A DNA stretch of 64,000 bases, from the NCBI GenBank assembly GCA_044442865.1, contig JBISJU010000001.1, positions 31,402-95,401 of the forward strand, read 5' to 3'. Source of the stretch: Candidatus Makana argininalis (GTDB lineage: Bacteria > Pseudomonadota > Gammaproteobacteria > Enterobacterales > Enterobacteriaceae). The notes beneath the pieces are model-generated. The model was not told the DNA's origin. It did not search any database and saw only the letters and a list, made by a program, of their open reading frames with translations. The number at the start of each line of letters is the position of its first letter. The stretch's first letter is position 1. The position numbers and the translations under genes were made by a program. Shown one piece after another: positions 1 through 64,000 of the stretch.

Positions 1-332
1 TTTTTATTATATTAATATTTAATTATTATTATTAATAAAAATATAAAATTACAATAATTTTAAAAATATATAAATTAAAAAAAAATTAAAAATATTTTTT
101 GAATATATATAAATATATATAATTAATATATATAAAATGCTATATTATTAAATTATGTATTTATATAATATAAATAATTTTATTATATTAAATAAAAAAT
201 ACTAAAAAATTATTCATTTAATAAATGAAATATTTAGTAAATAAATTTAATTTATTTTATTAAAAATTAAAAAATTTATATTTTAAATTTTTTTTTATAA
301 AATTTAAATATATATATTGAGAATTAAATAAA

Positions 333-1109
333 ATGAATCCTTTAGTTATTAAAATAGGTGGTATACTTCTAGATAATAAAGAAGCTTTATATAATTTATT
401 TTATGCAATTAGTAAAAATCAACATCATAAAAATAGATCTTTAATTATAATACACGGTGGTGGTTTTTTAATAGATAATTTAATGAAAAAACTTTATATT
501 CCAATTAAAAAAATAAATGGAATAAGAATAACACCTAAAGATCAAATTTCAATAATCATAGCTGCACTTGAAACTGTAAATAAAATTTTATTATCTTGGG
601 CAAAAAAATTTAAAATTAATAAATCTTTAGGTTTATGTATCGGAGATGGTGATATATCAGATGTTAAATATATAAATAAAAAAATTGGTAATGTTGGTAA
701 TATTTTAACAAAAAAATCAAATTTATTAAAAATATTAATTAAAAATAATTATCTACCAATAATTAATTCTATTGGAATAAATAATGATGGAAATTTAATT
801 AACATTAATGCTGATCAAGTAGCCGCTTCAATAGCTGAATCTTTAAATGCAGATTTAATTTTTCTTACAGATGTTAGTTGTGTATTTGATGGAAAAGGAA
901 AAAAAATTAAAAAAATTACAAATAAAACATCAAAAAAATTAATATCTAAAGGAATTATTACTAACGGTATGATAGTTAAAATTAAATCTGCAATTAAAAC
1001 ATCTAAAATTCTTAAAAAATCTGTTGAAATATGTAGTTGGTACAGATCTGATAAATTATTAAATATTTTTAAAGGACAATCATACGGTACATGTGTTTAT
1101 TTTAAATAA
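333..1109 (+). CDS. argB: acetylglutamate kinase
   Basis: Intact 258-aa ORF. MNPLVIKIGG..IIHGGG..NINADQVA..GIITNGMIVK is collinear with E. coli ArgB. TAA stop. Confidence 0.9.
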   Translation: MNPLVIKIGGILLDNKEALYNLFYAISKNQHHKNRSLIIIHGGGFLIDNLMKKLYIPIKKINGIRITPKDQISIIIAALETVNKILLSWAKKFKINKSLGLCIGDGDISDVKYINKKIGNVGNILTKKSNLLKILIKNNYLPIINSIGINNDGNLININADQVAASIAESLNADLIFLTDVSCVFDGKGKKIKKITNKTSKKLISKGIITNGMIVKIKSAIKTSKILKKSVEICSWYRSDKLLNIFKGQSYGTCVYFK

Positions 1110-1181
1110 AAAAAATTTGTATAATTATTTTATTTCAAAAAATTATTATTTAATTTAAATTATTTAAATAGGAAAATTAAT

Positions 1182-2558
1182 ATGTCACTATGGGGAGGTC
1201 GTTTTAATGAAAGTTCAGATAAATTATTTAAGATCTTTAATAATTCATTAAAAATTGATTATAAATTAATTAAACATGATATTATATGTTCTATTGCTTG
1301 GTCTAAATCACTTTTAAATGCAAATATTATAAATAAAAAAGAATATTTAAAATTAAAAAATTCACTAAATAGTATATTAAAAGAATTTAATAAAAATTCC
1401 GAAAAAATAATTTTAAGTAATGAAGAAGATATTCATAGCTGGGTTGAAAAAAGATTAATAGAAAAAATAGGAGATATAGGTAAAAAATTACACACAGGAA
1501 GAAGTAGAAATGATCAAATAGCTACTGATCTTAAACTTTGGTGTAAAGAAAAAACATACTATGTTATAGAAATAATTAATAAACTAAGAAAAACATTAAT
1601 TAAAAAAGCTGAAAATAATATAGAATCTTTTATGCCATCATATACACATTTACAAATAGCTCAACCTACTACTTTTGCTCATTGGTGTTTAGCTTATAAT
1701 GAAATGTTATATAGAGATCAAGATCGTCTAAAAAATTCTATTAAAAGATTAAATCTAAGTCCTTTAGGTAGTGGAGCACTTACCGGAACTTCATATCCAA
1801 TTGATAGAGATAAATTAGCTAAAAAAATGGGGTTTAAAGAAGCAACAAAAAATAGTATTGATAGTGTTTCTGATAGAGATTATATTTTAGAATTACTTTT
1901 CAATTCAGCTGTAGGAATGATTCATTTATCAAGATTTGCTGAAGATCTAATATTTTTTAATACCAGTGAAGCTAATTTTATTGAATTATCTGATTTAGTA
2001 ACATCAGGATCATCTCTTATGCCACAAAAAAAAAATCCTGATGCATTAGAACTTATAAGAGGAAAATGTGGTAAAGTTTCTGGTTATTTAATAGGTATGA
2101 TGATGACATTAAAAGGTTTACCTATGTCTTATAATAAAGATATTCAAGAAGATAAAGAATTTATTTTTAATTCTTTAGATACATGGATTGAATGTTTAAA
2201 TATGTCTAATTTAATATTAAATGGGTTAAAAATAAAAATTAAAAATTGCAAAGAAGCTGCTAAAAAAGGATATTCAAATGCTACAGATTTAGCAGATTAT
2301 TTAGTTTCAAAAGGTATATCATTTAGAAAATCACATAATATTGTTGGTAAAATAGTATTAGAAGCAATAAATAAGAAAATGACATTAGAATGTTTATCTA
2401 TAAATACATTTAAAAAATTCAGTTCTAAAATAGAAAATGATGTTTATTCAATATTAACAATTGAATCTTGTTTATCTAAAAGAAATGTTAAAGGAGGTTC
2501 TTCTATAAATCAAATTAATAAATCTATAAAAGAAGCTAAAAAAATAATAGAACAATAG
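1182..2558 (+). CDS. argH: argininosuccinate lyase
   Basis: 458-aa ORF. MSLWGGRF start, HTGRSRNDQ and GSSLMPQKKNPD fumarate-lyase signature. Length matches E. coli ArgH (457 aa). Confidence 0.93.
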   Translation: MSLWGGRFNESSDKLFKIFNNSLKIDYKLIKHDIICSIAWSKSLLNANIINKKEYLKLKNSLNSILKEFNKNSEKIILSNEEDIHSWVEKRLIEKIGDIGKKLHTGRSRNDQIATDLKLWCKEKTYYVIEIINKLRKTLIKKAENNIESFMPSYTHLQIAQPTTFAHWCLAYNEMLYRDQDRLKNSIKRLNLSPLGSGALTGTSYPIDRDKLAKKMGFKEATKNSIDSVSDRDYILELLFNSAVGMIHLSRFAEDLIFFNTSEANFIELSDLVTSGSSLMPQKKNPDALELIRGKCGKVSGYLIGMMMTLKGLPMSYNKDIQEDKEFIFNSLDTWIECLNMSNLILNGLKIKIKNCKEAAKKGYSNATDLADYLVSKGISFRKSHNIVGKIVLEAINKKMTLECLSINTFKKFSSKIENDVYSILTIESCLSKRNVKGGSSINQINKSIKEAKKIIEQ

Positions 2559-2745
2559 AAATATTGAATTAAATTTTTTAAAATAATAAAAAAATAATTA
2601 AAAATAATAATATTTTTTAAATTGTGTTATTTTTTATCTTAAATATTTACTTAAATAAATACTAATTTAAGACATTTATAAACTAAAATATAAAAATGAA
2701 ATAAAGTATTCAAATTATTAATTATATAAATTAATTAATATTAAT

Positions 2746-4005
2746 TTATTTTCCTTTCATCATGTTAAAAAATTCAAAATTATTATTTGTCATTGATAAT
2801 TTACTAATTAAAAATTCTATTGCTTCTATTTCCATCATTGGATGAATAATTTTTCTCAAAATCCACATTTTTTGTAATTCTTCTTTTGTTGTAAGTAACT
2901 CCTCCTTTCTAGTACCAGATCTATTATAATCAATAGCAGGAAAAACTCTTTTTTCCGCGATTTTACGTGAAAGATGTAATTCCATATTACCGGTACCTTT
3001 AAACTCTTCATAAATAATTTCATCCATTTTAGAACCAGTATCTATCAAAGCTGTTGCTATGATTGTTAAACTTCCTCCTTCTTCCATATTACGTGCAGCT
3101 CCAAAAAATCTTTTTGGTCTGTAAAGAGCATTTGAATCAATACCCCCTGTTAATACTTTTCCTGAAGTTGGCACTATATTATTATAAGCTCTAGCTAATC
3201 TAGTAATGGAATCTAATAAAATAATTACATTTTTATTATGTTCTACTAACCTTTTAGCTTTTTCTATAACCATTTCAGAAACTTGAACATGTCTTGATGA
3301 CGGTTCGTCAAAAGTTGATGCTATTACTTCACCTTTAACTAGTCTTTTCATTTCTGTAACTTCTTCAGGACGTTCATCTATTAATAAAACAATAAGAATA
3401 CTATCTGAATGATTATAAGAAATACTTTGCGCTATTTTTTGCAAAAGAATTGTTTTACCAGCTTTAGGTGGTGCTACTATTAAACCACGTTGTCCTCTTC
3501 CAATTGGAGATGCTAAATCTAATATTCTTGCAGTTAAATCTTCTTTGGATCCATTACCTCTTTCCATTTTTAATCTATTATTTGCATGAAGAGGTGTTAA
3601 ATTTTCAAATAAAATTTTTTTATTTGAATTTTCAGGTTTATCATAATTAACTTTATTAATTTTTAATAAAGCAAAATAACGTTCTCCATCTTTAGGAGGT
3701 CTTATTTTTCCATAAATAGTATCACCAGTTCTTAAACTAAAACGTCTTATTTGACTTGGAGAAACATAAATATCATCTGGTCCAGCAAGATACGAACTAT
3801 CACTGGATCTTAAAAAACCAAAACCATCTTGCAATATTTCTAATACTCCGTCACCAAATATATCTTTTCCTCTTTTAGAATATGTTTTTAAAATTGAAAA
3901 TATTATATCTTGTTTACTCATTTTAGATAAATTTCCTAAACCCATATTTTCACCTATTAAATCTCTTTCTAAAATAGGTGTGTTCTTTAATTCTGTTAGA
4001 TTCAT
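2746..4005 (-). CDS. rho: transcription termination factor Rho
   Basis: 419-aa ORF, near-identical to E. coli Rho over long stretches ([24 protein letters not shown] Walker [12 protein letters not shown]). trxA lies immediately upstream, as in E. coli. Confidence 0.97.
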
Positions 4006-4063
4006 AATTATTAATTCTTACAATCTTTGTGTATTTTTAAAAAAATTTATATTTTATATTTAA

Positions 4064-4390
4064 TTAAATATTCTCCATAATAAATTTTATTAATTTAGAT
4101 TTAGACATTAAACCAACTTTAGTTGATTTTAATTTTCCCTTATTAAAAATTAGTATAGTAGGAATACTACGTATATCATATTTATTAGGTATAGATAAAT
4201 TTTTTTCAATACTAAATTTAGAAAAAGTAATTTTATCTTTAAGTTCCTCTGCAACTTCTTTTATTATTGGCTCCATTATTTTACATGGTCCACAAAATTC
4301 TGACCAAAAATCAACTAATATTTTTTTTTTAAAATTTATTACTTTTTTTTCAAAATTTTTATCTGTTAAATTTATTATTTTATTGCTCAT
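4064..4390 (-). CDS. trxA: thioredoxin 1
   Basis: 108-aa ORF with the W-x-x-CGPCK active site (WSEFCGPCK). Adjacent to rho. Confidence 0.93.
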   Translation of the reverse strand: MSNKIINLTDKNFEKKVINFKKKILVDFWSEFCGPCKIMEPIIKEVAEELKDKITFSKFSIEKNLSIPNKYDIRSIPTILIFNKGKLKSTKVGLMSKSKLIKFIMENI

Positions 4391-4551
4391 ATTAATCCAT
4401 TATATACTAATTTAGTATATTTAATTTAAGTTAAAATATTAATTTATTAAAAATTAATTTTTAATTGTTAATTATATTAAATAATATATTTAATATTTTA
4501 AAATTAAATATCAATATAATTTATATATTAAATATTACATTTAATATATAT

Positions 4552-5958
4552 TTATTTTTTCCAATTTGTATGAAATAATCCGTTTTTATCAGTTCTGTGA
4601 TAATTATGAGATCCAAAATAATCTCTTTGAGCTTGAATTAAATTTGATGATAAAAATTCAGATCTATAACTATCATAATAAGATATAGAAGATGATAAAG
4701 CAGGAACTGGATAACCATTATTAATTGAATAAGAAACAATATATCTTAATGAAAAATTATACTTACTAGCAATATTAGTAAAATATGATGATAATAATAT
4801 ATTATATATATTATGATTGTAATTATAAACATCCATGATTTTTTCTAATATTTTTGATCTTATTATACATCCTTTTCTAAATATCTTTGCTATTTCATAA
4901 TAATTTAAATTCCAATTATATTTATATGAACCTTTTTTTAAATTAGAAAATCCTTGAGCATAAGAAATAATTTTAGATAAATATAAAGATTTACGAATTT
5001 TTTCTATAAATTTATCATTATTATTATTATATTTTTTATTAAATGGTCCATTTAAAATTTTTGAAGCAATAATACGCTGATTTTTCATAGATGAAATGTA
5101 ACGAAAAAATAAAGACTCAGAAGCAACATTAAAAGGATCTTCTATTTCAATAGAGTTATTGATTGCCCATTTCCCTGTTTTTTTATTCATAGCTTCATCA
5201 ACAATAAGATCTAATATAAATTTTCCTGTATGATCTCTTTTTATAATAATTTTTTTAGTAATATTTATTAAATAACTTTTAAGCTCTCCTTTATCCCATT
5301 TATTAAAAATCTTGTATAATTCTTCATTATTTAAGCCAAGCGAATGTTTCATAACATGAAATGTTTCAGAAATTAATTGCATATATGAATATTCAATTCC
5401 ATTATGAATCATTTTTACATAATGTCCAGATCCTCCTTTTCCAACATATGTAACACAAGGATATCCTTTCACATTAGCAGCAATTTTTTTAAAAATTGGT
5501 TCTACAATTTTATATGAATTTTTATCTCCTCCAGCCATGATAGATAAACCATTTAAAGCTCCTTCTTCACCTCCAGAAATTCCAGCATCTATAAATTTAA
5601 AACCTTCTTTATATAATTCTTTATTTCTTCTTAAAGTATCTTTATATAAAGAATTTCCACAATCTATTATTATATCATTTTTATTTATAATTTTTTTTAA
5701 TAAATTTATAATTAGATCTATAGGTTTTCCAGGTTTTATAATTAAAAATATAATACGAGGTAATTTAATGGAATTAACAAAATCATATATATTATAATAA
5801 GGATATATTTTTTTAGATCTATGTTGATATATTAAATTATCAGTTTTTTCTTTAGATCTATTAAAAATAGAAACTTTATATCCTTTATTTTCAATATTAA
5901 GAGCTAAATTTTTACCCATTGTTGAGATACCTATAATACCTATATTATTTTTATTCAT
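4552..5958 (-). CDS. gnd: 6-phosphogluconate dehydrogenase, decarboxylating
   Basis: 468-aa ORF. N-terminal GxxxMGxN Rossmann motif (IGIIGISTMGKNLALN). GGSGHYVKMIHNGIEY and QAQRDYFGSH match Gnd. Confidence 0.95.
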   Translation of the reverse strand: MNKNNIGIIGISTMGKNLALNIENKGYKVSIFNRSKEKTDNLIYQHRSKKIYPYYNIYDFVNSIKLPRIIFLIIKPGKPIDLIINLLKKIINKNDIIIDCGNSLYKDTLRRNKELYKEGFKFIDAGISGGEEGALNGLSIMAGGDKNSYKIVEPIFKKIAANVKGYPCVTYVGKGGSGHYVKMIHNGIEYSYMQLISETFHVMKHSLGLNNEELYKIFNKWDKGELKSYLINITKKIIIKRDHTGKFILDLIVDEAMNKKTGKWAINNSIEIEDPFNVASESLFFRYISSMKNQRIIASKILNGPFNKKYNNNNDKFIEKIRKSLYLSKIISYAQGFSNLKKGSYKYNWNLNYYEIAKIFRKGCIIRSKILEKIMDVYNYNHNIYNILLSSYFTNIASKYNFSLRYIVSYSINNGYPVPALSSSISYYDSYRSEFLSSNLIQAQRDYFGSHNYHRTDKNGLFHTNWKK

Positions 5959-6142
5959 TTTAATTCCTATTAAATAAATATTTATATTATATTATTTATA
6001 TAATTTTAATTTTAAAAAAAATAGTTTAAAATATAAATAATGTATATTTTTAATATTAATATTATTAAATAAAATTATTTAATAATATTAAAAAATAATT
6101 TATATATATTTAATTTAATAAAATTTAAGGATAATTATTATT

Positions 6143-6691
6143 ATGATAATAATTAATTTTTTAGTAAAATCTATTATAGATTTTTATATAATACTAATTA
6201 TTATTAGAATTTGGATTCAATGGACAAAATGTGATTTTTACAATTCATTTTATCAATTAACTGATAAAATTACATACCCATTAATTAAAATAATTAAATA
6301 TTTAATACCTAATTATGTAAATACATGCCTTTTTATAATATCTATTTTTTTAGCAATAATTAAATTTCCAATTATTATTTTTTTTGAAACAAAATTATTA
6401 AAATTAAAAATAATTTATTTATTTATAGGAATGATAACTTTAATAAAGACAATTGGTAATTTAGTATTTTGGATTTTAGTATTACGTTTATTATTAATAA
6501 AATTTAAAAAAGATAAAAGTATTATAAATGAAGTTATTTATATGTTAAGTGAATCATTAATATTTTTAATTAAAAAAATACTTCCATATTCATATACTAT
6601 AAATTTTTTATTTTATTTGTTAATATCCTTTCTTTTTTCACTTAATTATTTAGGTATTTATTTACTTCCAGGTATTTGGTATAGAATTTAA
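6143..6691 (+). CDS. yggT: YggT-family integral membrane protein
   Basis: 182-aa hydrophobic ORF. IRIWIQWTKCDFYN and C-terminal LLPGIWY match E. coli YggT (LRIWMQWAHCDFYN...LLPGLWMAL). hemW/yggW lies downstream, as in E. coli. Confidence 0.75.
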   Translation: MIIINFLVKSIIDFYIILIIIRIWIQWTKCDFYNSFYQLTDKITYPLIKIIKYLIPNYVNTCLFIISIFLAIIKFPIIIFFETKLLKLKIIYLFIGMITLIKTIGNLVFWILVLRLLLIKFKKDKSIINEVIYMLSESLIFLIKKILPYSYTINFLFYLLISFLFSLNYLGIYLLPGIWYRI

Positions 6692-6768
6692 TTTATATAT
6701 AACATATTTTACGTATAATTTAATTAATTAAATATTAAATATTAATAAATATAACATAATATAAAAAT

Positions 6769-7908
6769 ATGAATTTAAATAAATTACCTAAAATAAGTTT
6801 ATATATACATATACCATGGTGTATTAAAAAATGTCATTATTGTGATTTTAATAGTTTTTTAATAAAAAAAAAAATACCATATAAACAGTATATTAAAAAT
6901 TTATTAGAAGATTTAGATAATGATATTAAATATATTTCAGGAAGAAATATTCATACAATATTTATTGGTGGGGGTACTCCAAGTTTATTTCCTTTAAAAT
7001 CAATTAAAATTCTTATTAAAGAAATTAAAAAAAGATTTTTAATATCCGATAAAACTGAAATAACATTAGAAACTAATCCTGAAAGTTCATCAAATAATTT
7101 GTTTTATGAATATAAAAAAATAGGTATAAATAGAATTTCAATTGGTATTCAAACTTTAGATAAAAATAAACTTTTTAATTTAGGTAGAATTAATAATCAT
7201 TATAATATAAATTTAATATGTAAACTAATTTATTCAAAATATATTAAAAATTTTAATTTTGATTTAATGTATGGATTACCAAATCAGTCTATTAGTGAAT
7301 CAATTAAAGATTTAAATAACATTATTTATTCTAAACCTGATCATATATCTTGGTATCAATTAACTATCGAACCGAATACATATTTTTATTATGTTCCACC
7401 AATTTTACCAAATGAAAATAATATTTGGAAAATGTATAAATTAGGTAATAATATTTTAAAAAAATCAGGTTATCTTCAATATGAAATTTCAAGTTATGCA
7501 AAAGAAAAAAAATTTAGATGTAAACATAATATTAATTATTGGAAATTTGGAGATTATATTGGAATAGGTTGTGGATCTCATGGTAAAATTACATTAAAAG
7601 ATGGAACAGTAATAAGAATCATGAAATCACGTAATATTATTAATTATATGAATAAAAATTATATATATAAAATATATAATGTGGATTATAATAATTTAAT
7701 TATAGAATATTTTATGAATAGGTTTAGACTATCAGAATCTATTCCCCGTTCTGAATTTTATTATTATACAGGAATAAAAGAGATAAATATAAGAAAATCA
7801 ATAAATAAGGCAATAAAAAAAAAATATATCAAGGAAAATGATCTTTATTGGACTATAACAGATTTTGGTAAATTATTTCTTAATTTTCTTATTGAATTAT
7901 TTATTTAA
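6769..7908 (+). CDS. hemW: radical-SAM heme chaperone HemW (YggW, HemN-like)
   Basis: 379-aa ORF with the CxxxCxxC radical-SAM cluster motif (PWCIKKCHYCDF), then GGGTPS. Length equals E. coli YggW. Confidence 0.85.
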   Translation: MNLNKLPKISLYIHIPWCIKKCHYCDFNSFLIKKKIPYKQYIKNLLEDLDNDIKYISGRNIHTIFIGGGTPSLFPLKSIKILIKEIKKRFLISDKTEITLETNPESSSNNLFYEYKKIGINRISIGIQTLDKNKLFNLGRINNHYNINLICKLIYSKYIKNFNFDLMYGLPNQSISESIKDLNNIIYSKPDHISWYQLTIEPNTYFYYVPPILPNENNIWKMYKLGNNILKKSGYLQYEISSYAKEKKFRCKHNINYWKFGDYIGIGCGSHGKITLKDGTVIRIMKSRNIINYMNKNYIYKIYNVDYNNLIIEYFMNRFRLSESIPRSEFYYYTGIKEINIRKSINKAIKKKYIKENDLYWTITDFGKLFLNFLIELFI

Positions 7909-8013
7909 AAAATAAATTTTTTAAATAAATAATTTGATATATTAAATATTTTAAATTTATTTATCAAATATTACATCATATTAATAATAATTAACAAATT
8001 TATTAATACAACT

Positions 8014-8259
8014 ATGAAAAAAATTTTTTGTAAATTTCTTAATATTTTATCTGAACAGCAAAATTATCAATTATATCCAGGTAATTTAGGTAAAAAAATT
8101 TTTGATAATATATCTAAAAAAGCATGGGAAACATGGCAAAAAAAACAAACAATTTTAATAAATGAAAATAAATTGAGTACTAAAAATATATATCATTTAA
8201 AATTTTTAGAAAAAAAAATGATAAAATTTTTATTTAATAAAAATAAAATTACAAAATAA
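8014..8259 (+). CDS. yggX: Fe(2+)-trafficking protein YggX
   Basis: 81-aa ORF. IFCKFLN..QLYPGNLGKKIFDNISKKAWETWQKKQTILINE is collinear with E. coli YggX. Confidence 0.8.
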   Translation: MKKIFCKFLNILSEQQNYQLYPGNLGKKIFDNISKKAWETWQKKQTILINENKLSTKNIYHLKFLEKKMIKFLFNKNKITK

Positions 8260-8304
8260 AATATAATTTTAAAAAAATAAATTTATTTTAAATATTTTTA
8301 AATT

Positions 8305-10110
8305 TTATTTTAATTTTGATTTTATATAATAATTTAAAACATTATTTGTGGAATACAAAGAAAAATTATTTTTTGAACTATTTATTGCAGTATAAATTAT
8401 TTCTCTTGTGTAAAGATTTGAAATATTATCAGGTAATACTAATGAAGTTTTATTAAAAATAAAACTAGTTGATGTTTTTGCTAGAACAGCAAATGCAGTT
8501 TCATATTTAGGTAAAAAAAATATTTTATCTTTTTTGATTATTTTATTATTTTTCAAAAAAAAAATATTAATATTTTTTTTACTATCAAACATAATTATAC
8601 CAATATCATTTTTATATATTTCTAAATAATTTGAATTTTCAGTAAAAATAATTGGTTTTCCATTATATTCTTTTTTTGAATTTTTTATTTTTACCAACTT
8701 TGTTTTAATAATTAAAAGTTCTATAAAATTATTAATAAAGTTAGAACCAAAAGTACCTTTTTTAATAGCACATAATAATCTAAAATTATAAAATGATTTA
8801 AAAATAGATTTTATTGATTTTTTTTTTTTAATTTTATTTAAATAAAATTTATAATTTTCAATACAATCAAATATCATATTATTATAGTCTTTTTTACTTT
8901 TAATAAAATTAACTGAGATATTTTTAAATTTTTTAGATTTAAGTAAATTTAAAAAGTATTTATACTTTCCATAATTAACTGCATATGATAAATTATTAAT
9001 ATTAGAATATTTTTTAAATATATAATTTTTACGTAATAAATATAATTTTTTTGAAAATAACTTAAATTTTTTTTTTGTATTTTTATTTATATTAAAGTTT
9101 GATAAATTTAAGATAGAAGAATTAAAAATTAATTTATTTAAATTATTAGCGATTTTACATATATCATAAAAAATTGATCCTTTTTCAACAGATGAGATAT
9201 GGTTACTATCACCAAATAATATTATTCTTGTCTTTGGGGATAAAATAGAAATTAAATTATACATTGTTGATAAATTTATCATTGATGCTTCATCTATAAA
9301 TATTATATCTGCATGTAAAAAATTTAAAATTCTATCTTTTAAATAAAATTTAAAATTATTTTTATTAATTAAATAATTAATATTTACAGCTATTTTAGGT
9401 ATCTGTTTTTTTTTTTCACAACTTAGATTCGTATATTTTTTATAAAATTTTATTTTTTTATTTAAATTATTTAAAGATTGAAAATTATTAGATGATATTA
9501 TTATTTTAATGGGTTTTTCATTTAATTTAATAAAACAAATTAATATTTTTAATAAAATACATGTTTTTCCAGTTCTTGATTTTCCTGATATAATAGAAGA
9601 ATGATTAGTTATTGAAATAAAAGCAGCAATTTTTTGCCAATTAATAAAATAATTTTCTGAAATAAAAAACATATTTAATATTTTTAATATATTATTGTAT
9701 TTTTTAACTTTTTTAATAATATTTTTTTTAAAAAAATTTAACACATAAATTTCTTTTCTCCACATTCTATTTATATATAATTTTTTATTATATAAAATTA
9801 TGGGAGTGTTATTAGATCCATTACTTACAGATTTATGTAATAATAAATATTTTTCAAGTTTTTTAGTAGATGAAAAACAAATTTTTTTAATAGAATTTAT
9901 TAAAATATGATTAATATTACCATAAAATATTTTATTAGAAAAAAATATTTTTAAAGGAATATAAGTATGTCCATTTCTTGTATAATAACTCAGACAAGCA
10001 CTTACAAACATTAAAGATGTGTAAGGTTTTTGTGATATAGTTTTAGCAAAATTAATATCTAAAGATTTTAATAAATTTAATTTTAAAATTTCTTTAATTA
10101 TATTTTTCAT
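8305..10110 (-). CDS. recD: exodeoxyribonuclease V alpha subunit
   Basis: 601-aa ORF directly downstream of recB. Walker A GKSRTGKT, DEASMI Walker B-like motif. Length is close to E. coli RecD (608 aa). Confidence 0.85.
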   Translation of the reverse strand: MKNIIKEILKLNLLKSLDINFAKTISQKPYTSLMFVSACLSYYTRNGHTYIPLKIFFSNKIFYGNINHILINSIKKICFSSTKKLEKYLLLHKSVSNGSNNTPIILYNKKLYINRMWRKEIYVLNFFKKNIIKKVKKYNNILKILNMFFISENYFINWQKIAAFISITNHSSIISGKSRTGKTCILLKILICFIKLNEKPIKIIISSNNFQSLNNLNKKIKFYKKYTNLSCEKKKQIPKIAVNINYLINKNNFKFYLKDRILNFLHADIIFIDEASMINLSTMYNLISILSPKTRIILFGDSNHISSVEKGSIFYDICKIANNLNKLIFNSSILNLSNFNINKNTKKKFKLFSKKLYLLRKNYIFKKYSNINNLSYAVNYGKYKYFLNLLKSKKFKNISVNFIKSKKDYNNMIFDCIENYKFYLNKIKKKKSIKSIFKSFYNFRLLCAIKKGTFGSNFINNFIELLIIKTKLVKIKNSKKEYNGKPIIFTENSNYLEIYKNDIGIIMFDSKKNINIFFLKNNKIIKKDKIFFLPKYETAFAVLAKTSTSFIFNKTSLVLPDNISNLYTREIIYTAINSSKNNFSLYSTNNVLNYYIKSKLK

Positions 10111-10146
10111 AATTTTATTATTAAAATAATTTAATTTATAAAATTT

Positions 10147-13100
10147 TTAAATTAATAACTTATCTATATAATTTATTAATTTAAAATTAGGTTTACAATA
10201 AAAAATACCATTATTTTTATTTACATTATTTATACCTCTTAAAAACAAATAATATACACCACCAAAATCTTTTTTATAATTATATTTATAAAGTTTTTGT
10301 TTTAAAAAACGATGAAGTGCTAATGTATAAATTTGATATTGTAAATCATATCTATTGTTAATAATAGATTTTTCTATATTATCTATATTATAAAATTTTT
10401 CATTTTCTCCAAGCCAATTAGATTTATAATCTAAAATATAATATTTTTTATTCCATCTAAAAACTAAATCTATAAACCCTTTCATCATACCTTTTGTTTT
10501 TGGAAAATTTATATTTATACATTTATAAGTAATAAGATCATATTTTTTACAAATATTTTGTAAATTATTTGTAAAAAAAAAATCCTTAATAGGAATATAA
10601 AAAGAAAATTCATTACATTTATCTTTGGATTTTATTTTTTTAAGTGAAAGATCATTATTATCCAAATTATAATCAATAATATTTTCAATCCATTTAATTA
10701 TTACATTTTTCCACATTATATCAATATTTTTATTATTCATTATTTTATTTAAAAAATGTAAACTTATTTTTTTTTTAAAATTTATATTTTTAAGCAAAAT
10801 ATGTAAAAAATTACCTGTTATTTTTCCAGTAGGAAAATTATGTTGGTTTAAAGTTGCAATTTTAATTTTTTTTTTTTTAGAATTTTTAAATATATCTATT
10901 TTGGGTAAAGTTATATTTTTAATATATTTTAAATTTCTATTTAATGATGAATAACTAATAATTGTATCATTAACTATATTAATATTATTAATATTTTTTT
11001 TTTTTTTAAATTTTAATAATGTATTTACATTATGATTTTTTTTTTTTTTATTAAAATATTTTTTTTTACTTATTATAATATCTCCTTTTGATTTTTTAAC
11101 TAAAAATTTTATTTTATTTTCTAAAAAATTAATATCTCCAGCAACACCATTTTGAATTAAATAACCAATAGCACTTTTATGAACACTATTATTATTTGTT
11201 TTTCGATTTTTTCCTTTATGTAAAGATGATATTCCTATACTGCAATGATATATTGATCTTGTTAAAGATACATAAAGAATTCTTAAGTCTTCTGCAAGTC
11301 TCTCAATATCTATTTTATTAATTGAAATTTTTGAATTTAAAGAATTTAAATAAAATATATTTTTTTTAATTCTATAATCGGCAATAAATGGTAAAAAAAC
11401 TATTGGAAATTCCAAACCTTTTGATTTATGTACAGTTATTATATTAACAAAATTGTTATTATTTTTTAAAATTGATGTTGTATTTTTCAAATATTTATTA
11501 GATGAGTATATTTTTTCTTCCAATAATCTAATTATTGATAATCTATTCTCAAAATGTATAGATTCTTCTTGTAATAATTCACCTAAATGCATTAAATTTG
11601 AAAATTTTTTTTCACCTTCTTTTAGAAATAAAAGTTTTTTTTTAATTTTATAATCTTTAATTAACTCTTTTATCATAGGATGTATACCATATTTTTTCCA
11701 TATTATTTTATATTTAATAAATTTATTTAAATGATAATATAATATTTTTTTATTTTTATTTAACATTTTAATTTCATTAAAATCAAAACCAATAATATCT
11801 GTTATCAGAGCTTTCTTAATATATAAATTATTAGTATACAAAACTGCTTTTAATATCCACATTAAATCAACTGATTCTTTAGATTTAAATATATTTTCAC
11901 TTTTAGATATAAATATTGACGGTATATTAAATTTTGTTAATGCATTACTAATTAAATTAGCTTCATTTCCATTTCTTATTATTATTGTTATATCAGAGGC
12001 AGTAATATATTTTTTACCAAAATTTCCTTCTATCCATGTTTTTTTTTTATTTGAAGAATTTATCCAAGAAAAAATAGTATTTGCACATTTATTAGACATA
12101 TATTTTTTATATTCATGTGAATTTACTATAATATCCGGTTGTATCCAAATATTCATAGCAGGATAAATTTTGTTATTTACTATTAGTTTTAATTTTTTAT
12201 TTTCTTTGGAGTATTTTAATGGTACAAATGAAATTTCTTTAAAAATAAAAGGATTGGAAAATGAAGTAAATAAATTATTAACAGCATTAATCATTCCTTT
12301 AGAAGAACGCCAATTAACATCAAGAGTATAATGATTATTTATTTCATTTTTAGCTCTAATATATGTTAAAATATCAGCACCCCGAAAACCATAAATAGAT
12401 TGTTTAGGATCACCTATAATTAAAAAAAAACAATTTTTATAACCTATATATATTTTTTTAAAAATATTATATTGCTTTAAATCTGTATCTTGGAATTCAT
12501 CAATTATTGCTACTGGATATAATTTACGTATTTTATTTGATAATTTTGATCCAAATTTTCCTTGAATGATTTTTTCTAAAATAGTAATTAGATCATTAAA
12601 ACTAATTTTTGATCTTCTATTTTTTTCTTTTATAATATATTTTTCAATTTTGAAAACAGAAAATAAAAAAATTTCTTTTTTTATTGATAAATTATCTAAA
12701 TAGTAATTTTCAATTATTTTAAATAAAACAAAATTTTTATTATTATTTTGAATATTATTTTTAAATAAATTTGATAATTTAAATTTTGATAATTCATTAG
12801 GAACTTTATCATCAATTGTAGGTTCATTAGCCCATTTATCAATTTTATTTAACCATTTAATTATATTTTTTTTACTATAAATTTTTTTATTTATGTTAGA
12901 ATTATATATAAATTTTCTAAATAAAGAAAATTTAATCCAATTTTTTTTTAATAAATTAATATTTGATATTATATTTTTATATATTTGAATTATTGAATAA
13001 TTTTTTTTTGATAAATTATATTTTTTGTTTAAATTAATATTTAAATAGGGTGATATATTAATATAAAAATTTTTAGGATTTTTCCAGTATTTTTTTATTA

Positions 13101-13635
13101 ATATAGCTATATTATAAGGTAAAACAGAAAAATTTTTATTCCAGAAATAATAAGTTGATGTATATTTTAAAATTGATTCATCTTCTATAATCTCTTTATC
13201 AAATATAATACCAGATTGTACAATATTTTTATTTAAAATTTTTTTACAAAAACCATGAATAGTATAAATAGATAATTCATTTATTTTATTTTTAGCTATA
13301 ATTAATAATAATTTAGCTATTTTAATATTTTTTATTTTTTTAAATAATTTCATAATTATATAATTATTACTTTTTTTTTTAATACATTCATTATATAATA
13401 AATTTATGTTCTCAATTATACGATTTTTAATTTCATTTTTTGCTAATTCAGTGAATGTTACAATTAATATTTTGTCTGCTTTTATAGGTTTAAAATGATT
13501 TTTACTTATCATTCCTAAAATTAAACGTAAATATAATATAGATATAGTATATGTTTTTCCTGTTCCTGCTGATGCCTCTATTAATATATTTCCAAATAAA
13601 GGTAAATCAATTGAATTAAAAATTTTTTTAATCAT
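10147..13635 (-). CDS. recB: exodeoxyribonuclease V beta subunit
   Basis: 1162-aa ORF. N-terminal UvrD-type Walker A (EASAGTGKTYTI), DEFQDTD, and C-terminal nuclease motif GFIDLVF...ILDYKSN. Confidence 0.92.
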   Translation of the reverse strand: MIKKIFNSIDLPLFGNILIEASAGTGKTYTISILYLRLILGMISKNHFKPIKADKILIVTFTELAKNEIKNRIIENINLLYNECIKKKSNNYIIMKLFKKIKNIKIAKLLLIIAKNKINELSIYTIHGFCKKILNKNIVQSGIIFDKEIIEDESILKYTSTYYFWNKNFSVLPYNIAILIKKYWKNPKNFYINISPYLNINLNKKYNLSKKNYSIIQIYKNIISNINLLKKNWIKFSLFRKFIYNSNINKKIYSKKNIIKWLNKIDKWANEPTIDDKVPNELSKFKLSNLFKNNIQNNNKNFVLFKIIENYYLDNLSIKKEIFLFSVFKIEKYIIKEKNRRSKISFNDLITILEKIIQGKFGSKLSNKIRKLYPVAIIDEFQDTDLKQYNIFKKIYIGYKNCFFLIIGDPKQSIYGFRGADILTYIRAKNEINNHYTLDVNWRSSKGMINAVNNLFTSFSNPFIFKEISFVPLKYSKENKKLKLIVNNKIYPAMNIWIQPDIIVNSHEYKKYMSNKCANTIFSWINSSNKKKTWIEGNFGKKYITASDITIIIRNGNEANLISNALTKFNIPSIFISKSENIFKSKESVDLMWILKAVLYTNNLYIKKALITDIIGFDFNEIKMLNKNKKILYYHLNKFIKYKIIWKKYGIHPMIKELIKDYKIKKKLLFLKEGEKKFSNLMHLGELLQEESIHFENRLSIIRLLEEKIYSSNKYLKNTTSILKNNNNFVNIITVHKSKGLEFPIVFLPFIADYRIKKNIFYLNSLNSKISINKIDIERLAEDLRILYVSLTRSIYHCSIGISSLHKGKNRKTNNNSVHKSAIGYLIQNGVAGDINFLENKIKFLVKKSKGDIIISKKKYFNKKKKNHNVNTLLKFKKKKNINNINIVNDTIISYSSLNRNLKYIKNITLPKIDIFKNSKKKKIKIATLNQHNFPTGKITGNFLHILLKNINFKKKISLHFLNKIMNNKNIDIMWKNVIIKWIENIIDYNLDNNDLSLKKIKSKDKCNEFSFYIPIKDFFFTNNLQNICKKYDLITYKCININFPKTKGMMKGFIDLVFRWNKKYYILDYKSNWLGENEKFYNIDNIEKSIINNRYDLQYQIYTLALHRFLKQKLYKYNYKKDFGGVYYLFLRGINNVNKNNGIFYCKPNFKLINYIDKLLI

Positions 13636-13676
13636 ATAATTTATTTTTTTTCAAATATTTTATTTTAATAAAAATT

Positions 13677-16600
13677 TTATATTTTATTAAATTTTAACAT
13701 TGGTAATAAATATTTTTCAAATAAAAAAAACATTTCATTTATATTTTTTTTATTTAAATGTTTAACAACTTTTTTAATGTAAATATTATTATATTCAGAA
13801 TAAAATTCTTTTTTTTGATTAAAATATTTTATTATTTGTTCTCCAACTTTTTTTTTAATATTAACATTTTTATTTAAAGTTTTATTTTTACTATTATAAC
13901 AATATTGTTTCCATATATTACTTGAACTATAAAATAACAATAAAGGTTCTAAAATTCCTTTAAAATAACCTAAAATATAAAACATTAATAAATTTTTAGC
14001 TTTTTTTTTTTTAACAGGTAAAAAATTCCACTCTCCATTTATAAAAAACATAATACTATTTTTTTTTCCATCATATAAACAATAAATTAAATGTTCTATC
14101 CATAAAATTAAACCATCTTTAATTGATATTTTTTTTGTACTCCATTTAATTATTCTATCTTTATAAAAATTATCAATCCACCCAATTAAAGTTATATTTT
14201 TAAAATTTAAACACACTTCTAAAGTTCTTTTTTTTAAAATATTAAATATTTTTATTTTATTATATAAATTAATTAATTTTTTATATTGTTCTAAAAAAAA
14301 TATTTTTCCAAATATTCCGTATTGTAGTAATCCAGAATATTTTATTTCATTAAATATTTTATTTATATTATTTTTTTTTATAATTAAATTTAATATTTTT
14401 TCTTTAATTTTGAAATTTGTGAAAATATTATTTAAATAATCTTTTTCATATGAACTTTCTATAAATGATTTATTAAAATAAATTTTTAAATTATTTATAA
14501 ACCATGTTTTAATAGGGTTATTATAAAATTCAATAATATCTTCTAGTTTTAATATTTTATTTTTAAAATTTAATAATAATTTTGAATTTAAAGATAAATC
14601 ATATTTTAATTTTAATAAATTTTTTTTAAAATAATTTTTTTTTTTTTTTAAAAAAAATGTATTTTTTTTTAAAAAAAAATTTATATCATGAAATTTAAAA
14701 ATATGTTTTATAATATTATTTATAATCTGTTTCTCTTCTAAATATTGATCTCCTTCAATATAAAAATTATTTGATATATAATAAATTAATTCATTCACAA
14801 ATGTAGAATTAGTATTAATATTATTATTTTTAATATCATTTCCAATAAAACTTACATAAAAAATATCTTTAGCAGATAAAATAGACTCTAAAAAATAATA
14901 CTTAAGATTTTCTAAAATATTAATATCACCAATTCTTGGATGTTTAAAAATCAAATTATAATTATTTTTATATTTTTTCTTTTGTATAATATTATCATTA
15001 ATTCCTAATATACATACTATTCTAAAATTTATAGAAGACATAGATTTTAAATTACAAAAATTTATTTTTCCAAATAAAAAATTATTTATTATTTTTTTTT
15101 TATTTAATTTATTAAATAATTCTTCTTTAATTAATTTTACAGAAATTTTTTCTTTAAATTTAGATTTAATACAATATTTTAATATTTTTTTCCATGTACT
15201 TTTAATAAGTGTTAAAATATTTTCTTCCTTGGGGGAAGTAGCATAAAAAAAAGAAGATATAATTTTTTCAGAAATTGAACACCAATATTTTATTTTTCTA
15301 GGTTTTAAAAGCTTTTTTTTAAAATATTTAATATTATTTATTAAATCATAAAATTTACCTAATAAACATGACGATAATCCATATGTCTTATCATATGGAA
15401 GAATTTTATTCCAAGATCCGAACTCACTATTCATTGCATAACCTAAAAACATTCTATTAAATCCAAAATCCCATGAATTTAAATTATTAATATTTTCAAT
15501 AAAATTATTATCTTTTTTTTCTTCATCTAATTCTAATTTAATTCCTGATTCTAATACCCATCTATTTAATATATCAATTTCTTTATTTTTGATATTAAAT
15601 TTACGTGATATAGATTTTACTTCTAAAAATTTTAAAATTTTTTTTGCAGATAATTTAATAAATGGTAAATCTAATAATTTCATAAAAGATAATGATATTA
15701 AATTAATTTTTTTCGATTCAATATCTGAAATATAAAATGGTAAATTATTTTTTAAATTATAATTTCCAAATATAGATTTAATTGATGCTACATAATTCTT
15801 TATATTTGGAGCCATTACAATAATATTTTGTGGTTTTAATGTTACATCTTTAGACATAATTAATAATAATTTATCATATAAAATTTCTATTTCTTTGTAA
15901 TAACTGTAACAAGCATTAATATTAATAGAAAAATCTTTTATTTTTATCATTCTTTTTAAAATTTTATTTTTATAAATATGTTTTTTATTTTCAGATGAAT
16001 AATTTTTTAAAATAAGAATGTCTTTTTTAATTAAATTTAAAATATTATTTTTAATAGGTTTAATAAATGCATTTATTTCTATAATTCTATTTAAATTAGA
16101 AATTAAATATATATATTCTTTACATTTCTTACCCCATGAAGAAAGAAAATAATTTCCTAAATTAGGTTTACTTATATAATTCAATAATACAGATTTTGTT
16201 TTATTATTTATAAAAATTATATTATTATTTTCTTTTATACATTTGTTTATTATTTTTTCAAAAAAATTAAAATCTTCTATATCTCCCCAATAATGTTTAC
16301 ATGGATTTATAAACATATTATGAATATCCATAGAATTTCCTAATAATTCTAATAATTTAATATAAATAGGAGGTAATGAAGATATTCCAAAAATAAATAC
16401 TCTATTTGGTAATTTTATATTTTTTCTTTTTTTGTTTTTTATAATATTTTTAATATTATTAAAATTTTTATCATGTTGTAAAATTAATTCATTATAATGT
16501 ACTTTATTATTTATTAATTTTCTCCATAAAAAAGATTGCCAAATCTGATCTTCATCCAAATTTTTTATTAATTTTCCTTCTTTCCAAGATTTTAACCAAT

Positions 16601-17030
16601 CAGGACGATATATTCTGTATTGATTAAAAATATAAGCTAATTGAGTAGAAAATTTAAATTTTTTTAAAATATCATTATTTTTTAAAAAATATTTAATTTT
16701 TAAAAAATATTTATTATTTAATATATCAGGTATTAAAGAAAAAATTTTCCATGTCATAATAGAATTATTACAAGTATATTTATATTTTATATTAGGTAAT
16801 AAATTAGAAATAACATTACATATAAATTTCGAAATAGTAATAAATTTTATATTTGCATATATACCAAGTTGTTCTGATAATTTAATTTTTATCCAATTTG
16901 CAATATTTTTATTTTTAACTATAATTATTTCTGGTTTTAAAGGATCATTTTTTTTTTTTTTAACAGATATTAATAAAGAAATAATTATCTTAAGCATATC
17001 TGTGCTATTTGAATGATATATTATAAACAT
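13677..17030 (-). CDS. recC: exodeoxyribonuclease V gamma subunit
   Basis: 1117-aa ORF upstream of recB-recD. Length matches E. coli RecC (1122 aa). ptrA, which sits between recC and recB in E. coli, is absent. Confidence 0.88.
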   Translation of the reverse strand: MFIIYHSNSTDMLKIIISLLISVKKKKNDPLKPEIIIVKNKNIANWIKIKLSEQLGIYANIKFITISKFICNVISNLLPNIKYKYTCNNSIMTWKIFSLIPDILNNKYFLKIKYFLKNNDILKKFKFSTQLAYIFNQYRIYRPDWLKSWKEGKLIKNLDEDQIWQSFLWRKLINNKVHYNELILQHDKNFNNIKNIIKNKKRKNIKLPNRVFIFGISSLPPIYIKLLELLGNSMDIHNMFINPCKHYWGDIEDFNFFEKIINKCIKENNNIIFINNKTKSVLLNYISKPNLGNYFLSSWGKKCKEYIYLISNLNRIIEINAFIKPIKNNILNLIKKDILILKNYSSENKKHIYKNKILKRMIKIKDFSININACYSYYKEIEILYDKLLLIMSKDVTLKPQNIIVMAPNIKNYVASIKSIFGNYNLKNNLPFYISDIESKKINLISLSFMKLLDLPFIKLSAKKILKFLEVKSISRKFNIKNKEIDILNRWVLESGIKLELDEEKKDNNFIENINNLNSWDFGFNRMFLGYAMNSEFGSWNKILPYDKTYGLSSCLLGKFYDLINNIKYFKKKLLKPRKIKYWCSISEKIISSFFYATSPKEENILTLIKSTWKKILKYCIKSKFKEKISVKLIKEELFNKLNKKKIINNFLFGKINFCNLKSMSSINFRIVCILGINDNIIQKKKYKNNYNLIFKHPRIGDINILENLKYYFLESILSAKDIFYVSFIGNDIKNNNINTNSTFVNELIYYISNNFYIEGDQYLEEKQIINNIIKHIFKFHDINFFLKKNTFFLKKKKNYFKKNLLKLKYDLSLNSKLLLNFKNKILKLEDIIEFYNNPIKTWFINNLKIYFNKSFIESSYEKDYLNNIFTNFKIKEKILNLIIKKNNINKIFNEIKYSGLLQYGIFGKIFFLEQYKKLINLYNKIKIFNILKKRTLEVCLNFKNITLIGWIDNFYKDRIIKWSTKKISIKDGLILWIEHLIYCLYDGKKNSIMFFINGEWNFLPVKKKKAKNLLMFYILGYFKGILEPLLLFYSSSNIWKQYCYNSKNKTLNKNVNIKKKVGEQIIKYFNQKKEFYSEYNNIYIKKVVKHLNKKNINEMFFLFEKYLLPMLKFNKI

Positions 17031-17082
17031 AATGTTATATATTATTTTTTTTATTTTTAAATTTAAATTAAATAAATTATTT

Positions 17083-17156
17083 TAGCTACGACAGGAGTTG
17101 AACCTGTGACCTCAGCGTTATGAGTGCTGCGCTCTTACCAACTGAGCTACGTAGCT
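17083..17156 (-). tRNA. tRNA-Met (CAT), elongator type
   Basis: The reverse complement folds as a cloverleaf: acceptor AGCTACG/CGTAGCT, anticodon loop CT-CAT-AA. Strong identity to E. coli metT (GCUACGUAGCUCAGUUGGU..GGUCACAGGUUC). No encoded CCA. Confidence 0.85.
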
Positions 17157-17183
17157 TCAAATGTATTTAATGATATAAATTCT

Positions 17184-17256
17184 CTGGGGCACCAGGATTC
17201 GAACCTGGGAAATGACGGGATCAAAACCCGTTGCCTTTCCTCTTGGCTATACCCCA
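17184..17256 (-). tRNA. tRNA-Gln (TTG)
   Basis: The reverse complement TGGGGTATAGCCAAG...GGGTTTTGATCCC...GGTTCGAATCC matches E. coli tRNA-Gln(UUG). Anticodon TTG. Confidence 0.88.
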
Positions 17257-17266
17257 TAATTATAGT

Positions 17267-17348
17267 TACGGAAGGCGAGATTTGAACTCGCATGCATTTA
17301 AGCGTCAGAATCTAAATCTGATGCGTCTTCCATTTTCGCCACTCCCGT
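17267..17348 (-). tRNA. tRNA-Leu (TAG)
   Basis: The reverse complement ACGGGAGTGGCGAAAATGGAAGACGCATCAGATTTAGATTCTGA...GCGAGTTCAAATCTCGCCTTCCGT has a long variable arm and anticodon TAG. It resembles E. coli leuW. The Leu-Gln-Met order recalls the metT-leuW-glnU operon. Confidence 0.85.
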
Positions 17349-17458
17349 TTATAATAATATTATATTATAATTAATATAATTAAAACATAATATTTTTATA
17401 TTATCAAGTTTTTTTATAAAAATTATATTTTTAAATTAATATTTGTGAATTCAAATAA

Positions 17459-18202
17459 TTAAGCAGGGTTTGGTATATCTATAAAAGATACATCGAAATT
17501 AAATTTTTTAAATAACCACTCACCTAAAGATTTTATTCCAAATTTTTCTGTAGAATAATGACCAGCTGAATATAAATGTAATTTATTTTCTTTAGCAAAA
17601 TTAACACATTGTTCAGATTTATCTCCTGTAATAAAAGCATCAATTTTTTTATTTCTTATAATTTCAATAAATTTTTGTCCACTTCCAGAACATAAAGCTA
17701 CAGTGTTTATAAAATTAGAACCAGTTTTTCCATAATAAAAAATATTATTATTTAAGTTTATTTCTAATTTTTTTTTTAATTCTTTTCCACTTAAAGGTCT
17801 ATTTAGTTTTCCTTTTATAACTAACGGGTTTATAAATTTAATTATATTTATTTTTAAAATATTTGCTAATTGTACATTATTTCCGAATTTAATATGATAA
17901 TCTAAAGGTAAATGCCAAGCATATAAATTAATATTTTTAGTCAATATTTTTTTAAAATGATTACGTTTCATACCAAATATTTTAATATTTTCATTTTTCC
18001 AGAAATAACCATGGTGCACTATAATTGCATCAACATTTTTTTCAATAGCTATTTCTAATAATGTTTTACAAGAAGTTACTCCTGTAATTATTTTTTTTAC
18101 TTCTTTACGTCCTTCTATTTGCAACCCATTTGGACAATAATCTTTTATTGATATATTATTAAGTTTTTTATTTATTAATTTTTCTAATTTAATATTTAAC
18201 AT
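17459..18202 (-). CDS. ybgI: Nif3-family metal-binding protein YbgI (GTP cyclohydrolase 1 type 2 homolog)
   Basis: 247-aa ORF. DYCPNGLQIEG, IIVHHGYFWK, NLYAWHLPLD and C-terminal FIDIPNPA are collinear with E. coli YbgI. Confidence 0.85.
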   Translation of the reverse strand: MLNIKLEKLINKKLNNISIKDYCPNGLQIEGRKEVKKIITGVTSCKTLLEIAIEKNVDAIIVHHGYFWKNENIKIFGMKRNHFKKILTKNINLYAWHLPLDYHIKFGNNVQLANILKINIIKFINPLVIKGKLNRPLSGKELKKKLEINLNNNIFYYGKTGSNFINTVALCSGSGQKFIEIIRNKKIDAFITGDKSEQCVNFAKENKLHLYSAGHYSTEKFGIKSLGEWLFKKFNFDVSFIDIPNPA

Positions 18203-18367
18203 AAAATTTATAAAATAAACAAATTTAATTAAAAAATTTAAATAAATTTTAATTTTAAAATTTATTGAAATAATAAAATATTATATACTATTTTAATAAA
18301 ATGAATTAATATTTAATATTTAATATTAAATTAGAAAAATTAATTTTAATTAAAAGGATAAAATTTA

Positions 18368-18883
18368 ATGTCTAAAATAGGGATTTTTTATGGAAGTGAT
18401 ACTGGTAATACTGAAAAAATAGCTTATATTATTAATAATATTTTAGGAAAAAAAAAATCTGATATTTTTAATATATCTGAAATTAATAAAAAAGATATAG
18501 AAAAATATGATAAAATATTATTAGGGATATCTACATGGTATTATGGAGAACCTCAATGTGATTGGGATGATTTTTTTCCAATTATTAAAAAAATTAATTT
18601 TAAAAATAAGATTTGTGCTATATTTGGGTGTGGTGATCAAGAAAATTACCCAGAATATTTTTGTGACGCAATGGGTATTTTAGGAAATATTATTAAATTA
18701 AGAGGTGCAAAGATTGTTGGTAATTGGCCAACAAAAGGATATTATTTTATAAATTCAAAATCTTTAATTAAAAAAAAATATTTTATAGGTTTAGCTATTG
18801 ATGAAGATACACAATCTGATTTAACATATTTAAGAATAAAAAATTGGATTATTAAAATTAATAAAGAAATGAATATTAATTAA
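18368..18883 (+). CDS. fldA: flavodoxin 1
   Basis: 171-aa ORF. IGIFYGSDTGNTE FMN-binding loop and STWYYGE match FldA. Confidence 0.92.
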   Translation: MSKIGIFYGSDTGNTEKIAYIINNILGKKKSDIFNISEINKKDIEKYDKILLGISTWYYGEPQCDWDDFFPIIKKINFKNKICAIFGCGDQENYPEYFCDAMGILGNIIKLRGAKIVGNWPTKGYYFINSKSLIKKKYFIGLAIDEDTQSDLTYLRIKNWIIKINKEMNIN

Positions 18884-18902
18884 TTTAATTTATATTCATT
18901 TG

Positions 18903-20564
18903 CTATTTTTTAATTCTAGATCTAATCGTAGTTGTTAAATTGAAAACAGGATATTTACAAGAATAATATTTTTGATCTGCATAAAAATAACCTTCTCTTT
19001 CAAATTGAATATTTTTATTAATATCAATATTAGATATATTGTATTCAGAAAAACCATTAAATATTTTAATAGATTTTTTATTAAAGTTATTAATACAATC
19101 TTTATAAGAATATATTCTTTTTTTAATTAATAATTTATCATAAATTCTAAATTCTGTTGGTAAATTCTGTTTTACAGAAACCCAATGAATTATACCTTTT
19201 AATTTTCTTATTTTTTGAGATTTGTTATTAAAAGAATTTGGATCATGACAACAAAATATAGTAGAAATATTACCATTTTTATCTTTAATAAAGGATTTAG
19301 CTTTTATTATACAAGCATATCTTAATCGCACTTCTTTACCTATAGATAATCTATAATATTCAATACTTGGTTTTTCATTAAAATCATCTTTATTTATAAA
19401 TATTTCTCTACTAAACAAAACTTTTCTAGTTCCCATTTCTGGTTTTTTAGGATGGTTTTTCATAAAAATTATTTTTTGATAATCAAATTTTAAACTTTCT
19501 ATAATTAATTTTACTGGATTTACCACAGCCATTGCACGTATCGCATTTTTATTTAAATCTTTTCTTAAACAATTTTCTAAAACAGATAAATTTATATGAC
19601 TTTCTTGTTTTGAAATTCCAATTATTTTACAAAAATTACGTATTGAATTTGGTGTATAACCTCGGCGTCTAAGACCAGAAATAGTAAGTAATCTAGGATC
19701 ATCCCATGTTTTAACAAGTTTTTTTTTAATAATATATTTTAAATAACGTTTAGATATTATTGTATTATTTATTTCTAATTTAGCAAATTCATATTGTTTT
19801 GGAATAATTTTACGATGAGATATGTTTTTTAAAATCCAATTGTATAAAATTTTATTATTTTGAAATTCCAAAGTACATAAAGAATGAGTTACTCCTTCTA
19901 ATAAATCAGAAATACAATGAGCAAAATCGTACATTGGGTAAATACACCAAGTATTTCCAGTTTTATGATGACTTGTAAATCTTATTCTATACAGTACAGG
20001 ATCTCTCATTATAATATAAGGTGAAGACATATTAATTTTAGCTCTTAAACACATACTATTTTCTTTGAATTCACAGTTATGCATCTTTAAAAAAAGATCT
20101 AAATTTTCTTTAATACTTCTATTTCTATAAGGACTATTTTTTCCATTTTTCTTTAATGTTCCACGATATTTTTTTATTTCTTTTATAGATAATTGATCTA
20201 TATAAGCTAATCCTTTTTTAATTAATTTAACAGCATATTTTTTTATTTTATAAAAATAATCAGATGAGTATTTAATATTTTTATTCCATTTAAAACCTAA
20301 CCAATTAATATCTTTTTTAATTGAGTCAATATATTTTATTTTTTCTTTAACTGGATTAGTATCATCAAAACGAAGATTACATTTTCCATTATAATATTTA
20401 GCAATACCAAAATTTAAACATATAGATTTAGCATGACCTATATGTAAATAACCATTAGGTTCAGGAGGGAATCTAGTTTTTATATATTTATATTTACCTA
20501 GTATAATATCTTTATTAACAATTTTATAAATAAAATTTTTTGTTCCATTTTGTATTTTACTCAA
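18903..20564 (-). CDS. glnS: glutaminyl-tRNA synthetase
   Basis: 553-aa ORF. RFPPEPNGYLHIGHAKS (HIGH) and ISKR (KMSKS-like) motifs. TAG stop. Confidence 0.96.
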   Translation of the reverse strand: MSKIQNGTKNFIYKIVNKDIILGKYKYIKTRFPPEPNGYLHIGHAKSICLNFGIAKYYNGKCNLRFDDTNPVKEKIKYIDSIKKDINWLGFKWNKNIKYSSDYFYKIKKYAVKLIKKGLAYIDQLSIKEIKKYRGTLKKNGKNSPYRNRSIKENLDLFLKMHNCEFKENSMCLRAKINMSSPYIIMRDPVLYRIRFTSHHKTGNTWCIYPMYDFAHCISDLLEGVTHSLCTLEFQNNKILYNWILKNISHRKIIPKQYEFAKLEINNTIISKRYLKYIIKKKLVKTWDDPRLLTISGLRRRGYTPNSIRNFCKIIGISKQESHINLSVLENCLRKDLNKNAIRAMAVVNPVKLIIESLKFDYQKIIFMKNHPKKPEMGTRKVLFSREIFINKDDFNEKPSIEYYRLSIGKEVRLRYACIIKAKSFIKDKNGNISTIFCCHDPNSFNNKSQKIRKLKGIIHWVSVKQNLPTEFRIYDKLLIKKRIYSYKDCINNFNKKSIKIFNGFSEYNISNIDINKNIQFEREGYFYADQKYYSCKYPVFNLTTTIRSRIKK

Positions 20565-20649
20565 AATTAATACCTTTTTAAAAAAATTTAAATATTTAAT
20601 TTTAAATAATTATTAATATTTAATTTTAATTTATATAAATTAATTCTTT

Positions 20650-22495
20650 TTAATCATCTAAAAAACTTCTTAATATTTCTGATCTGCTAGGGTGACGTAA
20701 TTTACGTAAAGCTTTTGCTTCTATTTGACGAATTCTTTCTCTTGTAACTTCAAATTTTTTACCCACTTCTTCTAAAGTATGATCTGTATTCATATCTATT
20801 CCAAATCTCATACGTAAGACTTTAGCTTCTCTAACAGTAAGACCTGCTAAAATATTATTAGTAGCATATCTTAAACTATCTGATGTTGCAGAATCTAATG
20901 GTAATTCAATGTTATTATCTTCAATAAAATCACATAAATGTGCATCTTCATCATTACCTATTTGTGTTTCCATAGAAATAGGTTCTTTAGCGATTTTTAA
21001 AACTTTTCTTATTTTATCTTCTGAAATCATCATTCTTTCAGATAATTCTTCTGGTGTTGGTTCTCTACCTATTTCTTGAATAATTTGTCTTGAAGTTCTA
21101 TTTAATTTATTTATAGTTTCAATCATATGTACTGGTATACGTATTGTACGAGCTTGATCAGCAATTGATCTTGTAATGGATTGGCGTATCCACCATGTTG
21201 CATAAGTAGAAAATTTATAACCACGTTTATATTCAAATTTATCTACAGCTTTCATTAACCCTATATTTCCTTCTTGTATAAGATCTAAAAATTGTAAACC
21301 TCTATTTAAATATTTTTTAGCTATAGATATAACAAGACGTAGATTAGATTCAACCATTTCTTTTTTTGATTTAATAATGTTTATTTTTCCTATAAAAATA
21401 CTTCTATTTATATTTTTTAATTGTCTAATTGTTAGTTTTGTTTGTTTTTCAATTTTATTTAATTCAAATGTATTAACATTTATATCTTTATTTATTTTTT
21501 TTAATTTAATTGACCATGGTGTATTACAAGAAATTGCATAATTAAACCAATTTATTGTTTTATTATTATTATTATTATAAATTTTTACAAAAGTTTTTTT
21601 TGGCATATTACATTTATAAATACATAACTTTATTATTTTATTTTCTTGTATTTTTATTTTATTCATAATAATACTAATTTTATTCATAAGAAAATTCAAT
21701 TGTTTATGAGATAATTTAAATTGTTTAAATATATTATTTAGTTTTTTAATTTCTATTAATGCTTTATAATGATTTCTACCATATTTTTTTATTATTTTTA
21801 TTGTTATCTTGTTTTGTGCACTTAATGCTATAAATTTTTTATTTGCTATTTTAAAATTAATTTTATTATAATTATTCATTCTTTCTTTATTTTTATTATT
21901 ATGTTCTTCTATATTATTTCCAAAATATTTTTCTTTTTTAGATAATTCATTTTTAATATTATTTATTAAAAACAATTCTTTTGAATTTTTATCTATAATA
22001 TTAGATATTACATCAGTTAATTTTATTTTACCTTTTTTAATGTATTCATATTGTTTTAATATATAAATCACAGTATTTGGATATTTAGATATAGATATTC
22101 TAACATTATTTATTCCGTGTTCTATTCGTTTAGATATATTTATTTCTTGTTTTCTATTTAATAAATCAACTGTTCCCATTTCTTTCATATACATTCTTAT
22201 TGCATCATTTGTTTTATATATTTCTGAATCTGAATTTGAAATACATTTATGTGATTCATGTAATATATGTGTATGATAATTATTTTTTTTATTTAAAATA
22301 ACATTATGTAAATTAATATTTTTTTCTATAATTTTTATGCCAATTTTATTAATAATATTAATTATATTTTTAATATTAATATGTTTTTTAAAATCAGCTT
22401 TAATATGATTGTTAATTTGTGAAAAAGTTAAATAACCTTTTTTTTTACCAATTTTAATAAGTAAATTTGTGTTTGTTTTTTTTTTTTTTTTTCAT
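20650..22495 (-). CDS. rpoD: RNA polymerase sigma-70 factor RpoD; the N-terminal ~100 codons are out of frame with the only ATG across an A17 tract
   Basis: The ORF track gives 514 aa from an internal Met (22194), with regions 2-4 almost identical to E. coli sigma-70. The same frame stays open and region-1.1-like up to 22492. The ATG at 22495-22493 is followed by A17 (T17 on the + strand, 22476-22492) and is 1 nt out of frame. The span is 1846 nt, i.e. 615 codons + 1 nt. Confidence 0.93.
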
Positions 22496-22563
22496 AATAT
22501 TACATCCAATTTATTTAAATAAATTTTATTAATTATAAATTATATTTTATAAATATTATTTTT

Positions 22564-24306
22564 TTAAAATTTTGTTAAAGATTTATTTAAATACCATATT
22601 TTTTTTTTTTCTTCAGTTGTAAGAATATTAATTCTTCCTTTGATAATTAAAGATTCTAATTTTTCTTGTATTATTGAATCATAAAGTTTAGATAAAGCAT
22701 CTAAAAAAGTCACTTCAATCATTTCATCAATGATCATGTGATTCCAAATTGCTAATTTTTTAAAATATAAGTAAAATTTACTATAACGATAATTTTCTAA
22801 TAATTGCCCTGTATTTATTTTAGGTAATAAATTACATATTTTAACCATTTCTATAAATAATTTAATACCTGGTTTATTAGATTTTTTAATTTTTTTAAAT
22901 TTTGAAACATGAAAAGCAAGCTTAGGATATTGAATAATTAAACCCATAAGGGTTTTTAAAATATTTTTTTTTATATTTTTCTTAAAAACAAAATTATTGT
23001 TATTTTTATTAAATGAATTAAATTTGTTTAATTTAAAGTCATCAATAATACCAATTTTTTTTCCTAATTCTTTTCTTAAAAATAAACGTAATATTGAACA
23101 TGGTATTTTATTTATTAAATTTAAAGATAATTTAACTAATTTTGCTTTACCTTCATAAGTTTTTAAATCTGATTTTATTAATAAAGTTTCAAACAAAAAT
23201 TTAGATAAAGGTATGGAATTATAAATTTTAGCTTCAAATTTTTTTTTACCTATTTTTCTAATCAACGAATCTGGATCTTCTCCATATGGAATAAACATGA
23301 AACTTATTTTACGATCATTATATAAAAATGGTAAAGATTTTTTAAGAAATTTCCAAGCGGCTTCTTTTCCTGAAATATCTCCATCATAACAACATATAAT
23401 ATGATTTGTTAATCTATATAATAATTTAATATTATTTTTATTTGTATAAGTACCTAAAGAGGATACTGAATATAGTATTCCAAATTGAGTTAATGTTAAA
23501 ACATCGATATAACCTTCAACTATTAATATCATAGGAAAGTTAGATTGTTTTTTTTTAATTTCATATAAACCATATAATTGGTTACTTTTATTAAAAATTA
23601 CTGTTTCAGGTGAATTTAAATATTTTGGATTATTATTATTTAACGATCTTGCTCCAAATCCTACAATAATTCCTTTATTATTTCTAATTGGAAACATAAT
23701 TCTTTCTCTAAACATATCATGCAATAAACCATTTTTATTTTTAAATAATAATCCTGTTTTAGTTATAATTTCAATGGGTAATTTATATTTTTTAAAAAAA
23801 TTAATAATATTATTACCTGGTGGTGAAAATCCTATTGAAAAATAATGCAATATAGATGTATTTATTCCTCTAAATTTTATATAATTATTAGCTTGTAAAA
23901 ATTTTTTATTAATTAATAATGTATTATAAAATTTATTTATTTTATTCATTAATTTATATAAAATATTTTTAATTATATTTTTTTTTTTATAATTGTTATC
24001 AATATTATCATAAATAATTTCTATGTTTTGATTTGATGCTAATTCTTCTATTGTATCAATAAATGTTATTTTTTCATAATTCATTAAAAAATCTATTACA
24101 TTTCCATGTGAACCGCAACCAAAACAATGATAAAATTGTTTTTCATAGTTTACAAAAAAAGAAGGATTTTTTTCTTTATGAAAAGGACAAAAAGCTTTTA
24201 TATATTTACCATGTTTTTTTAAATTAATTTTAGATCCTATAATATCAACTATATTTGTTACATTTAACAATTTATTTATAAAAAATTTATTAATTTTATA
24301 AGACAT
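22564..24306 (-). CDS. dnaG: DNA primase
   Basis: 580-aa ORF. Zn finger CPFHKEKNPSF..CFGCGSHG and a TOPRIM EGYIDV motif. Lies between rpsU and rpoD, as in the E. coli macromolecular-synthesis operon. Confidence 0.94.
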   Translation of the reverse strand: MSYKINKFFINKLLNVTNIVDIIGSKINLKKHGKYIKAFCPFHKEKNPSFFVNYEKQFYHCFGCGSHGNVIDFLMNYEKITFIDTIEELASNQNIEIIYDNIDNNYKKKNIIKNILYKLMNKINKFYNTLLINKKFLQANNYIKFRGINTSILHYFSIGFSPPGNNIINFFKKYKLPIEIITKTGLLFKNKNGLLHDMFRERIMFPIRNNKGIIVGFGARSLNNNNPKYLNSPETVIFNKSNQLYGLYEIKKKQSNFPMILIVEGYIDVLTLTQFGILYSVSSLGTYTNKNNIKLLYRLTNHIICCYDGDISGKEAAWKFLKKSLPFLYNDRKISFMFIPYGEDPDSLIRKIGKKKFEAKIYNSIPLSKFLFETLLIKSDLKTYEGKAKLVKLSLNLINKIPCSILRLFLRKELGKKIGIIDDFKLNKFNSFNKNNNNFVFKKNIKKNILKTLMGLIIQYPKLAFHVSKFKKIKKSNKPGIKLFIEMVKICNLLPKINTGQLLENYRYSKFYLYFKKLAIWNHMIIDEMIEVTFLDALSKLYDSIIQEKLESLIIKGRINILTTEEKKKIWYLNKSLTKF

Positions 24307-24341
24307 TTTTTTAAAAAATAATTTTATTTTTAGTTTAAATA

Positions 24342-24405
24342 AATATTTATAATACTATTGAAAAATAAACATAAATATTTATTTTTCAATAGTATTATAA
24401 ATATT
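24342..24405. repeat. perfect 28-bp inverted repeat with an 8-nt loop between rpsU and dnaG
   Basis: Base-by-base pairing of 24342-24369 with 24378-24405 has no mismatch. The loop is CATAAATA. Confidence 0.9.
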
Positions 24406-24416
24406 AAAAATATTAA

Positions 24417-24632
24417 TTAATATAAACGTTTTTTCCTTAAATTATTTCTCAACATTTTTTTCATATGACGTTTAATAGCAGATGATTTTGCTTTTTTTCT
24501 TTCAGTAGTTGGTTTTTCATAAAATTCTCTTTTACGAAATTCAGATATTATTCCTGCTTTTTCACAAGAACGTTTAAATCTTCTCAATGCTACTTCAAAT
24601 GATTCGTTTTCATATAAAGTAATTGATGGCAT
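24417..24632 (-). CDS. rpsU: 30S ribosomal protein S21
   Basis: 71-aa [30 protein letters not shown] is nearly identical to E. coli S21. Confidence 0.95.
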
Positions 24633-24811
24633 TTAGTTACCTTAATTTATTATTTATTTAATTATTATATAATAATTTAATTTATTTTAATAATATTTAT
24701 GAAGTTTAAAAATTATAAAAATTATTTATAGTTAAATATAAATTAATTATATATATTATATTATAATCAAATTTTTTGATTATATAAAGTTTATATAACT
24801 GGTTTTTAAAA

Positions 24812-25816
24812 ATGATAATATTAGGAATTGAAACATCTTTTGATGACACATGTGTGTCTTTATATGATACACAAAAAGGTTTAATTAAGAACATCAAACA
24901 TAGTCAAAAAATTCATAATATTTATGGAGGAGTTGTTCCAGAATTAGCTTCTAGAAATCATATATTAAAATTACAAAAATTAATAAAGAAATTATTTTTA
25001 AAATCTTTATTAGATTACAATGATATAAATTGTATAGCATATACTGCAGGACCTGGACTGATTGGTTCTTTAATAGTTGGAGCAACTGTAGGAAGATCAC
25101 TAGCTTATACATTAAAAATACCTTCTATTGCAATAAATCATATGGAAGGACATTTATTATCTCCTATGATTGGAATAAAGAAACCAAAATTCCCTTTTGT
25201 TGCATTATTAGTTTCAGGCGGACATACTCAATTAGTATTAGCAAAAAATATTGGATTATATAAAATTTTAGGAAATTGTGTAGATGATGCAGCAGGAGAA
25301 GTTTTTGATAAAATAGCTACATTACTTGGGTTAAAGTATCCAGGAGGTAAAAAATTAGAAAAGTTAGCAAAATTAGGTACACCAGGAAATTTTTTGTTTA
25401 CTAGACCGATGTTAAAAAAACCTGGATTAGAATTCAGTTTTTCTGGTTTAAAAACTCATGTTTCTAAAATTATTAAAAAAAATTATTTTAATGACAAAAA
25501 AAAAGCAGATATAGCTTTAGCATTTGAAGATGCTGTTATAGATACATTAGTAATAAAATCTAAAAGAGCACTTATTATTACAGGATATAATAAACTTATT
25601 ATAGCAGGAGGTGTTAGTTCTAATAAATCTTTACGTTGTAAAATGAAAAAAATGGTAAATAAAATAAATTGTAAATTAATATGTGCAAAAAAAGAATTCT
25701 GTACTGATAACTCAGTTATGATAGCATACGCAAGTATTTTTAGATTTAATTATAAATATAATAAAAAATTATCTATTTTTGTAAAACCAAAATGGTCTAT
25801 AGAAGATATATATTAA
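24812..25816 (+). CDS. tsaD: tRNA N6-threonylcarbamoyladenosine synthase TsaD (YgjD)
   Basis: 334-aa ORF. ILGIETSFDDT, NHMEGHLLSP and GGHTQL motifs. Divergent from rpsU, as in E. coli. Confidence 0.93.
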   Translation: MIILGIETSFDDTCVSLYDTQKGLIKNIKHSQKIHNIYGGVVPELASRNHILKLQKLIKKLFLKSLLDYNDINCIAYTAGPGLIGSLIVGATVGRSLAYTLKIPSIAINHMEGHLLSPMIGIKKPKFPFVALLVSGGHTQLVLAKNIGLYKILGNCVDDAAGEVFDKIATLLGLKYPGGKKLEKLAKLGTPGNFLFTRPMLKKPGLEFSFSGLKTHVSKIIKKNYFNDKKKADIALAFEDAVIDTLVIKSKRALIITGYNKLIIAGGVSSNKSLRCKMKKMVNKINCKLICAKKEFCTDNSVMIAYASIFRFNYKYNKKLSIFVKPKWSIEDIY

Positions 25817-25886
25817 TAATTTAAATATTATAAAAACATTTAAAAATTTACTTTAAAAAATTTTTTAAAAGGTTAATATAGTTTAT

Positions 25887-27272
25887 ATGTCAGAAAAAAA
25901 AAAAACTCAAAAATCTCATTTGTTTAAATTAAATATTCCAGATATTAAAACTCCTCCTTATTCATTAGAAGCAGAACAATCTGTTCTTGGTGGATTAATG
26001 CTTGATAATAATAAATGGGAAAATATATCTGATGTTTTAATAAGCAATGATTTTTTTATTTATGCTCATCGTATCATTTTTAATGAAATGCAATTTTTAT
26101 TAGGATTGAAAAAACCAATTGATTTGATTACTATATCAGAATCTTTAGAACAAAAAAAAAAATTAGATATTTCTGGCGGTTTTACTTATTTAGCAGATTT
26201 ATCAAAAAATACACCCAGTGTATCAAATATAGATGCTTATGCTAATATTGTTAGAGAAAAAGCAATAATTAGAGAAATGATAACAGTTGCAAAAGAAATA
26301 GCGGATTCTGGTTATAACACTAAAGGAAGACATATTGATGATTTATTAGATATAGCTGAATCTTTAGTATTTCAAATATCAGAAAAAAGAATTAACAATC
26401 ATATAGGACCAAAAAAAATTGAAAATATTTTAAAAAATACAGTAAATAAAATAAAATTTTTATATAAAAATCCAAAAAATAATATTACTGGTATTTCAAG
26501 TGGTTATAAAGATTTAGATAATAAAACTTATGGATTTCAAAAATCAGATTTAATTATAATAGCTGCAAGACCTTCTATGGGAAAAACAACATTTGCAATG
26601 AATATTTGTGAAAATGTTTCAATTAAAGAAAATAAACCAGTATTAATATTTAGTTTAGAAATGACAATAGAACAGATAATGATAAGAATGTTATCATCAA
26701 TGTCAAGGGTAGATCAAACCTGTATACGTACAGGCTTATTAGATGATAAAAATTGGTCAAAAATATCTAATATAATTAGAATTTTATTAAAAAAAAAAAA
26801 TATATATATTGATGATTCATCAGAATTAACACCAATCTCATTAAGATCACGAGCTAGAAGAATTTATAAAGAAAATAATGGTTTAAGTTTAATTATGATA
26901 GACTATCTTCAGTTAATAAGAGTTCCATCATTATCTGATAATCGTACTATTGAAATAGCAGAAATTTCTAGATCTTTAAAATTTTTAGCTAAAGAACTTA
27001 AAGTACCTGTAATAGCAATATCACAATTAAATAGAAGTTTAGAACAAAGATCAGATAAAAGACCGATAAATTCTGATTTACGTGAATCAGGTTCTATTGA
27101 ACAAGACGCGGATTTAATTATGTTTATTTATAGAGATGAAATATATAATGAAAATAGTAATATGAAAGGAATAGCAGAAATAATTTTAGGTAAACAACGT
27201 AATGGCCCTATAGGTAAAATTAGACTTAATTTTAATGGAAAAATATCAAGATTTGATGATTATAAAATGTAA
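25887..27272 (+). CDS. dnaB: replicative DNA helicase
   Basis: 461-aa ORF. PPYSLEAEQSVLGGLML, Walker A AARPSMGKTTFA, and IAISQLNRSLEQR. Confidence 0.96.
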   Translation: MSEKKKTQKSHLFKLNIPDIKTPPYSLEAEQSVLGGLMLDNNKWENISDVLISNDFFIYAHRIIFNEMQFLLGLKKPIDLITISESLEQKKKLDISGGFTYLADLSKNTPSVSNIDAYANIVREKAIIREMITVAKEIADSGYNTKGRHIDDLLDIAESLVFQISEKRINNHIGPKKIENILKNTVNKIKFLYKNPKNNITGISSGYKDLDNKTYGFQKSDLIIIAARPSMGKTTFAMNICENVSIKENKPVLIFSLEMTIEQIMIRMLSSMSRVDQTCIRTGLLDDKNWSKISNIIRILLKKKNIYIDDSSELTPISLRSRARRIYKENNGLSLIMIDYLQLIRVPSLSDNRTIEIAEISRSLKFLAKELKVPVIAISQLNRSLEQRSDKRPINSDLRESGSIEQDADLIMFIYRDEIYNENSNMKGIAEIILGKQRNGPIGKIRLNFNGKISRFDDYKM

Positions 27273-27348
27273 GATTGATTATTTCAGTAATTTTAATAAC
27301 ACAAATTATATTAATCCAATTTTATTTAAAAAAAAATTATTTAAAAAT

Positions 27349-27377
27349 TTGACATTTTGATAAAAAAAAAATATAAT
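27349..27377 (+). promoter_or_regulatory. consensus sigma-70 promoter (TTGACA-17 nt-TATAAT) for tRNA-Asn
   Basis: TTGACA at 27349-27354, an exact 17-nt spacer, and TATAAT at 27372-27377. The mature tRNA 5' end lies 10 nt downstream, at 27387. Confidence 0.55.
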
Positions 27378-27386
27378 TGTTTAAAA

Positions 27387-27459
27387 TCCTCTGTAGTTCA
27401 GTAGGTAGAACGGCGGACTGTTAATCCGTATGTCACTGGTTCGAACCCAGTCAGAGGAG
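27387..27459 (+). tRNA. tRNA-Asn (GTT)
   Basis: TCCTCTGTAGTTCAGT.GGTAGAACGGCGGACTGTTAATCCGTATGTCACTGGTTCGA.CCCAGTCAGAGGAG is almost identical to E. coli tRNA-Asn. No encoded CCA. Confidence 0.92.
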
Positions 27460-27473
27460 AAAATTAAAAATAA

Positions 27474-28724
27474 TTAAAAATTTTTACGTATTACTCCATA
27501 ACCTCCACATTTTTTACATGTTTGATAGTTAAATATATTTATAGATTTATTTAATCTCTGACGAGATAATTCTAATATATAAAAACGTGAAATTTTAGTA
27601 AAATATATTTTAGCACTATCTTTTTTAAATAATTTTTTAAAAAATTTTTCTAATATATTTTTATTTTTAAAATTATTCATATTTATAAAATCAATAATAA
27701 TTAAACCATTTATATTTCTAAATATAATTTGTCTAAAAATTTCATAAGCAGCTTCAATATTAGTATTAAAAGAAGTTTCTTTAATATTTAAACCCTGTTT
27801 GGATTTAAAAGAATTTACATCAATAGATGTTAAAGATTCATGATTTTCAATAATAATAGAACCACCTGATGGTAATTTTATTTTTCTTTTGAAAATTGAT
27901 TCTATTTGATTATCGATTTGATAATAACTAAAAATATTTTGTTTATTATTAAAAAGTTTAATATTTTTTTTACAAAATTTTTCTTTAAAAAATAAAGAAT
28001 TTTTTTTAAGAAATTTTAATAATTTACTATTATCTAATATAATTTCTTTTATATCGTATTTTAAATAATTACGAAAATAATTATTAATTATGTTGTTTTC
28101 TTTATAAAGTAAAAATGGAGCTTTTACATTATTATAAGTATTTTTTATTAATTTCCAATTTTTATTTATAAAAGAAATATCATATTTTAAATCAATAGAT
28201 GATTTACCTATACCTGATGTTCTCACTATAATTCCCATATTTTTAGGTAAATTAATATTAGTAATTTTAGATTTTATTTTTTTTCTATCTAAACCTTCTA
28301 TCTTACGTGAAATACCTAATATTTTAGGATTATTAGGTATTAATATTAAATAATTTCCATATAAATTAATAAAAGTAGTTAATTTTGCACATTTATTTTC
28401 ATTTTCTTCTTGATATATTTGTACTATTATTTCTTGACCTACATAAATATTATTTTTAATATTATTATTATTTAAATTATATTTTTTATCACAATATTCA
28501 TTACAAATATGTTTATTTTGCAAAAAACCATGACGCTCATCACCATAATCTACAAATACTGCATTTAAACTAGGTTCTATTTTAGATATTATACCTTTGT
28601 ATATATTAAATTTTTTTTGTTTTTTATTTGTTATATAAATATCTAATTCACAAAGATGTTGTCCGTCTATTACAGCAATAATTATTTCTTTTTTTTTAAT
28701 TTTACTAATTAAAATTTTTATCAT
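27474..28724 (-). CDS. rne: ribonuclease E, naturally truncated (large catalytic domain plus Zn-link only)
   Basis: 416-aa ORF. NIYKGIISKIEPSLNAVFVDYGDERHGFL (S1 domain), SIDVNS (D303 equivalent), IIDFINM (D346 equivalent). It ends CKKCGGYGVIRKNF, the CPxCxGxG Zn-link at about residue 404-407 of the 1061-aa E. coli enzyme. Divergent from rluC, as in E. coli. Confidence 0.88.
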   Translation of the reverse strand: MIKILISKIKKKEIIIAVIDGQHLCELDIYITNKKQKKFNIYKGIISKIEPSLNAVFVDYGDERHGFLQNKHICNEYCDKKYNLNNNNIKNNIYVGQEIIVQIYQEENENKCAKLTTFINLYGNYLILIPNNPKILGISRKIEGLDRKKIKSKITNINLPKNMGIIVRTSGIGKSSIDLKYDISFINKNWKLIKNTYNNVKAPFLLYKENNIINNYFRNYLKYDIKEIILDNSKLLKFLKKNSLFFKEKFCKKNIKLFNNKQNIFSYYQIDNQIESIFKRKIKLPSGGSIIIENHESLTSIDVNSFKSKQGLNIKETSFNTNIEAAYEIFRQIIFRNINGLIIIDFINMNNFKNKNILEKFFKKLFKKDSAKIYFTKISRFYILELSRQRLNKSINIFNYQTCKKCGGYGVIRKNF

Positions 28725-28852
28725 TATAAATTACTCATTATATAAATTTAATTTAAATTAATAATTAAATTTAAAAATATATTTTATTTATTAATTTCTT
28801 ATTGGATATAAATAATAATTATTTTTTAAAAATTAAAATTATTTATTTTTAA

Positions 28853-28916
28853 AAATTTAAACATTATTTATATAATTAAATAATATAATTTAATTATATA
28901 AATAATGTTTAAATTT
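28853..28916. repeat. perfect 29-bp inverted repeat with a 6-nt loop in the rne/rluC divergent intergenic region
   Basis: 28853-28881 pairs without mismatch with 28888-28916. The loop is AATATA. Confidence 0.9.
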
Positions 28917-28938
28917 AATCACTTTTATAAAATTAACT

Positions 28939-29886
28939 ATGATTATAAAAAAATTTAAATTAATTAATGTTTCTTATGAAAAATCTAATCAAAGAATAGA
29001 TAATTTTTTAATTCATTATTTTAAAAAAATATCAAAAAATTTATTATATTTGTTTATTCGTAAAGGTTTAATTTTAGTTAATAATAAAAAAATAAACCAA
29101 AAATATAAAATAAATTATAATGATATAATAAAAATTCCAGAAATAATTTTAAAAAAAAAAAAAAAAATAAAAATTATAAATAACATAAAAATTGATTTAT
29201 TAAAAAAATCGATAATTTATGAAGATAATTATCTTATTATTATTAATAAACCATCTGAAATATCAGTACATGGATGTTTAAATTCAAGAATAGGTATTAT
29301 TGAATATTTTAGAATTTTACGTCCTAAATTAAGTTTTTTAGAATTAGTGCATAGATTAGATAAAGAAACATCAGGAGTATTAATTTTGGCAAAAAAAAAA
29401 ACAATTTTATGTGATTTACATAATCAATTAAGAGATAAAAAAATCAAAAAAGAATATTTAGCTTTAGTTAAAGGTCGTTGGAATAAAAATATTAAATATG
29501 TATCTCAACCATTATTAAAAAAAAAAAAAAATAATAATAAACATATGGTAAAAATTAATAGTTCAGGAAAAAAATCTAAAACATTATTTAATGTAAAAGA
29601 AAGATTTAAAATAGCAACTTTACTAAAAGTTATTCCATTAACTGGAAGAACTCATCAAATTAGAGTTCATGCCTTATTTGCAGGACATCCTATAGCATTT
29701 GATAATAGATATGGTGATAAAAGTTTTGATAAAAAATTAAAACTGTGTGGACTTAAAAGTTTATTTTTACATGCAAGTTCAATTATTTTTAATCATCCTG
29801 TTAATCATAAAATCATAAATATAAAAGCTGAATTAAATTTAAAAATGAAAGAATGTATAATATATTTACGTGAATATAATAAATAA
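28939..29886 (+). CDS. rluC: 23S rRNA pseudouridine synthase RluC
   Basis: 315-aa ORF. RluA-family catalytic motif HRLDKETSGVL and GRTHQIRVH. Position is divergent from rne. Contains in-frame A17 and A15 tracts. Confidence 0.88.
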   Translation: MIIKKFKLINVSYEKSNQRIDNFLIHYFKKISKNLLYLFIRKGLILVNNKKINQKYKINYNDIIKIPEIILKKKKKIKIINNIKIDLLKKSIIYEDNYLIIINKPSEISVHGCLNSRIGIIEYFRILRPKLSFLELVHRLDKETSGVLILAKKKTILCDLHNQLRDKKIKKEYLALVKGRWNKNIKYVSQPLLKKKKNNNKHMVKINSSGKKSKTLFNVKERFKIATLLKVIPLTGRTHQIRVHALFAGHPIAFDNRYGDKSFDKKLKLCGLKSLFLHASSIIFNHPVNHKIINIKAELNLKMKECIIYLREYNK

Positions 29887-29929
29887 ATATTTAAAAAAAT
29901 TTATATTTTAAAAGGAAAAAATATAAAAA

Positions 29930-31219
29930 ATGATAAATAAAAATTTATTAATTAATAATATTAATATAATATCAAAAAAATTATATCGTAGAAATTTTAA
30001 TTTAAATAAAAAATTTATATTAAAAAAAGAAAATTTTAGAAAAAAATTACAAATTGAGACAGAGAGTATACAATATAAAATTAATTTTATATCTAAAAAA
30101 ATTAGTATTATAAAATCAAAAAAAAAAAATATAACTGTTTTATGTAAAAAAGTAAATAAATTAAATAAAAAATTAATATATATGAAATTATTATTAAAAT
30201 CCGTTCTAATTGAAATTAAAAATTATAATTTATCTATTCCTAATATACCTTGTGATAATGTTCCAAATGGTACTAATAAAAAAAATAATATAGAAATATA
30301 TAAATGGGGTAAACCAAAAAAATTTGATTTTAAAATATTAGATCATGTTAATATAGGTAAAAATTTAAAATGTATTAGTTTTAAAAAAGCAGTAAAATTA
30401 TCTGGATCTCGTTTTGTCGTTATGAATGGTAAAATAGCTCTTTTACATCGAGCTCTTTATCAATTTATGCTAGATGTACACATTACACAACATGGATATA
30501 TAGAATATTATTTACCATATTTAGTGAAAAAAAAATCTTTATATGGATCTGGACAACTCCCTAAATTTGAAAATGAATTATTTCATACTTATATTATTAA
30601 TGAAAAAAAAAATAAAAAAATGTATTATCTAATACCTACATCAGAAGTACCATTAAGTAATTTAATAAGAAATCAAATTATAGAAGAAAAAGCGTTACCA
30701 ATCAAAATGACTTCTCATACACCATGTTTTAGATCAGAAATAGGAGCTTACGGTAAAGACAAATATGGTTTAATGAGAATGCATCAATTTGATAAAGTAG
30801 AAATATTTCAAATTGTTAAACCCAGTAATTCTGTAAAAGCTTTAGAAGAAATAACAAATCATGCAGAAAAAATTTTACAATTACTTAATTTACCATATCG
30901 TAAAATTTTACTTTGTACTGGTGATATGGGTTTCACCTCTTGTAAAACTTATGATTTAGAAGTTTGGATACCTTCTCAAAATATTTATCGTGAAATATCT
31001 TCATGCTCACAAATAAATGATTTTCAATCAAGAAGAATGAAAATTAGATATCGTAAAAAATCTAATAATAAAATTAAATTTGTTCATACTTTAAATGCAT
31101 CTGCTTTAGCAGTAGGAAGAACATTAATTGCAGTTATAGAAAATTATCAATTACCTTGTGGACATATAAAAATACCTAATGTACTTAAAAAGTATATGAA
31201 TGGTTTTAAAAAAATTTAA
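29930..31219 (+). CDS. serS: seryl-tRNA synthetase
   Basis: 429-aa ORF. N-terminal coiled-coil arm and class-II motifs ([31 protein letters not shown]). Confidence 0.95.
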
Positions 31220-31342
31220 TTTTATTTAAAATAAATAATTAAATTAAAAATGATATAATGATTTATTATTAAATTAATTAAATTAATTAAATTAATTAAA
31301 ATAAAATATTTAATTAAATTTTTGAAAAACTAAAATAATAAT

Positions 31343-32299
31343 ATGTCTAAACTAGATAACATTAAATTAATAATATTGGGATCTGGTCCTGCTGGTTACA
31401 CAGCATCAATTTATGCATCTAGAGCAAATCTTAATCCTGTTTTAATTACAGGAAGTAATCCAGGTGGACAATTAAATATAAATACTTTAATAGAAAATTG
31501 GCCAGGTGATGTAAATAAATTAACAGGATTTGAATTAATGCATAGGATGAATAATCATGCACTAAAATTCAATACAAACATTATTTTTGATAACATAATA
31601 AAGACTGATTTTAGTGTAAACCCTTTTTTAATTATTGGAGAAAAATCAGAATATACATGTGATTCTTTGATAATAGCAACAGGATCTTCAGCGAAATTTT
31701 TAGGTTTAAAATCAGAATTATTTTATAAAGGAAAAGGCTTATCTACTTGTTCAACATGTGATGGTTTTTTATACAAAAATAAAAAAGTTGCAATAGTAGG
31801 AGGGGGTAATTCTGCTGTAGAATCAGCACTTTATTTATCTAAAATATCTAAAGAAGTTAATTTAATACACAGAAGTAATATTTTTAGAGCTGAAAAAATT
31901 CTTATGGATAGATTAAATGATAAAATCAAAAACAAAAATATTATATTACATACAAATAAAATTGTTAAAAAAATTATTGGAAATAATATTTGTGTTACAG
32001 GTTTAAAATTAAAAAATCAAAATAACAATAAATATGAATTTTTAAACATTGAAGGAGTTTTTATTTCAATAGGTCATACACCTAATACTTCTGTTTTTAA
32101 ATCACAACTTGAGCTTAGTAACGGATATATATCGGTCAACAAAAATAATAGAAATAGATTTACTGCTACATCAATAAAAGGAATATTTGCAGCAGGTGAT
32201 GTAATTGATAAATTTTATAAACAAGCAATTACTGCTGCTGGTTATGGATGCATGGCGGCTTTAGATGCTGAACGTTATTTGAACGAAAAAAATGATTGA
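31343..32299 (+). CDS. trxB: thioredoxin reductase
   Basis: 318-aa [15 protein letters not shown] motif, redox [19 protein letters not shown] motif. It is the only gene in the window ending in TGA. Confidence 0.95.
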
Positions 32300-32369
32300 C
32301 TCAAATGGTTATAAATAATTTAATTAAATTTAATTTTTTTTTAAAAAATATTTTAAAATAAAGGATTAT

Positions 32370-32588
32370 ATGTCTAAAAATCACAATTTCGAAATAAAAG
32401 GCACTGTTATTGAAACATTACCAAATACTATGTTTAAAGTAGAGTTAGATAATAAACATATTGTAATTGCTCATATTTCAGGTAAAATGAGAAAAAATTA
32501 TATAAGAATATTAAATGGAGATAAAGTTATAGTTGAGGTTACACCATATGATATAAATAAAGGAAGAATAATATTTAGGAATAAATAA
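32370..32588 (+). CDS. infA: translation initiation factor IF-1
   Basis: 72-aa [41 protein letters not shown] is nearly identical to E. coli IF1. Confidence 0.96.
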
Positions 32589-32683
32589 ATCATTTATAAA
32601 ACCAAATTATTTAAATAATAAAATTATTTTTTTAAAAAAATAATTTTATTATTTAAATAATTTGGTTTTATAAATGATTTATT
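32584..32683. repeat. 100-bp perfect loopless palindrome (two 50-bp arms, centre T7/A7)
   Basis: Every position p in 32584-32633 is complementary to position 65267-p. The right arm encodes the last ~19 codons of tsaB. The left arm starts inside the last sense codon of infA. Confidence 0.95.
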
Positions 32684-33310
32684 ATCATATTCTTTTCTAA
32701 TATATTTATTTAACGCAATAGGTATCATATCTTTTGCTTTTGGAAAATTGTATTTTCCAGAAAATATATTGATTTTTTTATTTAATTTAAATGTTATATT
32801 TTTCCATCCTATTCCAGATATAGACCAAAAACCTTTTAAATTTAAAAAAATATTTTCTATTTTTTTTATTTTTAAAAAAAATTCTTGATTATTTAATTTC
32901 CATATATTTTTTTTACGTTGATATTCAGCCCAATAAAATTCTCCTATGTTGGATTTTATCAATGTTAGTACTTTACATGATCCTGTTTTTCTCCATGCTC
33001 CCTCAGCCAAAGTGTTTAAATTAGAAACACCAATTATAGGTATGTTTTGTGATATTGATAATCCATATGCAATTCCTATCCCAATTCTTATTCCATTAAA
33101 ACTCCCCGGTCCTTTGCTAACAGCAATTATATTTATTTTTTTTAAATTCATGTCAAATTTATATAATAATCTATCTATCATTTTAAGAATATATTTCATA
33201 TGTGCATAAGGTGAAATTATAAAATAATCTAAAATAATATTTTTGTAATTCATAATTGCAACTGAACAAGCCTCTGTGGAAGTATTTATAGATAAAATAT
33301 TAATTGACAT
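32624..33310 (-). CDS. tsaB: tRNA threonylcarbamoyladenosine biosynthesis protein TsaB (YeaZ)
   Basis: The ORF runs to 33328, but the second ATG (33310) is preceded by AAAAGG and gives MSINILSINTSTEACSVAIM, matching E. coli MRILAIDTATEACSVALW. The C-terminus PNYLNNKIIFLKK matches PVYLRNEVAWKKL. Confidence 0.85.
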   Translation of the reverse strand: MSINILSINTSTEACSVAIMNYKNIILDYFIISPYAHMKYILKMIDRLLYKFDMNLKKINIIAVSKGPGSFNGIRIGIGIAYGLSISQNIPIIGVSNLNTLAEGAWRKTGSCKVLTLIKSNIGEFYWAEYQRKKNIWKLNNQEFFLKIKKIENIFLNLKGFWSISGIGWKNITFKLNKKINIFSGKYNFPKAKDMIPIALNKYIRKEYDNKSFIKPNYLNNKIIFLKK

Positions 33311-33378
33311 ATAAAACCTTTTAATCATTTTATTTATATATTAAATTAATATATAATATTTATTAATCATAATTTTAT

Positions 33379-33406
33379 AAAAAACCGGGTAAACTAACCC
33401 CGGTTT
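33379..33406 (-). terminator. intrinsic terminator downstream of manZ
   Basis: The minus-strand RNA reads AAACCGGG-GUUAGUUUA-CCCGGUUU followed by further U residues. It has a GC core in otherwise pure A/T DNA and lies 9 nt after the manZ stop. Confidence 0.6.
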
Positions 33407-33414
33407 ATAATATC

Positions 33415-34251
33415 TTATAAACCAAGAAAACCTAACCAATATCCAAATATACTTAAAACAAAAAACATTATTATAATAAACAATGAATTTATTCTTTTTT
33501 TTAATAACCACATACATAATAATGTAATAAGTAAAGGGATTAATCCAGGAATTATTTGATCTAAAATAATTTGTATTGTTATTTTTTTTTCATTTGTTAT
33601 ATTATTAGATAAGACAAATGGAATATTAACATGAGTCCATTTATTAACTAAAACACCCATAATAAATAAACCTAAAATAGAAGCACCTTCTGTTATTTTT
33701 TTAAAAAATTGATTTCCTATATTATTTATTATTTTTATACCATGTTTATATCCATAAAGAATACCATAATATCTAAAACACAATCTCACCAAATTAAATG
33801 TTATAAAAAACAATAAAGGCCCCATTAAATTTCCATTTATTGATAAACCAGCTCCAATAGCTGACAATAAAGGTCTTATTGTACCCCAAAAAATTGGATC
33901 TCCTATACCGGCTAATGGACCCATTAAACCAATTTTAATGCTATTTATAGATGAATCTTTAATTAAATATCCGTTAGCTCTTTGTTCTTCCATAGCTATG
34001 GTAACACCTAATATAGGAGCTGATACATAAGGATGGGTATTAAAAAATTCTAAATGACGTTTCATTGCTAATATTAAATCATTTTTATTTTTAGAATATA
34101 AACGTTTAATAATTGGCACTATTGAAAAACAAAAACCTAGAGATTGCATTCTTTCAAAATTCCATGAACCTTGAAAAAAATTAGATCTAATAAAAACCTT
34201 TAAAATATCAATTGATGTTATTTTTTTTTTGTATTTATTTAATTTATTCAT
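33415..34251 (-). CDS. manZ: mannose PTS EIID component
   Basis: 278-aa membrane ORF. FERMQSLGFCFS, HLEFFNTHP and GPLAGIGD match ManZ. Last gene of manXYZ. Confidence 0.9.
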   Translation of the reverse strand: MNKLNKYKKKITSIDILKVFIRSNFFQGSWNFERMQSLGFCFSIVPIIKRLYSKNKNDLILAMKRHLEFFNTHPYVSAPILGVTIAMEEQRANGYLIKDSSINSIKIGLMGPLAGIGDPIFWGTIRPLLSAIGAGLSINGNLMGPLLFFITFNLVRLCFRYYGILYGYKHGIKIINNIGNQFFKKITEGASILGLFIMGVLVNKWTHVNIPFVLSNNITNEKKITIQIILDQIIPGLIPLLITLLCMWLLKKRINSLFIIIMFFVLSIFGYWLGFLGL

Positions 34252-34267
34252 TATATTTATATCCTTA

Positions 34268-35071
34268 TTAATCTAATTCATTGTCTAAATCAATAGATTT
34301 TTTTTTAGATATATTTTTTTTTTTAAAATTATTAAAATATTTTGGATTTAATTGAATATAAATTATTGACATTATTATACCTATCATACCAAATGATACT
34401 AAATTAAATTTAGAAAATGATGCTATTACAAAACCAAGATAAAAAAACGGCATTAAATATCCAGATTTCATCATATTAATAACCATAGCATATCCAACAA
34501 TAACTATTATACCCCCTGAAACATTTAATCCATTTGTAATTACTTCAGGAATTGATTCAAGTATTTTTTTTACTAAATTTGTTTTTAAAGAAATTCCAAT
34601 AATTACAGACGGAATTGCTATCCTCATTGCTTGAAGTATTAGAGCAGATAAATGTATTAATGTTATTAATTTTATATTTCCATTACTCGCTGCTTTATCA
34701 GCAGCATGTTGAAAAGCAATATTTATAGTACGGATTATTATTGTTAATAATTGTCCTGTAGCTGCTAGTGGAATAGCTAAAGCAATACCTGAACCTATTG
34801 TCTGATTTCCAGATATAACTAATATAGTAGAAATAATAGAAGCTAATGATGAATCCGGGGACATTGATGCACCTACATTCATCCATCCTAAAGTCATCAT
34901 TTCCAAAGTTCCTCCTATTATAGTACCTGTTTTTATATCACCTAATATCAAACCAATTAAACTGCATGATATTATAGGTCTATGAAATTGAAATTCATCT
35001 AAAATAGATTCTATTCCTGAAATACAAGAAAATAAAAAAATAAATAAAATTTTAATTGTACTAATATTCAT
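34268..35071 (-). CDS. manY: mannose PTS EIIC component
   Basis: 267-aa polytopic ORF between manX and manZ. The GxLEMMTLGWMNVGA-type motif is typical of ManY. Confidence 0.9.
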   Translation of the reverse strand: MNISTIKILFIFLFSCISGIESILDEFQFHRPIISCSLIGLILGDIKTGTIIGGTLEMMTLGWMNVGASMSPDSSLASIISTILVISGNQTIGSGIALAIPLAATGQLLTIIIRTINIAFQHAADKAASNGNIKLITLIHLSALILQAMRIAIPSVIIGISLKTNLVKKILESIPEVITNGLNVSGGIIVIVGYAMVINMMKSGYLMPFFYLGFVIASFSKFNLVSFGMIGIIMSIIYIQLNPKYFNNFKKKNISKKKSIDLDNELD

Positions 35072-35089
35072 AAAATATTCCTTTAAATT

Positions 35090-36043
35090 TTAATAAATTG
35101 ATAAGTTTTTAATTAAATCTATTAAATTTAATGAATTATCTTTATATACTTTTCTTACTTCTAATTCAATTCCTAATTTATTTAGTTTTTTAAAAGCAAT
35201 AATATCTTTTTTATCAACAGAAATAGCATTATTAATTTGAATTTTATTTTTATTATAAGACATTCCACCAATGTTAATGGATTTAATTTGTATTCCTTTT
35301 TCTATTACACTTAAAACATCAGATGGATTATTAAATAATAACATAACTCTATCATTAGAATATTTAGGATTATGGAATACTCTAACAGCTTTTTCTATAT
35401 TAACAACATGTGATGTTATTCCTGGAGGAGATACTTGGATAAGTAATTTTTTTCTATTTTCATCAGAATCAACTTCATCACTAACTACAATAATTCTATT
35501 TATTTTAATTTCTTTAGTCCATGAAGTTACTACTTGACCATGAATTAATCTATCATCAATTCTAACTAAAACAATATTCATAAAATTTTTATTTTTATTT
35601 ATTTTATTTTTAAAAATTAAAGAATTTTCTTTTTTATTTTTTTTTTTTAAATCTTTTAAAGTTTTTATTCCTTTTTTACCTGTTTTAATAGATATTAATA
35701 TTAATTCTTTTAAAGAAGTAATTTTATCTCTCGACATAAATACTTCTATTAACATTGGTATATTAACTCCAGAGACAACTTCGTAATTTTTATTACTAAT
35801 TGTAATACGACTTGCTGCATTAAAAGGACTGCCCCCCCATATATCAACAAAAAAAATAATCCCATTATTAATCGATAATTTTTTTATACATAAATTATAT
35901 TTTTTAAATAAATTTTCAGAACTTTCACCAGAAATAAAATCAACACATTTGACATTTTTTTGCTTTCCTAATATCATTTCCACTGTATTCAACATATATT
36001 TTGCAGATAAACCATGAGTGCTAATTATTATAGCAATACTCAT
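35090..36043 (-). CDS. manX: mannose PTS EIIAB component
   Basis: 317-aa ORF. MSIAIIISTHG (IIA His10) and VRIDDRLIHGQV (IIB His) are both present. Confidence 0.92.
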   Translation of the reverse strand: MSIAIIISTHGLSAKYMLNTVEMILGKQKNVKCVDFISGESSENLFKKYNLCIKKLSINNGIIFFVDIWGGSPFNAASRITISNKNYEVVSGVNIPMLIEVFMSRDKITSLKELILISIKTGKKGIKTLKDLKKKNKKENSLIFKNKINKNKNFMNIVLVRIDDRLIHGQVVTSWTKEIKINRIIVVSDEVDSDENRKKLLIQVSPPGITSHVVNIEKAVRVFHNPKYSNDRVMLLFNNPSDVLSVIEKGIQIKSINIGGMSYNKNKIQINNAISVDKKDIIAFKKLNKLGIELEVRKVYKDNSLNLIDLIKNLSIY

Positions 36044-36249
36044 TTATTTTTCCTTTTAAATTTTTTAATTAAAATTAAATAATTTAATTATAAATATTTT
36101 AATTTAAATAATTTTTAATGTATGTAAATTTAATAATAATATTTTTGATATATTTGTATACAAAATATATATAAATATATATAATATTTAGATATATTAA
36201 TAATATTAATTATTAAAAATTAATTTTAAATACTACACAAGAGATAATT

Positions 36250-36669
36250 TTGAAAAAATTATCAAGACGTCGTGCTAGAGTATATATAGTACAAGCACTT
36301 TATTCTTGGCAATTGTCAAAAAATAATATCTATTATATAGAAAAACAATTTATATCTAAATTAAATTTTATGCACGAAGATTTAAAATATTTTAAAGAAA
36401 TATATTTAGGTGTTGTTAAAAATGTTAAATTTTTAGATAAAATAATAAAATCTCATATATTAATAAATATTAAATCAATAGGTCAAGTAGAAATTGCAAT
36501 ATTAAGAACTGCTTTATTTGAATTATTTAAAAGAAAAGATATTCCATATAAAGTATCAATTAATGAAGCAATAGAAATAGTTAAAATATATGGATCAGAA
36601 CAAAGTTATAAATTAATTAATGTAATTTTAGATAAAGCATCATCTCAAATTCGTTTATTTAAAAAATAA
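36250..36669 (+). CDS. nusB: transcription antitermination factor NusB
   Basis: 139-aa ORF with a TTG start. RRRARVYIVQALYSWQLS and VPYKVSINEAIE match NusB. Confidence 0.92.
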   Translation: MKKLSRRRARVYIVQALYSWQLSKNNIYYIEKQFISKLNFMHEDLKYFKEIYLGVVKNVKFLDKIIKSHILINIKSIGQVEIAILRTALFELFKRKDIPYKVSINEAIEIVKIYGSEQSYKLINVILDKASSQIRLFKK

Positions 36670-36987
36670 TTAATTCATATTTTTATTAGATAAAACTTGT
36701 AAACTAATTATTTTAGATAATTCATCTAATAAAGGATGTTCAGGGTGAATAATAAAAGATTCATATCTAATTTGAGCTTCTGCTAAATAAGCATTAATTT
36801 GTTTTCCATCCTCACTTTCCATAATAACATGATACCATGGATAAAATCTTAATTCTTCTTCATATGAAATATCATCAGATTTAGGTTTTTCCAAAGAATA
36901 CTCAGGGTCTACATCTATAATAACACCTAAATACCCAAGCATTCTGTGCCTAATTTGTTGACCTATTCCAAATTTACTATATATCAT
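36670..36987 (-). CDS. hspQ: heat-shock protein HspQ (YccV)
   Basis: 105-aa ORF. SKFGIGQQIRHRMLGYLGVIIDVDPEYS...PWYHVIMESEDG...YLAEAQ is collinear with E. coli HspQ. Its stop codon abuts the nusB stop with zero spacing. Confidence 0.88.
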   Translation of the reverse strand: MIYSKFGIGQQIRHRMLGYLGVIIDVDPEYSLEKPKSDDISYEEELRFYPWYHVIMESEDGKQINAYLAEAQIRYESFIIHPEHPLLDELSKIISLQVLSNKNMN

Positions 36988-38063
36988 ATTTTTTCCTTAT
37001 AACATTATATTAAAAATAATCGTTTTTTAAATAAAACCAATGTATGATTTTTTATCATATGCTATTATTTATATATATCATATATTTTAAATTTAGATTT
37101 TTTACGTTTATAAATATAATAAAAATATGTTTTCATTTAATTTAAACAATTAAAGTATTTATATATTATATTTATAATATTAATATATTTTTAAAATTTT
37201 TAAATTTTTTTTTTATGTTTGTTAATTAACACTTATTTATAATATAATTATTTGTATCTCTATATGTTTAAATAACTAAATCAAATAAATCATCACTGAA
37301 ATTAAAATATTTTATTAAAAATTAAAATTTTTAAATACTTTAGTATATATAATTATATTAAATATATTTAATTTTTAAATTTGTTTAGTAATATTAAAAA
37401 TATATAATTTATTGACACTGACTAATAACTATAATTATTTTATAATCATTATAACATATTTATATCTTTTAAAAAATGAAATATATTTAATTTATTCATA
37501 TATTATTAAAATTTAATTATATTAAAAATATAAATTAATAATTATAAACATATCAAAATATTTTATACTATTATTAATTTTTTTAAAAATAAACTTTTTT
37601 TAACTAATATTATACTAATTTTAATTAAATTAAAAATTTTTTATAAATAACAAAATATTTTGATATATAATTTTTTGATTTACTAAAAATATTGAATATA
37701 AATATGTTTTCAATATTTTTTTTAATATATTTTGTAAATAAATTAAAAGAATTACTATAAATCATTTTAATACATATTTATTTAATATATTTAAAATATA
37801 AATTTTTAATAAATTAATAATTTATAATAGTTATAAATTATTAATGTATATATTTTTTTTAAACAAAAATTAATTTTTGTTTTCAAATTTTTTTATAAAT
37901 TTTTAAAATATTAAATTTCATTTTAATTATAAATATAAAATAATATAAATTATTTTAAAATAACTTTAATTTAATTTAAATTATTTAATTTATAATAAAT
38001 AAATTTTATTTTATTTGTAAAATTTAAAAAATTAAATAAATTCATATAAATATTTTATAATAT

Positions 38064-38303
38064 TTATTTTTTTAATTTAAATTTTATACAATTAATTGCT
38101 TCTTTTATTGTAGTAATTTGTTCAAATTCTTCATCTTTAATTTCTAAATTAAAATTTTCTTCTAAAGATATTATTAATTCTATAATATCAAGAGAATCAG
38201 CACCTAAATCTTTAATAAATGATGTATTATATGAAATACTTTTTGTGCTTACTCTAAATTGTTTAGAAATAATTTTTTTTATTTTGTCTTCTATTTTATG
38301 CAT
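38064..38303 (-). CDS. acpP: acyl carrier protein
   Basis: 79-aa ORF with the phosphopantetheine site DLGADSLD. Downstream of fabG. Confidence 0.95.
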   Translation of the reverse strand: MHKIEDKIKKIISKQFRVSTKSISYNTSFIKDLGADSLDIIELIISLEENFNLEIKDEEFEQITTIKEAINCIKFKLKK

Positions 38304-38357
38304 TATTAAATTCCAATTTATATGTTTTAATATTTAAAAAATTAAATAAATTTTATT

Positions 38358-39092
38358 TTAAATCAAACAAATTCCACCATTAACATTTATTACTTCACCA
38401 GTAATATAAGATGATTCTTCTGAAGCTAGAAAAATTACTAAACTTGATACTTCTTCAGGTAACCCAAACCTATTCATAGGTATTCTAGATAAAAAATATT
38501 TACGTTTATTTAATGTTAATGATTTTGTCATATCAGTAATTATAAATCCTGGAGATACAACATTTACTGTTATACCCATAGATGCAACTTCATAGGATAA
38601 TGATTTACTTAATCCAACTAAACCGGCTTTAGAAGCAGAATAATTTGATTGTCCAATATTTCCAATAAACCCAATAAAAGATCCTATATTTATTATTCTA
38701 CCATATTTTTTTCTCATCATAATTTTTATTATGTATTTAGATATTAAAAATACTGAATTTAAATTAATATCTATAACAGATTTCCAATCATTTTCTTTCA
38801 TATTTATTAATAATTTATCAAAAATAATACCGATGTTGTTAATTAATACATCTATATATCTAAATTTTATATTTATTTTTTTAAAAAAATTTTTAATTGA
38901 TTTTTTTTTAGATACATCTAATTTAATGCCTATTCCTTTTTTACCTAAAAATGTATTTATGAAATTTACTCCTGAAGAACTTTTAGATGTACCAATTATA
39001 AATGCATCTAATAGTAAAAATTTTTTAACTATTGAAAGACCAATTCCTTTTCTTGCACCAGTTATTAATATAATTTTATTTTTAAAATTCAT
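38358..39092 (-). CDS. fabG: 3-oxoacyl-ACP reductase
   Basis: 244-aa SDR. TGARKGIG, NYSASKAG (YxxxK), and C-terminal NGG. Confidence 0.94.
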   Translation of the reverse strand: MNFKNKIILITGARKGIGLSIVKKFLLLDAFIIGTSKSSSGVNFINTFLGKKGIGIKLDVSKKKSIKNFFKKINIKFRYIDVLINNIGIIFDKLLINMKENDWKSVIDINLNSVFLISKYIIKIMMRKKYGRIINIGSFIGFIGNIGQSNYSASKAGLVGLSKSLSYEVASMGITVNVVSPGFIITDMTKSLTLNKRKYFLSRIPMNRFGLPEEVSSLVIFLASEESSYITGEVINVNGGICLI

Positions 39093-39101
39093 TAAATATC
39101 C

Positions 39102-40030
39102 TTATATAATTTTTTTATAAGCTTTTTTAATTGAATTAATATTATCAATAGAAATACATTCTATATTTTTAACTATATTTTTATTAATTTTAGTAAGTAT
39201 ATTACTTGGTCCACATTCTAATATTATTTTTACCCCGATTTTTGCAATATATTTAATAATTTTAATCCAATTTAATGGTTTATATAATTGATACAATAAT
39301 GATTTTTTAATTAAATTTATATTTTTTTCACAAGTAATACTTGTATTGTTAACAAATGGAATTTTTGGATTAATTAAATTTAATTTATCTAAAATTTTTG
39401 ATAATTCTAATGATATAGGTTTCATTAAATAAGAATGAAAAGGAAAACCAATAGGTAATAAAAAAGATTTAGCTCCAAATTCATAACATATTAAAATAGC
39501 TCTTTTTACGGCATTTTTATTTCCTGAAATTATTGTTTGATATTTAGTATTAAAAATTGCAGGAAATACTATTTCTCTTTTTGATGCTTTTTTACATGCA
39601 TAATAAATATATTTTTTATTTATACCTATAATAGCAGCCATTAATCCTTTTTTATATGGAAATAAATTTTTTATTATTTTTTCTCTATTTTTTAATAATT
39701 TTAATGTATGTTTAAATTTCAAAATACCAGAACATGTTAAACATGAATATTCTCCTAAACTATGACCCGCTATTACATTTGGGTTTATCCCTACAATGTC
39801 CTTTCATAATCGCCATATTGATATAGATGATACTAATAATACTATTTGTGATTTATATGTAAAATAAAATTTTTTTTTGTCATTATTTATTATTTTATAT
39901 AAATCATATCCTAAGAAGCATGAAGCTTCATCAAATGTATCTTTAATGATTTTGTATTTATTTATAAATTTGATGATGTTTTTTTTTTATTATATCCTTG
40001 ACCAGGAAAAACTATTGAAAATTTTTTCAT
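39102..40030 (-). pseudogene. fabD: malonyl-CoA-ACP transacylase with two lesions: frameshift in an A10 tract and an in-frame TGA at a conserved Trp
   Basis: The minus strand reads ATG-KKFSIVFPGQGYNKKK, then A10 (T10 on the + strand, 39979-39988) breaks the frame. The +1 frame continues IIKDTFDEASCFLGYDL...SISIWRL-TGA(39806-39804)-KDIVGINPNVIAGHSLGEYS and runs into the 206-aa ORF. The whole is collinear with E. coli FabD. Confidence 0.85.
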
Positions 40031-40085
40031 TTTTATTTCCTATTTTTAGTATAATTTATTGTTAAAATAATTAAATTAAATATAA

Positions 40086-40289
40086 TTATTTTAATTTGTT
40101 TTTTTTAATATCTTTTTTGTTTTTAATAATTTTTTTACCTTTATAAAAACCATTTTTGGATACATGATAACGTAAATGAGTTTCTCCAGAAATTTTATCA
40201 ATTGTTAAAGAAAAATTATTTTTTATTGAATCATGTGATCTCCTCATTCCTCGTTTAGATCTAGTACATTTGCTTTTTTGAACAGCCAT
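40086..40289 (-). CDS. rpmF: 50S ribosomal protein L32
   Basis: 67-aa [23 protein letters not shown] matches E. coli L32. It heads the fab cluster, as in E. coli. Confidence 0.93.
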
Positions 40290-40344
40290 TTTTTTCCTTT
40301 ATATTGAAAAACCAAATTTTTTAAAAATTTAGTTTATAATTTAA

Positions 40345-41374
40345 TTAATTTAAAATACAAAATGGAGTTTTTATGTTACAAAAAATATAAATTATATTTA
40401 AAATATCATTCCATGCTTTGTATTTATAATCTGTTTTAATTAAAAATTCTATTTTACGAATTAAAGTTAATATTTTAAATAAATCAAACATTGACATATT
40501 AAATATTAATTTTTTATAAATATTTTTTAGTTTATTACAATAAATGTTGTTAATTTTAAAAATCATTTTTAATTTAGTGTTATTTATTTTTTTTTTCATA
40601 TTTATTAATTTAATAATACTATTTTGAATAATTCTAATTATTAAAATTGGTTCAATTAATTCATATTTGAATTTGTTTAAAATTTTATTTAAATTATTAA
40701 TATTTCCATACATAATTAAATATATTAATTTATATGAATTAACTTCACAAATATTATCTAATGAATATAATAAAAATTTTAAGTTTATCAATTTTTTATT
40801 AAAAATTATTTCAAGACTGTTTAATGATTTATTAATTAATAATAAATTTCCATCATAATAATTATATAAATAATCTAAAGCATTATAATTTATTAATATT
40901 TGTTTTTTTTTAATAATTAATTTTAATAACTTAAATTTATTATTTTTATTTATATCAGAACAATTAATTATTATTATATTTTTACAAATTAATTTTAACC
41001 ATAAGGAATTTAAAATTAATTTGTTTAAAACATTAATTTCAAAAATTATTAATATATTTTCTTTTATATTTAAAATTAAATCTTTTATTTTTTTGTCTAT
41101 TGTATAATTGTATATGTTTTTATTAAATTTTATTAAAATTATTTTATTTTCATAAAATAAATTTTTTTCATTTATTGAAAAAAAAATATTTTTCCAATCT
41201 GTTTTAAAATTTATTAAAAAAGATAATATTTTTTTAAATTTTTTTTTTTGATAATTTAATAATATTTTTTTTACTTTCTTCTAATAAAAATTTATTTTCA
41301 CCATATATTAAGTAAAATTTATTAAAATATTTTTTTGAATTTTTAATTAAATCATATGTAAATATTGTAATCAT
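40345..41374 (-). CDS. holA: DNA polymerase III delta subunit, interrupted by a frameshift in an A11 tract
   Basis: The minus strand from ATG 41374 reads MITIFTYDLIKNSKKYFNKFYLIYGENKFLLEESKKNIIKLS, then A11 (T11 on the + strand, 41239-41249). The shifted frame FKKILSFLINFKTDWKNIFF...YYDGNLLLINKSL runs uninterrupted into the 148-aa ORF. The 1030-nt span is 343 codons + 1 nt. Position is downstream of leuS, as in E. coli. Confidence 0.8.
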
Positions 41375-41472
41375 AAATATATTTATTCTTAAATATTTTG
41401 TATTATGTTATTTTAATAAATTTTACTTAATATATAAGTAAACATTCAATATAATAAATATAAATATTTAAT

Positions 41473-43944
41473 TTAATTTGTAACTAAATTAATTAATTTA
41501 TCTGGAATATAAATTTTTTTAATTATTTTTTTTTTTTTTATTAAATTTTTAATTCTATAATTGTTAAAAACAAGATTGTTAATAATATCTATTTTTGAAC
41601 CTCTAGGGATTTTAAGTTTACTACGTACTTTGCCATTAATTTGAATAATTAATAAAATATTTTTATCTATAATCGAATTTTTATCTATTATCGGCCATAA
41701 AGCATTATCAATATCACCTTTACCACCAATATACTTCCATAATGCAAAACATATATGAGGTGTAAATGGATAAAGCATAATAATAACATTTTTAAGTATT
41801 TCTTGTAATAGCATTCTATCTTTATAATCATTTTTAAAAAATTTAATTTTTTTATTTATAATTTGCATTATATATGATATAATTATGTTAAATGATTTTT
41901 TTCTACTAAAATGATCTGTAATTTTATAAATAATTTTATTAATTTCATTTTTTATTTTTTTTTGTTTATTATTTAAATTAGATAAATCAATAATTTTTAT
42001 TATTCCATTTTTAACATGATTATATGTAATATACCAAAGTTTTTTTAAAAATTTATTTATTCCTTCTAATTTAAAATTTTTCCATTCTAATGATATATCA
42101 ACTGGTGCAGAAAACATTATAAATAATCTTAAAGTATCAGCACCATATTTTTTTATAATATCATTGGGATTAATACCATTATTTTTAGATTTAGACATTT
42201 TACTTAACCCATCATAGATTAAACATCTACCTTTTTTATCTAAGTATTTTTCAATTTTTCCTTTTTTATTTATTTTTGTTTGTACATTTAATGGGGATAT
42301 CCATTTTTTATTACCATTGGGAGTTAAATAATAAAAAGAATCTGATAATACCATTCCTTGACATAATAAATTCTTAACAGGTTCGTCAGTTTTTATAAAT
42401 CCAAAATCTTTTAATAATTTATGATAAAATCTAAAATAAAGAAGATGCATATTTGCATGCTCTATACCTCCAATATATTGATCTATAGGTAACCAATAAT
42501 TAGCAGATTTAGTATGTACCATATTTTTATTATATTTATTACAAGTATATCTAACATAATACCAAGAAGATTCCATAAATGTATCAAAAGTATCAGATTC
42601 ACGAACAGCTGGACTTCCTTTGTAATAACATTTTTTATATTCAAAATTATTATGAATTTTATTTAATTTTTTGTTTTTATAATTTTTTTGTGAAAGTAAT
42701 ACTGGCAATTGATTTTTAGGTACAGTGACTGTTTTTCCATTTTTAAGTTTAATAATTGGTATTGGCACACCCCAATATCTTTGTCTAGAAATACACCAAT
42801 CTTGCAATTTATATTTTGTTTTAAATTTACCTAGTTTATATAAAATTAATAAATTTGATATTGAATTTAAATTATTAATAAATTTACTACTTATTATTAT
42901 TTTTTTTTTAATATTAAAATAAACTTTATTAAAACCTATAGTAGAACCATATTCGTAATCTACTAATTTAAAATTAGTAGATATTATAGGTATTTTTTTA
43001 CCATTAAATGGATTAATAACATTTAAACCTGTTTTAATAAATTTTTTTTTAAAATAAAATTTTTTTTCATTTGTAATATAATTTAAATAATAATATTTAA
43101 TAAAAGAAAAAAAAAAAATATTATAAGATGCTACAAATTTAGAAATAAAATTATTAAATGATATAAATATGTATTTAATTTCCATAAATCTATTTGAATG
43201 ATGAGTATATATTTTAATTTTATTTTTTGAATTATGTATTATTAATTTTATTTCCATTAATTTTGATTTACCAATCCATTTTTTTTGCATATTTTTTACA
43301 TTTTCAGGCCATTCATTTAATTTTTTAATATCTTTTAATAATCTATCTGCATATTTTGTGATTTTTATAAACCACTGTGACATCTCTTTTCGTTCTACCA
43401 AATAATCACATCTCCAACAGCGATTATTAATCACTTGTTCATTCGCTAACACTGTTTTATCTTTAGGACACCAATTTATTTCTATTTTTTTTTTATAAAT
43501 TAATTTCTTTTTATATAAATTAATAAAAAATAATTGCTCCCATTTATAATAATCTGGACTAGAAGTATTAATTTCACGATCCCAGTCATATGCTAAACCT
43601 AATGATTTAAGTTGTTTTTTCATTAATAAAATATTTGAATATGTCCAATCATATGGTGAAATATTATTTTTTATAGCAGCATTTTCTGCTGGTAATCCAA
43701 ATGCATCCCAACCTATAGGTTGTAAAACATTTTTACCAATCATTCTGTTATATCTAGATATAACATCACCAATAGTATAATTACGAACATGTCCCATATG
43801 CAAACTACCAGAAGGATAAGGAATCATAGAAACACAATAATATTTTTTTTTATTAAAGTTTACATAAGATTTAAATGTTTTATTTTTAATCCAATATTTT
43901 TGTATTTTTGTTTCTATATTTTTAGGTATATATATTTCTTTCAT
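41473..43944 (-). CDS. leuS: leucyl-tRNA synthetase (editing-site residues degenerate)
   Basis: 823-aa ORF. HMGHVRNY (HIGH) and KMSKSKNN are present. The CP1 region is present, but the TTRPDT and GHD motifs are replaced. Confidence 0.96.
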   Translation of the reverse strand: MKEIYIPKNIETKIQKYWIKNKTFKSYVNFNKKKYYCVSMIPYPSGSLHMGHVRNYTIGDVISRYNRMIGKNVLQPIGWDAFGLPAENAAIKNNISPYDWTYSNILLMKKQLKSLGLAYDWDREINTSSPDYYKWEQLFFINLYKKKLIYKKKIEINWCPKDKTVLANEQVINNRCWRCDYLVERKEMSQWFIKITKYADRLLKDIKKLNEWPENVKNMQKKWIGKSKLMEIKLIIHNSKNKIKIYTHHSNRFMEIKYIFISFNNFISKFVASYNIFFFSFIKYYYLNYITNEKKFYFKKKFIKTGLNVINPFNGKKIPIISTNFKLVDYEYGSTIGFNKVYFNIKKKIIISSKFINNLNSISNLLILYKLGKFKTKYKLQDWCISRQRYWGVPIPIIKLKNGKTVTVPKNQLPVLLSQKNYKNKKLNKIHNNFEYKKCYYKGSPAVRESDTFDTFMESSWYYVRYTCNKYNKNMVHTKSANYWLPIDQYIGGIEHANMHLLYFRFYHKLLKDFGFIKTDEPVKNLLCQGMVLSDSFYYLTPNGNKKWISPLNVQTKINKKGKIEKYLDKKGRCLIYDGLSKMSKSKNNGINPNDIIKKYGADTLRLFIMFSAPVDISLEWKNFKLEGINKFLKKLWYITYNHVKNGIIKIIDLSNLNNKQKKIKNEINKIIYKITDHFSRKKSFNIIISYIMQIINKKIKFFKNDYKDRMLLQEILKNVIIMLYPFTPHICFALWKYIGGKGDIDNALWPIIDKNSIIDKNILLIIQINGKVRSKLKIPRGSKIDIINNLVFNNYRIKNLIKKKKIIKKIYIPDKLINLVTN

Positions 43945-44044
43945 ATAAAAAAAAAAATTCCTTATTAAGAATAAATTTTACATATATTTTTTTATTTTTT
44001 TTTAAAATTATATTAATTATCATATTAATAATATTAAATATATG

Positions 44045-45364
44045 TTATTTACTAAATTTAAAATTTTTATTATTTTTAACTTCTAATACACCATTATAAA
44101 TAGCTTTATTTTTTAAATTTTCTTCTATTCTGATTAATTGATTATATTTAGCAACTCTTTCAGATCTACTCATTGAACCAGTTTTTATTTGTCCAGATGA
44201 TGTACCTACAGATAAATCAGCAATTATAGTATCTTCAGTTTCTCCAGATCGATGTGAAATTATAGTAGCATACCCATGTTTTTTAGCTATTTTAATTGTA
44301 TTTAAAGTTTCAGTTAATGATCCAATTTGATTTGCTTTTATAATAATAGCATTGACAATTTTATTTTTTATACCTTTTTTTAAAATATTAATATTTGTTG
44401 AAAACAAATCATCACCTACAAGTTGAATTTTTTTACCTAATTTTTTTGTTTGGTAAGAAAAACCTATCCAATCTTTTTCATGTAAACCATCTTCTATGGA
44501 AACAATAGGATATTTTTTGGTTAAATTTTCCAAATAATTAGTAAATTCTTTATAGTTAAAATTTTTATTTTCATTTTTTAATTTATACAAATTATTATTT
44601 ATATCAAATAATTCTGATGCTGCGCAATCTATAGCTATTGTTACTTCTTTTCCTGTTTTATATCCTGAAATTTCTATAGCTTCTTTTATTAATAAAATAG
44701 CTTCTTCATTAGAAGATAAATTTGGAGAAAAACCACCTTCATCACCAACACCTGTATACATGTTTCTTTTTTTTAAAATATAATATAAATTATGAAATAT
44801 TTCTGAACCTATACGTATAGCCTCTTTAATACTTTTAGCTTTAATTGGTTGAATCATAAACTCTTGTATATCTATATTGTTATCTGAATGAACACCACCA
44901 TTAATTATATTCATCATAGGTAATGGTATAGTAAATTTATTAGGAGTTTCATTCAAATCAGCTATATGAGAATATAAAGGTATATTTTTTGAAAGTGCCG
45001 CAGCTTTTGCTAAAGCAAATGAAACTGCTAAAATAGCATTTGCTCCTAAATTCATTTTATTATCAGTTCCATCTAAATCTATCATAATTTTATCTAAATC
45101 TGATTGATAAATTGCATTTTTACCAATTAATGATGGATATATATATTTGTTAATAGAATTAACTGCTTTTTTAACTCCTTTTCCTAAAAAACGAGTATTA
45201 TCACAATCTCTAAGTTCTAATGCCTCTAAAGATCCTTTTGAAGCTCCAGATGGTACAGAAGATATACCAATAAATCCCCCTTTTAAATGAACTTCTGCTT
45301 CTACAGTAGGATTTCCACGAGAGTCAATTATTTCACGTCCAATTATTTTTACAATTTTTGCCAT
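44045..45364 (-). CDS. eno: enolase
   Basis: 439-aa [30 protein letters not shown] and [10 protein letters not shown] are almost identical to E. coli Eno. Confidence 0.97.
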
Positions 45365-45376
45365 AATTATTCCTTT

Positions 45377-45474
45377 TTTTTTTAAAAATTTGTAATATTT
45401 ATAATATAATTATATATTAATTTATAAAAATTAATATATAATTATATTATAAATATTACAAATTTTTAAAAAAA
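45377..45474. repeat. 98-bp perfect inverted repeat (47-bp arms, 4-nt loop) filling the eno/sufA divergent intergenic region
   Basis: Every position p in 45377-45423 is complementary to position 90851-p (45428-45474). The loop is ATAA. Confidence 0.95.
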
Positions 45475-45492
45475 TTATTATATTTTAAAAAT

Positions 45493-45822
45493 ATGAATAA
45501 TAAAATTATTATAACTAACGCTGCTGCAAAACAAATTAATTTTTTATCCAAACAAGATTCTTCTATGATTGGATTACGTATTTTATTAAAAAATTCTGGA
45601 TGCGCTGGATTTAAATATTTATTAAAAAAAGTTAAAGTTATTAAAAATCATTATAAAATATATGAACACCAAGGGGCTAAAATATTTGTTTCATCTAAAA
45701 TTTTATTTTTTATAAGTGGAACAGAAATAGATTATGTTAAAAAAAAATTAAAAGAAGAATTTAGATTTAATAATCCAAAAGCAAAGTATTATTGTGGTTG
45801 TGGTAAAAGTTTTGGAGTTTAA
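45493..45822 (+). CDS. sufA: Fe-S cluster assembly scaffold/carrier SufA
   Basis: 109-aa A-type carrier. C-x(n)-CGCG motif (SGCAGF...CGCGKSFGV). First gene of the suf operon. Confidence 0.9.
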   Translation: MNNKIIITNAAAKQINFLSKQDSSMIGLRILLKNSGCAGFKYLLKKVKVIKNHYKIYEHQGAKIFVSSKILFFISGTEIDYVKKKLKEEFRFNNPKAKYYCGCGKSFGV

Positions 45823-45878
45823 TATAATAAATATTAATAATATTTTATTAAATTTTTACAATTAAAGGATTAAATTTA

Positions 45879-47330
45879 TTGAAAAAAAAAAAATATTATA
45901 AAGAAGGTTTTTTTACTTTTATTAAAACAAAAAAATTTCCTTATGGAATAAATAATAAAATAATATATGAAATATCTAAAATAAAAAATGAACCAAAATG
46001 GATGCTCTATTTTAGACTTAAATCGTATAAATTTTGGAAAAAAATGAAAGAACCTCATTGGATCAAAGGATATTATAAAAAAATAAATTATAATAAAATT
46101 AATTATTATGTTAGACCAATAATTGATAATAATAAAAAAAAAATTAATGAAAATAATACAAAGTCAAGTAATAATAAAAATTATGAAAATTTCTTAACAA
46201 ATGAAATAAAATATACCTTTGATAAACTTGGTGTGCCGATTATAAATAAAAATAATAAATTTGCAGTAGATGCTATTTTTGATTCTGTTTCAGTATATAC
46301 TACATATAGTAATAAATTAGAAGATTTGGGAATTATTTTTTGTTCTTTTAGTCATGCAATTAAAAAATATCCATTTTTAGTTAAAAAATATTTAGGAATA
46401 GTTGTTCCATATTATGATAATTTTTTTTCCGCTCTTAATTCTGCTGTTTATTCAGATGGAACTTTTGTATATATACCTAAAAATACAAAATGTCCTATAG
46501 AACTGTCTACATATTTCAGAATAAATTCTGACAAAACTGGACAATTTGAAAGAACTATAATAATAGCAGATGAAGGTAGTTATGTTAGTTATATTGAAGG
46601 ATGCACAGCTCCTGATAGAAATAAGAATCAATTACATGCAGCTGTTGTTGAAGTAATTTTATTTAATAACTCAGAAGTAAAATATTCAACTGTACAAAAT
46701 TGGTTTTCAGGAAATAAACCTAATATTGGAATTTTAAATTTTGTTACCAAAAGAGCTATATGTAAAGGTAAAAATTCAAAAATGTCTTGGATTCAATCTG
46801 AAACCGGTTCATCTATAACTTGGAAATATCCTAGTGTAATTTTATATGGGGATAATTCATGTGGAAATTTTTATTCTGTATCTATTACTAATTGTTATCA
46901 ACAAGCTGATACTGGTACAAAAATGATTCATATAGGTAAAAATACAAAATCTACTATAATCTCAAAAGGAATTGCTTCTGGAAAAAGTTCAAATACTTAT
47001 CGTAGTTTAGTTAAAATTATGCCAAAAGCTACAAATTCTAAAAATTTTACACAATGTGATTCTATGATTATAGGTAAAAAATGTGGTGTATATACATTTC
47101 CTTCTATTAAATCAAGTAATAATAGTTCTATTGTAGAACATGAAGCAACTACTTCGAGTATAGAAGATGATCAATTATTATATTGTAATCAGAGAGGAAT
47201 AAATATTGATAATGCTATTTCAATAATAGCAAACGGGTTTTGTAAAGAAATTTTTTCAGAACTTCCATTGGAATTTGTGATAGAAGCAAAAAAAATATTA
47301 TCTATTAATTTAAAAAAAAGTGTTGGTTAA
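45879..47330 (+). CDS. sufB: Fe-S cluster assembly protein SufB
   Basis: 483-aa ORF with a TTG start followed by an in-frame A12. NEPKWMLYFRLKSY, TGQFERTIIIADEGSYVSYIEGC and QADTGTKMIHIGKNTKSTIISKG match SufB. Confidence 0.95.
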   Translation: MKKKKYYKEGFFTFIKTKKFPYGINNKIIYEISKIKNEPKWMLYFRLKSYKFWKKMKEPHWIKGYYKKINYNKINYYVRPIIDNNKKKINENNTKSSNNKNYENFLTNEIKYTFDKLGVPIINKNNKFAVDAIFDSVSVYTTYSNKLEDLGIIFCSFSHAIKKYPFLVKKYLGIVVPYYDNFFSALNSAVYSDGTFVYIPKNTKCPIELSTYFRINSDKTGQFERTIIIADEGSYVSYIEGCTAPDRNKNQLHAAVVEVILFNNSEVKYSTVQNWFSGNKPNIGILNFVTKRAICKGKNSKMSWIQSETGSSITWKYPSVILYGDNSCGNFYSVSITNCYQQADTGTKMIHIGKNTKSTIISKGIASGKSSNTYRSLVKIMPKATNSKNFTQCDSMIIGKKCGVYTFPSIKSSNNSSIVEHEATTSSIEDDQLLYCNQRGINIDNAISIIANGFCKEIFSELPLEFVIEAKKILSINLKKSVG

Positions 47331-47378
47331 TAAAAACACTTAATTAGTAACTTAATTATAATTTACTTAAGGTTAAAA

Positions 47379-48119
47379 ATGTTATTAATTAAAAACTTAA
47401 CAGTAAATATAGAAAAAAAAAAAATAATTAAAAAATTAAATTTAAAAATCAAATCAGGAGAAATTCATGCAATAATGGGTCCGAATGGTTCTGGAAAAAG
47501 TACATTAGCATTAACATTAGCTGGAAATAAAAAACATCATGTTTTTAATGGATCTATTTTTTTTAAAAATAAAAATTTGTTATTATTAAAATCTGAATAT
47601 CGTGCATGTGAAGGTTTATTTATATCTTTTCAACACCCAGTTTTTATAAATGGGGTGAGTAATAAATATTTTTTAAAATTATCTATAAATTCTATTCGTA
47701 GATATAAAAAAAAAAATCCAATATGTATATTTAAATTTAATTCTTTATTAAAAAAAAAAATAAAATTAATGAATATTTCTTTAGATATGATGGATAGATC
47801 AGTTAATCAAGGATTTTCTGGTGGAGAAAAAAAGAAGAATGAAATACTACAAATGATTATGTTAGAACCAGACTTATGTATTTTTGATGAAATTGATTCA
47901 GGTTTGGATATTGATTCTTTAAAAAATGTATCAAATATAATAAATTCTTTTAAAAATAATAGACGTTCATTAATAATTATTACTCATTATCAGAGAATTT
48001 TTAAATATATAAAACCAGATTATGTTCATATATTATATAATGGAAAAATAATAAGATACAGTAATTACTCTTTAGCAAAATATATTGAGGATAATGGATA
48101 TGGTTTTATTAAAAAATAA
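47379..48119 (+). CDS. sufC: Fe-S cluster assembly ATPase SufC
   Basis: 246-aa ABC ATPase. GPNGSGKST Walker A, FSGGEKKKNE signature, and LCIFDEIDSGLD. Confidence 0.95.
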   Translation: MLLIKNLTVNIEKKKIIKKLNLKIKSGEIHAIMGPNGSGKSTLALTLAGNKKHHVFNGSIFFKNKNLLLLKSEYRACEGLFISFQHPVFINGVSNKYFLKLSINSIRRYKKKNPICIFKFNSLLKKKIKLMNISLDMMDRSVNQGFSGGEKKKNEILQMIMLEPDLCIFDEIDSGLDIDSLKNVSNIINSFKNNRRSLIIITHYQRIFKYIKPDYVHILYNGKIIRYSNYSLAKYIEDNGYGFIKK

Positions 48120-49383
48120 TATAAAATTAAATTTTATTAATAAAATTAATAAAATATTTATTAAAAATATAAAAAACTATTCTAATTATTCATTAGAGCA
48201 TTTTAAAAATGCAAAAAAAATAGGCATTCATAATATAAAAGAATATAAATTCAAAGATAATAATTTAGATTTTATTTTAAAAAATAATTTTCATTTAGTT
48301 AGATCTTTTGAAGAATTAAATTTATTAAATGTTAAAAATATTCTTAATATAGATTCATATATGTTAGTATTTATCAATGGTTTTTTATCTTATAACTTAA
48401 GTAACATTAATACAAAAATATGGAAAGTTAAAATAGAAAAAGGTTTTAATAGAAAAAAATTACCTTTACATCTTAAATCAGATTTTTTTTTACATTTAAT
48501 TGAAAGTTTATCAGAAGAAACTGTAAAAATAACTTTACCAAAAAATAAAAATTCACTTAAACCATTATATTTATTACATATTAATTATGGAAATGTAAAT
48601 TCAAATATTGTTAATATGATTAATTATAGACATCATATAGATATTAAATCTTATTCTAAATGTCATTTAATAGAACACTTTTTAAGTGAAGGGGAAAAAA
48701 AATATTTTTGTGGATCACGTACTTCTATTATAGTTAATAAAATGTCATACGTAAATTATTTAAAAATATTTAATGAAAATAAAAATACATATCATATATG
48801 TAATGATGATATCATTATTAATAAAAATACAAAAGTAACTAGTAATATTTTTGTATTAAAATCTGGATTTAATAGAAATAACATAAATGTTAAAATACAA
48901 GGAAAAAAATCTAACATTGCAATTAAAAGTTTATCATTTATTTTAAATAACAATATTAATGAAATAATAACTCATGTTGAAAATAAAAAAAAATTTTGTT
49001 ATATTGATCAATTGCATAAATTAATAGTAAAAAATAACAGTATAGGTATATTTAATGGTGTTATAAAAATTTATAAAAATGCAATAAAATCCAAAAGTAA
49101 AATGATAAATAATAATTTAATATTAGATTCTTTATCAAAAATATTTACACAACCTAATTTAGAAATCAATACTGATGATGTGAAATGTAATCACGGCGCC
49201 ACTATTTGTAAAATTGATTTAAATCAAATATTTTATTTACAAACAAGAGGGGTTTCATTTAAAGATGCTAAAAAAACTTTAATTTTAGCATTTACTAATG
49301 ATTTAATAGAAATTAATTTTAATAAAAAATTATTTAATCTTTTATTATTTGAAATTAATAATATATTAATGGGTATACTATAA
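48100..49383 (+). CDS. sufD: Fe-S cluster assembly protein SufD
   Basis: The ORF is open from TTG 48085. ATG 48100 has the best-spaced AGGA, so the start is uncertain by up to 15 nt. PNLEINTDDVKCNHGATICKIDLNQIFYLQTRG matches the SufD C-terminus. Confidence 0.87.
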   Translation: MVLLKNNIKLNFINKINKIFIKNIKNYSNYSLEHFKNAKKIGIHNIKEYKFKDNNLDFILKNNFHLVRSFEELNLLNVKNILNIDSYMLVFINGFLSYNLSNINTKIWKVKIEKGFNRKKLPLHLKSDFFLHLIESLSEETVKITLPKNKNSLKPLYLLHINYGNVNSNIVNMINYRHHIDIKSYSKCHLIEHFLSEGEKKYFCGSRTSIIVNKMSYVNYLKIFNENKNTYHICNDDIIINKNTKVTSNIFVLKSGFNRNNINVKIQGKKSNIAIKSLSFILNNNINEIITHVENKKKFCYIDQLHKLIVKNNSIGIFNGVIKIYKNAIKSKSKMINNNLILDSLSKIFTQPNLEINTDDVKCNHGATICKIDLNQIFYLQTRGVSFKDAKKTLILAFTNDLIEINFNKKLFNLLLFEINNILMGIL

Positions 49384-50603
49384 TGAATTACCCTATAGAA
49401 AAAATTAGATATAATTTTCCTATGCTTTCAAAAATAATAAATAATAAAAAAATTTCATATCTTGATAATGCATCAACATCTCAGAAGCCTAATTTAGTTA
49501 TAAATTGTATAAATAATTATTTTAAATATTTTTATTCTTCTATAAATCGTAGTATTTATAAATTATCTAATTATTCAACTTATAAAGTAGAATTTATTAG
49601 AAAACAAATTTCAAATTTTATAAATTCTATATCTTCTGATGAAATTATTTTTGTAAAAGGATCTACAGAAGGAATAAATCTTGTCGCCAATAGTTGGGTA
49701 AAGAATAATTTAGAAAATGGTGATAATATTTTAATTACTGAAATGGAACATCATTCTAATATTGTACCATGGCAAATAATTTCCAAAGAAAAAAAAATAA
49801 AGATTAATTATATTCCTTTATTACCTGATGGAACTCTTAATGTATCAAAAATATATTCTTTAATTAATGAAAAAACAAAATTTTTTTCATTAACACAAAT
49901 ATCTAATGTATTAGGAACCAGAAATAATATATCAAAAATAATTAAAAAAGTAAGATCTATAAAAAAAATTTTAATTTTAGTTGATGGTTCACAAAACATT
50001 ATGCATCATAAAGTTAATGTACAGAATTTAGACTGTGATTTTTATGTATTTTCAGGTCATAAAATGTATGGACCTTCTGGTATAGGTATTTTATATGTAA
50101 AAAAATCTATTTTAAAAAAAATGAAACCATGGGAAGGAGGTGGTGCAATGATTAAAAATGTTAGTTTAAATAAAGGTAGTATGTTTTCTGAAATTCCATT
50201 TAAATTTGAAGCAGGCTCTATTAATATTATAGGAATAATTGGTTTAAGTGCAGCAATTGATTATATTGAAAGTATAGGAATTAATAAAATTCAAAAACAT
50301 GAAAATAATATAATGAAATATACAATGGAATTATTAAAAATTATTCCAGGAATAATTATTTATGGACCTAATGTTCGTACTGGTACAATATCATTTAATT
50401 TAGGAAATCATAATTCATATGATGTAGGAATATTTCTTGATCAATATGGTATATCTATAAGAACTGGAAATCAATGTGCTATACCTATAATGTCTTATTT
50501 TAAAGTTCATAGCATGTGTCGTTTATCACTTGCGATGTATACAGATAAAAAAGATATAGATCAACTTATATGTGGTTTATATAGAATAAATAATATTTTA
50601 TAA
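49383..50603 (+). CDS. sufS: cysteine desulfurase SufS
   Basis: 406-aa ORF. PLP-Lys motif SGHKMYGPSGIG and catalytic Cys in RTGNQCA. The start overlaps the sufD stop (TAATG). Confidence 0.94.
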   Translation: MNYPIEKIRYNFPMLSKIINNKKISYLDNASTSQKPNLVINCINNYFKYFYSSINRSIYKLSNYSTYKVEFIRKQISNFINSISSDEIIFVKGSTEGINLVANSWVKNNLENGDNILITEMEHHSNIVPWQIISKEKKIKINYIPLLPDGTLNVSKIYSLINEKTKFFSLTQISNVLGTRNNISKIIKKVRSIKKILILVDGSQNIMHHKVNVQNLDCDFYVFSGHKMYGPSGIGILYVKKSILKKMKPWEGGGAMIKNVSLNKGSMFSEIPFKFEAGSINIIGIIGLSAAIDYIESIGINKIQKHENNIMKYTMELLKIIPGIIIYGPNVRTGTISFNLGNHNSYDVGIFLDQYGISIRTGNQCAIPIMSYFKVHSMCRLSLAMYTDKKDIDQLICGLYRINNIL

Positions 50604-50623
50604 TAAAATATAGGATATTAAAA

Positions 50624-51055
50624 ATGATCAATTTTCCTGATTTAAATAAATTTGTTTTAAATTTTTTTTTATGTAAAACATGGGAAGAAAAATATTTATA
50701 TATAATGGAATTAGGGGAATATGGATTATATATTCACAAAAACATTAGAAAAGATACTAATTTAATAAAAAATTGCCAAAGTAAAATATGGATATTGCTA
50801 TTAATAAATCATGAAGGTAAATTTCTATTTTATGGGGATAGTAATACATCTATAACAAAAGGTTTAATATCAATAATTAATATATATTATAAAAATATGA
50901 ATATATTAGAAATCATTAATTATGATATTAATTTTTTTTTTGATAAATTATGTATTAAAAATCATTTATCACAAAATAGATCTTATAGTTTAGATATTAT
51001 AGTGAAAAATATAATATACAAATCTGCTTTATATATTAAAAAAATATTAATTTAA
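50624..51055 (+). CDS. sufE: sulfur acceptor SufE
   Basis: 143-aa ORF. WEEKYLYIMELG and NCQSKIW (Cys51 equivalent) match SufE. Confidence 0.9.
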   Translation: MINFPDLNKFVLNFFLCKTWEEKYLYIMELGEYGLYIHKNIRKDTNLIKNCQSKIWILLLINHEGKFLFYGDSNTSITKGLISIINIYYKNMNILEIINYDINFFFDKLCIKNHLSQNRSYSLDIIVKNIIYKSALYIKKILI

Positions 51056-51067
51056 ATTATTTTAAAA

Positions 51068-51093
51068 TAAATGGCGCATATATGCGCCATTTA
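51068..51093. terminator. GC-core hairpin terminator between the convergent genes sufE and lpp
   Basis: A perfect 13-bp-arm palindrome, TAAATGGCGCATA/TATGCGCCATTTA. It is followed by UUUU on the lpp (minus) transcript. It is the only GC-rich element in this spacer. Confidence 0.65.
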
Positions 51094-51104
51094 AATAAAT
51101 AAAT

Positions 51105-51338
51105 TTATTTATTATTTATATTATATTTTTTATTTATAATATTACTATATTTTATAATATTATTTTTAATTTTTTTAATTTCTAATTTAACTCCATTAAT
51201 ATCATTTTCTATATGATATATTTTATTATTTATATTTTGAATATCATTAAATAATTTATCTATTTTATCATTACTTGAACAACCAACTAAAAGAAAAGAT
51301 AAAACAAATATTATACCTATTAATATTTTTTTATTCAT
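51105..51338 (-). CDS. lpp: major outer-membrane (Braun) lipoprotein
   Basis: 77-aa ORF. Lipobox LLVGC-SSN, heptad-repeat body, and C-terminal Lys. Collinear with E. coli Lpp (LLAGCSSNAKIDQLSSDVQ...YRK). Lies between suf and pykF, as in E. coli. Confidence 0.88.
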   Translation of the reverse strand: MNKKILIGIIFVLSFLLVGCSSNDKIDKLFNDIQNINNKIYHIENDINGVKLEIKKIKNNIIKYSNIINKKYNINNK

Positions 51339-51412
51339 TTATTATTACCTATATTTTAATTTAAAAATAAAATTTAATATAAATTAATTTATTAATTAAA
51401 TAAAAAATAATT

Positions 51413-52822
51413 TTATATTATATGTACTGATATATTGTTTGTTATTTTTTTTTCAATAATATTTTTAGAAATTACAATAATTTTATCTTTTTTAAAAGCT
51501 AAGTGTTTTTCTAATGCTATAAATTTACCAAGATGATATAAATCATTTATGTTTTTAGTTTTTTGTATTAATTGACAATTTAATCCTTTAATTATTAATA
51601 ATTGTTTTGCTGTTATTATATTATTTGTTAAAGCTAATATTTTAGATTTAGGAAAATATTTACGTATTAATTTTGCTGATTTTCCACTTTTAGTTTCTAC
51701 TATTATTAAAGAAACTTTTAGTATTCTCGCAATTTTTACAGCACCAAAGCATATAGATTCAGTTGTACTTTTTTTATTATGTTTAATATCAATAAAATTA
51801 TTTTTGAAAATTTCATCTGTTTTTTTACAAATATTAGACATAATACAAACAGATTGTAATGGATATTTACCATTAGCACTTTCACCAGATAACATTACAG
51901 CATCTGTTCCATCAATAATAGCATTTGCTACATCACCAGCTTCAGCTCTAGTAGGTCTAGGATTTTTAATCATTGAATTTAACATATGAGTTGCTGTAAT
52001 TACTGTTTTACCTATTAAATTACATTTTTTTATAATCATTTTTTGAGCAAAAATTACATCTTCAATGGGAATTTCAACTCCAAGATCACCTCTAGCAATC
52101 ATAATACCATCTGATAATTTTAATATTTCATCAAAATTTTTTAATCCTTCTTTATTTTCAATTTTAGAAAAAATTTTTATATTTTCACCACCATACTTGT
52201 TTAAATATTTACGTATTTCTTTAATATCATTTTTATTTCTTATAAAAGATGCAGCTATAAAATCAACTCCTTGTTCACAACCAAATATTAAATCTTTTTT
52301 ATCTTTTTTAGATAATATAGATATTTTAATAACAACTTCTGGAATATTTATTCCTTTATTTTCTCCTAAAAATCCACTATTATTGACTTTACAAATTACT
52401 TCGTCATTTATTATTTTTAACACCTTCATTTCTAATAATCCATCATCTATTAGAATTTTATTACCATAAACTAAATTTTTAAAAAAATATTTGCAGTTAA
52501 CTGCAATTTTATTTTTATTTCCTAAAAAATATTTATCTGTAGTAAAAGAAAAAATTTGACCTGAATTAAGAAAAACTTCTTTATTTTTTTTAAATTTCAT
52601 AGTACGTATTTCAGGACCTGAGGTATCTAACATTATAGCTATTTTTTTATGTTTTTTTTCTAAAACTTGTCTTAAATTTAAAATTCTATTTTTATGTTCT
52701 GTATGATTTCCATGAGATAAATTAAGACGTATTACATTTATTCCTGAATCAATAAGATTAGAAATTAATTTTTTAGATTCTGTTTTTGGACCAATTGTAC
52801 AAACAATTTTAGTTTTTTTCAT
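51413..52822 (-). CDS. pykF: pyruvate kinase I
   Basis: 469-aa ORF. MKKTKIVCTIGPKTES, MIARGDLGVEIP, NPRPTRAEAGDVANAI. The match to E. coli PykF and the lpp-pykF synteny favour pykF over pykA. Confidence 0.92.
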   Translation of the reverse strand: MKKTKIVCTIGPKTESKKLISNLIDSGINVIRLNLSHGNHTEHKNRILNLRQVLEKKHKKIAIMLDTSGPEIRTMKFKKNKEVFLNSGQIFSFTTDKYFLGNKNKIAVNCKYFFKNLVYGNKILIDDGLLEMKVLKIINDEVICKVNNSGFLGENKGINIPEVVIKISILSKKDKKDLIFGCEQGVDFIAASFIRNKNDIKEIRKYLNKYGGENIKIFSKIENKEGLKNFDEILKLSDGIMIARGDLGVEIPIEDVIFAQKMIIKKCNLIGKTVITATHMLNSMIKNPRPTRAEAGDVANAIIDGTDAVMLSGESANGKYPLQSVCIMSNICKKTDEIFKNNFIDIKHNKKSTTESICFGAVKIARILKVSLIIVETKSGKSAKLIRKYFPKSKILALTNNIITAKQLLIIKGLNCQLIQKTKNINDLYHLGKFIALEKHLAFKKDKIIVISKNIIEKKITNNISVHII

Positions 52823-53270
52823 AAATTTAATTAATAAATATTTTATTATATAACATTATTTTATTATTTTTAAAAAGTTAAAAAAATAAAAAATAATTTT
52901 ATATAAATTTATTTAAAAAATATAATTTAAATTTTATTAAATATAAAATAATTACATTATTAAATTTAATATACGTTCTATTGTATTTTAATCATTTATC
53001 CTTATTACCTAATAATACTCTAAATTATATGAGATAATAACGTATTTTAAAAATATTAATTTTATATTTATATATATTTATTTAAAATAATATTTATATA
53101 GTTAATATTATAATATATTTAAAATATTTTATATATATTAATTTTAATTAAATTATATATAGAATATAAATAATATTTAATTATAATTTAATATTAAAAT
53201 TTAATAAAAATATTGTATTAAAAATAAAATATTTATAATTTTAAAAAAATTAAAAAATTTTTTAAAAATT

Positions 53271-53363
53271 GGAGGAGTAGCTAAGTGGTTTAAAGCACCA
53301 GTTTTGAAAACTGGCAAAGATTATAAAAAAAATCTTTCGTGGGTTCAAATCCCACCTCCTCCT
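53271..53363 (+). tRNA. tRNA-Ser (TGA)
   Basis: GGAGGAG acceptor pairs with CTCCTCC. Anticodon stem-loop CCAGT-TTTGAAA-ACTGG (anticodon TGA). Long variable arm AAAGAT-loop-ATCTTT. T-arm GTGGGTTCAAATCCCAC. Confidence 0.88.
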
Positions 53364-53415
53364 AAATTATTTATTAAGAACAAAATAAAATATTATTATA
53401 AATAAAGAGTAAATA

Positions 53416-54051
53416 TTGTCAAAATTTTTAATTTTTCGTCAATTGAATTTACAAAATTATAAAAAAATTGTATTAAAAATGAAATATTTTAGTAAAAATA
53501 GAAATAAATATAGTAATGATGAAATATGGTTATCTAATCATTTTAAAGTTTTTACACAAGGTAAAATTATTAAAAATAATAATTTTATTCAAAGTAGTAA
53601 TATACCTGTAAATAAAAGTGATAGGGGGGGGGAAATTACATTTCATGGACCAGGTCAACAATTAGTATATTTTTTATTAGATCTTAAAATTAATAAATTA
53701 AGAATTTTTGAATTAATTATTTTATTAGAAAAAATAATTATTTCAACTTTATATAAATTCAATATTTTTTCTCATTCTATTAAAAATTCTCCTGGTATTT
53801 ATATAAGATTTTACAAAATATGTTCTATTGGTTTAAATATTATTAAGGGATGTTCTCTGTATGGATTATCTTTAAATATAAAGATGGATATGTCGCCTTT
53901 TTTATATATAAATCCATGTGGATATAAAAATTTAAGAATGACTCAAATAAGTGATCTTTACCCTAAAATTAAAATTTTAAATATATTTAAAATAATAATA
54001 TTAGAATGTATAAAATTTTTAAAAATTAAAAAATATAAAATTATTTTTTAA
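53416..54051 (+). CDS. lipB: octanoyltransferase
   Basis: 211-aa ORF with a TTG start. DEIWLSNHFKVFTQG, SDRGGEITFHGPGQ, KICSIG (Lys) and NPCGY (Cys) match LipB. Contains a G9 run. Confidence 0.9.
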   Translation: MSKFLIFRQLNLQNYKKIVLKMKYFSKNRNKYSNDEIWLSNHFKVFTQGKIIKNNNFIQSSNIPVNKSDRGGEITFHGPGQQLVYFLLDLKINKLRIFELIILLEKIIISTLYKFNIFSHSIKNSPGIYIRFYKICSIGLNIIKGCSLYGLSLNIKMDMSPFLYINPCGYKNLRMTQISDLYPKIKILNIFKIIILECIKFLKIKKYKIIF

Positions 54052-54114
54052 AAAATTTATTTTTAAATATTACTATTAATAATTTTATATTTAAATTATG
54101 GAATTGAAATTAAT

Positions 54115-55071
54115 ATGAATAAAAAAATATATTTAAGTAAAAAAAATAATATAAAATCATCAAATAATATACCTATAAAAATAATAAATAAAGAAAATAA
54201 AATCAAAAAAATAAAAAAACCTTACTGGATAAAAAATAAAATACCATTTAAAAATAAACTAATAAAAAAAATTAAAAAAATTATTATTAAAAATAAATTA
54301 AATTCTGTATGCGAAGAAGCATTATGTCCAAATCTACCAGAATGTTTTAATTCTGGAACAGCATCGTTTATGATTTTAGGAAATGTTTGTACTCGTAATT
54401 GCCCTTTTTGTAATATTAATCATGGCAGACCAATATCTAAAAATTATAAAGAACCTTTTAATCTTTCCAAAGCTATCAATGAAATGAAATTAAAGTATGT
54501 TGTAATTACTTCTGTTAATCGTGATGATCTTCATGATGGAGGATCAAAACATTTCGCAAAATGTATTAAAATTATTAGAAAAAAAAGTCATAATATTAAG
54601 ATTGAAATATTAGTCCCAGACTTCAAAAATTGTATAAATGTAGCTTTAAATATAATTAATTTACATACCCCGGATGTATTTAATCATAATATTGAAAATG
54701 TACCAAGATTGTATAAAAAAATTAGACCTGGTGCTAACTATTTCAAATCTCTTCGGTTACTTGAAAAATTTAAATTTTTTAATCCTAAAGTACAAACCAA
54801 ATCAGGTATTATGATTGGTTTAGGTGAAAAAAAAAAAGAAATTTTAAATGTATTGAAAGATCTAATTAATTGTGGTGTAAATATGATAACAATTGGTCAA
54901 TATTTACAACCTTCTTCTTATCATTTACCTGTTAAAAGATATGTTAGTCTAGAAGAATTTAAATATATTAAAAATGAAGCACTAACAATGGGTTTTAAAA
55001 ATGTTTATTGTGGACCATTTGTACGTTCATCATATCATGCAGATTTACAATCAAAAAATTTATTAAATTAA
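54115..55071 (+). CDS. lipA: lipoyl synthase
   Basis: 318-aa [15 protein letters not shown] and the radical-SAM CTRNCPFC motif. Confidence 0.96.
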
Positions 55072-55164
55072 TTTAAACATATAGTTTATTTAATATTTTT
55101 TCATTTTTTAAAAATATTTAAATATTAATTTAAGTTTAATTAAAAATATTAAAAAAATTAATTT

Positions 55165-56262
55165 TTAAATATTAATATTAATTATTTTAAATTTTTCTAA
55201 AAAATTTAATTTACATAAATAAAATTTATTTATTATTTTATCTGATAATTTATAAAAATTTTTTATTATCTTTTTTTTTTCAAAAATAAAATTTTTATCA
55301 AAAAAAATACTATTTAAAATTCTTAAAAATATATTTTCAACCCATATTTTATATGAAATATTTGTAATTAATTTATTTAAAATACAAGATGTAAATTTAT
55401 TAACTTTACTAATTTTATATGATACAAAAATAGAATATTTAAAAGAATAACCTGTGGTATTATTTAACAAACCAGCTCTCAATCCACTACAAGGAATTTT
55501 TATATTTTTAATAAAAAAATTAAAATTATTATATATATAAATAGGAATTATCCCTTTTTCTTCTTTTCTAATATTTTTGATATTAAAGTTATTTTTTTTT
55601 AAAAATTTTAATATATTACTGTTATTAATTTTAGTATTTAAATTTAAATTATTTAAGTAAATTGTATCTTCAATAAAAATTGAATATGGAGAAATTGGTA
55701 AAATATATAAAAATCTATATCCATTTTTTTGATTAATTTTAGAATCTATAATAATTGGATTTTTAATATTATGATTTATATTAAGTTGAATTTCTTGACC
55801 AAAAAAATATTGAAAATAATATTTTATATTATTATTTTTTTTATAACCACGGCCGTCAATTATTATTTCTGCATTTAATATTAAATTATTATTTAATTTT
55901 AAAGTATGATCACTTAAAATACTAACAACATACTTAAATAATATTTTTTTTTTAAAAAATTTATTTATAAATTTATAAAATTTATATGAAGTAATAGTTA
56001 AATATTCTTTTTTTATTAATCTTCTATATTTATTAAAATTTACAATATATGTAGGCCAAAAATAATCAATAATTGGCAATAACCAATTATTTTTAATTAA
56101 TAAATTATTGGTAAGGTGAAAAGACCATTTTTTGTTGTTTTTTATATTTTTTTTTTCAATTAATAAAATATTTAACTCGGGAAAATATTGTTTTAAACGA
56201 ATAGCAATAAGTCCATTAGATAATCCCACACCGATAATAATTATACTGAAATATAATTTCAT
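55165..56262 (-). CDS. crtY: lycopene beta-cyclase, CrtY type (stand-alone)
   Basis: 365-aa intact ORF, collinear with Pantoea CrtY as I remember it: IIGVGLSNGLIAIRL / LVGAGLANGLIALRL; WSFH; WPTYIVNF / WPDYQVRF; IIDGRGY / VIDGRGY; QNGYRFLYILPISP..IEDT / QNGYRFVYSLPLSP..IEDT; CSGLRAGLLNNTTGYS / CSGLRAGLFHPTTGYS. Confidence 0.8.
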   Translation of the reverse strand: MKLYFSIIIIGVGLSNGLIAIRLKQYFPELNILLIEKKNIKNNKKWSFHLTNNLLIKNNWLLPIIDYFWPTYIVNFNKYRRLIKKEYLTITSYKFYKFINKFFKKKILFKYVVSILSDHTLKLNNNLILNAEIIIDGRGYKKNNNIKYYFQYFFGQEIQLNINHNIKNPIIIDSKINQKNGYRFLYILPISPYSIFIEDTIYLNNLNLNTKINNSNILKFLKKNNFNIKNIRKEEKGIIPIYIYNNFNFFIKNIKIPCSGLRAGLLNNTTGYSFKYSIFVSYKISKVNKFTSCILNKLITNISYKIWVENIFLRILNSIFFDKNFIFEKKKIIKNFYKLSDKIINKFYLCKLNFLEKFKIININI

Positions 56263-56304
56263 ATATATTATATTTAAAGTTTAATAATAAATATATTATT
56301 TTTA

Positions 56305-56395
56305 AATTTATAATATTGTTATTATATTTATAAAATTAATTATTTATTAATATTAAGTATTTTATATTATAAATATAATAACAATATTATAAATT
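56305..56395. repeat. perfect 29-bp inverted repeat with a 33-nt spacer between lon and crtY
   Basis: 56305-56333 (AATTTATAATATTGTTATTATATTTATAA) is the exact reverse complement of 56367-56395. Confidence 0.9.
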
Positions 56396-56477
56396 AAAAA
56401 GTATTTAAAAAAATTAATCTTTTTAATAAAATATATATAATAATTAAATTATATATTTAAATTTTTTAAATATTAAA

Positions 56478-58844
56478 TTAAATTAACATATCTTCTATAT
56501 TTTTAGTTTTAAAAGGATTATTTTTTAATGAAATCATCAGTACTTCTTCTATTTTATTAACAATTTTAATATTTAAAATTTTTAAAATATTAATAGGTAT
56601 ATCTTCTAAATCCTTTTTATTTGCATAAGGTATTAAAACTTTTTTAATTCCACCTCTATGAGCAGCTAAAAGTTTTTCTTTTAACCCACCTATAGGTAAT
56701 ATTTGCCCTCTTAAAGTAATTTCACCTGTCATAGCAATATACGATTTTACTGGATTTTTTGAAATACAAGAAAAAATAGAACTACATATAGCAATACCAG
56801 CACTTGGCCCATCTTTTGGAATTGCACCTTCTGGTACATGAATATGTAAATCTTGTGTTTCATATAAATAATTATTTATTCCTATTTTAAATGTTAATGA
56901 TTTTACTAATGTAAGAGCTGCTTGAATTGATTCTTTCATTACATTACCAAGAGAACCTGTATAAATTAATTTTCCATTACCAGGAACTGATACTGTTTCT
57001 ATAGTTAATAGTTCACCACCAGTATCTGTCCAAGCCAATCCTGTTACTTGACCTATTATATTTTTTTTTTCTGCATACCCGTAATTAAATTTTTTAATAC
57101 CTAAAAATTTTTTTAAATTATTTTTATTTATATAAATATGTTTAATATTTTTATTTATTACTAATTTTTTTACTGTTTTTCTACATATTTTAGATATTTC
57201 TCTTTCTAAATTTCTCACGCCTGATTCTCTAGTATAATATCTCACTATATTTAGTATAGCTGATTTTTTTATTTCCAATTCATTGTTTTTAACAGCGTTT
57301 CTTTTTTTTTGTTTTGGAATTAAATAATTAATAGCTATATTAATTTTTTCATCTTCAGTATAACCTGAAATTTTTATTATTTCTAATCTATCAAGTAAGG
57401 GTGGTGATATATTCATAGAATTAGAAGTAGCTAAAAACATAACATCAGAAAGATCATAATCTACTTCTATATAATTATCATTAAATGTAATATTTTGTTC
57501 TGGATCTAAAACTTCAAGCAAAGCAGATGATGGATCCCCTCTTGTATCAAATGACATTTTATCAATTTCATCTAATAAAAATAAAGGATTTTTAACTCCT
57601 ATTTTAGACATTTTTTGCATTATTTTTCCTGGCATTGATCCTATATAAGTACGACGATGACCACGAATTTCAGCTTCATCACGAACACCACCTAAAGATA
57701 TTCTTATATATTTACGTCCAGTGGCTTTAGCTATAGATTTTCCAAGTGAAGTTTTACCTACACCAGGAGGCCCTACTAAACAAATAATTGGACCCTTGGT
57801 TTTATTTTTTCTACTTTGAACTGATAAATATTCTAAAATTCTTTCTTTTATATTATCTAATCCATAATGATCTTTTTCTAAAATATTTTTAGCTTTTATA
57901 ATATCCTTTTTAATATTACTTTTAATACACCAAGGAATAGATAATATACATTCAATATAACTTCTTACTACAGTGGATTCTGCTGACATTGATGACATTA
58001 ATTTTAATTTATTAAATTCTGATGTAACTTTTGCTTTAGCTTCTTTAGACATTTTAGTATTTGCTATTTTTTTTTTTAATATTTCGTTTTCATTTTTTAT
58101 TTCATCTATATCACCTATTTCTTTTTGGATAGCTTTTATTTGTTCGTTTAAATAATAATCTCTTTGACTTTTTTCCATTTGATTTCTAACTCTATTTCTA
58201 ATTTTTTTTTCTATTTTTAATAAATCAATTTCTAATTCAAGCATTTTCATCAGATATTCTATTTGTTCTTTAATATTATTTATTTCTAAAATTAATTGTT
58301 TATCAGATATTTTTAAAGGAATATGAGAAGCAATAGTATCAACTAATCTAGAAACATCATTAATAGAACTTAAAGAATCAATTACTTCTTTTGGTATTTT
58401 TTTATTTAACTTAATATATATTTTAAATTGATTTAATAAAGTTCTCATTAAAATTTCTTTTATTTTAAAATCTAATTTCTTAATTTTAACATCATGTATT
58501 TCAGATACAAAATACTCACCATTATCACATAAATGTTTTATTTTAACTTTTTTTAAACCTTCAATTAATACTTTTATAGTTCCATCTGGAAGTTTAATTA
58601 TTTGAAGTATAAATGATAATGTACCTACATTATAAATATCTGTTATATCAGGATTGTCTTGTATAGATTCTTTTTGAGTTACTATTATAACTTTTTTATT
58701 TAATTTAATTGCTTTTTCAAGACATTTAATTGATTTTTTTCTACCTATAAATAAAGGAATTATCATATATGGATAAACTACTACATCTCGAAGTGTTAAT
58801 ACAGGAATTAATATAAGATTATTAATGTCTAAATTTGAATTCAT
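56478..58844 (-). CDS. lon: Lon protease
   Basis: 788-aa ORF. Walker A GPPGVGKTS and the protease active site PKDGPSAG. Confidence 0.97.
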   Translation of the reverse strand: MNSNLDINNLILIPVLTLRDVVVYPYMIIPLFIGRKKSIKCLEKAIKLNKKVIIVTQKESIQDNPDITDIYNVGTLSFILQIIKLPDGTIKVLIEGLKKVKIKHLCDNGEYFVSEIHDVKIKKLDFKIKEILMRTLLNQFKIYIKLNKKIPKEVIDSLSSINDVSRLVDTIASHIPLKISDKQLILEINNIKEQIEYLMKMLELEIDLLKIEKKIRNRVRNQMEKSQRDYYLNEQIKAIQKEIGDIDEIKNENEILKKKIANTKMSKEAKAKVTSEFNKLKLMSSMSAESTVVRSYIECILSIPWCIKSNIKKDIIKAKNILEKDHYGLDNIKERILEYLSVQSRKNKTKGPIICLVGPPGVGKTSLGKSIAKATGRKYIRISLGGVRDEAEIRGHRRTYIGSMPGKIMQKMSKIGVKNPLFLLDEIDKMSFDTRGDPSSALLEVLDPEQNITFNDNYIEVDYDLSDVMFLATSNSMNISPPLLDRLEIIKISGYTEDEKINIAINYLIPKQKKRNAVKNNELEIKKSAILNIVRYYTRESGVRNLEREISKICRKTVKKLVINKNIKHIYINKNNLKKFLGIKKFNYGYAEKKNIIGQVTGLAWTDTGGELLTIETVSVPGNGKLIYTGSLGNVMKESIQAALTLVKSLTFKIGINNYLYETQDLHIHVPEGAIPKDGPSAGIAICSSIFSCISKNPVKSYIAMTGEITLRGQILPIGGLKEKLLAAHRGGIKKVLIPYANKKDLEDIPINILKILNIKIVNKIEEVLMISLKNNPFKTKNIEDMLI

Positions 58845-58969
58845 ATATTTATCTCTTTAATTTAATTAAGTTAAAATTCAAAAAAATAATTATAAATATA
58901 AATTTTATAAATTTAAAATTTTTTATTAATTTAATAAATATAATATATATTAATATATATTATTTATTA

Positions 58970-60208
58970 TTATTTATAAATAATAATAGGTTTTGATTTC
59001 CCTAAAATAATAATTTCTTCTATTAATACTTTTTTAATATTTTTTTTAGAAGGAATTTCATACATGGTTTTTAATAAAATATGTTCTAAAATAGATCTTA
59101 ATCCTCTAGCACCAGTTTTTCTTTTAATGGTTTTTTTTGCAATATATATTAAAATTTCATATTGAAATTCTAAATCTATGTTTTCTATTTTAAATAAATT
59201 TTTATATTGTTTGATTATTGAATTTTTAGGTTTATATAAAATATTTAATAATTCTTTTTCATTTAATTTATTTAATTGTATTATTATTGGTAAACGTCCA
59301 ACTAATTCTGGTATAAAACCATATTTTATTATATCTTGTGTATCAATATTATTGGTTTTAATTAAATTTTTATTATTTTCAAAATTATTTTTTATTATTG
59401 AATTGAATCCAATTCCTTTTTTAATTTTATTTTTATTTTCTATAAATCTATCTATTCCAGAGAATGAACCTCCGCAAATAAATAATATTTTAGAAGTATC
59501 AATATTTAAACATTCTTGCAAAGGATGTTTTCTTCCACTTTTTATAGGAACTGAAGATATAGTTCCTTCTATTATTTTTAATAATGCTTGCTGTACACCT
59601 TCACCAGAAACATCTCTTGTAATAGATGGGTTAAAAGATTTACTAGAAATTTTATCAATTTCATCAATATATATTATTCCTTTTTCTGCTTTTTTAATAT
59701 CATAAGAACATTTTTGTAATAATTTATTTAAAATACTTTCTACATCATCTCCTACATAACCTGTTTCAGTAAGAGTTGTTGCATCTGATATAGCAAGAGG
59801 AATATTTAAAAAATCAGCAAGTTTTTTGATTAAAAGAGTTTTACCACTACCAGTCGGACCAATTATTAAAATATTACTTTTTTCAATTTTATCATTATTT
59901 ATAATATAATCTTTATTGACACACTTGTAATGATTATAAATAGCAACAGAAAGTATTTTTTTAGCTTTTTTTTGACCTACAACATGTTTTTTTAAATAAT
60001 TATATATTTGATAAGGTTTTTTAATTGTAATATTTTTCACTTTAATATTATTTTTAATTATATTATTTTCAATCATTTTATTACATAAATATACACAATT
60101 ATTACATATACAAGATGATTTTCCTGAAATTATTTCACATACTTCTTTTTGATTTTTATTACAGAAAGAACAATAAAGTAATTTTTTATTTTTGTTCTTA
60201 TCTATCAT
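58970..60208 (-). CDS. clpX: ATP-dependent Clp protease ATP-binding subunit ClpX
   Basis: 412-aa ORF. Zn-finger CSFC...CNNC, Walker A GPTGSGKT, and IGF-like loop region. Confidence 0.96.
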   Translation of the reverse strand: MIDKNKNKKLLYCSFCNKNQKEVCEIISGKSSCICNNCVYLCNKMIENNIIKNNIKVKNITIKKPYQIYNYLKKHVVGQKKAKKILSVAIYNHYKCVNKDYIINNDKIEKSNILIIGPTGSGKTLLIKKLADFLNIPLAISDATTLTETGYVGDDVESILNKLLQKCSYDIKKAEKGIIYIDEIDKISSKSFNPSITRDVSGEGVQQALLKIIEGTISSVPIKSGRKHPLQECLNIDTSKILFICGGSFSGIDRFIENKNKIKKGIGFNSIIKNNFENNKNLIKTNNIDTQDIIKYGFIPELVGRLPIIIQLNKLNEKELLNILYKPKNSIIKQYKNLFKIENIDLEFQYEILIYIAKKTIKRKTGARGLRSILEHILLKTMYEIPSKKNIKKVLIEEIIILGKSKPIIIYK

Positions 60209-60262
60209 TATTTGACCTCTTTAATAATAATTTTTACCGTTATAATTAAAAATTATTTTTTT

Positions 60263-60886
60263 TTAAATTCTTTTTTTTAAAATATAATCAACTAAACCAT
60301 ATTTAATTGCTTCATTTGCAGATAAAAAACAATCTCTTTCAGTATCTTTGCATATGGTTTCAATATTTTGCCCTGTATGTTTAGACATTAATTTATTAAT
60401 TTTTTTTTTTATTTTTAAAATTTCATTAGCATGAATTTCTATATCAGTAGCTTGACCTTTAAATCCTCCTAAAGGTTGATGAATCATAATTCTCGAATTT
60501 GGTAGACAAAATCTTTTTCCTTTTGAACCACTAGCTAGTAATAATGCTCCCATAGAAGAAGCTTGACCCATACATAAAGTACTAATATCTGGTTTTACAA
60601 ATTGTATTGTATCATATATTGACATACCTGATGTAATTATTCCACCTGGAGAATTAATATATAAATTTATATCTTTTGAAGGATCTTCGGATTCTAAAAA
60701 TATTATTTGAGCTACTATTAAATTTGCCATGTAATCTTCTATATATCCTGTTATAAATATTATTCTATCTTTTAATAATTTAGAAAAAATATCATATAAA
60801 CGCTCACCTCTATATGTATTTTCTACAACAATTGGTAAAAAATACTTTTCATGTAAAAAATTAAAACAATTATTATATAATGACAT
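60263..60886 (-). CDS. clpP: ATP-dependent Clp protease proteolytic subunit
   Basis: 207-aa ORF. Active-site Ser in GQASSMGA, then IMIHQPLGG. Confidence 0.96.
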
Positions 60887-60996
60887 AATATATCCTTTAA
60901 CATTGATTTAAAAAAATAAATATAAAATTTAGTTAAATTAATTTAAATTATAATTAATATTATAATATATATATTTTTTTAAAATTATTTTTTTTT

Positions 60997-62277
60997 TTAA
61001 TTTTTCCAATTTAATAAACAATGTTTTTTTTTACCTTTTTTTAAAATAGTAAATTTATTATAAAGTTTATCATTTTCATTTAATAAATATTTAGGATTAT
61101 TTTGTTTGTTACCATTTATTGATATTGCATTTGATATTATTAATATTTTAGCTTGAGTACGAGATTTAGCTAAATTAGCATTTTTTAAAATTTGTGGTAA
61201 ATCGTAATTTTTTTTTATTTTTATAGTTTTCATACCATCTTTATATAATTGTCTAAAATCGTTTTTTGTCAAATTTAAAACTTTATTTTTAAATAAACTA
61301 TATGTTATTCTTTTTGCTGAATTTAAACCTATTTTTCCATGAATAAGTTGAGTAATTTCTTCTGCTAATATTTTTTTTTTATAGTTAGAAGAGTTTTTTA
61401 CAAACTTATATTTTTTTTTTATATTTTTAATTTTAATATTATTAACTAAATTAAAAATTTTTAAAAATTGACATAAATTAATATCAGAAATATTAATCCA
61501 ATATTGATAAAATTTATAAGGACTTGTTTTATTTTTATCCAACCAAATTGTCCCTTCTGATGTTTTACCAAATTTTATTCCATTAGAATTAGTTATAATA
61601 GGCACAGTTAATCCATATACTTTTTTTTTATATAATTTATTAGTTAAAAATATCCCAGAAGTAATATTTCCCCATTGATCAGCTCCACCAATTTGTAATT
61701 TTATATTATATTTTTTATAAAGATAAGAAAAATCATAACTTTGTAATAAATTATAAGAAAATTCAGTAAAAGAAATACCGTTTTTTTTAAAATTTAATCT
61801 ATTTTTAATAATTTCTTTTGTAATCATTTTATTTATTGTAAAATATTTTCCTATTTTATTTAAAAAATCAATAATATTAATTTTCTTAAACCACGATTTA
61901 TTATTTAATATAACAGCGCTATTTTCTCCACAATTAAAATTTAAAAACATAGATATTTGAACCTTAATTTTTTTAATATATGTATTAATTTTTTCAACAT
62001 TTTTAAAATTACGTTCTGTACTTTTAAAGCTTGGATCACCAATTAATACAGTAGAACCACCAATTAATATTATTGGACGATGTCCTGATAATTGAAAATG
62101 TTTTAAACATAATAAAACAACTAAATGACCAACATGTAGACTATCAGCTGTAGGATCAAAACCACAATATAAATTTATATTTTTTTTTAGTAAAATATTT
62201 GATAAATCATCTTTATTTGTAATTTGATAAATCATATTTCTATCATATAATTCTTTTATTAAATTATTTTTTTTCAT
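60997..62277 (-). CDS. tyrS: tyrosyl-tRNA synthetase
   Basis: 426-aa ORF. HVGH (HIGH), KFGKTS (KMSKS), and a C-terminal S4-like domain. Confidence 0.95.
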   Translation of the reverse strand: MKKNNLIKELYDRNMIYQITNKDDLSNILLKKNINLYCGFDPTADSLHVGHLVVLLCLKHFQLSGHRPIILIGGSTVLIGDPSFKSTERNFKNVEKINTYIKKIKVQISMFLNFNCGENSAVILNNKSWFKKINIIDFLNKIGKYFTINKMITKEIIKNRLNFKKNGISFTEFSYNLLQSYDFSYLYKKYNIKLQIGGADQWGNITSGIFLTNKLYKKKVYGLTVPIITNSNGIKFGKTSEGTIWLDKNKTSPYKFYQYWINISDINLCQFLKIFNLVNNIKIKNIKKKYKFVKNSSNYKKKILAEEITQLIHGKIGLNSAKRITYSLFKNKVLNLTKNDFRQLYKDGMKTIKIKKNYDLPQILKNANLAKSRTQAKILIISNAISINGNKQNNPKYLLNENDKLYNKFTILKKGKKKHCLLNWKN

Positions 62278-62530
62278 TTTTTATATTCCATTTTAATTTA
62301 TAAAATATATTTATAATTTAATATAACTAAATAAATTAAATATTGATTTAATATAAATTACTTGATATTATTTATATATTTAAAATTAAGTTTTTAATAT
62401 TTTATTTATATTTTAATTCAAAATAAAAGAACCTTAAATACCAAAATTAATTTTTAGAATTTATGTTAAAAATTAATTAGTAATTTAAAAATTAATGTTT
62501 ATAAATTTTTAACATTTAGAGTATAAATAC

Positions 62531-63391
62531 ATGAAAATAATAAAATTTATATATACAATATTCATGTTTGTATTTTTTATGTGTTTAAGTGGTTGTAAAG
62601 AAATAGTTATAATGTTTCCAAAAGGACAAATTGGGATAGAGCAACGTAATTTAATTATAATATCTTTAATTTTGATGTTATTATTAATAATACCTATAAT
62701 AGCAATCACTTTTATATTTATATTAAAATATAAATCATCAAATTTAAATTCTAAATACAATCCTGATTGGTGTTATTCTAAAAAAATAGAATTTTTTATA
62801 TGGAGTATACCTATTGTTATAGTCTCTATTTTAAGTTATATAACATGGAATTCAACGCATGAATTAGATCAAAAAAAAAAAATAATATCAAAAAATAAAA
62901 CAATAAATATTCAAGTTATATCTTTGGATTGGAAATGGTTATTTATTTATCCTAAAAATAATATTGCTACTATAAACGAAATTGTTTTTCCTGTTAATAT
63001 TCCAATAAAATTTGAAATTACATCAGATTCAGTTATGAATTCATTTTTTATTCCTCAATTAGGAAGTCAAATTTATGCTATGTCAGGTATGAATTCTATA
63101 CTTAATCTGATATCAAATAAATCTGGAAATTATAAAGGAATCTCATCTAATTTTAGTGGAAAAGGTTTTTATGGAATGAAATTTAAAGTTATTGTTACAC
63201 CTAATAAATATGATTTTTTAAAATGGATTAAAAAAGTAAAGTCATCTTTTAATATTATTAAAGATATTAAAGATTATGAAAAAATATCTTATCCAAGTGA
63301 AAAAAACAAAATACAATATTTTTCTTTTGTTATACCTAAATTATATCAATATGTAATTAAAAAACCTTATCAAAAAAATAAATTTATTTAA
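62531..63391 (+). CDS. cyoA: cytochrome bo3 ubiquinol oxidase subunit II
   Basis: 286-aa ORF. Lipobox LSGC, PKGQIGIEQRNL, and SVMNSFFIPQLGSQIYAMSGM match CyoA. The C-terminal tail is shorter than in E. coli. Confidence 0.93.
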   Translation: MKIIKFIYTIFMFVFFMCLSGCKEIVIMFPKGQIGIEQRNLIIISLILMLLLIIPIIAITFIFILKYKSSNLNSKYNPDWCYSKKIEFFIWSIPIVIVSILSYITWNSTHELDQKKKIISKNKTINIQVISLDWKWLFIYPKNNIATINEIVFPVNIPIKFEITSDSVMNSFFIPQLGSQIYAMSGMNSILNLISNKSGNYKGISSNFSGKGFYGMKFKVIVTPNKYDFLKWIKKVKSSFNIIKDIKDYEKISYPSEKNKIQYFSFVIPKLYQYVIKKPYQKNKFI

Positions 63392-63431
63392 ATTATTTTA
63401 AACAAATATTTTATTTAATTGAGGATAAATA

Positions 63432-64000
63432 ATGATTTTAGGAAAGTTGAATTTTACTTCAATTCCATACAATGAACCAATTGTAATGTTTACAATAATT
63501 ATAACATTATTTGTAATAATAGGATTATTTATTGTTATTACTTATTTTGCAAAATGGAAATATATTTGGTCTGAATGGATAACTTCACTAGATCATAAAA
63601 AAATAGGAATAATGTATATTATTACATCATTTATAATGTTATTAAGAGGTTTTATAGATGCTTTAATGATGCGTTTTCAACAATCTATTGTTTCATCTGG
63701 AAGTAATGGTTTTTTAACACCTAAGCATTATAATCAAATAATCACTGCTCATGGTGTTATTATGATTATTTTTATGGCCACACCTTTAATTATAGGATTA
63801 ATGAATATTATAATTCCATTGCAAATAGGATCCAGGGATGTCGCATTTCCTGTTTTAAATTCTATAAGTTTTTGGTTATTTTTTTCAGGTGTTATTCTTA
63901 TAAATTTATCTCTTGGTATTGGTGAATTTGCACAAACAGGCTGGTCTGCTTATCCCCCTTTATCAGGTATAGAATATAGTCCAGGTGTAGGTGTAGATTA
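63432..64000 (+). CDS. cyoB: cytochrome bo3 ubiquinol oxidase subunit I (5' part; runs off the window)
   Basis: ATG at 63432 after [24 protein letters not shown]...[10 protein letters not shown]...AHGVIMIFFMATP...[26 protein letters not shown] matches CyoB. There is no stop before the window end. Confidence 0.93.

Follow-up and report, generated by a model that had tools for sequence, protein, structure and literature searches.

Does the housekeeping sigma factor of an insect symbiont still reach its full length when the start codon of its gene lies one base out of frame? The question is raised by rpoD of Candidatus Makana argininalis, which belongs to a symbiont clade of Hawaiian Pariaconus psyllids and has a genome of 277 kb. 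rpoD is kept in all extremely reduced symbionts (PMC7821994). The window analysed here is a stretch of 64,000 nt with a GC content of 18.6% (assembly GCA_044442865.1, contig JBISJU010000001.1, positions 31,402-95,401, forward strand). The source assembly was produced with MEGAHIT, at a coverage of about 1,200x, from NextSeq 2000 reads of PCR-amplified NEB FS libraries prepared from single insects (MBE 2024, msae190). Four related Makana genomes were used for comparison, hence five genomes with the window, all independent assemblies.

The first-pass annotation had described an ATG followed by 17 A residues, with the rpoD frame displaced by one. This was reproduced: relative to the ATG, the gene is read in the +1 frame. 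It had also described about 100 upstream codons that are open, lack a start codon and are closed by a TGA. The exact number is 99 sense codons (22491-22195), none of them ATG, GTG or TTG, before the ATG at 22194 that opens a 514-aa ORF (20650-22194). The features of the locus, in window coordinates, are the following.

20650..22495, minus strand: rpoD (sigma-70) as a whole, read from the sequence as ATG, A17, region 1.1 in the +1 frame, 514-aa ORF and TAA stop
22504..22509, minus strand: TTGGAT, some 10 nt upstream of the ATG, a candidate Shine-Dalgarno-like motif with a putative function
22493..22495, minus strand: ancestral rpoD start ATG, which aligns with the ATG annotated in the intact relatives but no longer shares the frame of the gene body
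22492..22494, minus strand: TGA closing the rpoD frame upstream, overlapping the ATG and the first A
22476..22492, minus strand: A17 homopolymer (T17 on the plus strand), site of the +1 insertion and proposed site of slippage or sliding
22454..22495, minus strand: zero-frame mini-ORF from the ATG, the product expected without a slip, ending at TAA 22456-22454
22195..22491, minus strand: the 99 start-less codons, covering sigma-70 region 1.1 (Pfam PF03979) and the first residues of region 1.2
22458-22456 and 22452-22450, minus strand: in-frame ATT codons after the tract, speculative near-cognate starts that no Shine-Dalgarno-like motif precedes
22192..22194, minus strand: Met100, the first canonical in-frame start, inside the region 1.2 motif RMYMKEMG, which would give a 514-aa sigma without region 1.1

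Deletion of one A from the tract yields a 614-aa protein, 79-82% identical to the four other Makana RpoDs, and no stop or indel besides the A17 shift was found across the 614 rpoD codons. The suggestion that either A16 or A19 would encode 614 residues is right for A16, whereas A19 encodes 615.

The upstream stretch is a genuine sigma-70 region 1.1, as had been proposed. On their own, the 99 codons match the Pfam family Sigma70_r1_1 with an E-value of 9.8e-12 and 45.1 bits, against a cut-off of 22.5, and they share 66-77% amino-acid identity with the relatives. The conceptual 613-aa translation contains six Pfam domains in order (regions 1.1 and 1.2, the non-essential region, and regions 2, 3 and 4). 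Synteny is the same as in the relatives, with rpoD within the rpsU-dnaG-rpoD operon. Domain order and operon context both fit a group 1 (primary) sigma-70 factor, RpoD. If the protein started at Met100, the Pfam match to region 1.2 would begin only at model position 5. Since Met100 lies inside region 1.2, the product initiated there would also be without the first residues of this region.

The sister genomes, a comparison that had been called for, lack the lesion. RpoD is intact in all four relatives (613-614 aa), and they differ from the window at the tract by a single A: the distance from the ATG to TTA CTT ATT is 27 nt in the relatives versus 28 nt in the window, and the A run of the relatives is interrupted. 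Both the ATG and the TTGGAT motif are invariant in the five genomes. The frameshift is thus confined to one genome; it may have arisen very recently or be polymorphic, and it does not carry the signature of an ancient conserved frameshift.

The gene is not dead. In regions 2-4, omega is 0.10 on the window branch versus 0.11 in an intact lineage, and the gene body is therefore under strong purifying selection. Region 1.1 is less informative because it is weakly constrained even where the gene is intact, which leaves pairwise and branch-specific dN/dS powerless there: omega is 0.73-0.90 on the window branch (4 synonymous and 18 non-synonymous changes) versus 0.68-0.70 in a lineage with an intact gene. 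Lineage-specific amino-acid changes in region 1.1 amount to 10 of 64 in the window and 11 of 65 in the intact gene of L004; the window value is not above that of its own non-essential region (39/197). The openness of the 99 codons had been taken to argue that they are still translated. They are indeed unusual against composition-matched shuffles (P of about 1e-5 for the absence of a stop), and the remaining two frames of the stretch contain 6 and 19 stops. The argument is nevertheless weak because it relies on a random-sequence null, whereas the proper comparison is with a gene that was frameshifted recently. With recent neutral decay as the null, about 22 substitutions leave the stretch free of stops with a probability of 0.10-0.13, and 10 substitutions with a probability of about 0.35.

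The surroundings of rpoD agree with the analogy that had been drawn with the poly(A)-frameshifted genes of Buchnera and Blochmannia. The window contains 111 A/T runs of at least 9 nt, 91 of which are sense-strand poly(A) within genes, and two further genes, holA and fabD, are broken at such tracts.

41239..41249, minus strand: A11 tract splitting holA (40345-41374) into two frames; the relatives have GCA followed by A13, in frame
39979..39988, minus strand: A10 tract splitting fabD (39102-40030); the spacer measures 50 nt in four genomes, against 51 nt in the sole intact one

In L015, holA is independently split at another tract (A10). In fabD, the N-terminal peptide FSIVFPGQGY and the body of the protein are conserved but lie in different frames in four of the five genomes. 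This conservation of the shift across strains is absent for rpoD. Homologous tracts also differ in length among Makana genomes (A11 versus A13 in holA, A9 versus A10 in fabD). Hence the clade tolerates poly(A) frameshifts, and because those in holA and fabD, at tracts of A8-A11, recur across independent assemblies, real ones exist in it. A truly dead gene looks different: tgt (36997-38049) retains only about 67% nucleotide identity and contains no ORF longer than 46 aa, whereas rpoD retains an open, recognisable frame.

The explanation that we favour, with about even confidence and from the genome sequence, is that the +1 in A17 is genuine and that RNA-polymerase slippage, ribosome sliding or both rescue it. 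A lysine-rich 5′ end would have mutated to an uninterrupted A17 and gained one A in the window lineage, leaving the conserved ATG and its Shine-Dalgarno-like motif one base out of frame with rpoD. RNA polymerase would then slip on the T17 template and produce mRNAs with A runs of variable length, among which A19 or A16 would restore the frame. Ribosomes starting at the AUG may likewise reach the +1 frame by sliding along the AAA repeats. Decoding of a run of 17 A is imprecise, so that full-length sigma-70 (614-615 aa) is most probably still made, and slippage or sliding would supply enough of it. The position of the tract, at codons 2-7, should make failed events cheap, each costing only a peptide of 13 or 21 residues.

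Published work makes such a rescue plausible. For long poly(A) runs of Buchnera and Blochmannia, 12-50% of transcripts were frame-corrected, according to the summary of Tamas 2008 in PMC5009743. Three essential genes of B. vafer (dnaX, dnaG and pth) are frameshifted (PMC3017870), and ribosome sliding is robust from A11 upward (PMC4363877). The frequency of insertions rises exponentially with run length, and insertions dominate at A/T runs (PMC5574713), which favours A19 over A16 among the corrected transcripts. Against this explanation, the commonest slippage product is the insertion of a single nucleotide (PMC5574713), whereas correction of rpoD requires -1 or +2.

Several rival explanations have to be weighed. 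The most mundane is a homopolymer error in sequencing or assembly, with a true tract of A16 (or A19) and an ordinary intact rpoD. PCR-amplified libraries, NextSeq 2000 reads and MEGAHIT assembly mean that an A17 could be miscalled by one, and the source paper describes no homopolymer validation. The tract is the joint longest run of the window, which has two A17 tracts, so that stutter would be at its worst there, and the lesion is unique to this genome. The source released no RpoD protein, which is consistent with a frameshift flag raised by the annotation pipeline and is silent on whether the shift is real. Against such an error, the assembly is generally accurate at long tracts: all 19 other coding tracts of 12-17 nt in the window are in frame, including two A15 tracts (14635-14649 and 29517-29531) and the second A17 (29151-29167), where S4 and PseudoU_synth_2 domains flank the tract in one frame. 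The high coverage points the same way, as does the recurrence of the holA and fabD shifts at tracts that are easier to read. PCR stutter on long mononucleotide runs is, moreover, usually biased to contraction rather than to +1. An error is for these reasons unlikely. A real shift without useful rescue would instead mark the first step of the loss of region 1.1. The cell would live on a 514-aa sigma initiated at Met100 (22194) or at another Met close by, with the 99 codons as a young, undecayed pseudo-segment. Region 1.1 has been described as a poorly conserved segment that initiation probably does not require (PMC7641759). In the RpoD of Stammera CP144782 (L013), only 15 residues precede region 1.2, and the RpoDs of another Stammera (L010) and of entHe1 (L009) have short N-termini without a Sigma70_r1_1 match, while the L011 and L012 RpoDs keep the region. 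Its absence from some other tiny-genome symbionts makes a truncated sigma a live alternative, and the weak constraint on region 1.1 in Makana adds to it. On the other side, the 99 AT-rich codons have acquired neither a stop nor an indel over about 22 substitutions, the outcome given a probability of 0.10-0.13 above if the shift is old. Truncation in Stammera leaves region 1.2 whole, which the Met100 product would not, and the ancestral ATG and its Shine-Dalgarno-like motif are unchanged. An A17 tract is also expected to slip, selected or not. We therefore consider this loss distinctly unlikely.

The remaining alternatives place the solution elsewhere. If the tract were hypermutable during replication, a polyploid population would mix A16, A17, A18 and A19; in-frame copies would supply sigma-70 and A17 would be merely the modal, assembled length. 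Long mononucleotide runs are the most indel-prone DNA, tract length varies freely between Makana genomes, as in holA and fabD, and each insect harbours a large symbiont population. Makana, however, retains mutS and recBCD according to the source paper (msae190), which should restrain indels somewhat, and we regard this heterogeneity as an improbable sole answer. It is compatible with slippage at the level of expression, and both would act together. Initiation downstream of the tract, at one of the in-frame ATT codons just past it, would give a sigma lacking about 12 poorly conserved N-terminal residues. In the alignment, conservation within region 1.1 is lowest over the first 10 residues, and an A-rich unstructured leader could favour initiation independent of a Shine-Dalgarno sequence. 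Yet AUU initiates only very weakly in E. coli, and the conserved ATG and its motif would compete with the ATT codons, which have no such motif. Every other gene of the window starts with ATG or TTG at the expected place, and an ATT start is accordingly very improbable. Lastly, if UGA encoded Trp (code 4), the closing TGA would be a sense codon and the TTG at 22509-22507, which is in frame by arithmetic, could start a full-length protein (LDVILWKKKKKT...). In fabD, an in-frame TGA (39806-39804) occurs where the relatives have a TGG Trp codon, and TGA terminates only one of 52 window genes. The window nevertheless has 160 TGG Trp codons versus this one in-frame TGA, and TGA is the terminator in 6 of 76 gene calls of the relatives. 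The TTG itself belongs to the conserved Shine-Dalgarno-like motif, and in none of the relatives is it in frame. As fabD is already frameshifted, a nonsense mutation is the simpler reading of its TGA. On codon and terminator usage the altered code was rejected, TGA being a genuine stop in the clade, and we give it next to no weight.

Rescue by slippage or sliding, the favoured reading, has close counterparts. Like the poly(A) genes of Buchnera and Blochmannia (Tamas et al. 2008; Wernegreen et al. 2010; B. vafer dnaX, dnaG and pth, PMC3017870), rpoD lies in an AT-rich, reduced insect-endosymbiont genome with many runs of at least 9 nt. Its single indel falls within a sense-strand poly(A) run, and the gene is otherwise intact. 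In both cases information-processing genes are hit, several genes per genome are affected and purifying selection acts on the remainder of the gene. The present case differs in the gene, rpoD, and in the length of the run, 17 nt against a quoted 'as long as 12' in Blochmannia. It also differs in the position of the tract, at codons 2-7, so that the whole gene, beyond a C-terminal part, depends on correction. Finally, the shift is not common to sister genomes.

The ribosomal route resembles the sliding described on poly-lysine A stretches (Koutmou et al. 2015, PMC4363877), where E. coli ribosomes lose frame in both directions on consecutive AAA codons in runs of at least 11 A. In rpoD, the AUG is followed by five AAA codons within A17. 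In that study sliding was an error leading to a truncated product, whereas at rpoD it would restore the frame. Programmed transcriptional realignment (Thermus dnaX, Shigella mxiE, IS transposases, Citrobacter tssM; PMC5009743) similarly relies on A/T runs of at least 9 nt that generate mRNA length variants, so that a single gene is expressed in more than one frame. Such sites are conserved and serve to set the ratio of products, whereas the tract in rpoD is restricted to one lineage and has the look of a lesion that is tolerated. Nor does it resemble the programmed ribosomal frameshift sites of prfB (+1) and dnaX (-1), since rpoD of the relatives is read in a single frame with an interrupted A run. 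Compared with phase-variable contingency loci, the 5′ position of the tract fits and the housekeeping class of the gene does not. Without rescue, rpoD would encode a primary sigma starting at about region 1.2, as in Stammera capleta CP144782 and others. In Stammera a deletion has removed the segment and left region 1.2 complete, while the 99 codons of the window are present, open and recognisable. No report of a frameshifted rpoD in symbionts was found in the searchable literature.

If the rescue is real, a symbiont with a 277-kb genome relies on decoding errors to obtain its sole housekeeping sigma factor at full length. The mechanism is not new; it is known in insect endosymbionts and would appear here in a new, unusually central gene. 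Rescue by polymerase infidelity, as in Buchnera and Blochmannia, would thereby extend to a new symbiont clade, Makana, to a tract of greater length and to the gene most central to transcription. A bolder version, which we think improbable, is that A17 acts as a dosage or isoform valve. In-frame rpoD mRNA would arise only through RNA polymerase infidelity, complemented by ribosome sliding, so that the tract would set the ratio of full-length sigma-70 to the Met100 form devoid of region 1.1. The two forms would then differ in promoter-complex stability, and sigma supply would be tied to the fidelity of the very enzyme that sigma programs. This would constitute a crude global regulator in a genome without most transcription factors.

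Rfam and tRNA scans of the window returned five tRNAs only, none of them near rpoD. Together with the Stammera RpoDs that have no region 1.1, the Makana gene offers a natural series on the dispensability of this region in reduced genomes. For annotation, rpoD, holA and fabD of Makana genomes should not be scored as lost. Two adjacent ORFs at 33418-35089, suspected of being another split gene, are manY and manZ, which are separate genes.

The reading frame of rpoD, the gene of the main sigma factor sigma-70, is broken immediately after its start codon. On the minus strand, the region reads TTGGATGTAATATT-ATG-A17-CAAAC-ACA-AAT-TTA-CTT and contains the following elements:

22495-22493, minus strand: rpoD ATG, from the sequence
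22492-22476, minus strand: rpoD A run of exactly 17 nt, from the sequence
22194 (ATG) to 20650-20652 (TAA), minus strand: rpoD open frame of 514 aa

The frame of the first ATG encodes 13 residues and ends at TAA 22456-22454. The rpoD frame lies one base downstream and is closed on its 5′ side by TGA 22494-22492, after which 99 sense codons follow without ATG, GTG or TTG up to the ATG at 22194 (Met100). The first-pass annotation had described the start, the A17 and the start-less frame accurately, as its coordinates and frames were reproduced, and had assigned the upstream stretch to sigma-70 region 1.1, which is confirmed by a match of the 99 codons alone to Pfam Sigma70_r1_1 (E 9.8e-12, 45.1 bits, cut-off 22.5 bits). 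In the 613-codon conceptual translation, regions 1.1, 1.2, non-essential, 2, 3 and 4 are found in order by Pfam. In a window of 18.6% GC, 99 stop-free codons have a probability of ~1e-5 in composition-matched shuffles, and the two other frames of this stretch contain 6 and 19 stops.

Makana is a Morganella-like co-symbiont of Hawaiian Pariaconus psyllids, with genomes (n=4) of 279.6 kb on average, ~19.4% GC and ~1,200x Illumina coverage, each assembled as one circular contig (PMC11425488). Four RpoDs of 613/614 aa, whose MAGs are labelled Candidatus Makana argininalis or Enterobacterales bacterium, share 79-82% identity with the conceptual RpoD. The window's own RpoD was not among the proteins of the collection searched, as would be expected if the annotation pipeline took the gene as frameshifted. 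The tsaD / rpsU-dnaG-rpoD-glnS arrangement is common to all four relatives, and a DNA alignment of the five genomes revealed that both the ATG and a TTGGAT ~10 nt upstream of it are invariant. The distance from the ATG to the conserved TTA CTT ATT AAA is 27 nt in the relatives (AAT AAA AAA ATA AAA TTA AAA ATA AAT; ATG + A10 in the relative L004) versus 28 nt in the window, hence an interrupted A-rich stretch became a pure A17 with one extra base. When one A is deleted, the N-terminus is collinear with that of L004, residue for residue.

Selection was assessed by counting single-branch changes from the parsimony ancestor. In regions 2-4, omega is 0.10 on the window branch (13 synonymous and 5 nonsynonymous changes) and 0.11 on the branch of L004, whose gene is intact; because the gene body is so strongly constrained, the gene is functional. 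Omega in the non-essential region is 0.72 versus 0.46, and in region 1.1 it is 0.90 (0.73 if codons 1-10 are left out) versus 0.68-0.70. Lineage-specific amino-acid changes, counted at positions identical in the other four genomes, amount to 10/64 in region 1.1 of the window and 11/65 in that of L004, and to 39/197 in the window's own non-essential region. Region 1.1 thus shows no excess decay, and its constraint in the clade is so weak that change counts cannot tell a translated from a silent stretch. Neutral substitutions simulated on the relatives' sequences left the frame open with a probability of 0.10-0.13 for the 22 hits of the whole branch, ~0.35 for 10 hits and ~0.6 for 5. The earlier proposal that region 1.1 is translated by slippage on the A17 is partly supported: it is mechanistically plausible and fits the genomic context, but its argument from the open frame is weak alone, because a recent frameshift would look alike.

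The surroundings of rpoD provide a stronger argument than the openness of the frame. Two further genes are broken at shorter tracts, and tgt is present as a remnant:

40345-41374, minus strand: holA (DNA polymerase III delta), split in two frames, junction at A11 (41239-41249)
39102-40030, minus strand: fabD, halves in different frames, switch at A10 (39979-39988)
36997-38049: tgt remnant without ORF >46 aa, ~67% identical at the nucleotide level to the 368-aa tgt of the relatives

The holA gene reads MITIFTYDLIKNSKKYFNKFYLIYGENKFLLEESKKNIIKLSKKK in one frame and FKKILSFLINFKTDWKNIFF... in the next, and its read-through requires -1 or +2, the same as rpoD. It is intact (343 aa) in three relatives, where the site is GCA+A13 or an interrupted equivalent, and independently split at a different A10 (…ILKKK|IYNSLIEKK…) in the relative L015 ('Enterobacterales bacterium 9B', GCA_044442725.1; L015:8574-9604, gene calls of 91 + 251 aa). 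In fabD, ...KIIKDTFDEAS...GHSLGEYS... lies in a different frame from the N-terminal MKKFSIVFPGQGYNKKK. The N-terminal peptide FSIVFPGQGY and the body are conserved but out of frame in four of the five Makana genomes (the window and relatives L014, L016 and L017), with a spacer between the halves of 50 nt in these four and 51 nt in L015 only. The base is not always lost in the same tract. Since the tracts are A8-A10 and the assemblies four and independent, these shifts are not sequencing noise, and the fabD lesion has the appearance of a poly(A) frameshift that arose long ago or repeatedly and was kept. Conserved halves, seen here on both sides of the shift, are a reported signature of slippage-rescued genes in Blochmannia (PMC3017870). 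The window's fabD also contains an in-frame TGA (39804-39806, minus strand) where all four relatives have a TGG Trp codon in SISIW(R/K)LWK, and the 233 codons 3′ of it are still open and conserved; this TGA may be a nonsense mutation, a leaky UGA or a sign of early fabD decay. The tgt stretch, intact in all four relatives, retains almost no protein-level signal. It is a decayed pseudogene and gives an internal picture of a truly dead gene, which the rpoD 5′ end does not resemble.

All A/T runs of at least 9 nt in the window were checked against open frames. There are 111 such runs, and 91 sense-strand poly(A) runs lie inside genes; all 20 runs of at least 12 nt are genic and 19 are in frame. 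In one RluC/D-like ORF (28906-29883), a second A17 (29151-29167, plus strand) lies in frame in the linker that joins the S4 domain to the pseudouridine-synthase domain. An A15 (29517-29531) occurs in the same gene, and both tracts can serve as internal controls of homopolymer calls. In several genes (e.g., dnaB-like at 25887, rne-like at 28724), a long A run falls among the first 15 codons, and sufB has an apparent TTG start directly before A12 (TTG AAA AAA AAA AAA; 45879-45893, plus strand); gene starts built like that of rpoD are therefore common in the window.

In Buchnera and Blochmannia, 12-50% of the transcripts from long poly(A) runs were reported to have a corrected frame (Tamas 2008, summarised in PMC5009743), and up to 6 nt can be gained at runs of 9 A/T (PMC5009743). 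Genome-wide, insertions at A/T runs grow exponentially with run length and outnumber deletions there (PMC5574713), and in E. coli, ribosomes lose the frame by sliding on AAA repeats of ~11 A or more (PMC4363877). Because the A17 exceeds both the slippage and sliding thresholds and is 8 nt longer than the 9-bp RNA:DNA hybrid, RNA polymerase slippage would be expected to generate a broad distribution of mRNA lengths, with a sizeable in-frame share whatever the genomic length. The frame would be restored by -1 or +2 in the tract. Given the insertion bias, corrected messages are predicted to carry A19, which gives 615 aa with six lysines and not the 614 aa initially proposed, no less often than A16. 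The five AAA codons could also allow a +1 slide by ribosomes that start at the conserved AUG. As the tract occupies codons 2-7, failed events would give only 13- or 21-residue peptides, and this low cost may explain why the lesion is tolerable. For Makana, we infer slippage or sliding from the anatomy of the gene and from its neighbours, and the chances that the genomic +1 is both real and rescued at the expression level appear about even.

A miscalled A17 is plausible for the longest homopolymer in PCR-based short-read data (NEB FS libraries of single insects, amplified by PCR; NextSeq 2000; MEGAHIT assembly), but it is the less likely reading: every other long tract is in frame, and the frameshifts at shorter tracts are real. 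Slightly less probable still is that the lesion marks the onset of region 1.1 loss, leaving a truncated sigma. In the RpoD of Stammera L013 (CP144782, L013:2965-4521), no more than 15 residues precede region 1.2, and the RpoDs of a second Stammera (L010) and of entHe1 (L009) have short N-termini without Sigma70_r1_1 match, which indicates that a sigma without region 1.1 is viable in tiny-genome symbionts. However, Met100 lies inside region 1.2 and all 99 codons are still open. Two other Stammera genomes have kept region 1.1, and the Stammera and entHe1 RpoDs form a natural loss series for this region.

DNA heteroplasmy at the hypermutable tract, which would be additive with slippage, has a small probability, and initiation at ATT (22458 or 22452) is possible, if unsupported. 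That fabD has TGA in place of a conserved Trp codon had raised the idea that UGA encodes Trp, with rpoD starting at an in-frame TTG at 22509; this was rejected, as the window has 160 TGG codons versus one in-frame TGA and the relatives end 6 of 76 genes with TGA. In the window, the terminators are 49 TAA, 2 TAG and 1 TGA (trxB-like ORF, 31334-32296), TGA being nearly unused.

Rescue of rpoD at the expression level would be known in kind. Similar to the Buchnera and Blochmannia cases, the indel is single and lies in a long poly(A) run, the gene is otherwise intact with a strongly constrained body, and the genomic context holds further examples. In B. vafer, dnaX, dnaG and pth are affected by frameshift (PMC3017870), and a symbiont rpoD with a frameshift did not turn up in our literature search. 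Unlike in those cases, the frameshift is not conserved across relatives; because the relatives lack it, the A17 is not a programmed frameshift site. What is new is the clade, the longer tract, its 5′-terminal position and the more central gene.

Other long tracts occur at 8308-17081 (minus strand), where recD, recB and recC are the candidate identities of three large ORFs (613, 1167 and 1134 codons); these genes are reported to be kept in Makana (PMC11425488). Seven poly(A) runs of 12-15 nt, all in frame, are distributed over the three ORFs.

Follow-up and report, generated by a model that had tools for sequence, protein, structure and literature searches.

Candidatus Makana argininalis is a co-symbiont of Hawaiian Pariaconus psyllids with a genome of 277 kb and 18.6% GC. 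In the 64-kb stretch of its DNA that was analysed here (the window), infA and tsaB are transcribed towards each other, and their 3' ends meet in a perfect, loopless palindrome of 100 bp (32584-32683). The two 50-nt arms are exact reverse complements at 50 of 50 pairs and meet in a T7/A7 centre, which agrees with the initial annotation of this locus. Symmetry ends on both sides, at GAATA on the left and ATCAT on the right. Beyond this point AGGAATA in infA can pair with TATTCTT in tsaB across a 4-nt bulge, giving an outer, imperfect extension. The coordinates of these features, and of the other long palindromes in the window, are collected in Table 1.

Table 1. Features of the infA/tsaB junction and other long palindromes in the window.
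Feature	Position	Strand	Description
infA	32370-32588	+	IF1, 72 aa, full length; TIGR00008, 114 bits
tsaB	32624-33328	-	TIGR03725, 142.6 bits; ORF of 234 aa from the first ATG
Left arm	32584-32633	.	Inverted copy of the tsaB 3' end; 50/50 complementary
Right arm	32634-32683	-	tsaB codons (16 residues and a partial L); TIGR03725, tail collinearity
T7/A7 symmetry centre	32627-32640	.	Encodes F-L-K-K in tsaB
Self-complementary 14-nt core, left arm	32606-32619	.	ATTATTTAAATAAT; mirrors the tsaB N-Y-L-N-N codons
Same 14-nt core within tsaB	32648-32661	-	N-Y-L-N-N codons; self-complementary
Outer imperfect extension, left	32577-32583	+	infA codons AGG AAT A; window-specific
Outer imperfect extension, right	32688-32694	-	tsaB codons, TATTCTT; separated from the palindrome by the bulge at 32684-32687
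eno/sufA palindrome	45377-45474	.	47-nt perfect arms, 4-nt loop; fills the divergent-start spacer
rne/rluC palindrome	28853-28916	.	29-nt perfect arms, 6-nt loop; between divergent starts
rpsU-dnaG spacer palindrome	24342-24405	.	28-nt perfect arms; 31 nt at 97%, one mismatch
Smaller palindrome	7895-7934	.	19-nt perfect arms, 2-nt loop; left arm holds the hemW stop

An arm of this length is far beyond chance, as had been proposed. At the base frequencies of the window about 1e-18 such sites are expected (64000 x 0.348^50), and about 6e-11 if the sequence were pure A/T. When the window was simulated 30 times under a Markov-1 model, the longest arms of perfect hairpins measured 12-16 nt.

The palindrome reaches into both genes. 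On the left it begins inside the final sense codon of infA, at the second base. The left arm takes in the last 2 bases of this codon, the stop codon of infA (32586-32588), the whole spacer of 35 nt and the final 10 nt of tsaB including the tsaB stop (32624-32626). The right arm, together with 10 nt beyond the centre, encodes the TsaB tail (19 residues and the stop), which is collinear by BLASTP with the Enterobacterales TsaB tail ..QPVYLRNEVTWKK. This collinearity and the TIGR03725 match support the earlier proposal that the right arm truly belongs to the tsaB reading frame, and the left arm is therefore an inverted copy of it. The TsaB residues PNYLNNKI are invariant across the 5 genomes compared (see below); the T7/A7 run lengths vary among the relatives, and in three of these the stop lies 4 codons earlier. 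The TsaB protein in the NCBI record has 228 aa and begins at the second Met, MSINIL (~position 33310). IF1 had been described as three residues short, with the end of infA possibly overwritten by the duplication. This was mistaken. IF1 has 72 aa in the window, in all four relatives and in E. coli, whose IF1 aligns 1-71 to 1-71 with that of the window, so truncation of infA is ruled out. The only differences at the infA end are S71N and a synonymous AGA>AGG (AGG AAT in the window versus AGA AGT, R-S, in the relatives).

The junction was compared with that of four sister genomes (~86% identical). Three of the four have an inverted repeat at the same position, in which the spacer pairs with the same tsaB codons. 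These repeats have perfect arms of 23 nt, perfect arms of 20 nt, and arms of 19 nt or of 34 nt at 82%, respectively, and fold z-scores of -2.5 to -5.5. The fourth sister, of the 9B lineage, has a weak remnant whose fold is not significant. The inner 20-26 nt of the repeat are common to the window and its relatives, so that the inner part of the left arm has a shorter homologous copy there; the outer 13-17 nt of each arm occur in the window alone. The 14-nt core ATTATTTAAATAAT is unchanged in all relatives and is likely to be the seed of the inverted repeat. A synonymous CCA>CCT change in tsaB is matched in the spacer arm of L003 and L013, where CCTAA pairs with TTAGG; in the window CCAAA pairs with TTTGG. 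Judging from the sequence that these lineages share, the inverted repeat at the infA/tsaB junction is older than their split.

All 4 of the window-specific changes at the palindrome edges raise complementarity. One is an insertion of CATTTAT (7 nt), to which ATAAATG in tsaB is the reverse complement. The two infA changes, AGA>AGG and AGT>AAT, yield GAATA, the exact reverse complement of TATTC in tsaB (32688-32692), which is common to three of the four relatives. On the tsaB side, + strand ATA has become ATT (TsaB Y>N), which pairs with AAT, the invariant end of infA. E. coli IF1 has S at position 71, and thus N is derived. S71N is the one change whose polarity is set by an outgroup (E. coli IF1); the tree is unrooted and the window represents its most divergent lineage, and the 7-nt indel could alternatively reflect loss of these bases in the shared ancestor of the four relatives.

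The infA/tsaB palindrome does not stand alone. Four more long perfect hairpins are found in the window, giving arms of 50, 47, 29, 28 and 19 nt, and all five are in spacers. The relatives have arms of 54, 54, 42, 37, 33, 33 and 33 nt, largely at the same spacers. At eno/sufA, three relatives were sampled, and two of them have orthologous perfect palindromes with 54-nt arms. At rne/rluC there are two orthologous 33-nt loopless palindromes and one different palindrome with 25-nt arms in the same spacer, and the copy in L013 is decayed. At rpsU-dnaG, a 37-nt loopless palindrome occurs in one relative. In the window, the eno/sufA and rne/rluC palindromes, two of the five, separate divergent gene starts and thus cannot act as terminators. 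In a census of the spacers most convergent junctions of the window were without a hairpin, by which long hairpins as a general mark of convergent gene ends are rejected. The long palindromes are unrelated in sequence and no motif common to them was found. Loopless centres occur in 6 of 17 long palindromes, near the roughly 4 that chance would give in A/T sequence. A literature search on long perfect palindromes in endosymbionts found nothing relevant, and the study that described Makana (PMC11425488) nowhere mentions palindromes or terminators.

The arms of these palindromes evolve in concert. Between the window and its relatives, identity is 77-81% in non-palindromic spacers and 81-83% at third codon positions. 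Within single genomes, the arms show 0/50, 0/47, 0/54 and 0/54 mismatches. Between genomes, orthologous arms differ by several substitutions and 1-nt indels, each of which is mirrored in the partner arm. Mirrored changes were observed at the eno/sufA and rluC/rne palindromes, and at infA/tsaB in the CCA/CCT pair. A formal pair count at rluC-rne gives weak support: 3 pairs have changed on both sides, a number that 38 of 500 shuffles reach in a sample of 5 genomes, one of them not truly homologous at this site. Selection on pairing could in principle also produce mirrored substitutions. That orthologous palindromes are perfect despite sequence change points to continuing correction of one arm by the other. 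The initial annotation had explained the zero divergence by either a very recent event or selection. This choice misses the best-supported option, continuing arm-to-arm correction of a repeat older than the lineage split, to which the long palindromes elsewhere that stay perfect while their sequence changes, mirrored indels included, also point.

The transcripts of both infA and tsaB are predicted to fold into a hairpin of about -50 kcal/mol, which bears out the earlier expectation for the two convergent transcripts. A 3'-end hairpin role for both genes is plausible. The further suggestion of a bidirectional terminator or stabiliser is no more than possible, and the palindrome fails on the canonical terminator features that were tested. 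Intrinsic terminators have a G+C-rich stem of about 5-14 bp and a loop of 3-8 nt; here the stem is 50 bp with 2/50 G-C pairs and no designed loop. A consensus terminator scan of 28-38 kb, which needs >=3 G-C pairs, did not call the palindrome. There is no T-run directly 3' of the stem on either strand: the sequence that follows is ATCATATT on the + strand and TATTCCTA on the - strand, each with T at 4 of 8 positions, about background for 42% T. U-rich tails do follow the shorter stems of L013 and L014 (tsaB strand) and L012 (infA strand). The window also carries rho (2746-4005). As a secondary and weaker claim, the hairpin modelled in the mRNA probably keeps 3' exonucleases out or stops transcripts from running on into the opposite gene, and such an effect may be why the ancestral hairpin of 20-23 bp was kept.

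We propose that the palindrome probably arose from an ancestral hairpin that was seeded by self-complementary, AT-rich codons, and that was lengthened and kept perfect by template switching during replication. In a genome of 18.6% GC, two stretches of tsaB are self-complementary and would provide seeds for fold-back, namely the codons of N-Y-L-N-N (ATTATTTAAATAAT) and those of the tail I-F-L-K-K-stop. By the time the sampled lineages diverged, the spacer would already have contained an inverted copy, ~20 nt long, of the tsaB end. In the lineage of the window this repeat would then have grown outward into both genes and been perfected through template switching (quasipalindrome correction), in which the growing strand anneals to the opposite arm, uses it as a template and then switches back. 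Each new mismatch would be repaired in this way too, such that the arms evolve in concert. The great length and perfection of the palindrome would be by-products of a process acting on DNA, rather than the result of selection on RNA. Two features expected of a palindrome corrected in this manner are found: clustered changes at the edges that raise complementarity, and arms that are identical within genomes and divergent between them.

A different view of the zero divergence between the arms is that a single snap-back inverted duplication took place very recently, and that the palindrome is perfect through youth, with neither correction nor function. The window-specific outer 13-17 nt of each arm would fit this explanation, but the inner 20-26 nt are shared with the relatives and hence old, yet still perfect, and at least 3 separate changes at the edges are required rather than one. 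Moreover, the eno/sufA and rluC/rne palindromes predate the split and are perfect in several genomes, against a neutral divergence of ~20%. A recent duplication is thus quite improbable. A more serious candidate, although an unlikely one, is an RNA element under selection, acting as a bidirectional terminator or 3' stabiliser, whose length and perfection result from selection on RNA pairing, with long A-U stems offsetting the scarcity of G-C. It would be consistent with the convergent junction, with the hairpin being kept in three of four relatives, and with the U-rich run that follows it in L013 and L014 (tsaB strand) and L012 (infA strand). Two hairpins with G-C cores are also found, one after manZ (33382-33406) with a T-run behind it on the - strand, the other between sufE and lpp/pykF (51068-51093). 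In E. coli there is an internal terminator at the rpsU-dnaG spacer, where the window and one relative have a long palindrome and two others have shorter complementary arms. Against such an element, the same class of palindrome is found at the divergent starts of eno/sufA and rne/rluC, where termination is unneeded, and most convergent junctions are without one. Mirrored 1-nt indels are hard to obtain through two independent selected events. Lengthening a stem of 37-43 bp adds little stability and costs residue changes in IF1 and TsaB. Finally, the hairpin has decayed in the 9B lineage, and the present stem has no T-run.

It might also be that Makana has a small set of perfect, almost pure A/T palindromes of ~65-110 bp at fixed intergenic sites, which are kept by arm-to-arm copying and are used as cis-elements; we regard this reading as tentative and rather unlikely. 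The sites concerned would be infA/tsaB, eno/sufA, rne/rluC, rpsU/dnaG and acpP/tgt, and the uses envisaged are 3'-end hairpins, 5'-UTR or promoter structures, and cruciforms. Very unlikely is an element acting in DNA, either as a cruciform or as a symmetric binding site for nucleoid organisation, replication or promoter insulation, a role that the other long palindromes would have as well. In its favour, the palindromes occupy the same spacer sites in several lineages, divergent promoter regions among them, several are loopless, a feature that RNA folding cannot use, and a hairpin of -43.9 kcal/mol is predicted in single-strand DNA. Nevertheless, the lack of a common motif argues against one binding protein, no strand-composition switch or other landmark is seen at 32.6 kb, and individual palindromes have been lost in some lineages with the neighbouring genes visibly unchanged. 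A mobile or dispersed palindromic element (REP, RPE or MITE-like) inserted between genes would likewise be palindromic, intergenic and ~100 bp long, but has virtually no probability. One arm consists of conserved tsaB codons, none of the other long palindromes is related to it in sequence, and Rfam at gathering thresholds gives five tRNAs only and no RNA family over the palindrome. Only the two arms match at <=3 mismatches in the 64 kb, and a dispersed repeat is effectively refuted.

It is very unlikely that a shorter or imperfect true repeat was extended or perfected in sequencing or assembly. The causes considered were fold-back chimeras from enzymatic fragmentation and the merging of bubbles between near-identical arms in a canonical de Bruijn graph. 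Enzymatic-fragmentation kits yield fold-back reads at inverted repeats, and the default k list of MEGAHIT has 119 and 141 as its top values. Libraries for Makana were made with an NEB FS enzymatic-fragmentation kit and assembled with MEGAHIT (PMC11425488), with which the k141_NNN contig names in three of the four sister records agree, and every palindrome seen is shorter than the top k of 141. However, k values of 119 and 141 are longer than the palindrome of 100 bp and would keep its arms apart. A fold-back chimera would remain palindromic to the end of the fragment, whereas the arms here join correct and unique flanks, syntenic with those of the four other assemblies, inside a 277-kb contig. 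Palindromes with lineage-specific sequences occur at orthologous sites in five independent assemblies, and imperfect ones were assembled without being perfected (24342-24405 with its one mismatch; the decayed rluC-rne copy of L013).

The five related genomes, in which palindromes of ~100 bp are perfect against a neutral divergence of ~20%, would provide a natural record of template switching, and one of these palindromes extends into two essential genes with one residue changed in each. If the proposed origin is correct, quasipalindrome correction, which has been described mainly in E. coli reporters and in short repeats, can give rise to very long natural hairpins and preserve them, and ordinary codons seed such structures in extremely AT-rich genomes. 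This calls for caution when RNA structure is inferred from covariation, since apparent 'compensatory' changes require no selection here. It also raises the question of hairpins as transcript ends in reduced genomes that lack G+C. If the palindromes were in addition cis-elements, they would replace conventional terminators and regulatory sites where most regulators and G+C are lost, and would represent a kind of structural element that is undescribed for reduced genomes and able to overwrite adjacent coding sequence. If they are merely neutral by-products, they are a well-documented curiosity.

Several known systems resemble the Makana palindrome in part. Like intrinsic and bidirectional terminators, it is symmetric and lies between convergent stops, both transcripts can fold the same hairpin, and shorter hairpins occupy the same junction in three relatives. 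It differs in that the stem is ~5 times longer, has 2/50 G-C pairs, lacks a flanking A-tract or T-tract, and includes both stop codons, and in that palindromes of the same class occur at positions that are not those of terminators. The REP/BIME elements of E. coli stabilise upstream mRNA, and an intergenic 3'-end hairpin could similarly block 3' exonucleases for both genes. REP/BIME, however, are a dispersed family, whereas each Makana palindrome is unique and that of infA/tsaB derives from coding DNA at the site itself.

Plastid inverted repeats and sex-chromosome palindromes are homogenised by arm-to-arm gene conversion, and likewise combine identity of the arms in any one genome with divergence from lineage to lineage. 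Those repeats extend over kilobases to megabases, have spacers and are homogenised by recombination; the Makana arms, at ~50 nt, are too short for ordinary homologous recombination, and thus template switching in replication is the likelier route. Long perfect palindromes are substrates of SbcCD in E. coli. The Makana palindrome is of this kind, in that it is perfect and loopless and should extrude lagging-strand hairpins, but its 100 bp are near or under the length that is lethal in E. coli. No NCBIfam match to SbcC or SbcD was found among the ~34 window ORFs that were scanned (the window being 64 of 277 kb, with ~20 ORFs outside the scan). RecBCD had been placed in the window by the initial annotation, and recB, recC and recD were all found there.

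The template-switch mechanism is established from quasipalindrome reporters in E. coli (PMC7202029), perfect inverted repeats are conserved in proteobacteria (PMC5941160), where imperfect ones are preferentially corrected to perfect ones, and RNA hairpins are created and maintained by template switching (PMC8794818). In these cases, as in Makana, clustered changes all improve pairing and can be explained as copies of the opposite arm, perfect repeats occur at orthologous sites despite sequence change, and mirrored changes need no selection. By contrast with the reporters and the 'short' inverted repeats of those studies, the Makana palindromes are longer (47-54-nt arms, ~100-112 bp), almost pure A/T and often loopless, they are set in a 277-kb endosymbiont genome, and at infA/tsaB the arms reach into the ends of two protein genes and have altered one residue in each.

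Positions 32584-32633 and 32634-32683 of the window are exact reverse complements, pairing at 50 of 50 positions around a T7/A7 centre with no loop, and the palindrome stops extending directly beyond 32584 and 32683. The window has a G+C content of 18.6%. Sites of this kind are expected about 1e-18 times in 64 kb from the window base frequencies and about 6e-11 times in pure A/T sequence, and the longest perfect hairpin arm in 30 Markov-1 simulated windows was 12-16 nt. The palindrome reported in the initial annotation is thus real, and its flanking genes are those named there. The right arm, together with 10 nt past the centre, consists of the C-terminal tsaB codons up to the stop, collinear in BLASTP with ..QPVYLRNEVTWKK of an Enterobacterales TsaB. 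The left arm starts with base 2 of the final infA codon and includes the infA stop. The helix carries on past the perfect arms, 32577-32583 pairing with 32688-32694 over a 4-nt bulge.

The genome is a MAG on a 277,257-bp contig from Candidatus Makana argininalis, the Morganella-like co-symbiont of Hawaiian Pariaconus psyllids that retains recBCD and mutS (PMC11425488); recB, recC and recD are present within the window. It was compared with four sister genomes: JBISJR (isolate 9B), JBPPLQ, JBISJS (isolate 16A, “hina” in the contig name) and JBISJT (isolate 25). Gene order is the same throughout (20.7 kb compared; 14.3 kb around eno-sufA), and the relatives share 86-87% DNA identity with the window across 20.7 kb. 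In an unrooted tree, the window is the most divergent of the five lineages.

The Makana study used Illumina reads, an enzymatic-fragmentation kit and MEGAHIT assembly (PMC11425488), and three sister records out of four have contig names of the k141_NNN form, consistent with MEGAHIT. That the palindrome is a technical artefact of sequencing or assembly is very improbable. The top values of the default MEGAHIT k list, 119 and 141, exceed 100 bp. Both arms join correct, syntenic flanks within a long contig, whereas a fold-back chimera would stay palindromic up to the fragment end. Moreover, palindromes occur at orthologous sites in five independent assemblies, each with lineage-specific sequence, and imperfect ones were assembled as imperfect.

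A hairpin census of the window identified five perfect hairpins with arms far over the simulated maximum. Spacers make up 13.7% of the window, yet are home to all five; in a spacer census, most convergent junctions of the window had no such hairpin. The relatives' own long perfect palindromes sit largely in the same spacers. A mobile repeat family is ruled out, because the palindromes are mutually unrelated in sequence and the infA/tsaB arm has no further copy in the window.

Coordinates and arms of palindromes and other features in the window and in sister genomes (L-numbers are DNA pieces of the relatives)
Feature	Position	Strand	Arms	Loop	Context
infA	32370-32588	+
tsaB	32624-33328	-
infA/tsaB palindrome	32584-32683		50 nt	none	between convergent infA and tsaB
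eno/sufA palindrome	45377-45474		47 nt	4 nt	between divergent starts
rne/rluC palindrome	28853-28916		29 nt	6 nt	between divergent starts
rpsU-dnaG hairpin	24342-24405		28 nt (31 nt at 97%, one mismatch)	8 nt	spacer
hemW palindrome	7895-7934		19 nt	2 nt	over hemW stop codon
manZ hairpin	33382-33406	-			after manZ
G-C-cored palindrome	51068-51093				between sufE and lpp-like 77-aa gene
rho	2746-4005
Former tgt spacer	36988-38063
holA	40345-41374
crtY-like ORF	55165-56262
infA/tsaB repeat, JBPPLQ			23 nt, perfect	1 nt
infA/tsaB repeat, JBISJT			20 nt, perfect	15 nt
infA/tsaB repeat, JBISJS			19 nt, perfect, or 34 nt at 82%
infA/tsaB junction, JBISJR (9B)			19 nt at 79%		weak remnant
rluC-rne spacer, relatives	L012 14394-14459; L014 14358-14423		33 nt (n=2); 25 nt (n=1)	none (33-nt arms)	decayed copy (n=1)
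rpsU-dnaG spacer, 9B	L011 19228-19301		37 nt	none	sequence unlike that of the window
eno-sufA spacer, relatives	L016 6806-6917; L017 6674-6781		54 nt in 2 of 3 sampled	none in one (108 bp)	no palindrome in 9B
acpP-tgt spacer, relatives			33 nt in one; 20 + 19 nt in another
rne-dnaB spacer, relatives			42 nt in one	none
Downstream of manZ, 9B			25 nt, perfect		grown from G-C-cored hairpin

In each of its three carriers, the eno/sufA palindrome starts 12-21 nt ahead of the eno start codon; it may serve as a hairpin in the 5' UTR or as a symmetric divergent promoter. In JBISJS, the eno-sufA spacer (L017 6860-7000) also has part of the sufA 5' end duplicated in tandem (ATGATCACAAAAATTGTTATTAC...), and about 50 nt from further upstream is repeated there as a block. 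The rne/rluC palindrome is nested in a quasipalindrome with 71-nt arms at 72% (28814-28955), and lies 129-192 nt upstream of the rne start, where E. coli rne has its long structured autoregulatory 5' UTR; RNase E in the window is the 416-aa catalytic half only. The rpsU-dnaG hairpin occupies the position of the internal terminator in the E. coli rpsU-dnaG-rpoD operon.

Comparison of the five sequences shows that the infA/tsaB repeat is old. Downstream of tsaB, the spacers of three relatives out of four hold the same tsaB codons in inverted form, and the resulting hairpins reach significant stability (z = -2.5 to -5.5); the fold of the 9B remnant is not significant. Within tsaB, both the core ATTATTTAAATAAT (codons for N-Y-L-N-N) and the coding tail ..TTATTTTTTT/AAAAAAATAA (I-F-L-K-K-stop) are self-complementary, and since the genome is very A+T-rich, palindromic seeds are supplied by ordinary codons. 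In JBISJS, tsaB carries the synonymous change CCA>CCT, and the spacer arm mirrors it (CCTAA/TTAGG versus CCAAA/TTTGG in the window).

The JBISJT loop (L014 10676-10690) carries ATAAATGATTT, a direct rather than inverted copy of a tsaB segment of other lineages, from which its own tsaB has since diverged. This hints at a more complex history with repeated switches. The central T- and A-runs vary in length (T7A7, T9A8, T7A6; window 32627-32640, alignment columns 126-142 with the relatives), and TsaB ends 4 residues sooner in three relatives, which is consistent with slippage in the central run altering the tsaB tail.

When the window was compared with all four relatives, four changes were found at the palindrome edges. 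A 7-nt insertion, CATTTAT, adjoins the infA stop and is the reverse complement of tsaB ATAAATG. In infA, AGA AGT > AGG AAT creates GAATA, the reverse complement of the tsaB TATTC common to three relatives, and its A>G change opposes the strong A+T bias of the genome. On the + strand of tsaB, ATA > ATT (Tyr>Asn) yields the reverse complement of AAT, the invariant end of infA. All four raise complementarity, and the other arm could have templated each. E. coli IF1 has S71, and therefore S71N, at least, is derived in the window lineage. The proposal that the duplication had overwritten the infA end, leaving IF1 three residues short, does not hold: at 72 aa, the protein is as long as the 72-aa E. 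coli IF1 and aligns to it position by position, and IF1 of all four relatives likewise has 72 aa (ending ..FRSK). The only infA changes tied to the palindrome are S71N and the synonymous AGA>AGG.

A terminator or stabiliser role had also been suggested. Its basis in folding and position stands: each strand folds at about -50 kcal/mol as RNA (z = -13 to -16; -43.9 kcal/mol as single-stranded DNA), and a location between convergent stops favours a 3'-end role, as do the hairpins kept in three relatives, some with U-rich tails. Conventional hairpins with G-C cores also persist in the genome, one after manZ and one between sufE and lpp/pykF. However, the features of a canonical terminator are missing, as only 2 of the 50 stem pairs are G-C, neither strand has a T-run after the stem, and a terminator scan did not call the site. 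In addition, rho is present, palindromes of the same class are found where no terminator is needed, and the hairpin has decayed in the 9B lineage. We therefore place an RNA role, quite possible overall, on the ancestral 20-23-bp hairpin, which would likely have blocked exonucleases or hindered read-through; we attribute the added length and the perfection of the palindrome to a DNA-level process.

The manZ hairpin (AAACCGGG/CCCGGTTT) has a G-C core followed by a T-run, and the second G-C-cored palindrome is TAAATGGCGCATA/TATGCGCCATTTA. Rho is intact (419 aa, 699 bits) in a genome with about 10% C, raising the question of what it loads onto. The place held by tgt (368 aa) in all four relatives is taken in the window by about 1.08 kb of spacer within a 13% G+C stretch; tblastn with a relative's Tgt gave no match there, so the gene appears to have eroded fully, leaving the space. 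A relative's HolA (DNA polymerase III delta) matches the window in three pieces, and holA appears split or frameshifted, like its counterpart in isolate 9B (91 + 251 aa); the gene is intact (343 aa) in three relatives. A match to lycopene beta-cyclase CrtY (TIGR01789, 275 bits) was obtained for one ORF; a carotenoid gene would not be expected in a nutritional symbiont with a 277-kb genome.

Identity of the window to its relatives is 81-83% at third codon positions and 77-81% in non-palindromic spacers, so arms that had evolved independently after the split would be expected to mismatch at about one pair in five. The eno-sufA palindrome, homologous around its centre in three genomes, has 0/47, 0/54 and 0/54 mismatched pairs, although several substitutions and single-base indels separate the arms of different genomes; each difference is thus mirrored in the partner arm. 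In the rluC-rne palindrome, one T/G difference and one indel are likewise mirrored. A formal pair count on five sequences is weakly significant, so the argument rests on the contrast between perfection within and divergence between genomes. If one arm is copied from the other, mirrored indels arise as a matter of course, but they are difficult to account for by selection on pairing. On these alignments, the infA/tsaB palindrome appears to be one of several long palindromes in Makana spacers that evolve in concert.

The initial observation is confirmed, and its initial interpretation is partly supported. We consider it probable that an ancestral 3'-end hairpin at the infA/tsaB junction was the starting point, and that this quasipalindrome would then have been corrected and extended by template switching. 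Clustered changes that raise complementarity are a recognised signature of quasipalindrome template-switch mutation (PMC7202029, PMC8794818). In proteobacteria, template switching appears to turn imperfect inverted repeats preferentially into perfect ones (PMC5941160), and it can give rise to hairpins as well as preserve them (PMC8794818). A mechanism of this kind is already known; what is new is its scale, its persistence across species, and its encroachment on two coding regions.

Follow-up and report, generated by a model that had tools for sequence, protein, structure and literature searches.

[quoted passage not shown] A second kind of departure is described for Providencia siddallii strains PSOF and PSLP, in which 1.3–1.5% of genes contain UGA at Trp codons and both prfB and trnW(CCA) are kept; the corresponding share in a transitional P. 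siddallii strain is 20% (PMC10540940). The endosymbionts Hodgkinia, Zinderia, Nasuia and Stammera use genetic code 4, with UGA-Trp in 50–70% of genes and prfB lost (PMC2704378, PMC10540940).

The fabD gene described here combines a single-nucleotide frame defect with an in-frame TGA on a Trp codon. It lies in a 64-kb stretch of DNA from Candidatus Makana argininalis, which was analysed as a whole and is called the window below (GC content 18.6%). Ca. Makana argininalis is a Morganella-like co-symbiont of Hawaiian Pariaconus psyllids, and its assemblies are single circular contigs obtained with MEGAHIT from Illumina NextSeq reads at ~1,200x, each from one insect (PMC11425488). The Makana genome is tiny (~277 kb), and 213 of the 277 kb lie outside the window. 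The genes recognised in the window are argB, argH, rho, trxA, gnd, hemW, recDBC, glnS, rpoD, dnaG, tsaD, dnaB, rne, rluC, serS, trxB, infA, tsaB, manXYZ, nusB, hspQ, acpP, fabG, fabD, rpmF, holA, leuS, eno, sufABCDSE, pykF, lipB, lipA, crtY, lon, clpXP, tyrS and cyoA, together with five tRNAs. tRNA-Trp is absent among these five, and prfB was not found within the 64 kb.

The proteins nearest to the window FabD, once its frame is repaired, are Ca. Makana argininalis FabDs with 77–80% identity. They belong to four metagenome-assembled genomes of 277–287 kb, which bear the name ‘Candidatus Makana argininalis’ or Enterobacterales bacterium. The comparison set consists of the window copy (WIN) and the four sister loci L001, L002, L003 and L004, five genomes in all. 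The concatenated 15.8-kb alignment gave the unrooted tree ((WIN,L002),(L003,(L001,L004))), in which the split uniting WIN with L002 has 156 supporting sites vs 76 for the next split. Gene order is identical in all genomes: leuS, holA, rpmF, fabD, fabG, acpP and tgt.

The reading that we favour, and consider rather probable, is that Makana uses the standard code and that fabD carries an old frame defect compensated by slippage together with a young nonsense mutation, its output being drastically reduced or just lost. The frameshift and the TGA differ in age and in consequence and are not equivalent lesions.

Coordinates and identity of window fabD

The gene and its features are located as follows.

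39102–40030, minus strand: fabD (ACP S-malonyltransferase), 309 codons once one nucleotide is added, with two lesions
39992–40030, minus strand: the first 13 codons with the ATG start (MKKFSIVFPGQGY), which precede the frame defect and carry the oxyanion-hole GQG motif
39979–39988, minus strand: A10 run, the one slippery run in the interval within which the ORF can be restored by a +1-nt (or −1 ribosomal) correction
39964–39988, minus strand: permissive interval, in which one nucleotide added anywhere gives a full-length ORF (offsets 42–66 from the ATG)
39955–39965, minus strand: what is left of a second poly-A tract, now interrupted (ATAAATAAATA) and short by one nucleotide relative to the A10 that L002 and L004 have here
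39804–39806, minus strand: in-frame TGA at codon 76, an invariant Trp codon, followed by A (UGA-A), as placed by alignment to homologues and sisters
39750–39767, minus strand: GHSLGE active-site motif, with the Ser codon AGT at 39761–39759, 12 codons past the TGA

Window fabD is without an uninterrupted reading frame, having one frame defect and one in-frame TGA. It extends from the ATG at 40030–40028 to a TAA at 39104–39102 on the minus strand. The frame-0 translation reads MKKFSIVFPGQGYNKKKTSSNL and then meets a TAA at 39964–39962, inside the second-tract remnant. As the earlier note had proposed, adding one A to the A10 run restores a 309-codon fabD ORF, of which the TGA at 39806–39804 is the sole interruption, and the positions that it gave on the minus strand for the A10 run (39988–39979), the TGA and the ATG start were all recovered. 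The predicted junction peptide of the frame-corrected protein is …GYNKKKNIIKFINK…. In a computed scan of the window copy, single-nucleotide rescue was confined to the 25-nt permissive interval, which is composed of the A10 run and the next 15 nt. Both lesions were confirmed to be real.

The repaired protein matches E. coli FabD (PDB 1MLA) over residues 1–297 with E = 4.8e-65 and V. cholerae FabD (PDB 3HJV) over residues 1–301 with E = 1.4e-71. The TGA aligns exactly with a Trp of both of these solved structures, and the E. coli sequence given in the earlier note was right. Its best NCBIfam family is TIGR00128 fabD (E = 1.7e-68, profile positions 2–289 of 290), for which its score of 231.2 bits falls below the curated equivalog cutoff of 260.9. 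Because the intact sister protein P0002 also scores under this cutoff (246.8 bits), the low score is a matter of AT-driven divergence across the clade and not an effect of the lesions. The catalytic residues Q11, S91, R116 and H199, equivalent to the GQG Gln, the GHSLGE Ser, Arg117 and His201, are all kept in window FabD, and their columns are invariant in the 116–119 homologues covering them.

The frame defect in five Makana genomes

Only L002, one of the five Makana genomes, has fabD in frame; in the other four copies, one of two 5′ poly-A tracts, or its immediate surroundings, is a nucleotide short. Both tracts of L002 are A10; its sequence reads YHKKKILLDLKKKYK, and the ILLDL in it corresponds to the MLADM/MLADL of E. 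coli and Vibrio. The first tract of L004 is A9 and one nucleotide short. In L001 a nucleotide is missing from the second tract, and WIN and L003 keep the first-tract A10 and lack one nucleotide in the now-interrupted second tract. The earlier note had placed the loss of frame in the A10 run itself. Because the window A10 has the same length as that of the in-frame L002, this run is, judging from the alignment, where the defect can be compensated and not where the nucleotide was lost; the deficit lies ~20 nt downstream, in the second-tract remains at 39965–39955. Permissive intervals computed for the sisters include the A10 of L003, the A9 of L004 and two A8 runs of L001, and correction at either A8 run restores the L001 ORF. 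In the window, the error is a single nucleotide and is correctable at a homopolymer of ~9 nt or longer. Compensation upstream at the A10 run swaps five residues, from ILLDL to NIIKF.

The defect recurs in four of five genomes, at two tracts, and is not monophyletic. Because the tree does not group the defective copies, the frame defects of the clade do not, on this topology, go back to one inherited event. Inside the window genes there are 101 A/T runs of at least 9 nt, and the only ones out of frame are in fabD and holA. Because 99 of the 101 are in frame, loss of frame is as a rule purged, and these two genes are specific exceptions in which it is tolerated.

The same counts bear on whether the assembled consensus hides a working copy of fabD. 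The symbiont is probably polyploid, and A11 and/or TGG copies could coexist with the assembled one, or the homopolymer could have been miscalled. Homopolymer length does vary rapidly in this fabD stretch among the five genomes, and each assembly is a short-read MEGAHIT consensus from a single insect (PMC11425488). Against this stand the ~1,200x Illumina depth and closed circular contigs, and the 99 of 101 long runs in frame make systematic miscalling unlikely. In addition, the missing nucleotide lies in a non-homopolymeric stretch, and the TGA is a substitution in non-repetitive sequence. We regard a concealed working copy as improbable.

Window holA has a poly-A frame defect of its own, a 2-nt length change in the A11 tract at 41249–41239 (A13 in L003 and L004), and L002 holA has an independent 1-nt loss beside another A10. 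A putative frameshift-stimulating hairpin after the fabD A10 run (39976–39968 / 39936–39928; −9.2 kcal/mol, z = −2.7) has no counterpart in any sister, including L003 with the same defect; it was spotted post hoc and is not counted as evidence.

Pairwise dN/dS of fabD is 0.39–0.60 in all ten pairs of the five genomes, values that average over the time before and after each frameshift. The comparison genes leuS (0.39–0.48) and holA (0.29–0.70), as well as sufD and acpP, occupy a similar band. A neutral simulation, run to calibrate dN/dS for this base composition, gave values averaging 1.46 and never below 0.92 in 60 runs. It also generated ~100 stops per substitution per site, which comes to ~10, and never fewer than 4, on a terminal branch. 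Comparison of fabD with related strains had been suggested earlier; among the four sisters the frame defect is present in three, none of which has a stop downstream, and the window copy has one. All five genomes retain the ATG and FSIVFPGQG, and where the 13 codons ahead of the defect differ, it is nearly always in the third base (TCA/TCT, ATA/ATT, CAA/CAG, GGA/GGT/GGG). Between the two tracts, three T-to-C changes in the window copy are synonymous in the shifted frame (AAC ATC ATC = NII) and radical in the original frame, where Ile/Leu would become Thr/Ser.

On these substitution patterns, fabD is under purifying selection despite its frame defect. Because this is seen in every pair, as for leuS and holA, the frameshift is tolerated, most likely via slippage on the A-run. 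As regards the frameshift, the gene is otherwise intact, constrained and without rate acceleration; the TGA is a separate lesion. The old step would have been the loss of one nucleotide near the fabD 5′ end, in the former second poly-A tract. We infer that the likely fix is realignment of RNA polymerase on the A10 run, adding one extra A; the same protein would result if ribosomes slipped by −1 on A AAA AAA, and the two routes are indistinguishable here. Slippage would provide a minority of correct products, and the frame defect would lower output and not kill fabD.

The UGA at codon 76 and the genetic code

The column of Trp76 is occupied by Trp in 116 of 119 homologues and by Tyr in the remaining 3, never by Cys or Sec. 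Codon 76 is TGG in all four sisters, and the TGA is private to the window genome. These data agree with the previous suggestion of a TGG-to-TGA transition at a conserved Trp codon. AT pressure is expected to produce UGA at Trp codons by mutation, and such a codon on its own is no evidence that the code has changed. The peptide predicted to span Trp76 after read-through is SISIWRLWK.

By parsimony, fabD accumulated 17 non-synonymous and 12 synonymous codon changes on the WIN terminal branch, compared with 314 and 293 for the other 19 genes (Fisher p = 0.57); the intact L002 fabD shows 22 and 9. Lineage-specific amino-acid changes affect 13 of 278 codons in window fabD (4.7%) vs 4.2% across other genes, and its GC content is 19.4% (sister range 18.7–20.4%). 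Because the TGA is private and the gene has neither evolved faster nor lost GC nor gained further stops, the lesion is, on comparative grounds, young. Because one stop is seen vs ~100 expected per unit of neutral divergence, any neutral period of window fabD would amount to at most roughly 0.05 substitutions per site, or about one-third of the terminal branch.

These results also bear on the proposal that fabD died long ago, through the frameshift and well ahead of the TGA, and is now decaying as a pseudogene with the rest of the fatty-acid synthesis of the clade. The window gene does have two disruptive mutations, four of the five genomes are frameshifted, and plsX, fabH and fabF are missing from the classical fab cluster at this locus in all five. 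The adjoining tgt is dead in the window lineage: it is intact (368 aa) in all sisters, and its place in the window is taken by 1,067 bp of spacer (6.9% GC) in which collinear protein traces are only faint. A truly dead gene in this genome looks wholly unlike fabD, which has kept its catalytic residues and the 13 codons ahead of the defect. Given the dN/dS of 0.39–0.60 vs the neutral 1.46, the ~10 stops expected per terminal branch against none in the frameshifted sisters and one in the window, and a GC content and substitution rate without signs of decay or acceleration, long-standing death is highly improbable and was rejected.

The TGG and TGA counts address the genetic code directly. The real genes of the window contain ~170 TGG codons vs one in-frame TGA, that of fabD, in 1 of ~57 genes. 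Each sister locus (21–22 genes) has 55–57 TGG codons and no internal TGA; the 84 sister genes in total hold 223 TGG and zero in-frame TGA. TGA also ends genes, as at the natural C-terminus of trxB in the window.

32297–32299, plus strand: TGA stop of trxB

TGA likewise terminates fabD in L001, L003 and L004, sufA in L002 and L004, and nusB in L002, although read-through past these natural ends (trxB, fabD, sufA, nusB) would add only 2–7 residues, so that the ends by themselves are not decisive. In three stop-to-stop frames of the window, a TGA lies shortly before the true start codon. Because of the ~170 TGG vs a single in-frame TGA, and because TGA ends genes, UGA does not appear to be read as Trp here, and the usage is that of the standard bacterial code. 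Genome-wide decoding of UGA as Trp, which the earlier note had entertained, is contradicted by the counts in window and sister genes, on which code 4 was rejected, together with these gene ends.

A weaker departure from the standard code was weighed as well, namely incipient UGA-to-Trp reassignment or efficient programmed read-through, corresponding to the ‘early-onset’ stage of P. siddallii, a related symbiont of the Morganellaceae. UGA termination would then be weakened, and a few genes would have UGA at Trp codons with useful protein still made. One affected gene in ~57 (1.8%) is near the 1.3–1.5% of P. siddallii PSOF and PSLP (PMC10540940). The TGA is the mildest possible stop type and stands in the leaky UGA-A context, and the downstream pathway genes are intact and constrained. 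Tiny genomes are often without RF3, the loss of which raises UGA read-through (PMC10570021). Set against this, the case is a single one: no in-frame TGA occurs in the 84 sister genes and the UGA is in none of the four sisters, whereas some P. siddallii UGAs are conserved between strains. TGA stands at natural gene ends, and fabD is already compromised and adjoins a dead gene. We consider incipient reassignment or programmed read-through unlikely. A more specific version sees this Makana strain as just entering UGA-to-Trp reassignment, as a parallel to P. siddallii, with fabD slippage-dependent across the clade and the window copy therefore doubly recoded; UGA termination would be weak (e.g., through RF3 loss or a compromised RF2), and the TGG-to-TGA change would have been fixed in a still-needed gene. 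We hold this version to be quite unlikely.

The UGA, together with a 231-residue product that the gene caller proposed just after the stop (P0003), could suggest that the codon specifies selenocysteine or that translation restarts behind it to give an active enzyme. The aligned residue is never Cys or Sec, as described above, and the next in-frame ATG, GTG or TTG (a TTG at 39722) lies past the active-site Ser. Because of this position, re-initiation cannot give the enzyme, and a product starting after codon 76 would be without the GQG oxyanion motif. Based on the Trp column, the start positions and the missing GQG, both selenocysteine and re-initiation were rejected, and we give them a negligible chance. 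A genome of 277 kb is not expected to keep selABCD.

Under the favoured reading of a standard code and a young nonsense mutation, the TGG-to-TGA change at Trp76 would cause most ribosomes to release a 75-residue fragment without the active-site Ser. Full-length FabD would be made only through near-cognate reading of the UGA by tRNA-Trp, which would restore the native residue and which the following A would favour. An effect of this kind, of an A after UGA on near-cognate read-through by tRNA-Trp, is stated in PMC10540940 with reference to Engelberg-Kulka (1981). UGA read-through in E. coli is 2–4% and is higher without RF3 (PMC10570021). Multiplied together, the published figures of 12–50% corrected transcripts and 2–4% read-through put the predicted FabD output at ~1% or less of the original.

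The type of stop provides an additional, model-based indication. Under neutral decay the first stop in fabD would be TAA 64–77% of the time, and a TGA at a Trp codon followed by A would come first with a probability of 1.3–6.9%. Because such a first stop is improbable under neutral decay, the model mildly favours selection still filtering lesions when the TGA was fixed, an argument drawn from one event and a simple HKY model.

The earlier note had read both lesions as very recent inactivation or as a dependence on slippage plus read-through. That description is fair for the TGA; the frameshift, present in four of five genomes under purifying selection, is not evidence of inactivation. On the favoured reading, window fabD is on a trickle or only just dead, and its decay has not yet begun.

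The fatty-acid pathway and comparison with known systems

The pathway genes next to fabD, and lipB and lipA, are located as follows.

38358–39092, minus strand: fabG, intact and strongly constrained, with dN/dS of 0.22–0.26 in pairs with the window
38064–38303, minus strand: acpP, intact, with the DSL motif present
53413–55071, plus strand: lipB and lipA, intact, the products of which consume octanoyl-ACP

LipB scores 238.6 bits vs a cutoff of 235 and LipA 403.6 vs 310. The earlier observation that the rest of fabD and these four genes are intact was reproduced. Intact and constrained fabG, acpP, lipB and lipA argue that the fatty-acid pathway is still needed. A FabD output of ~1% might be lethal for a needed enzyme, which would favour the enzyme being already dispensable.

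The locus amounts to a small natural experiment on gene death in tiny genomes and on how it is averted. Within the few million years separating the five genomes, a single 30-nt stretch of fabD has repeatedly gone out of frame under continuing selection on the gene. A nonsense mutation of the mildest kind was then added in one lineage, and the adjoining tgt shows real decay. For annotation, the lesson is that two disruptive mutations do not equal an old pseudogene in such genomes.

Among the systems considered, the code-4 endosymbionts resemble Makana in being tiny, AT-rich symbiont genomes with UGA at a Trp position, but Makana has ~170 TGG to 1 TGA and uses TGA to end genes. Ordinary nascent pseudogenes share with window fabD the two disruptive mutations and a neighbouring loss (tgt) in the same lineage; they differ in that both fabD lesions are bypassable and constraint is not yet measurably relaxed.

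Providencia is usually placed in the same family as the Morganella-like symbiont. P. siddallii PSOF and PSLP are similar in their low-GC reduced genomes, in TGG-to-TGA changes at conserved Trp codons followed by A, and in the share of genes affected, which for Makana refers to a 64-kb sample. In contrast to these strains, Makana shows one instance in 64 kb that is absent from the sisters, and the affected gene is also frameshifted and lies beside a decayed gene. If more such UGAs are present elsewhere in the genome, Makana would be a second symbiont, beside P. siddallii, at the onset of a code change.

The closest likeness in the frame defect is to the slippage genes of Buchnera and Blochmannia, which also involve AT-rich insect endosymbionts and the loss of frame by one nucleotide at a long run of A, in an ORF that is otherwise intact and without rate acceleration and with a defect that returns or is retained among related genomes. 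In both cases a replication gene is hit as well, holA here and dnaX and dnaG in Blochmannia. Unlike in those symbionts, the nucleotide missing from window fabD was lost in a second, since-interrupted tract, and the putative slippage would have to compensate for it ~20 nt upstream. Makana further differs in that one gene is affected in four of five genomes at two tracts, and that the window copy adds a nonsense codon to the frame defect.

Reduced fab cluster and decay of the adjoining tgt

In all five Makana genomes, the window and its four sisters (L001–L004, each numbered in its own coordinates), the genes rpmF-fabD-fabG-acpP are the remainder of the classical rpmF-plsX-fabH-fabD-fabG-acpP-fabF cluster. 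We identified no plsX, fabH or fabF at this cluster (window 38064–40289; L001–L004 around 9700–12000) in any of the five. In the window, the cluster is directly adjoined by tgt (queuine tRNA-ribosyltransferase), which is a fully decayed pseudogene specific to this lineage. Each of the four sisters retains the gene intact (368 aa); in the window, its place is taken by a 1,067-bp spacer of 6.9% GC (36997–38063), in which tblastn recovered only faint collinear traces.

The codon that ends fabD is TGA in L001, L003 and L004, and TAA in the window (39102–39104) and L002; therefore, the stop-codon type turns over within the Makana clade. In L001 (10888–10891) and L004 (10813–10816) this TGA overlaps the ATG of fabG, as ATGA, and in L003 (10813) the two genes as called have one base in common.

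The acpP gene (window 38064–38303) ranks first among the genes by its proportion of amino-acid changes specific to the window lineage (9/79, 11.4%, versus 4.2% overall), and its L004 counterpart (11601–11846) likewise ranks first in that lineage, at 10.1%. Because the gene is small, this excess may be noise. The DSL attachment motif of acpP is intact.

Predicted hairpin downstream of the fabD A10 run

A 9-bp stem is predicted at window 39928–39976, starting 2 nt past the A10 run of fabD (39979–39988). Its arms are as follows:

39976–39968, minus strand: first arm of the predicted stem, UCAUCAAAU
39936–39928, minus strand: second arm, pairing with the first, AUUUGAUGA

The stem is predicted to fold at -9.2 kcal/mol (z = -2.7); among 200 shuffled sequences, 5 folded equally well. 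Both of its G-C pairs arise from T-to-C changes specific to the window, and the four sisters all lack the stem. The arm AUUUGAUGA falls within the conserved DTFDE codons.

Poly-A runs in holA and in intact frames

The holA gene (DNA polymerase III delta; window 40345–41374) is split in the window because one of its poly-A tracts has changed in length by 2 nt: it is A11 there (41239–41249) versus A13 in L003 and L004. A separate split in L002 (8606–9636), where 1 nt was lost next to a different A10, is independent of that in the window. The dN/dS of holA is 0.29–0.70. Runs of at least 9 nt inside genes number 101 in the 64-kb window, and the reading frame is preserved across very long poly-A runs in, for example, rluC (28906–29886; A17 and A15), recC (13677–17081; A15 and A14) and recB (10147–13650; A14 twice).

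Other genes in the window

The rne gene (27474–28730, minus strand) encodes only the catalytic N-terminal half of RNase E, its 418-aa product matching positions 1–416 of a 1,068-position model. A 189-aa ORF (6122–6691, plus strand) has TGG at four codons, lacks any in-frame TGA and is without a match to any NCBIfam family. The minus-strand gene at 55165–56280 matches TIGR01789 (275 bits against a cutoff of 215), corresponding to crtY, lycopene beta-cyclase. The Makana paper (PMC11425488) names carotenoids solely among its references. This crtY adjoins lipA and resides in the 277-kb genome of a psyllid co-symbiont. Carotenoid genes are known from other symbionts of psyllids and whiteflies.

Follow-up and report, generated by a model that had tools for sequence, protein, structure and literature searches.

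The spacer between the divergent eno and sufA genes of Candidatus Makana argininalis is largely occupied by a perfect palindrome of 98 bp, made almost entirely of A and T. We propose that this DNA palindrome maintains itself, template switching during replication (quasipalindrome correction) keeping its arms identical and producing the mirrored promoter hexamers as a by-product; we put the probability of this reading at about 0.6. The palindrome is real and belongs to a set of intergenic AT palindromes specific to this lineage, and nothing in the comparisons below shows it to be a purpose-built switch between eno and suf.

The DNA analysed, called the window here, is a 64-kb stretch with 18.6% G+C from a genome of ~277 kb and ~18% GC. 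Makana is a co-symbiont of Hawaiian Pariaconus psyllids, and its strains split within about 3-3.5 My (PMC11425488). Five genomes were compared: that of the window (WIN) and the four sister metagenome-assembled genomes (277-287 kb) SJT (JBISJT; L001, L087), SJS (JBISJS; L081, L086), PLQ (JBPPLQ; L082, L084), and SJR (JBISJR; L083, L085). Coding p-distances among the five are 8-12%; the window enolase is 86-88% identical to the enolases of the four sisters, all of which share the eno-sufA gene order. The identities assigned to eno and to sufA with its suf operon in the preliminary description of this DNA are correct (Table 1). A search of a plasmid database with eno as the query gave no match.

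The two arms are complementary at 47 of 47 positions around the 4-nt ATAA loop, with no mismatch, just as had been described from the letters alone. The palindrome takes up 98 of the 128 nt of the intergenic spacer, leaving 12 nt on the side of the eno Shine-Dalgarno and, again as described, 18 nt upstream of the sufA ATG (45493). Its left limit had been placed 2 nt beyond the eno Shine-Dalgarno; this holds when AGGA alone is counted, but the full AAAGGA motif (45371-45376) directly adjoins the left arm.

Table 1. Palindromes, related repeats, and flanking genes in the window, with the form of the eno-sufA palindrome in each of the five genomes
Feature	Position in window	Strand	Description
eno (phosphopyruvate hydratase)	44045-45364	minus	TIGR01060, E = 5.8e-191; start codon 45362-45364
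eno Shine-Dalgarno AAAGGA	45371-45376	minus	left limit of the palindrome in the window genome
eno-sufA palindrome, left arm	45377-45423		47 nt, all A/T but one G; abuts the eno Shine-Dalgarno
eno-sufA palindrome, loop ATAA	45424-45427		TATAAA across the centre on both strands: 45423-45428 (plus), 45426-45421 (minus)
eno-sufA palindrome, right arm	45428-45474		47 nt; outer part ATTACAAAT
sufA	45493-45822	plus	heads a complete sufABCDSE operon running to 51055
infA/tsaB palindrome	32584-32683		50 + 50 nt, no loop, 100 bp perfect; convergent junction
rne/rluC palindrome	28853-28916		29-nt perfect arms, 6-nt loop; divergent spacer
rpsU-dnaG palindrome	24342-24405		28-nt perfect arms, 8-nt loop; between rpsU and dnaG
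holA/leuS inverted repeat	41303-41329 and 41409-41435		27-nt perfect arms, 79-nt spacer
crtY-lon quasi-palindrome	56297-56403		53-nt arms, 87% complementary, outer 29 nt perfect
eno-sufA in WIN			perfect arm 47 nt, loop 4 nt
eno-sufA in SJS			perfect arm 54 nt, loop 0 nt
eno-sufA in PLQ			perfect arm 54 nt, loop 4 nt
eno-sufA in SJT			perfect arm 28 nt, loop 1 nt
eno-sufA in SJR			12-nt core only, loop 4 nt, within a ~205-nt stretch ~77% self-complementary

Arms of 47 nt in 64 kb cannot be chance. In 30 simulated 64-kb sequences per null model, with loops of up to 12 nt allowed, the longest perfect arm was 11-16 nt under a first-order Markov model, 11-18 nt under a third-order model, and 16-22 nt in pure 50/50 A/T sequence, so the observed arms lie far past the chance expectation of 11-22 nt. 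A simple effect of AT-richness is ruled out both by these simulations and by loci from other tiny AT-rich symbionts: about 110 kb from Stammera, Buchnera, and others (16-25% GC) contains essentially no perfect arms of at least 18 nt. Since comparably AT-rich symbiont DNA is nearly without such arms, the palindromes are a trait of Makana and not an effect of base composition. Folded as RNA, the element reaches -45.7 kcal/mol (z = -13.4 versus shuffles); as single-stranded DNA, it reaches -39 kcal/mol (z = -11.4 versus shuffles).

The eno-sufA element is not alone. Four perfect palindromes with arms of at least 28 nt are present in the 64 kb, and the class is found at divergent, convergent, and tandem gene junctions. 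The window palindromes are not copies of one another. Others are strain specific: in SJR, a perfect palindrome with 42-nt arms lies between dnaB and rne (L085 8323-8406), and in SJS, one with 33-nt arms lies between acpP and tgt (L081 17366-17435 = L086 19240-19309). With such strain-specific members, every lineage shows turnover of the class. The rpsU-dnaG palindrome of SJR has 37-nt arms (L085 5263-5336) and, by eye, looks homologous to the 28-nt one of the window. A perfect hairpin of another kind is found in the tsaB-manZ spacer of SJR (L085 14613-14667); its arms are 25 nt long with the G+C core AAACCGGGTT…AACCCGGTTT, and it resembles a conventional terminator stem more closely than the other palindromes. 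Next to the crtY-lon quasi-palindrome, the lycopene beta-cyclase gene crtY (window 55165-56262, minus), which adjoins lon, suggests a capacity for carotenoid biosynthesis in the symbiont.

Several familiar identities were considered and set aside. A dispersed palindromic repeat (REP/BIME, RPE, or MITE-like) or a mobile element does not fit, because the arms are locus specific: in about 230 kb of Makana DNA searched, an arm finds no match beyond itself, its mirror, and the orthologous junction. The element is not an intrinsic (rho-independent) terminator, as there are no terminator-like sites, the stem has a single G-C pair, and it lies between two gene starts. Nor is it a replication origin; matches to the DnaA box are at chance level with none near the element, and GC skew tracks gene orientation only. 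Rfam covariance models, at the gathering score, found only five tRNAs in the window and no family at the element.

Comparison of the five genomes separates what is kept at this junction from what changes. The preliminary description had named conservation in sister genomes as a check, and it holds for position: a palindrome lies in the same spacer in all four sisters, perfect in three and degenerate in one. Its sequence, length, and loop vary. The arms are homologous across the genomes, with a common core near AATTATATATTAATTT, and the palindrome was most probably already present in the common ancestor of the Ca. Makana argininalis strains sequenced. In four genomes (WIN and three sisters), the left arm begins 0-8 nt from the eno Shine-Dalgarno motif; the distance from the palindrome centre to eno varies by genome from 39 to 184 nt, and that to the nearest sufA-type start from 67 to 139 nt. 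MAFFT alignment of whole spacers was uninformative in all-A/T sequence, and we used centre-anchored alignments of the arms instead. The self-complementarity of the SJR stretch is near the baseline for all-A/T spacers, since a spacer made only of A and T matches its reverse complement at 70-80% identity whatever its history, which masks the decay of imperfect palindromes. The SJS spacer (L081 9662-9861) also carries a direct duplication of about 140 bp, consisting of 51 nt upstream of sufA and the first 89 nt of sufA, which gives a truncated extra sufA start.

Within this conserved position, the two arms change together. A centre-anchored alignment of the SJS and PLQ arms spans about 51 nt and shows 7 substitutions and two 1-nt indels, and since both palindromes are perfect, all of these differences are mirrored in both arms. 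Independent evolution of the arms at the between-genome rate should have left each palindrome with roughly 5-9 mismatches, yet four genomes have none. The 28-nt arm of SJT corresponds to the distal part of the SJS arm, and this looks like a central deletion of an SJS-type arm. The rne-rluC palindrome is found in orthologous form in four of the five genomes. A single mirrored change, T to G in one arm and A to C in its partner, separates PLQ from SJT, and WIN has a mirrored 1-nt insertion together with a mirrored A/T swap; all three variable pairs, insertion included, are complementary. In SJS, the interior of this palindrome has decayed.

Two further loci show the source of an arm. The right arm of the infA/tsaB palindrome is conserved tsaB 3' coding sequence, which SJR has in one orientation only, and the left arm is an inverted copy of tsaB codons that fills the spacer up to the infA stop codon. 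At the second locus, the repeat unit 41303-41329 corresponds to holA codons 15-23, conserved as coding in all sister genomes, and its partner 41409-41435, in the leuS-holA spacer, is a perfect 27-nt inverted copy of those codons that is present in WIN only and absent from the four sisters. Both cases are inverted duplications of constrained coding sequence into adjacent non-coding DNA. They match what a template-switch event produces, with the coding arm as the donor. At eno-sufA, SJS and SJT have one copy of the ATTACAAAT block of the WIN right arm, lying beyond the palindrome, which would suggest that the left arm of WIN was overwritten. SJR carries the TTTGT/ATTACAAAT block on the left (opposite) side, so an older, larger palindrome is equally possible and the direction of arm extension is ambiguous. 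At its C-terminus, TsaB itself is five residues longer in WIN (…NNKIIFLKK; window 32624-32641) and in SJR (…NNKIFFKKK; near L085 13877) than in the other three genomes; these residues are encoded inside the palindrome region, so turnover of the palindrome may have changed how the protein ends.

We imagine that the arms fold into a hairpin when the region becomes single-stranded in replication, and that a nascent 3' end then primes on the complementary arm, either in its own strand or across the fork. Copying one arm from the other in this template switch would turn any mismatch or indel into a perfect mirror image. The same reaction could extend the repeat outward into its flanks, and growth would halt at essential sequence, here at the eno Shine-Dalgarno to the left and at the start region of sufA to the right. 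Arm identity would then be kept by copying at the DNA level, not by selection base by base. Quasipalindrome correction has been characterised in E. coli (PMC7202029), and template switching has been proposed to create and maintain perfect stems (PMC8794818). The eno-sufA element is a closely spaced reverse-complement repeat with perfect pairing (47/47, loop of 4), and mirrored multi-base changes, indels among them, distinguish orthologs at both eno-sufA and rne-rluC. Arm-to-arm copying fits the overall pattern: arms without mismatch that end abruptly, strain-to-strain turnover in sequence, length, and loop, indels mirrored in both arms, and fresh inverted copies of coding sequence.

Such palindromes must also be tolerated. 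E. coli tolerates long palindromes only when SbcCD is absent, and the tolerance of 100-bp palindromes in Makana probably needs the absence, by loss, of SbcCD-type hairpin nucleases. The homogenising step itself may take other forms, mismatch correction in an extruded hairpin or recombinational conversion, which are possible because recBCD is intact and mutS is kept. The recD, recB, and recC genes are full length and intact at window 8305-17030 (minus), in a genome of ~277 kb, and the lineage is reported to keep recBCD and mutS, unusually for recBCD (PMC11425488). The genome is thus not fully repair-less, and the retained recBCD may be relevant to the handling of hairpin-induced breaks.

The main rival to template copying as the reason for perfect arms is selection for a structural element, with template switching only supplying the variation. 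The structure could be an RNA hairpin in the eno and/or sufA leader, acting as a shield against RNase E or in tuning translation, or a cruciform formed under the negative supercoiling of divergent transcription. Palindromes are kept at the eno-sufA, rne-rluC, and infA-tsaB junctions in four or five of the five genomes, while most spacers in the compared region have only background arms of 8-14 nt and its two largest non-coding stretches (1062 and 593 nt) contain no palindrome in the window; this pattern could reflect selection for structure. The closeness of the left arm to the eno Shine-Dalgarno is in keeping with such a role, and the rne-rluC palindrome similarly ends 10-22 nt before the rluC start. 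Several members lie where hairpins would be useful, at convergent gene ends and at rpsU-dnaG, a junction at which E. coli has an internal terminator. RNase E (rne) is retained, the hairpin is very stable, and the Blochmannia authors argued that palindromes decay without selection (PMC3017870).

Other observations fit this rival poorly. A single mismatch in a 47-54-bp stem should have an almost negligible effect on fitness in a small-population symbiont, yet the arms are perfect and their indels mirrored. Arm length, loop, centre position, and sequence all vary by strain; SJR lacks a perfect palindrome at this junction, yet its eno and sufA are intact; new copies are made from coding sequence to no evident purpose; and the region has no match to an Rfam family. 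Stepwise compensatory selection is implausible, since one mismatch in a 50-bp stem hardly matters where whole genes decay, tgt being gone from the window and holA frameshifted. We regard a selected structure as a possible but doubtful explanation, and prefer arm copying by template switching.

As to the decayed genes themselves, tgt (queuine tRNA-ribosyltransferase, 368 aa in all four sisters) has no detectable remnant in window 36988-38090, and about 1.1 kb of non-coding DNA with 13% GC lies between hspQ and acpP. The holA gene (DNA polymerase III delta; window 40345-41374, minus) is split by a frameshift at an A11 run at about 41240-41250, its second frame having 301 intact codons, and is also called as two ORFs in SJR (L083 13992-15022). 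The frameshift may mean that holA is truly a pseudogene, that transcription slips at the run, or that the homopolymer was misread in sequencing.

That brings us to the promoters. The preliminary description reasoned that any promoters of eno and sufA must lie inside the repeat and be mirror images, and for this strain the logic is sound: with only 12 and 18 nt outside the repeat, any promoter in the spacer lies in the palindrome and is automatically mirrored. It went on to suggest mirror-image sigma-70 promoters firing across the centre, such that the eno polymerase would exclude the sufA polymerase, giving a mutually exclusive or co-regulated switch. The hexamers it cited, TTGTAA-17-TATATT, are present where it placed them and on both strands, almost all of the WIN spacer lies inside the palindrome, rpoD is encoded in the window, and TTGTAA holds the only G of the arm, in a block recognisable in the sisters. 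The match scores only 9/12, however, and two better ones (10/12) occur in the same arms, TTTAAA-18-TATAAT and TTAAAA-17-TATAAT. The region has 13 promoter-like matches where 4.8 are expected, an excess that reflects the saturation of all-A/T DNA with such matches; the description itself cautioned that hexamers are weak evidence in A/T-only DNA.

The sister genomes also speak against a switch. TTGTAA is mirrored in WIN only; SJS and SJT have a single copy beyond the palindrome, PLQ has TTTAAA in its place, and SJR has it on the opposite side only. The palindrome centre in the sisters is TTTTTTAAAAAA or TTTTTTTTAAAA/T8A4, not TATAAA, and no hexamer arrangement is kept in the five genomes. Palindromes of the same kind also occur at convergent and tandem junctions, where a divergent switch would be senseless. 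Because no hexamer arrangement is conserved and the distance from centre to gene varies widely, we read the promoter symmetry as a side effect, and the comparison does not support the proposed switch, which we consider very improbable. In WIN, the eno and sufA leaders would consist of identical single arms or carry the full hairpin, which we likewise regard as a by-product and not as a conserved switch. An effect of a hairpin leader or a cruciform on expression in individual strains is possible.

Characterised bidirectional promoters offer a useful comparison. Like the eno-sufA spacer, with TATAAA across its centre on both strands, they are divergent control regions with symmetric DNA, which allows RNA polymerase to bind in either orientation (Warman et al. 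2021; PMC10268837), and the central TATAAA of WIN could in principle act as a symmetric -10 element of this type. The architecture is otherwise unlike: these promoters share a pseudo-symmetric -10 within about 20-30 bp of pseudo-symmetry and fire outward from divergent start sites 7-25 bp apart, with a mode of 18 bp (PMC10268837), whereas the Makana element is perfect over 98 bp and the hexamers first cited point inward. On the side of the polymerase, the rpoD frame (window 20650-22494, minus) stays open, with conserved sequence, from the position of codon 13 in the sister proteins onward. It has no ATG, GTG, or TTG before about codon 100, so rpoD would either have a non-canonical start or encode a sigma-70 without region 1.1.

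One can also envision a combination of mechanism and function. Arm homogenisation at a high rate, specific to this lineage and possibly tied to the retention, unusual for a <300-kb genome, of RecBCD and MutS, would have supplied the palindromes, and those at eno-sufA, rne-rluC, and infA-tsaB would have been co-opted as cruciform or hairpin controls in place of lost transcription factors. Expression of eno and suf, for example, might be coupled by supercoiling-dependent extrusion of the promoter-bearing 98-bp AT cruciform. We think this distinctly unlikely, and keep to homogenisation with the promoter symmetry as its by-product.

The perfection of the arms is that of short-read assemblies, and a real palindrome could have been made to look perfect by fold-back end-repair during enzymatic fragmentation or by collapse of the arms in a de Bruijn graph. 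The sister libraries were made with the NEB FS enzymatic fragmentation kit and assembled with MEGAHIT; such libraries yield reads that perfect near-palindromes (PMC10908179), and palindromes disturbed both assembly and Sanger sequencing in Blochmannia (PMC3017870). The artefact reads were reported at low allele fraction, however, and so should not dominate a consensus (PMC10908179). At the same junction, the five assemblies have palindromes that differ in sequence, length, and loop, and the contigs run on into unique sequence that differs between the two sides. At 98-112 nt, the entire palindrome falls short of k = 141, the value that the contig name suggests, and the same assemblies retain imperfect palindromes, for example that at 56297-56403 with 87% complementarity. 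We give an artefact of library or assembly hardly any weight. Such palindromes can nevertheless mislead short-read libraries and assemblers, and they deserve validation at the level of reads.

The closest precedent for the Makana palindromes is found in Blochmannia, an ant endosymbiont with intergenic palindromes of 62-136 bp (Williams & Wernegreen 2010, PMC3017870). That survey counted palindromes of at least 30 bp with a gap of no more than 20, no more than 3 mismatches, a total of about 60-140 bp, and an intergenic position (PMC3017870); the eno-sufA element, at 98 bp with a gap of 4 and 0 mismatches, is intergenic and one of several per genome. Both hosts of such palindromes are AT-rich, reduced insect-symbiont genomes with several palindromes each, almost all intergenic, with small gaps and few or no mismatches. 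They differ in that Blochmannia belongs to an ant lineage while Makana is a psyllid co-symbiont of ~277 kb, and in that five related Makana genomes show positional conservation with mirrored sequence change. The Blochmannia authors suggested selection; for Makana, the two inverted copies from coding sequence into spacers favour mutational maintenance.

The closest mechanism is template switching at quasipalindromes, known from the Ripley model, from E. coli lacZ quasipalindrome reporters (PMC7202029), and from RNA hairpins (PMC8794818). There, too, one arm templates the other, an imperfect repeat becomes perfect, and multi-base "compensatory" changes are made in one event, which the mirrored changes in Makana match. 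The known cases have stems of about 10-20 nt or are inferred in structural RNA genes, whereas the Makana arms (28-54 nt) are purely intergenic and would have been renewed repeatedly in several lineages by the mechanism we propose. A further likeness is to the human palindromic AT-rich repeats (PATRRs) and to the long palindromes that SbcCD cleaves in E. coli. Palindromes of this kind are nearly perfect and AT-rich, extrude as hairpins or cruciforms, and mark hotspots of rearrangement (PMC1851657). Central deletion and asymmetry are their typical routes of decay, and SJT resembles a central deletion; PATRRs differ in being 190-600 bp long and eukaryotic.

What is new here is the multi-genome evidence for concerted evolution of palindrome arms. 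Five genomes that split within about 3-3.5 My, together with at least three loci, amount to a natural replicated experiment on the persistence of perfect stems, and bear on the long-standing problem of where hairpins come from and what keeps their pairing perfect. Stepwise compensatory selection can hardly account for mirrored indels in 54-nt arms when the symbiont population is small, and templated copying fits them. For annotation, the lesson is one of caution: any palindrome in an all-A/T spacer will bring mirror-image "promoters" with it, and these should not be taken for regulatory design. The tiny genomes of such symbionts are not static; their non-coding DNA undergoes inverted duplication, palindrome growth, central deletion, and decay.

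Follow-up and report, generated by a model that had tools for sequence, protein, structure and literature searches.

Carotenoid supply is known from the symbionts Portiera, Profftella and Psyllophila, each of which carries a self-contained crtB-crtI-crtY set, and published work on the latter two has already established that psyllid co-symbionts with reduced genomes can harbour crt genes. Psyllophila symbiotica, found in Cacopsylla psyllids, has a genome of 221-238 kb with a G + C content of ~18%. Makana argininalis, a co-symbiont of Hawaiian Pariaconus (genome ~277 kb, ~19% G + C), is likewise an Enterobacterales co-symbiont of psyllids. In Psyllophila the gene order is typA, a PLD-like gene, crtY, crtI and crtB, with the crt genes abutting. 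Profftella armatura of Diaphorina psyllids is also a reduced psyllid co-symbiont, but in contrast to Makana it is a betaproteobacterium and harbours a complete crtY-crtI-crtB set together with repA on a 5.5 kb plasmid (PMC7643613).

Portiera aleyrodidarum, the primary symbiont of whiteflies and a carotenoid supplier (PMC7643613), is like Makana a reduced symbiont of a sternorrhynchan host. Its crtB, crtI and crtY genes form a complete set of independent origin, with the marine-type signature 'ITAP' in CrtI. Host-encoded precedents within the Sternorrhyncha are the carotenoid synthase/cyclase and desaturase genes of fungal origin in the nuclei of aphids, adelgids and phylloxerids (PMC5636080). 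These hosts encode the whole pathway themselves and do so without a symbiont cyclase, which distinguishes them from the case presented here. The paper describing Makana presents it only as an arginine-complementing partner and does not discuss carotenoids (PMC11425488).

The window analysed in this study, a stretch of 64,000 nucleotides (64 kb) of Makana DNA, contains an uninterrupted open reading frame of 365 codons with an ATG start at 55165..56262 on the minus strand. The G + C content is 16% locally and ranges from 13 to 24% across the window. With about one codon in ten being a stop in random frames, the probability of a chance ORF of this length is roughly 1e-17. The encoded protein is 100% identical to the NCBI entry 'lycopene beta-cyclase CrtY [Candidatus Makana argininalis]'. 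It matches the NCBIfam equivalog model TIGR01789 ('lycopene beta-cyclase CrtY') with 275.4 bits (E 7.3e-82, profile positions 2-358 of 370), which is above the curated cut-off of 215.2 bits. The Pfam family PF05834 (Lycopene_cycl) is matched over residues 7-360 with 159 bits (cut-off 23.4, E 2e-46). By family membership, as read from these profile matches, the ORF is a genuine CrtY lycopene beta-cyclase, and the predicted activity is the conversion of lycopene via gamma-carotene to beta-carotene.

Alignment with the CrtY proteins of Pantoea and Profftella showed the motifs GxGxxNG, IDGRGY, GYRF.Y.LP, IEDT and CSGLRAGL..TTGYS in the CrtY of all five Makana genomes compared (GCA_044442785.1, GCA_044442725.1, GCA_044442745.1, GCA_051307355.1 and the genome of the window). 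The assignment to CrtY, the uninterrupted frame and the motif blocks had all been put forward in an earlier sequence-only reading of this DNA, and each of them stands. An AF2 model of the protein (pLDDT 82.8, pTM 0.84) has the fold of flavoproteins of the geranylgeranyl-reductase/PHBH type. Its best structural matches in the PDB are the geranylgeranyl reductases 4opt and 3atq (TM 0.69-0.70, E 1e-13), and PHBH was also matched. A sequence search of the PDB with Makana CrtY gave no match; the PDB contains no CrtY structure.

Across 44 CrtY proteins including those of Makana, 42 alignment columns are invariant. When family-invariant columns are defined as those at least 97% conserved among 98 CrtY proteins of the free-living type (108 columns), 61 are kept in all five Makana proteins, compared to 57 in Psyllophila and Profftella. 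The Makana proteins nevertheless differ from all other CrtY, symbionts included, at three otherwise conserved positions (H45K, P78N/K and W227F, each in five of five), and their C-terminus is ~14 residues shorter. These fixed changes, together with selection on a gene that has no detectable partner genes, might speak for a changed function, in which the protein was kept for another isoprenoid reaction or as a flavoprotein that acts on a different substrate. The score above the equivalog cut-off and the retention of more family-invariant columns than in symbionts with a full operon argue against such a change. To our knowledge there is no precedent for such a change of function, and we consider this explanation highly improbable.

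Compared to the Enterobacterales cluster crtE-(idi)-crtX-crtY-crtI-crtB-crtZ, no such cluster surrounds the Makana gene. Upstream and co-directional lies lon (56478..58844, minus strand), identified from its translation and from matches of its orthologues to the Pfam families LON_substr_bdg, AAA and Lon_C. Downstream and convergent lies lipA, encoding lipoyl synthase (54115..55071, plus strand; translation, and Radical_SAM and LIAS_N matches of the orthologues). In the four other Makana genomes, orthologues with 73-78% identity occupy the same position. The order lon, spacer, crtY and convergent lipA is identical in all five genomes and crtY is intact in each, so that the lone cyclase among housekeeping genes, which the first reading had noticed in the window, is a feature of every sequenced Makana genome. 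crtY stands alone at its locus.

The spacer between lon and crtY (56263..56477, read on the minus strand, 215 bp, 2.8% G + C) is the presumed crtY promoter region, a role suggested by its position. Promoter-like matches are not enriched in it (27, compared to 25.7 in shuffled sequence). In the five genomes this spacer measures 215, 477, 831, 763 and 371 bp with G + C contents of 2-8%, and in none of them did it contain a notable ORF or a tblastn match to any Crt protein that could be taken as a relic. The second spacer (55072..55164) comprises 93 bp between the convergent stop codons of crtY and lipA, at the site where crtI and crtB lie 3' of crtY in all relatives examined; it is 36-158 bp long in the other four genomes. 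No terminator-like hairpin was found in the crtY-lipA spacer. Scans for tRNAs and Rfam families detected five tRNAs only, none of them near crtY.

For the five Makana genomes, which differ by a dS of ~0.28, the dN/dS of crtY is 0.44 (range 0.31-0.56), calculated by NG86, which is biased at the G + C content of 7% at third codon positions found here. In every pairwise comparison, the upper 95% bootstrap bound stayed below 1. The corresponding values in Psyllophila are 0.50 for crtY, 0.27 for crtI and 0.59 for crtB. Purifying selection on Makana crtY is thus as strong as on the crtY of a symbiont with the full operon, which answers the dN/dS check suggested in the first reading with a ratio clearly below 1.

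The same analysis bears on whether crtY is a functionless leftover awaiting inactivation. With 0.44 compared to 0.16-0.37, it is under weaker constraint than any of the other nine genes examined at the Makana locus. Loss of carotenoid genes is under way elsewhere in this group of symbionts: all three crt genes are gone in the symbiont of Anomoneura, and crtY is a pseudogene in the Psyllophila of C. mali. Against decay stand the intact frames in five lineages at the given dS and dN/dS, and a neutral simulation in which crtY acquired 5-13 premature stops per lineage; the probability of a lineage without any stop was at most 0.008, even with indels not counted. The notion of a decaying relic is close to refuted.

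The closest CrtY proteins outside Makana are those of Psyllophila (38-40% identity); the identity to the Pantoea-type CrtY of Profftella is 36-39%. The CrtY proteins of Pantoea ananatis and other Enterobacterales belong to the same family and share the motifs over their full length, but are only 33-36% identical to those of Makana. Makana and Psyllophila CrtY cluster with 100% NJ bootstrap support, also after Dayhoff-6 recoding, and Makana CrtY additionally groups with the CrtY encoded on the plasmid of the betaproteobacterium Profftella. From this grouping it follows that crt genes move horizontally. The earlier suggestion that crtY may mark an Erwinia/Pantoea ancestry of the symbiont is not supported in view of the low identity to Pantoea, the grouping with Psyllophila and Profftella and the placement of Makana near Morganella in the describing paper (PMC11425488). 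A trxB/man gene junction is common to Makana and Psyllophila. Together with the CrtY tree, this junction gives a hint that both may represent one old lineage of psyllid co-symbionts.

In Pantoea, Xenorhabdus, Comamonas, the Profftella plasmid and seven Psyllophila-type genomes (whose sequence records end just past crtB), crtY, crtI and crtB are contiguous. The start of crtI lies 1-12 bp past crtY, or overlaps with it, in Psyllophila, Profftella, Pantoea, Xenorhabdus and Comamonas. Because the operon is contiguous in these relatives and Makana CrtY groups with that of Psyllophila, Makana crtY can be regarded as a survivor of a crtY-crtI-crtB operon. crtY was separated from crtI and crtB before the five Makana lineages diverged.

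In the 64 kb window, tblastn detected none of crtE, crtX, crtI, crtB and crtZ, all matches other than CrtY having E values above 0.9, which bears out the initial impression that crt partners are missing nearby. The same proteins of Pantoea and Profftella had no tblastn match in four loci of 15-21 kb around crtY of the other Makana genomes. Together, these searches covered ~70-85 kb of Makana sequence, which is about 30% of the chromosome.

For a wider search, a crtI DNA motif was scanned against GTDB genomes. An AT-coded probe for the C-terminal CrtI motif THPGAGxPG was swamped by marine SAR11-like crtI in metagenome contigs, and its matches were then used to design a discriminating crtI block. 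The candidate discriminators P in FRPHN and G/A after PGV were discarded, as they would miss even Psyllophila crtI. The block finally scanned occurs in 118 of the best 120 CrtI matches and in every symbiont CrtI. The scan matched five genomes of the Psyllophila type; no contig of Makana was among the matches, in a collection that may lack this symbiont.

At the protein level, a low-power search with a CrtI profile of Psyllophila and Profftella gave no Makana protein among the best 120 of 2944 matches. Under an analogous profile used for calibration, Makana CrtY ranks only 91-99 of 103, below Pantoea-type proteins, because of a composition correction of ~80 bits, which makes the CrtI outcome uninformative. 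An exhaustive CrtI search of 50% representatives yielded Portiera CrtI as the sole additional very AT-rich protein among the best 150; if Makana had a CrtI sharing 50% identity or more with that of Profftella, it would be concealed in the cluster of the latter. A Psyllophila CrtI query, word-masked to keep out Pantoea-type candidates, recovered the five query proteins alone; the Profftella control was lost, and the result carries no weight. Overall, the searches make it slightly less likely that Makana carries a crtI of the canonical Pantoea type.

These results bear on where lycopene for the cyclase might come from. One possible answer, which we consider somewhat less likely than not, is that the pathway is complete in Makana, with crtI and crtB rearranged to elsewhere on the chromosome; beta-carotene would then be made from host geranylgeranyl diphosphate, as in Psyllophila, Profftella and Portiera. 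The purifying selection on crtY is explained most simply if the same cell makes lycopene, and crtB, crtI and crtY occur together in all other known symbiont cases. The modest share of the chromosome covered and the little power of the protein searches also leave room for this arrangement. However, it demands that a rearrangement broke the DNA precisely within the 1-2 bp that separate crtY from crtI, while the three genes abut in all relatives, including Psyllophila with the closest CrtY. The motif scan, with its reservation as to whether Makana is represented, and the lack of any very AT-rich CrtI beyond that of Portiera among the best 150 representatives likewise count against it.

Alternatively, the cyclase could be an orphan in a genome without crtI and crtB, using lycopene or another psi-end carotenoid provided by genes that moved into the psyllid nucleus, another resident bacterium or the diet. 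Such a division fits the missing crtI-crtB at their invariant position, the continued selection on crtY and the outcome of a scan that detected Psyllophila crtI but none in Makana, provided that Makana is part of the collection. Acyclic carotenoids are scarce in leaf and phloem diets, which speaks against a dietary source. A Dickeya-like co-symbiont is present in only two Makana-bearing species, and crt genes are lacking in all sequenced Carsonella (PMC11427311). Psyllids do fill gaps in symbiont pathways with nuclear genes gained by horizontal transfer (PMC11425488), but no carotenoid genes encoded by the insect were found in Pachypsylla or Diaphorina, the psyllids that had been examined (PMC5636080). 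On balance, an orphan cyclase appears rather unlikely. Unlikely, too, is the more specific scenario in which Makana lost crtI and crtB, selection maintained the cyclase alone and lycopene is made outside Makana. Its most interesting version would have symbiont-derived crtB and crtI in the psyllid nucleus make the lycopene that is then cyclised in the symbiont. A split carotenoid pathway as such is plausible.

Taken together, we conclude that the Makana ORF probably encodes a working FAD-type CrtY and survives from an ancestral crtY-crtI-crtB operon like that still intact in Psyllophila, an explanation that includes the complete pathway as a sub-case. The enzyme would still cyclise the psi-ends of lycopene to yield beta-carotene for the psyllid or its bacteriome. 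Phytoene synthase and desaturase activities would be encoded somewhere not adjoining crtY, and the lycopene source may be either the other ~70% of the Makana chromosome or a source outside Makana. The function is given here as a prediction, because a cyclase without crtI and crtB has no known substrate.

In Makana, the cyclase has been under selection for millions of years after its separation from the operon, which sets it apart from the self-contained sets of the described carotenoid suppliers. In one reading, carotenoid provisioning may be a further benefit for which Makana is retained by free-living and open-gall Pariaconus. Should both crtI and crtB really have been lost, there would be an unrecognised source of lycopene and a pathway split between partners. 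Such a split, if true, would be the carotenoid counterpart of the mosaic amino-acid pathways shared by host and symbiont.

The ORF at 55165–56262 on the minus strand of the window forms an uninterrupted frame of 365 codons in DNA of extreme AT richness (G + C content of 13–24% per 2 kb of the window, 7% at third codon positions). Its product is 100% identical to the NCBI entry 'lycopene beta-cyclase CrtY [Candidatus Makana argininalis]' of the 277,257-bp contig. The ORF matches Pfam PF05834 (Lycopene_cycl) over nearly its full length (E 2e-46) and, with 275.4 bits, clears the curated threshold (215.2 bits) of the NCBIfam equivalog TIGR01789 'lycopene beta-cyclase CrtY', which confirms the intact CrtY-type cyclase of the sequence-only reading. 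The motif blocks named there (GxGxxNG, DGRGY, GYRF.Y.LP, IEDT and CSGLRAGL...TTGYS) were all found in alignment with CrtY of Pantoea and of Profftella, the Diaphorina co-symbiont with a plasmid-borne crt set. A PDB sequence search yielded no relative. The AlphaFold model computed from 44 CrtY sequences was confident (pLDDT 82.8, pTM 0.84). The predicted fold is that of a flavoprotein resembling archaeal geranylgeranyl reductase (TM 0.70) and p-hydroxybenzoate hydroxylase, as is expected of an FAD-type isoprenoid enzyme. Judged by its sequence, the ORF is a genuine, functional-looking CrtY. Makana-specific changes occur at otherwise invariant positions (H45K, P78N/K, W227F), and the C-terminus is shorter by about 14 residues. 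The top non-Makana CrtY match (36% identity) and a CrtI match (P0006/P0116) share one Logan contig of 7,315 bp, which presumably carries a crt cluster from an undescribed Pantoea-like organism.

Makana was described in 2024 as a 'Morganella-like' co-symbiont of Hawaiian Pariaconus psyllids, complementing its partner Carsonella in arginine, with a genome of about 280 kb and 19.4% G + C, strains without rearrangements relative to each other, and loss in closed-gall species (PMC11425488). Neither crtY nor lycopene nor the making of carotenoids comes up in the text of that paper, and 'carotenoid' occurs only within a cited title. Given the GenBank annotation and the silence of the describing paper, crtY is annotated yet undiscussed in the literature.

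Orthologues of crtY with 73–78% identity are present in four more Makana-type genomes (276–287 kb), from each of which 15–21 kb around the gene was fetched. All four sister loci share cyoCBA, tyrS, clpP, clpX, lon, a spacer, crtY, convergent lipA, lipB, pykF, lpp and suf. Six Crt proteins of Pantoea ananatis (CrtE, CrtX, CrtY, CrtI, CrtB and CrtZ) and three of the Profftella plasmid (CrtY, CrtI and CrtB) were compared with the window by tblastn; crtY alone was matched, everything else having E > 0.9. The claim that crtY stands by itself between lipA (54115–55071, plus strand) and lon (56478–58844, minus strand), with no crt partners nearby, thus holds in the window and in the four sister loci. 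The identical arrangement in five genomes indicates that crtY is solitary at this locus in every lineage and that this state is older than their divergence. The lon–crtY spacer (window 56263–56477; sister loci L126 9524–10000, L127 9170–10000, L128 9238–10000 and L129 9630–10000) measures 215–831 bp with 2–8% GC and differs in length in every genome; no crt relics were detected in the five spacers. Spacers this long and this variable are unusual in a genome of 277 kb; this one may be what is left of a gene that has eroded completely. The stop codons of crtY and lipA lie 36–158 bp apart.

The window carries, in order, argB, argH, rho, trxA, gnd, yggT, hemW, recDBC, three tRNAs, ybgI, fldA, glnS, rpoD, dnaG, tsaD, dnaB, a tRNA, a short rne, rluC, serS, trxB, tsaB, manZYX, nusB, hspQ, acpP, fabG, a short fabD, rpmF, holA, leuS, eno, sufABCDSE, lpp, pykF, a tRNA, lipB, lipA, crtY, lon, clpX, clpP, tyrS and cyoA. 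Full-length recD, recB and recC (601, 1162 and 1117 aa; 8305–17030, minus strand) occupy 8.7 kb of the 277-kb genome, a retention remarked on in the describing paper (PMC11425488). The rne ORF (27474–28724, minus strand; 416 aa) covers positions 1–416 of the 1068 of the RNase E profile, i.e. only the N-terminal catalytic part, the scaffold half being gone. The stretch 36988–41374 contains fatty-acid and replication gene remnants of eroded appearance: about 1.07 kb without an ORF at the expected place of fabF after acpP (38064–38303), fabD as a 206-aa ORF with TTG start and a weak Pfam match (E 1e-4), and holA as a 148-aa ORF plus a separate ORF of 46 aa. In E. coli the order is tig-clpP-clpX-lon. 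The 426-aa ORF after clpP (60997–62277, minus strand) is tyrS (tRNA-synt_1b and SYY_C matches on orthologues) and not tig; trigger factor appears to be absent at this position in Makana.

Among the five Makana genomes, pairwise NG86 comparison of crtY gave a dN/dS of 0.44 (0.31–0.56) at a dS of about 0.28. This value is below 1, as is the upper 95% bootstrap bound for every pair. Nine neighbouring genes yielded 0.16–0.37. Psyllophila (Ca. Psyllophila symbiotica, a Cacopsylla co-symbiont) has the complete operon and values of 0.50 for crtY, 0.27 for crtI, 0.59 for crtB and 0.19 for typA; the constraint on Makana crtY thus equals that on crtY of a known full pathway. Neutral simulation with Makana base composition and 0.05–0.14 substitutions per site, indels left out, produced 5–13 premature stops per lineage, with P(no stop) ≤ 0.008. 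Of 108 columns conserved to at least 97% in 98 free-living-type CrtY, Makana retains 61 in all five genomes, while Psyllophila and Profftella retain 57. That crtY is a relic is extremely improbable, this reading being close to exclusion; retention for a changed function is improbable as well. That crtY is under selection points to a supply of lycopene.

In Pantoea, Comamonas, Xenorhabdus, the 5.5-kb Profftella plasmid and seven Psyllophila-type genomes, crtY is followed by crtI and crtI by crtB, with neighbours abutting or overlapping. In neighbour-joining trees, CrtY of Makana and Psyllophila grouped with 100% bootstrap support, and the pair joined Profftella CrtY with 92–100%. Both groupings persisted under Dayhoff-6 recoding, which damps AT-driven convergence, although with distance trees and long branches the Makana–Psyllophila grouping is a lead rather than proof. 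Taken at face value, the trees would derive Makana crtY from a crtY-crtI-crtB operon resembling that of Psyllophila. The suggested use of the gene as a marker of Erwinia/Pantoea ancestry is not supported, as identity to Pantoea CrtY is 33–36%, the protein groups with a betaproteobacterial plasmid gene, and the Makana genome was placed near Morganella (PMC11425488).

In Makana, trxB, tsaB and manZYX lie together (31343–36043). The Psyllophila order is manXYZ directly followed by trxB, then infC-rpmI-rplT-lpdA-typA, a PLD-like gene and crtYIB. In E. coli these genes are far apart. The common trxB/man junction and the CrtY grouping hint that Makana and Psyllophila form a single old psyllid co-symbiont lineage. 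Psyllophila CrtI (L255, L258, L262, L269) has KPGGC in place of the family's KPGGR, as do two other symbiont-like CrtI (P0110 and P0111), one on an ENA contig and one from Pantoea sp. Aalb. The change affects a cofactor-binding motif and appears to be either shared or convergent.

The simplest source of lycopene would be crtI and crtB relocated within Makana, a reading less likely than not, if slightly likelier than an external source. It requires a breakpoint exactly between the abutting crtY and crtI. The Makana sequence searched comprised the window and a few kb beyond in sister genomes. A first AT-coded CrtI motif, calibrated on metagenomes, was swamped by marine low-GC crtI. From 120 of these metagenome loci the deeply conserved block [FYHL]D.GP[TS]hh[TS]xP was derived, which is found in 118/120 best CrtI matches and in every symbiont CrtI; its residue 10 separates every marine CrtI (Ala) from the Pantoea type (Asp, Asn or His). 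Scanning GTDB species genomes for the block with A/T third positions returned 30 stretches, five from Psyllophila-type chromosomes (positive control) and the others from Xenorhabdus and Bacteroidota. No Makana contig was among them, in a collection that may omit Makana assemblies, and this speaks against a relocated crtI. The codon-level chance is estimated at about 0.6 per genome, with five genomes available. By a rough estimate for the scan as a whole, an existing Makana crtI would be overlooked about one time in three. Three protein searches contributed little: a CrtI profile search covered the best 120 of 2944 matches, with Makana proteins by calibration ranking under Pantoea-type ones; an exhaustive representative search added, among its top 150, only Portiera as AT-rich CrtI, and would hide any Makana CrtI that shares 50% or more identity with that of Profftella; a masked-word search lost the Profftella control.

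A truly orphan cyclase supplied from outside Makana, the split pathway proposed earlier, is somewhat unlikely. Support for external sources is lacking: no insect-encoded carotenoid genes were found in Pachypsylla or Diaphorina (PMC5636080), crt genes are missing from all sequenced Carsonella (PMC11427311), and a Dickeya-like symbiont is confined to two of the host species.

Carotenoid genes are established in the reduced sternorrhynchan symbionts Portiera, Profftella and Psyllophila, and there are documented cases of their erosion: the Anomoneura symbiont lost crtY, crtI and crtB, and the Psyllophila of C. mali has a crtY published as a pseudogene. In agreement with this call, crtY is left there as a 209-aa C-terminal ORF (L258 3379–4008), with crtI and crtB intact. 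Makana is the mirror image of this symbiont, which kept crtI and crtB and has a broken crtY, whereas in Makana an intact crtY stands alone at its locus. The presence of any crt gene in Makana, unreported in the literature, is new, and so is this reverse pattern, in which the gene for the last step is retained, uncoupled from the first two. The finding is notable if crtI and crtB are truly absent from Makana, and less so if they lie elsewhere on the chromosome.
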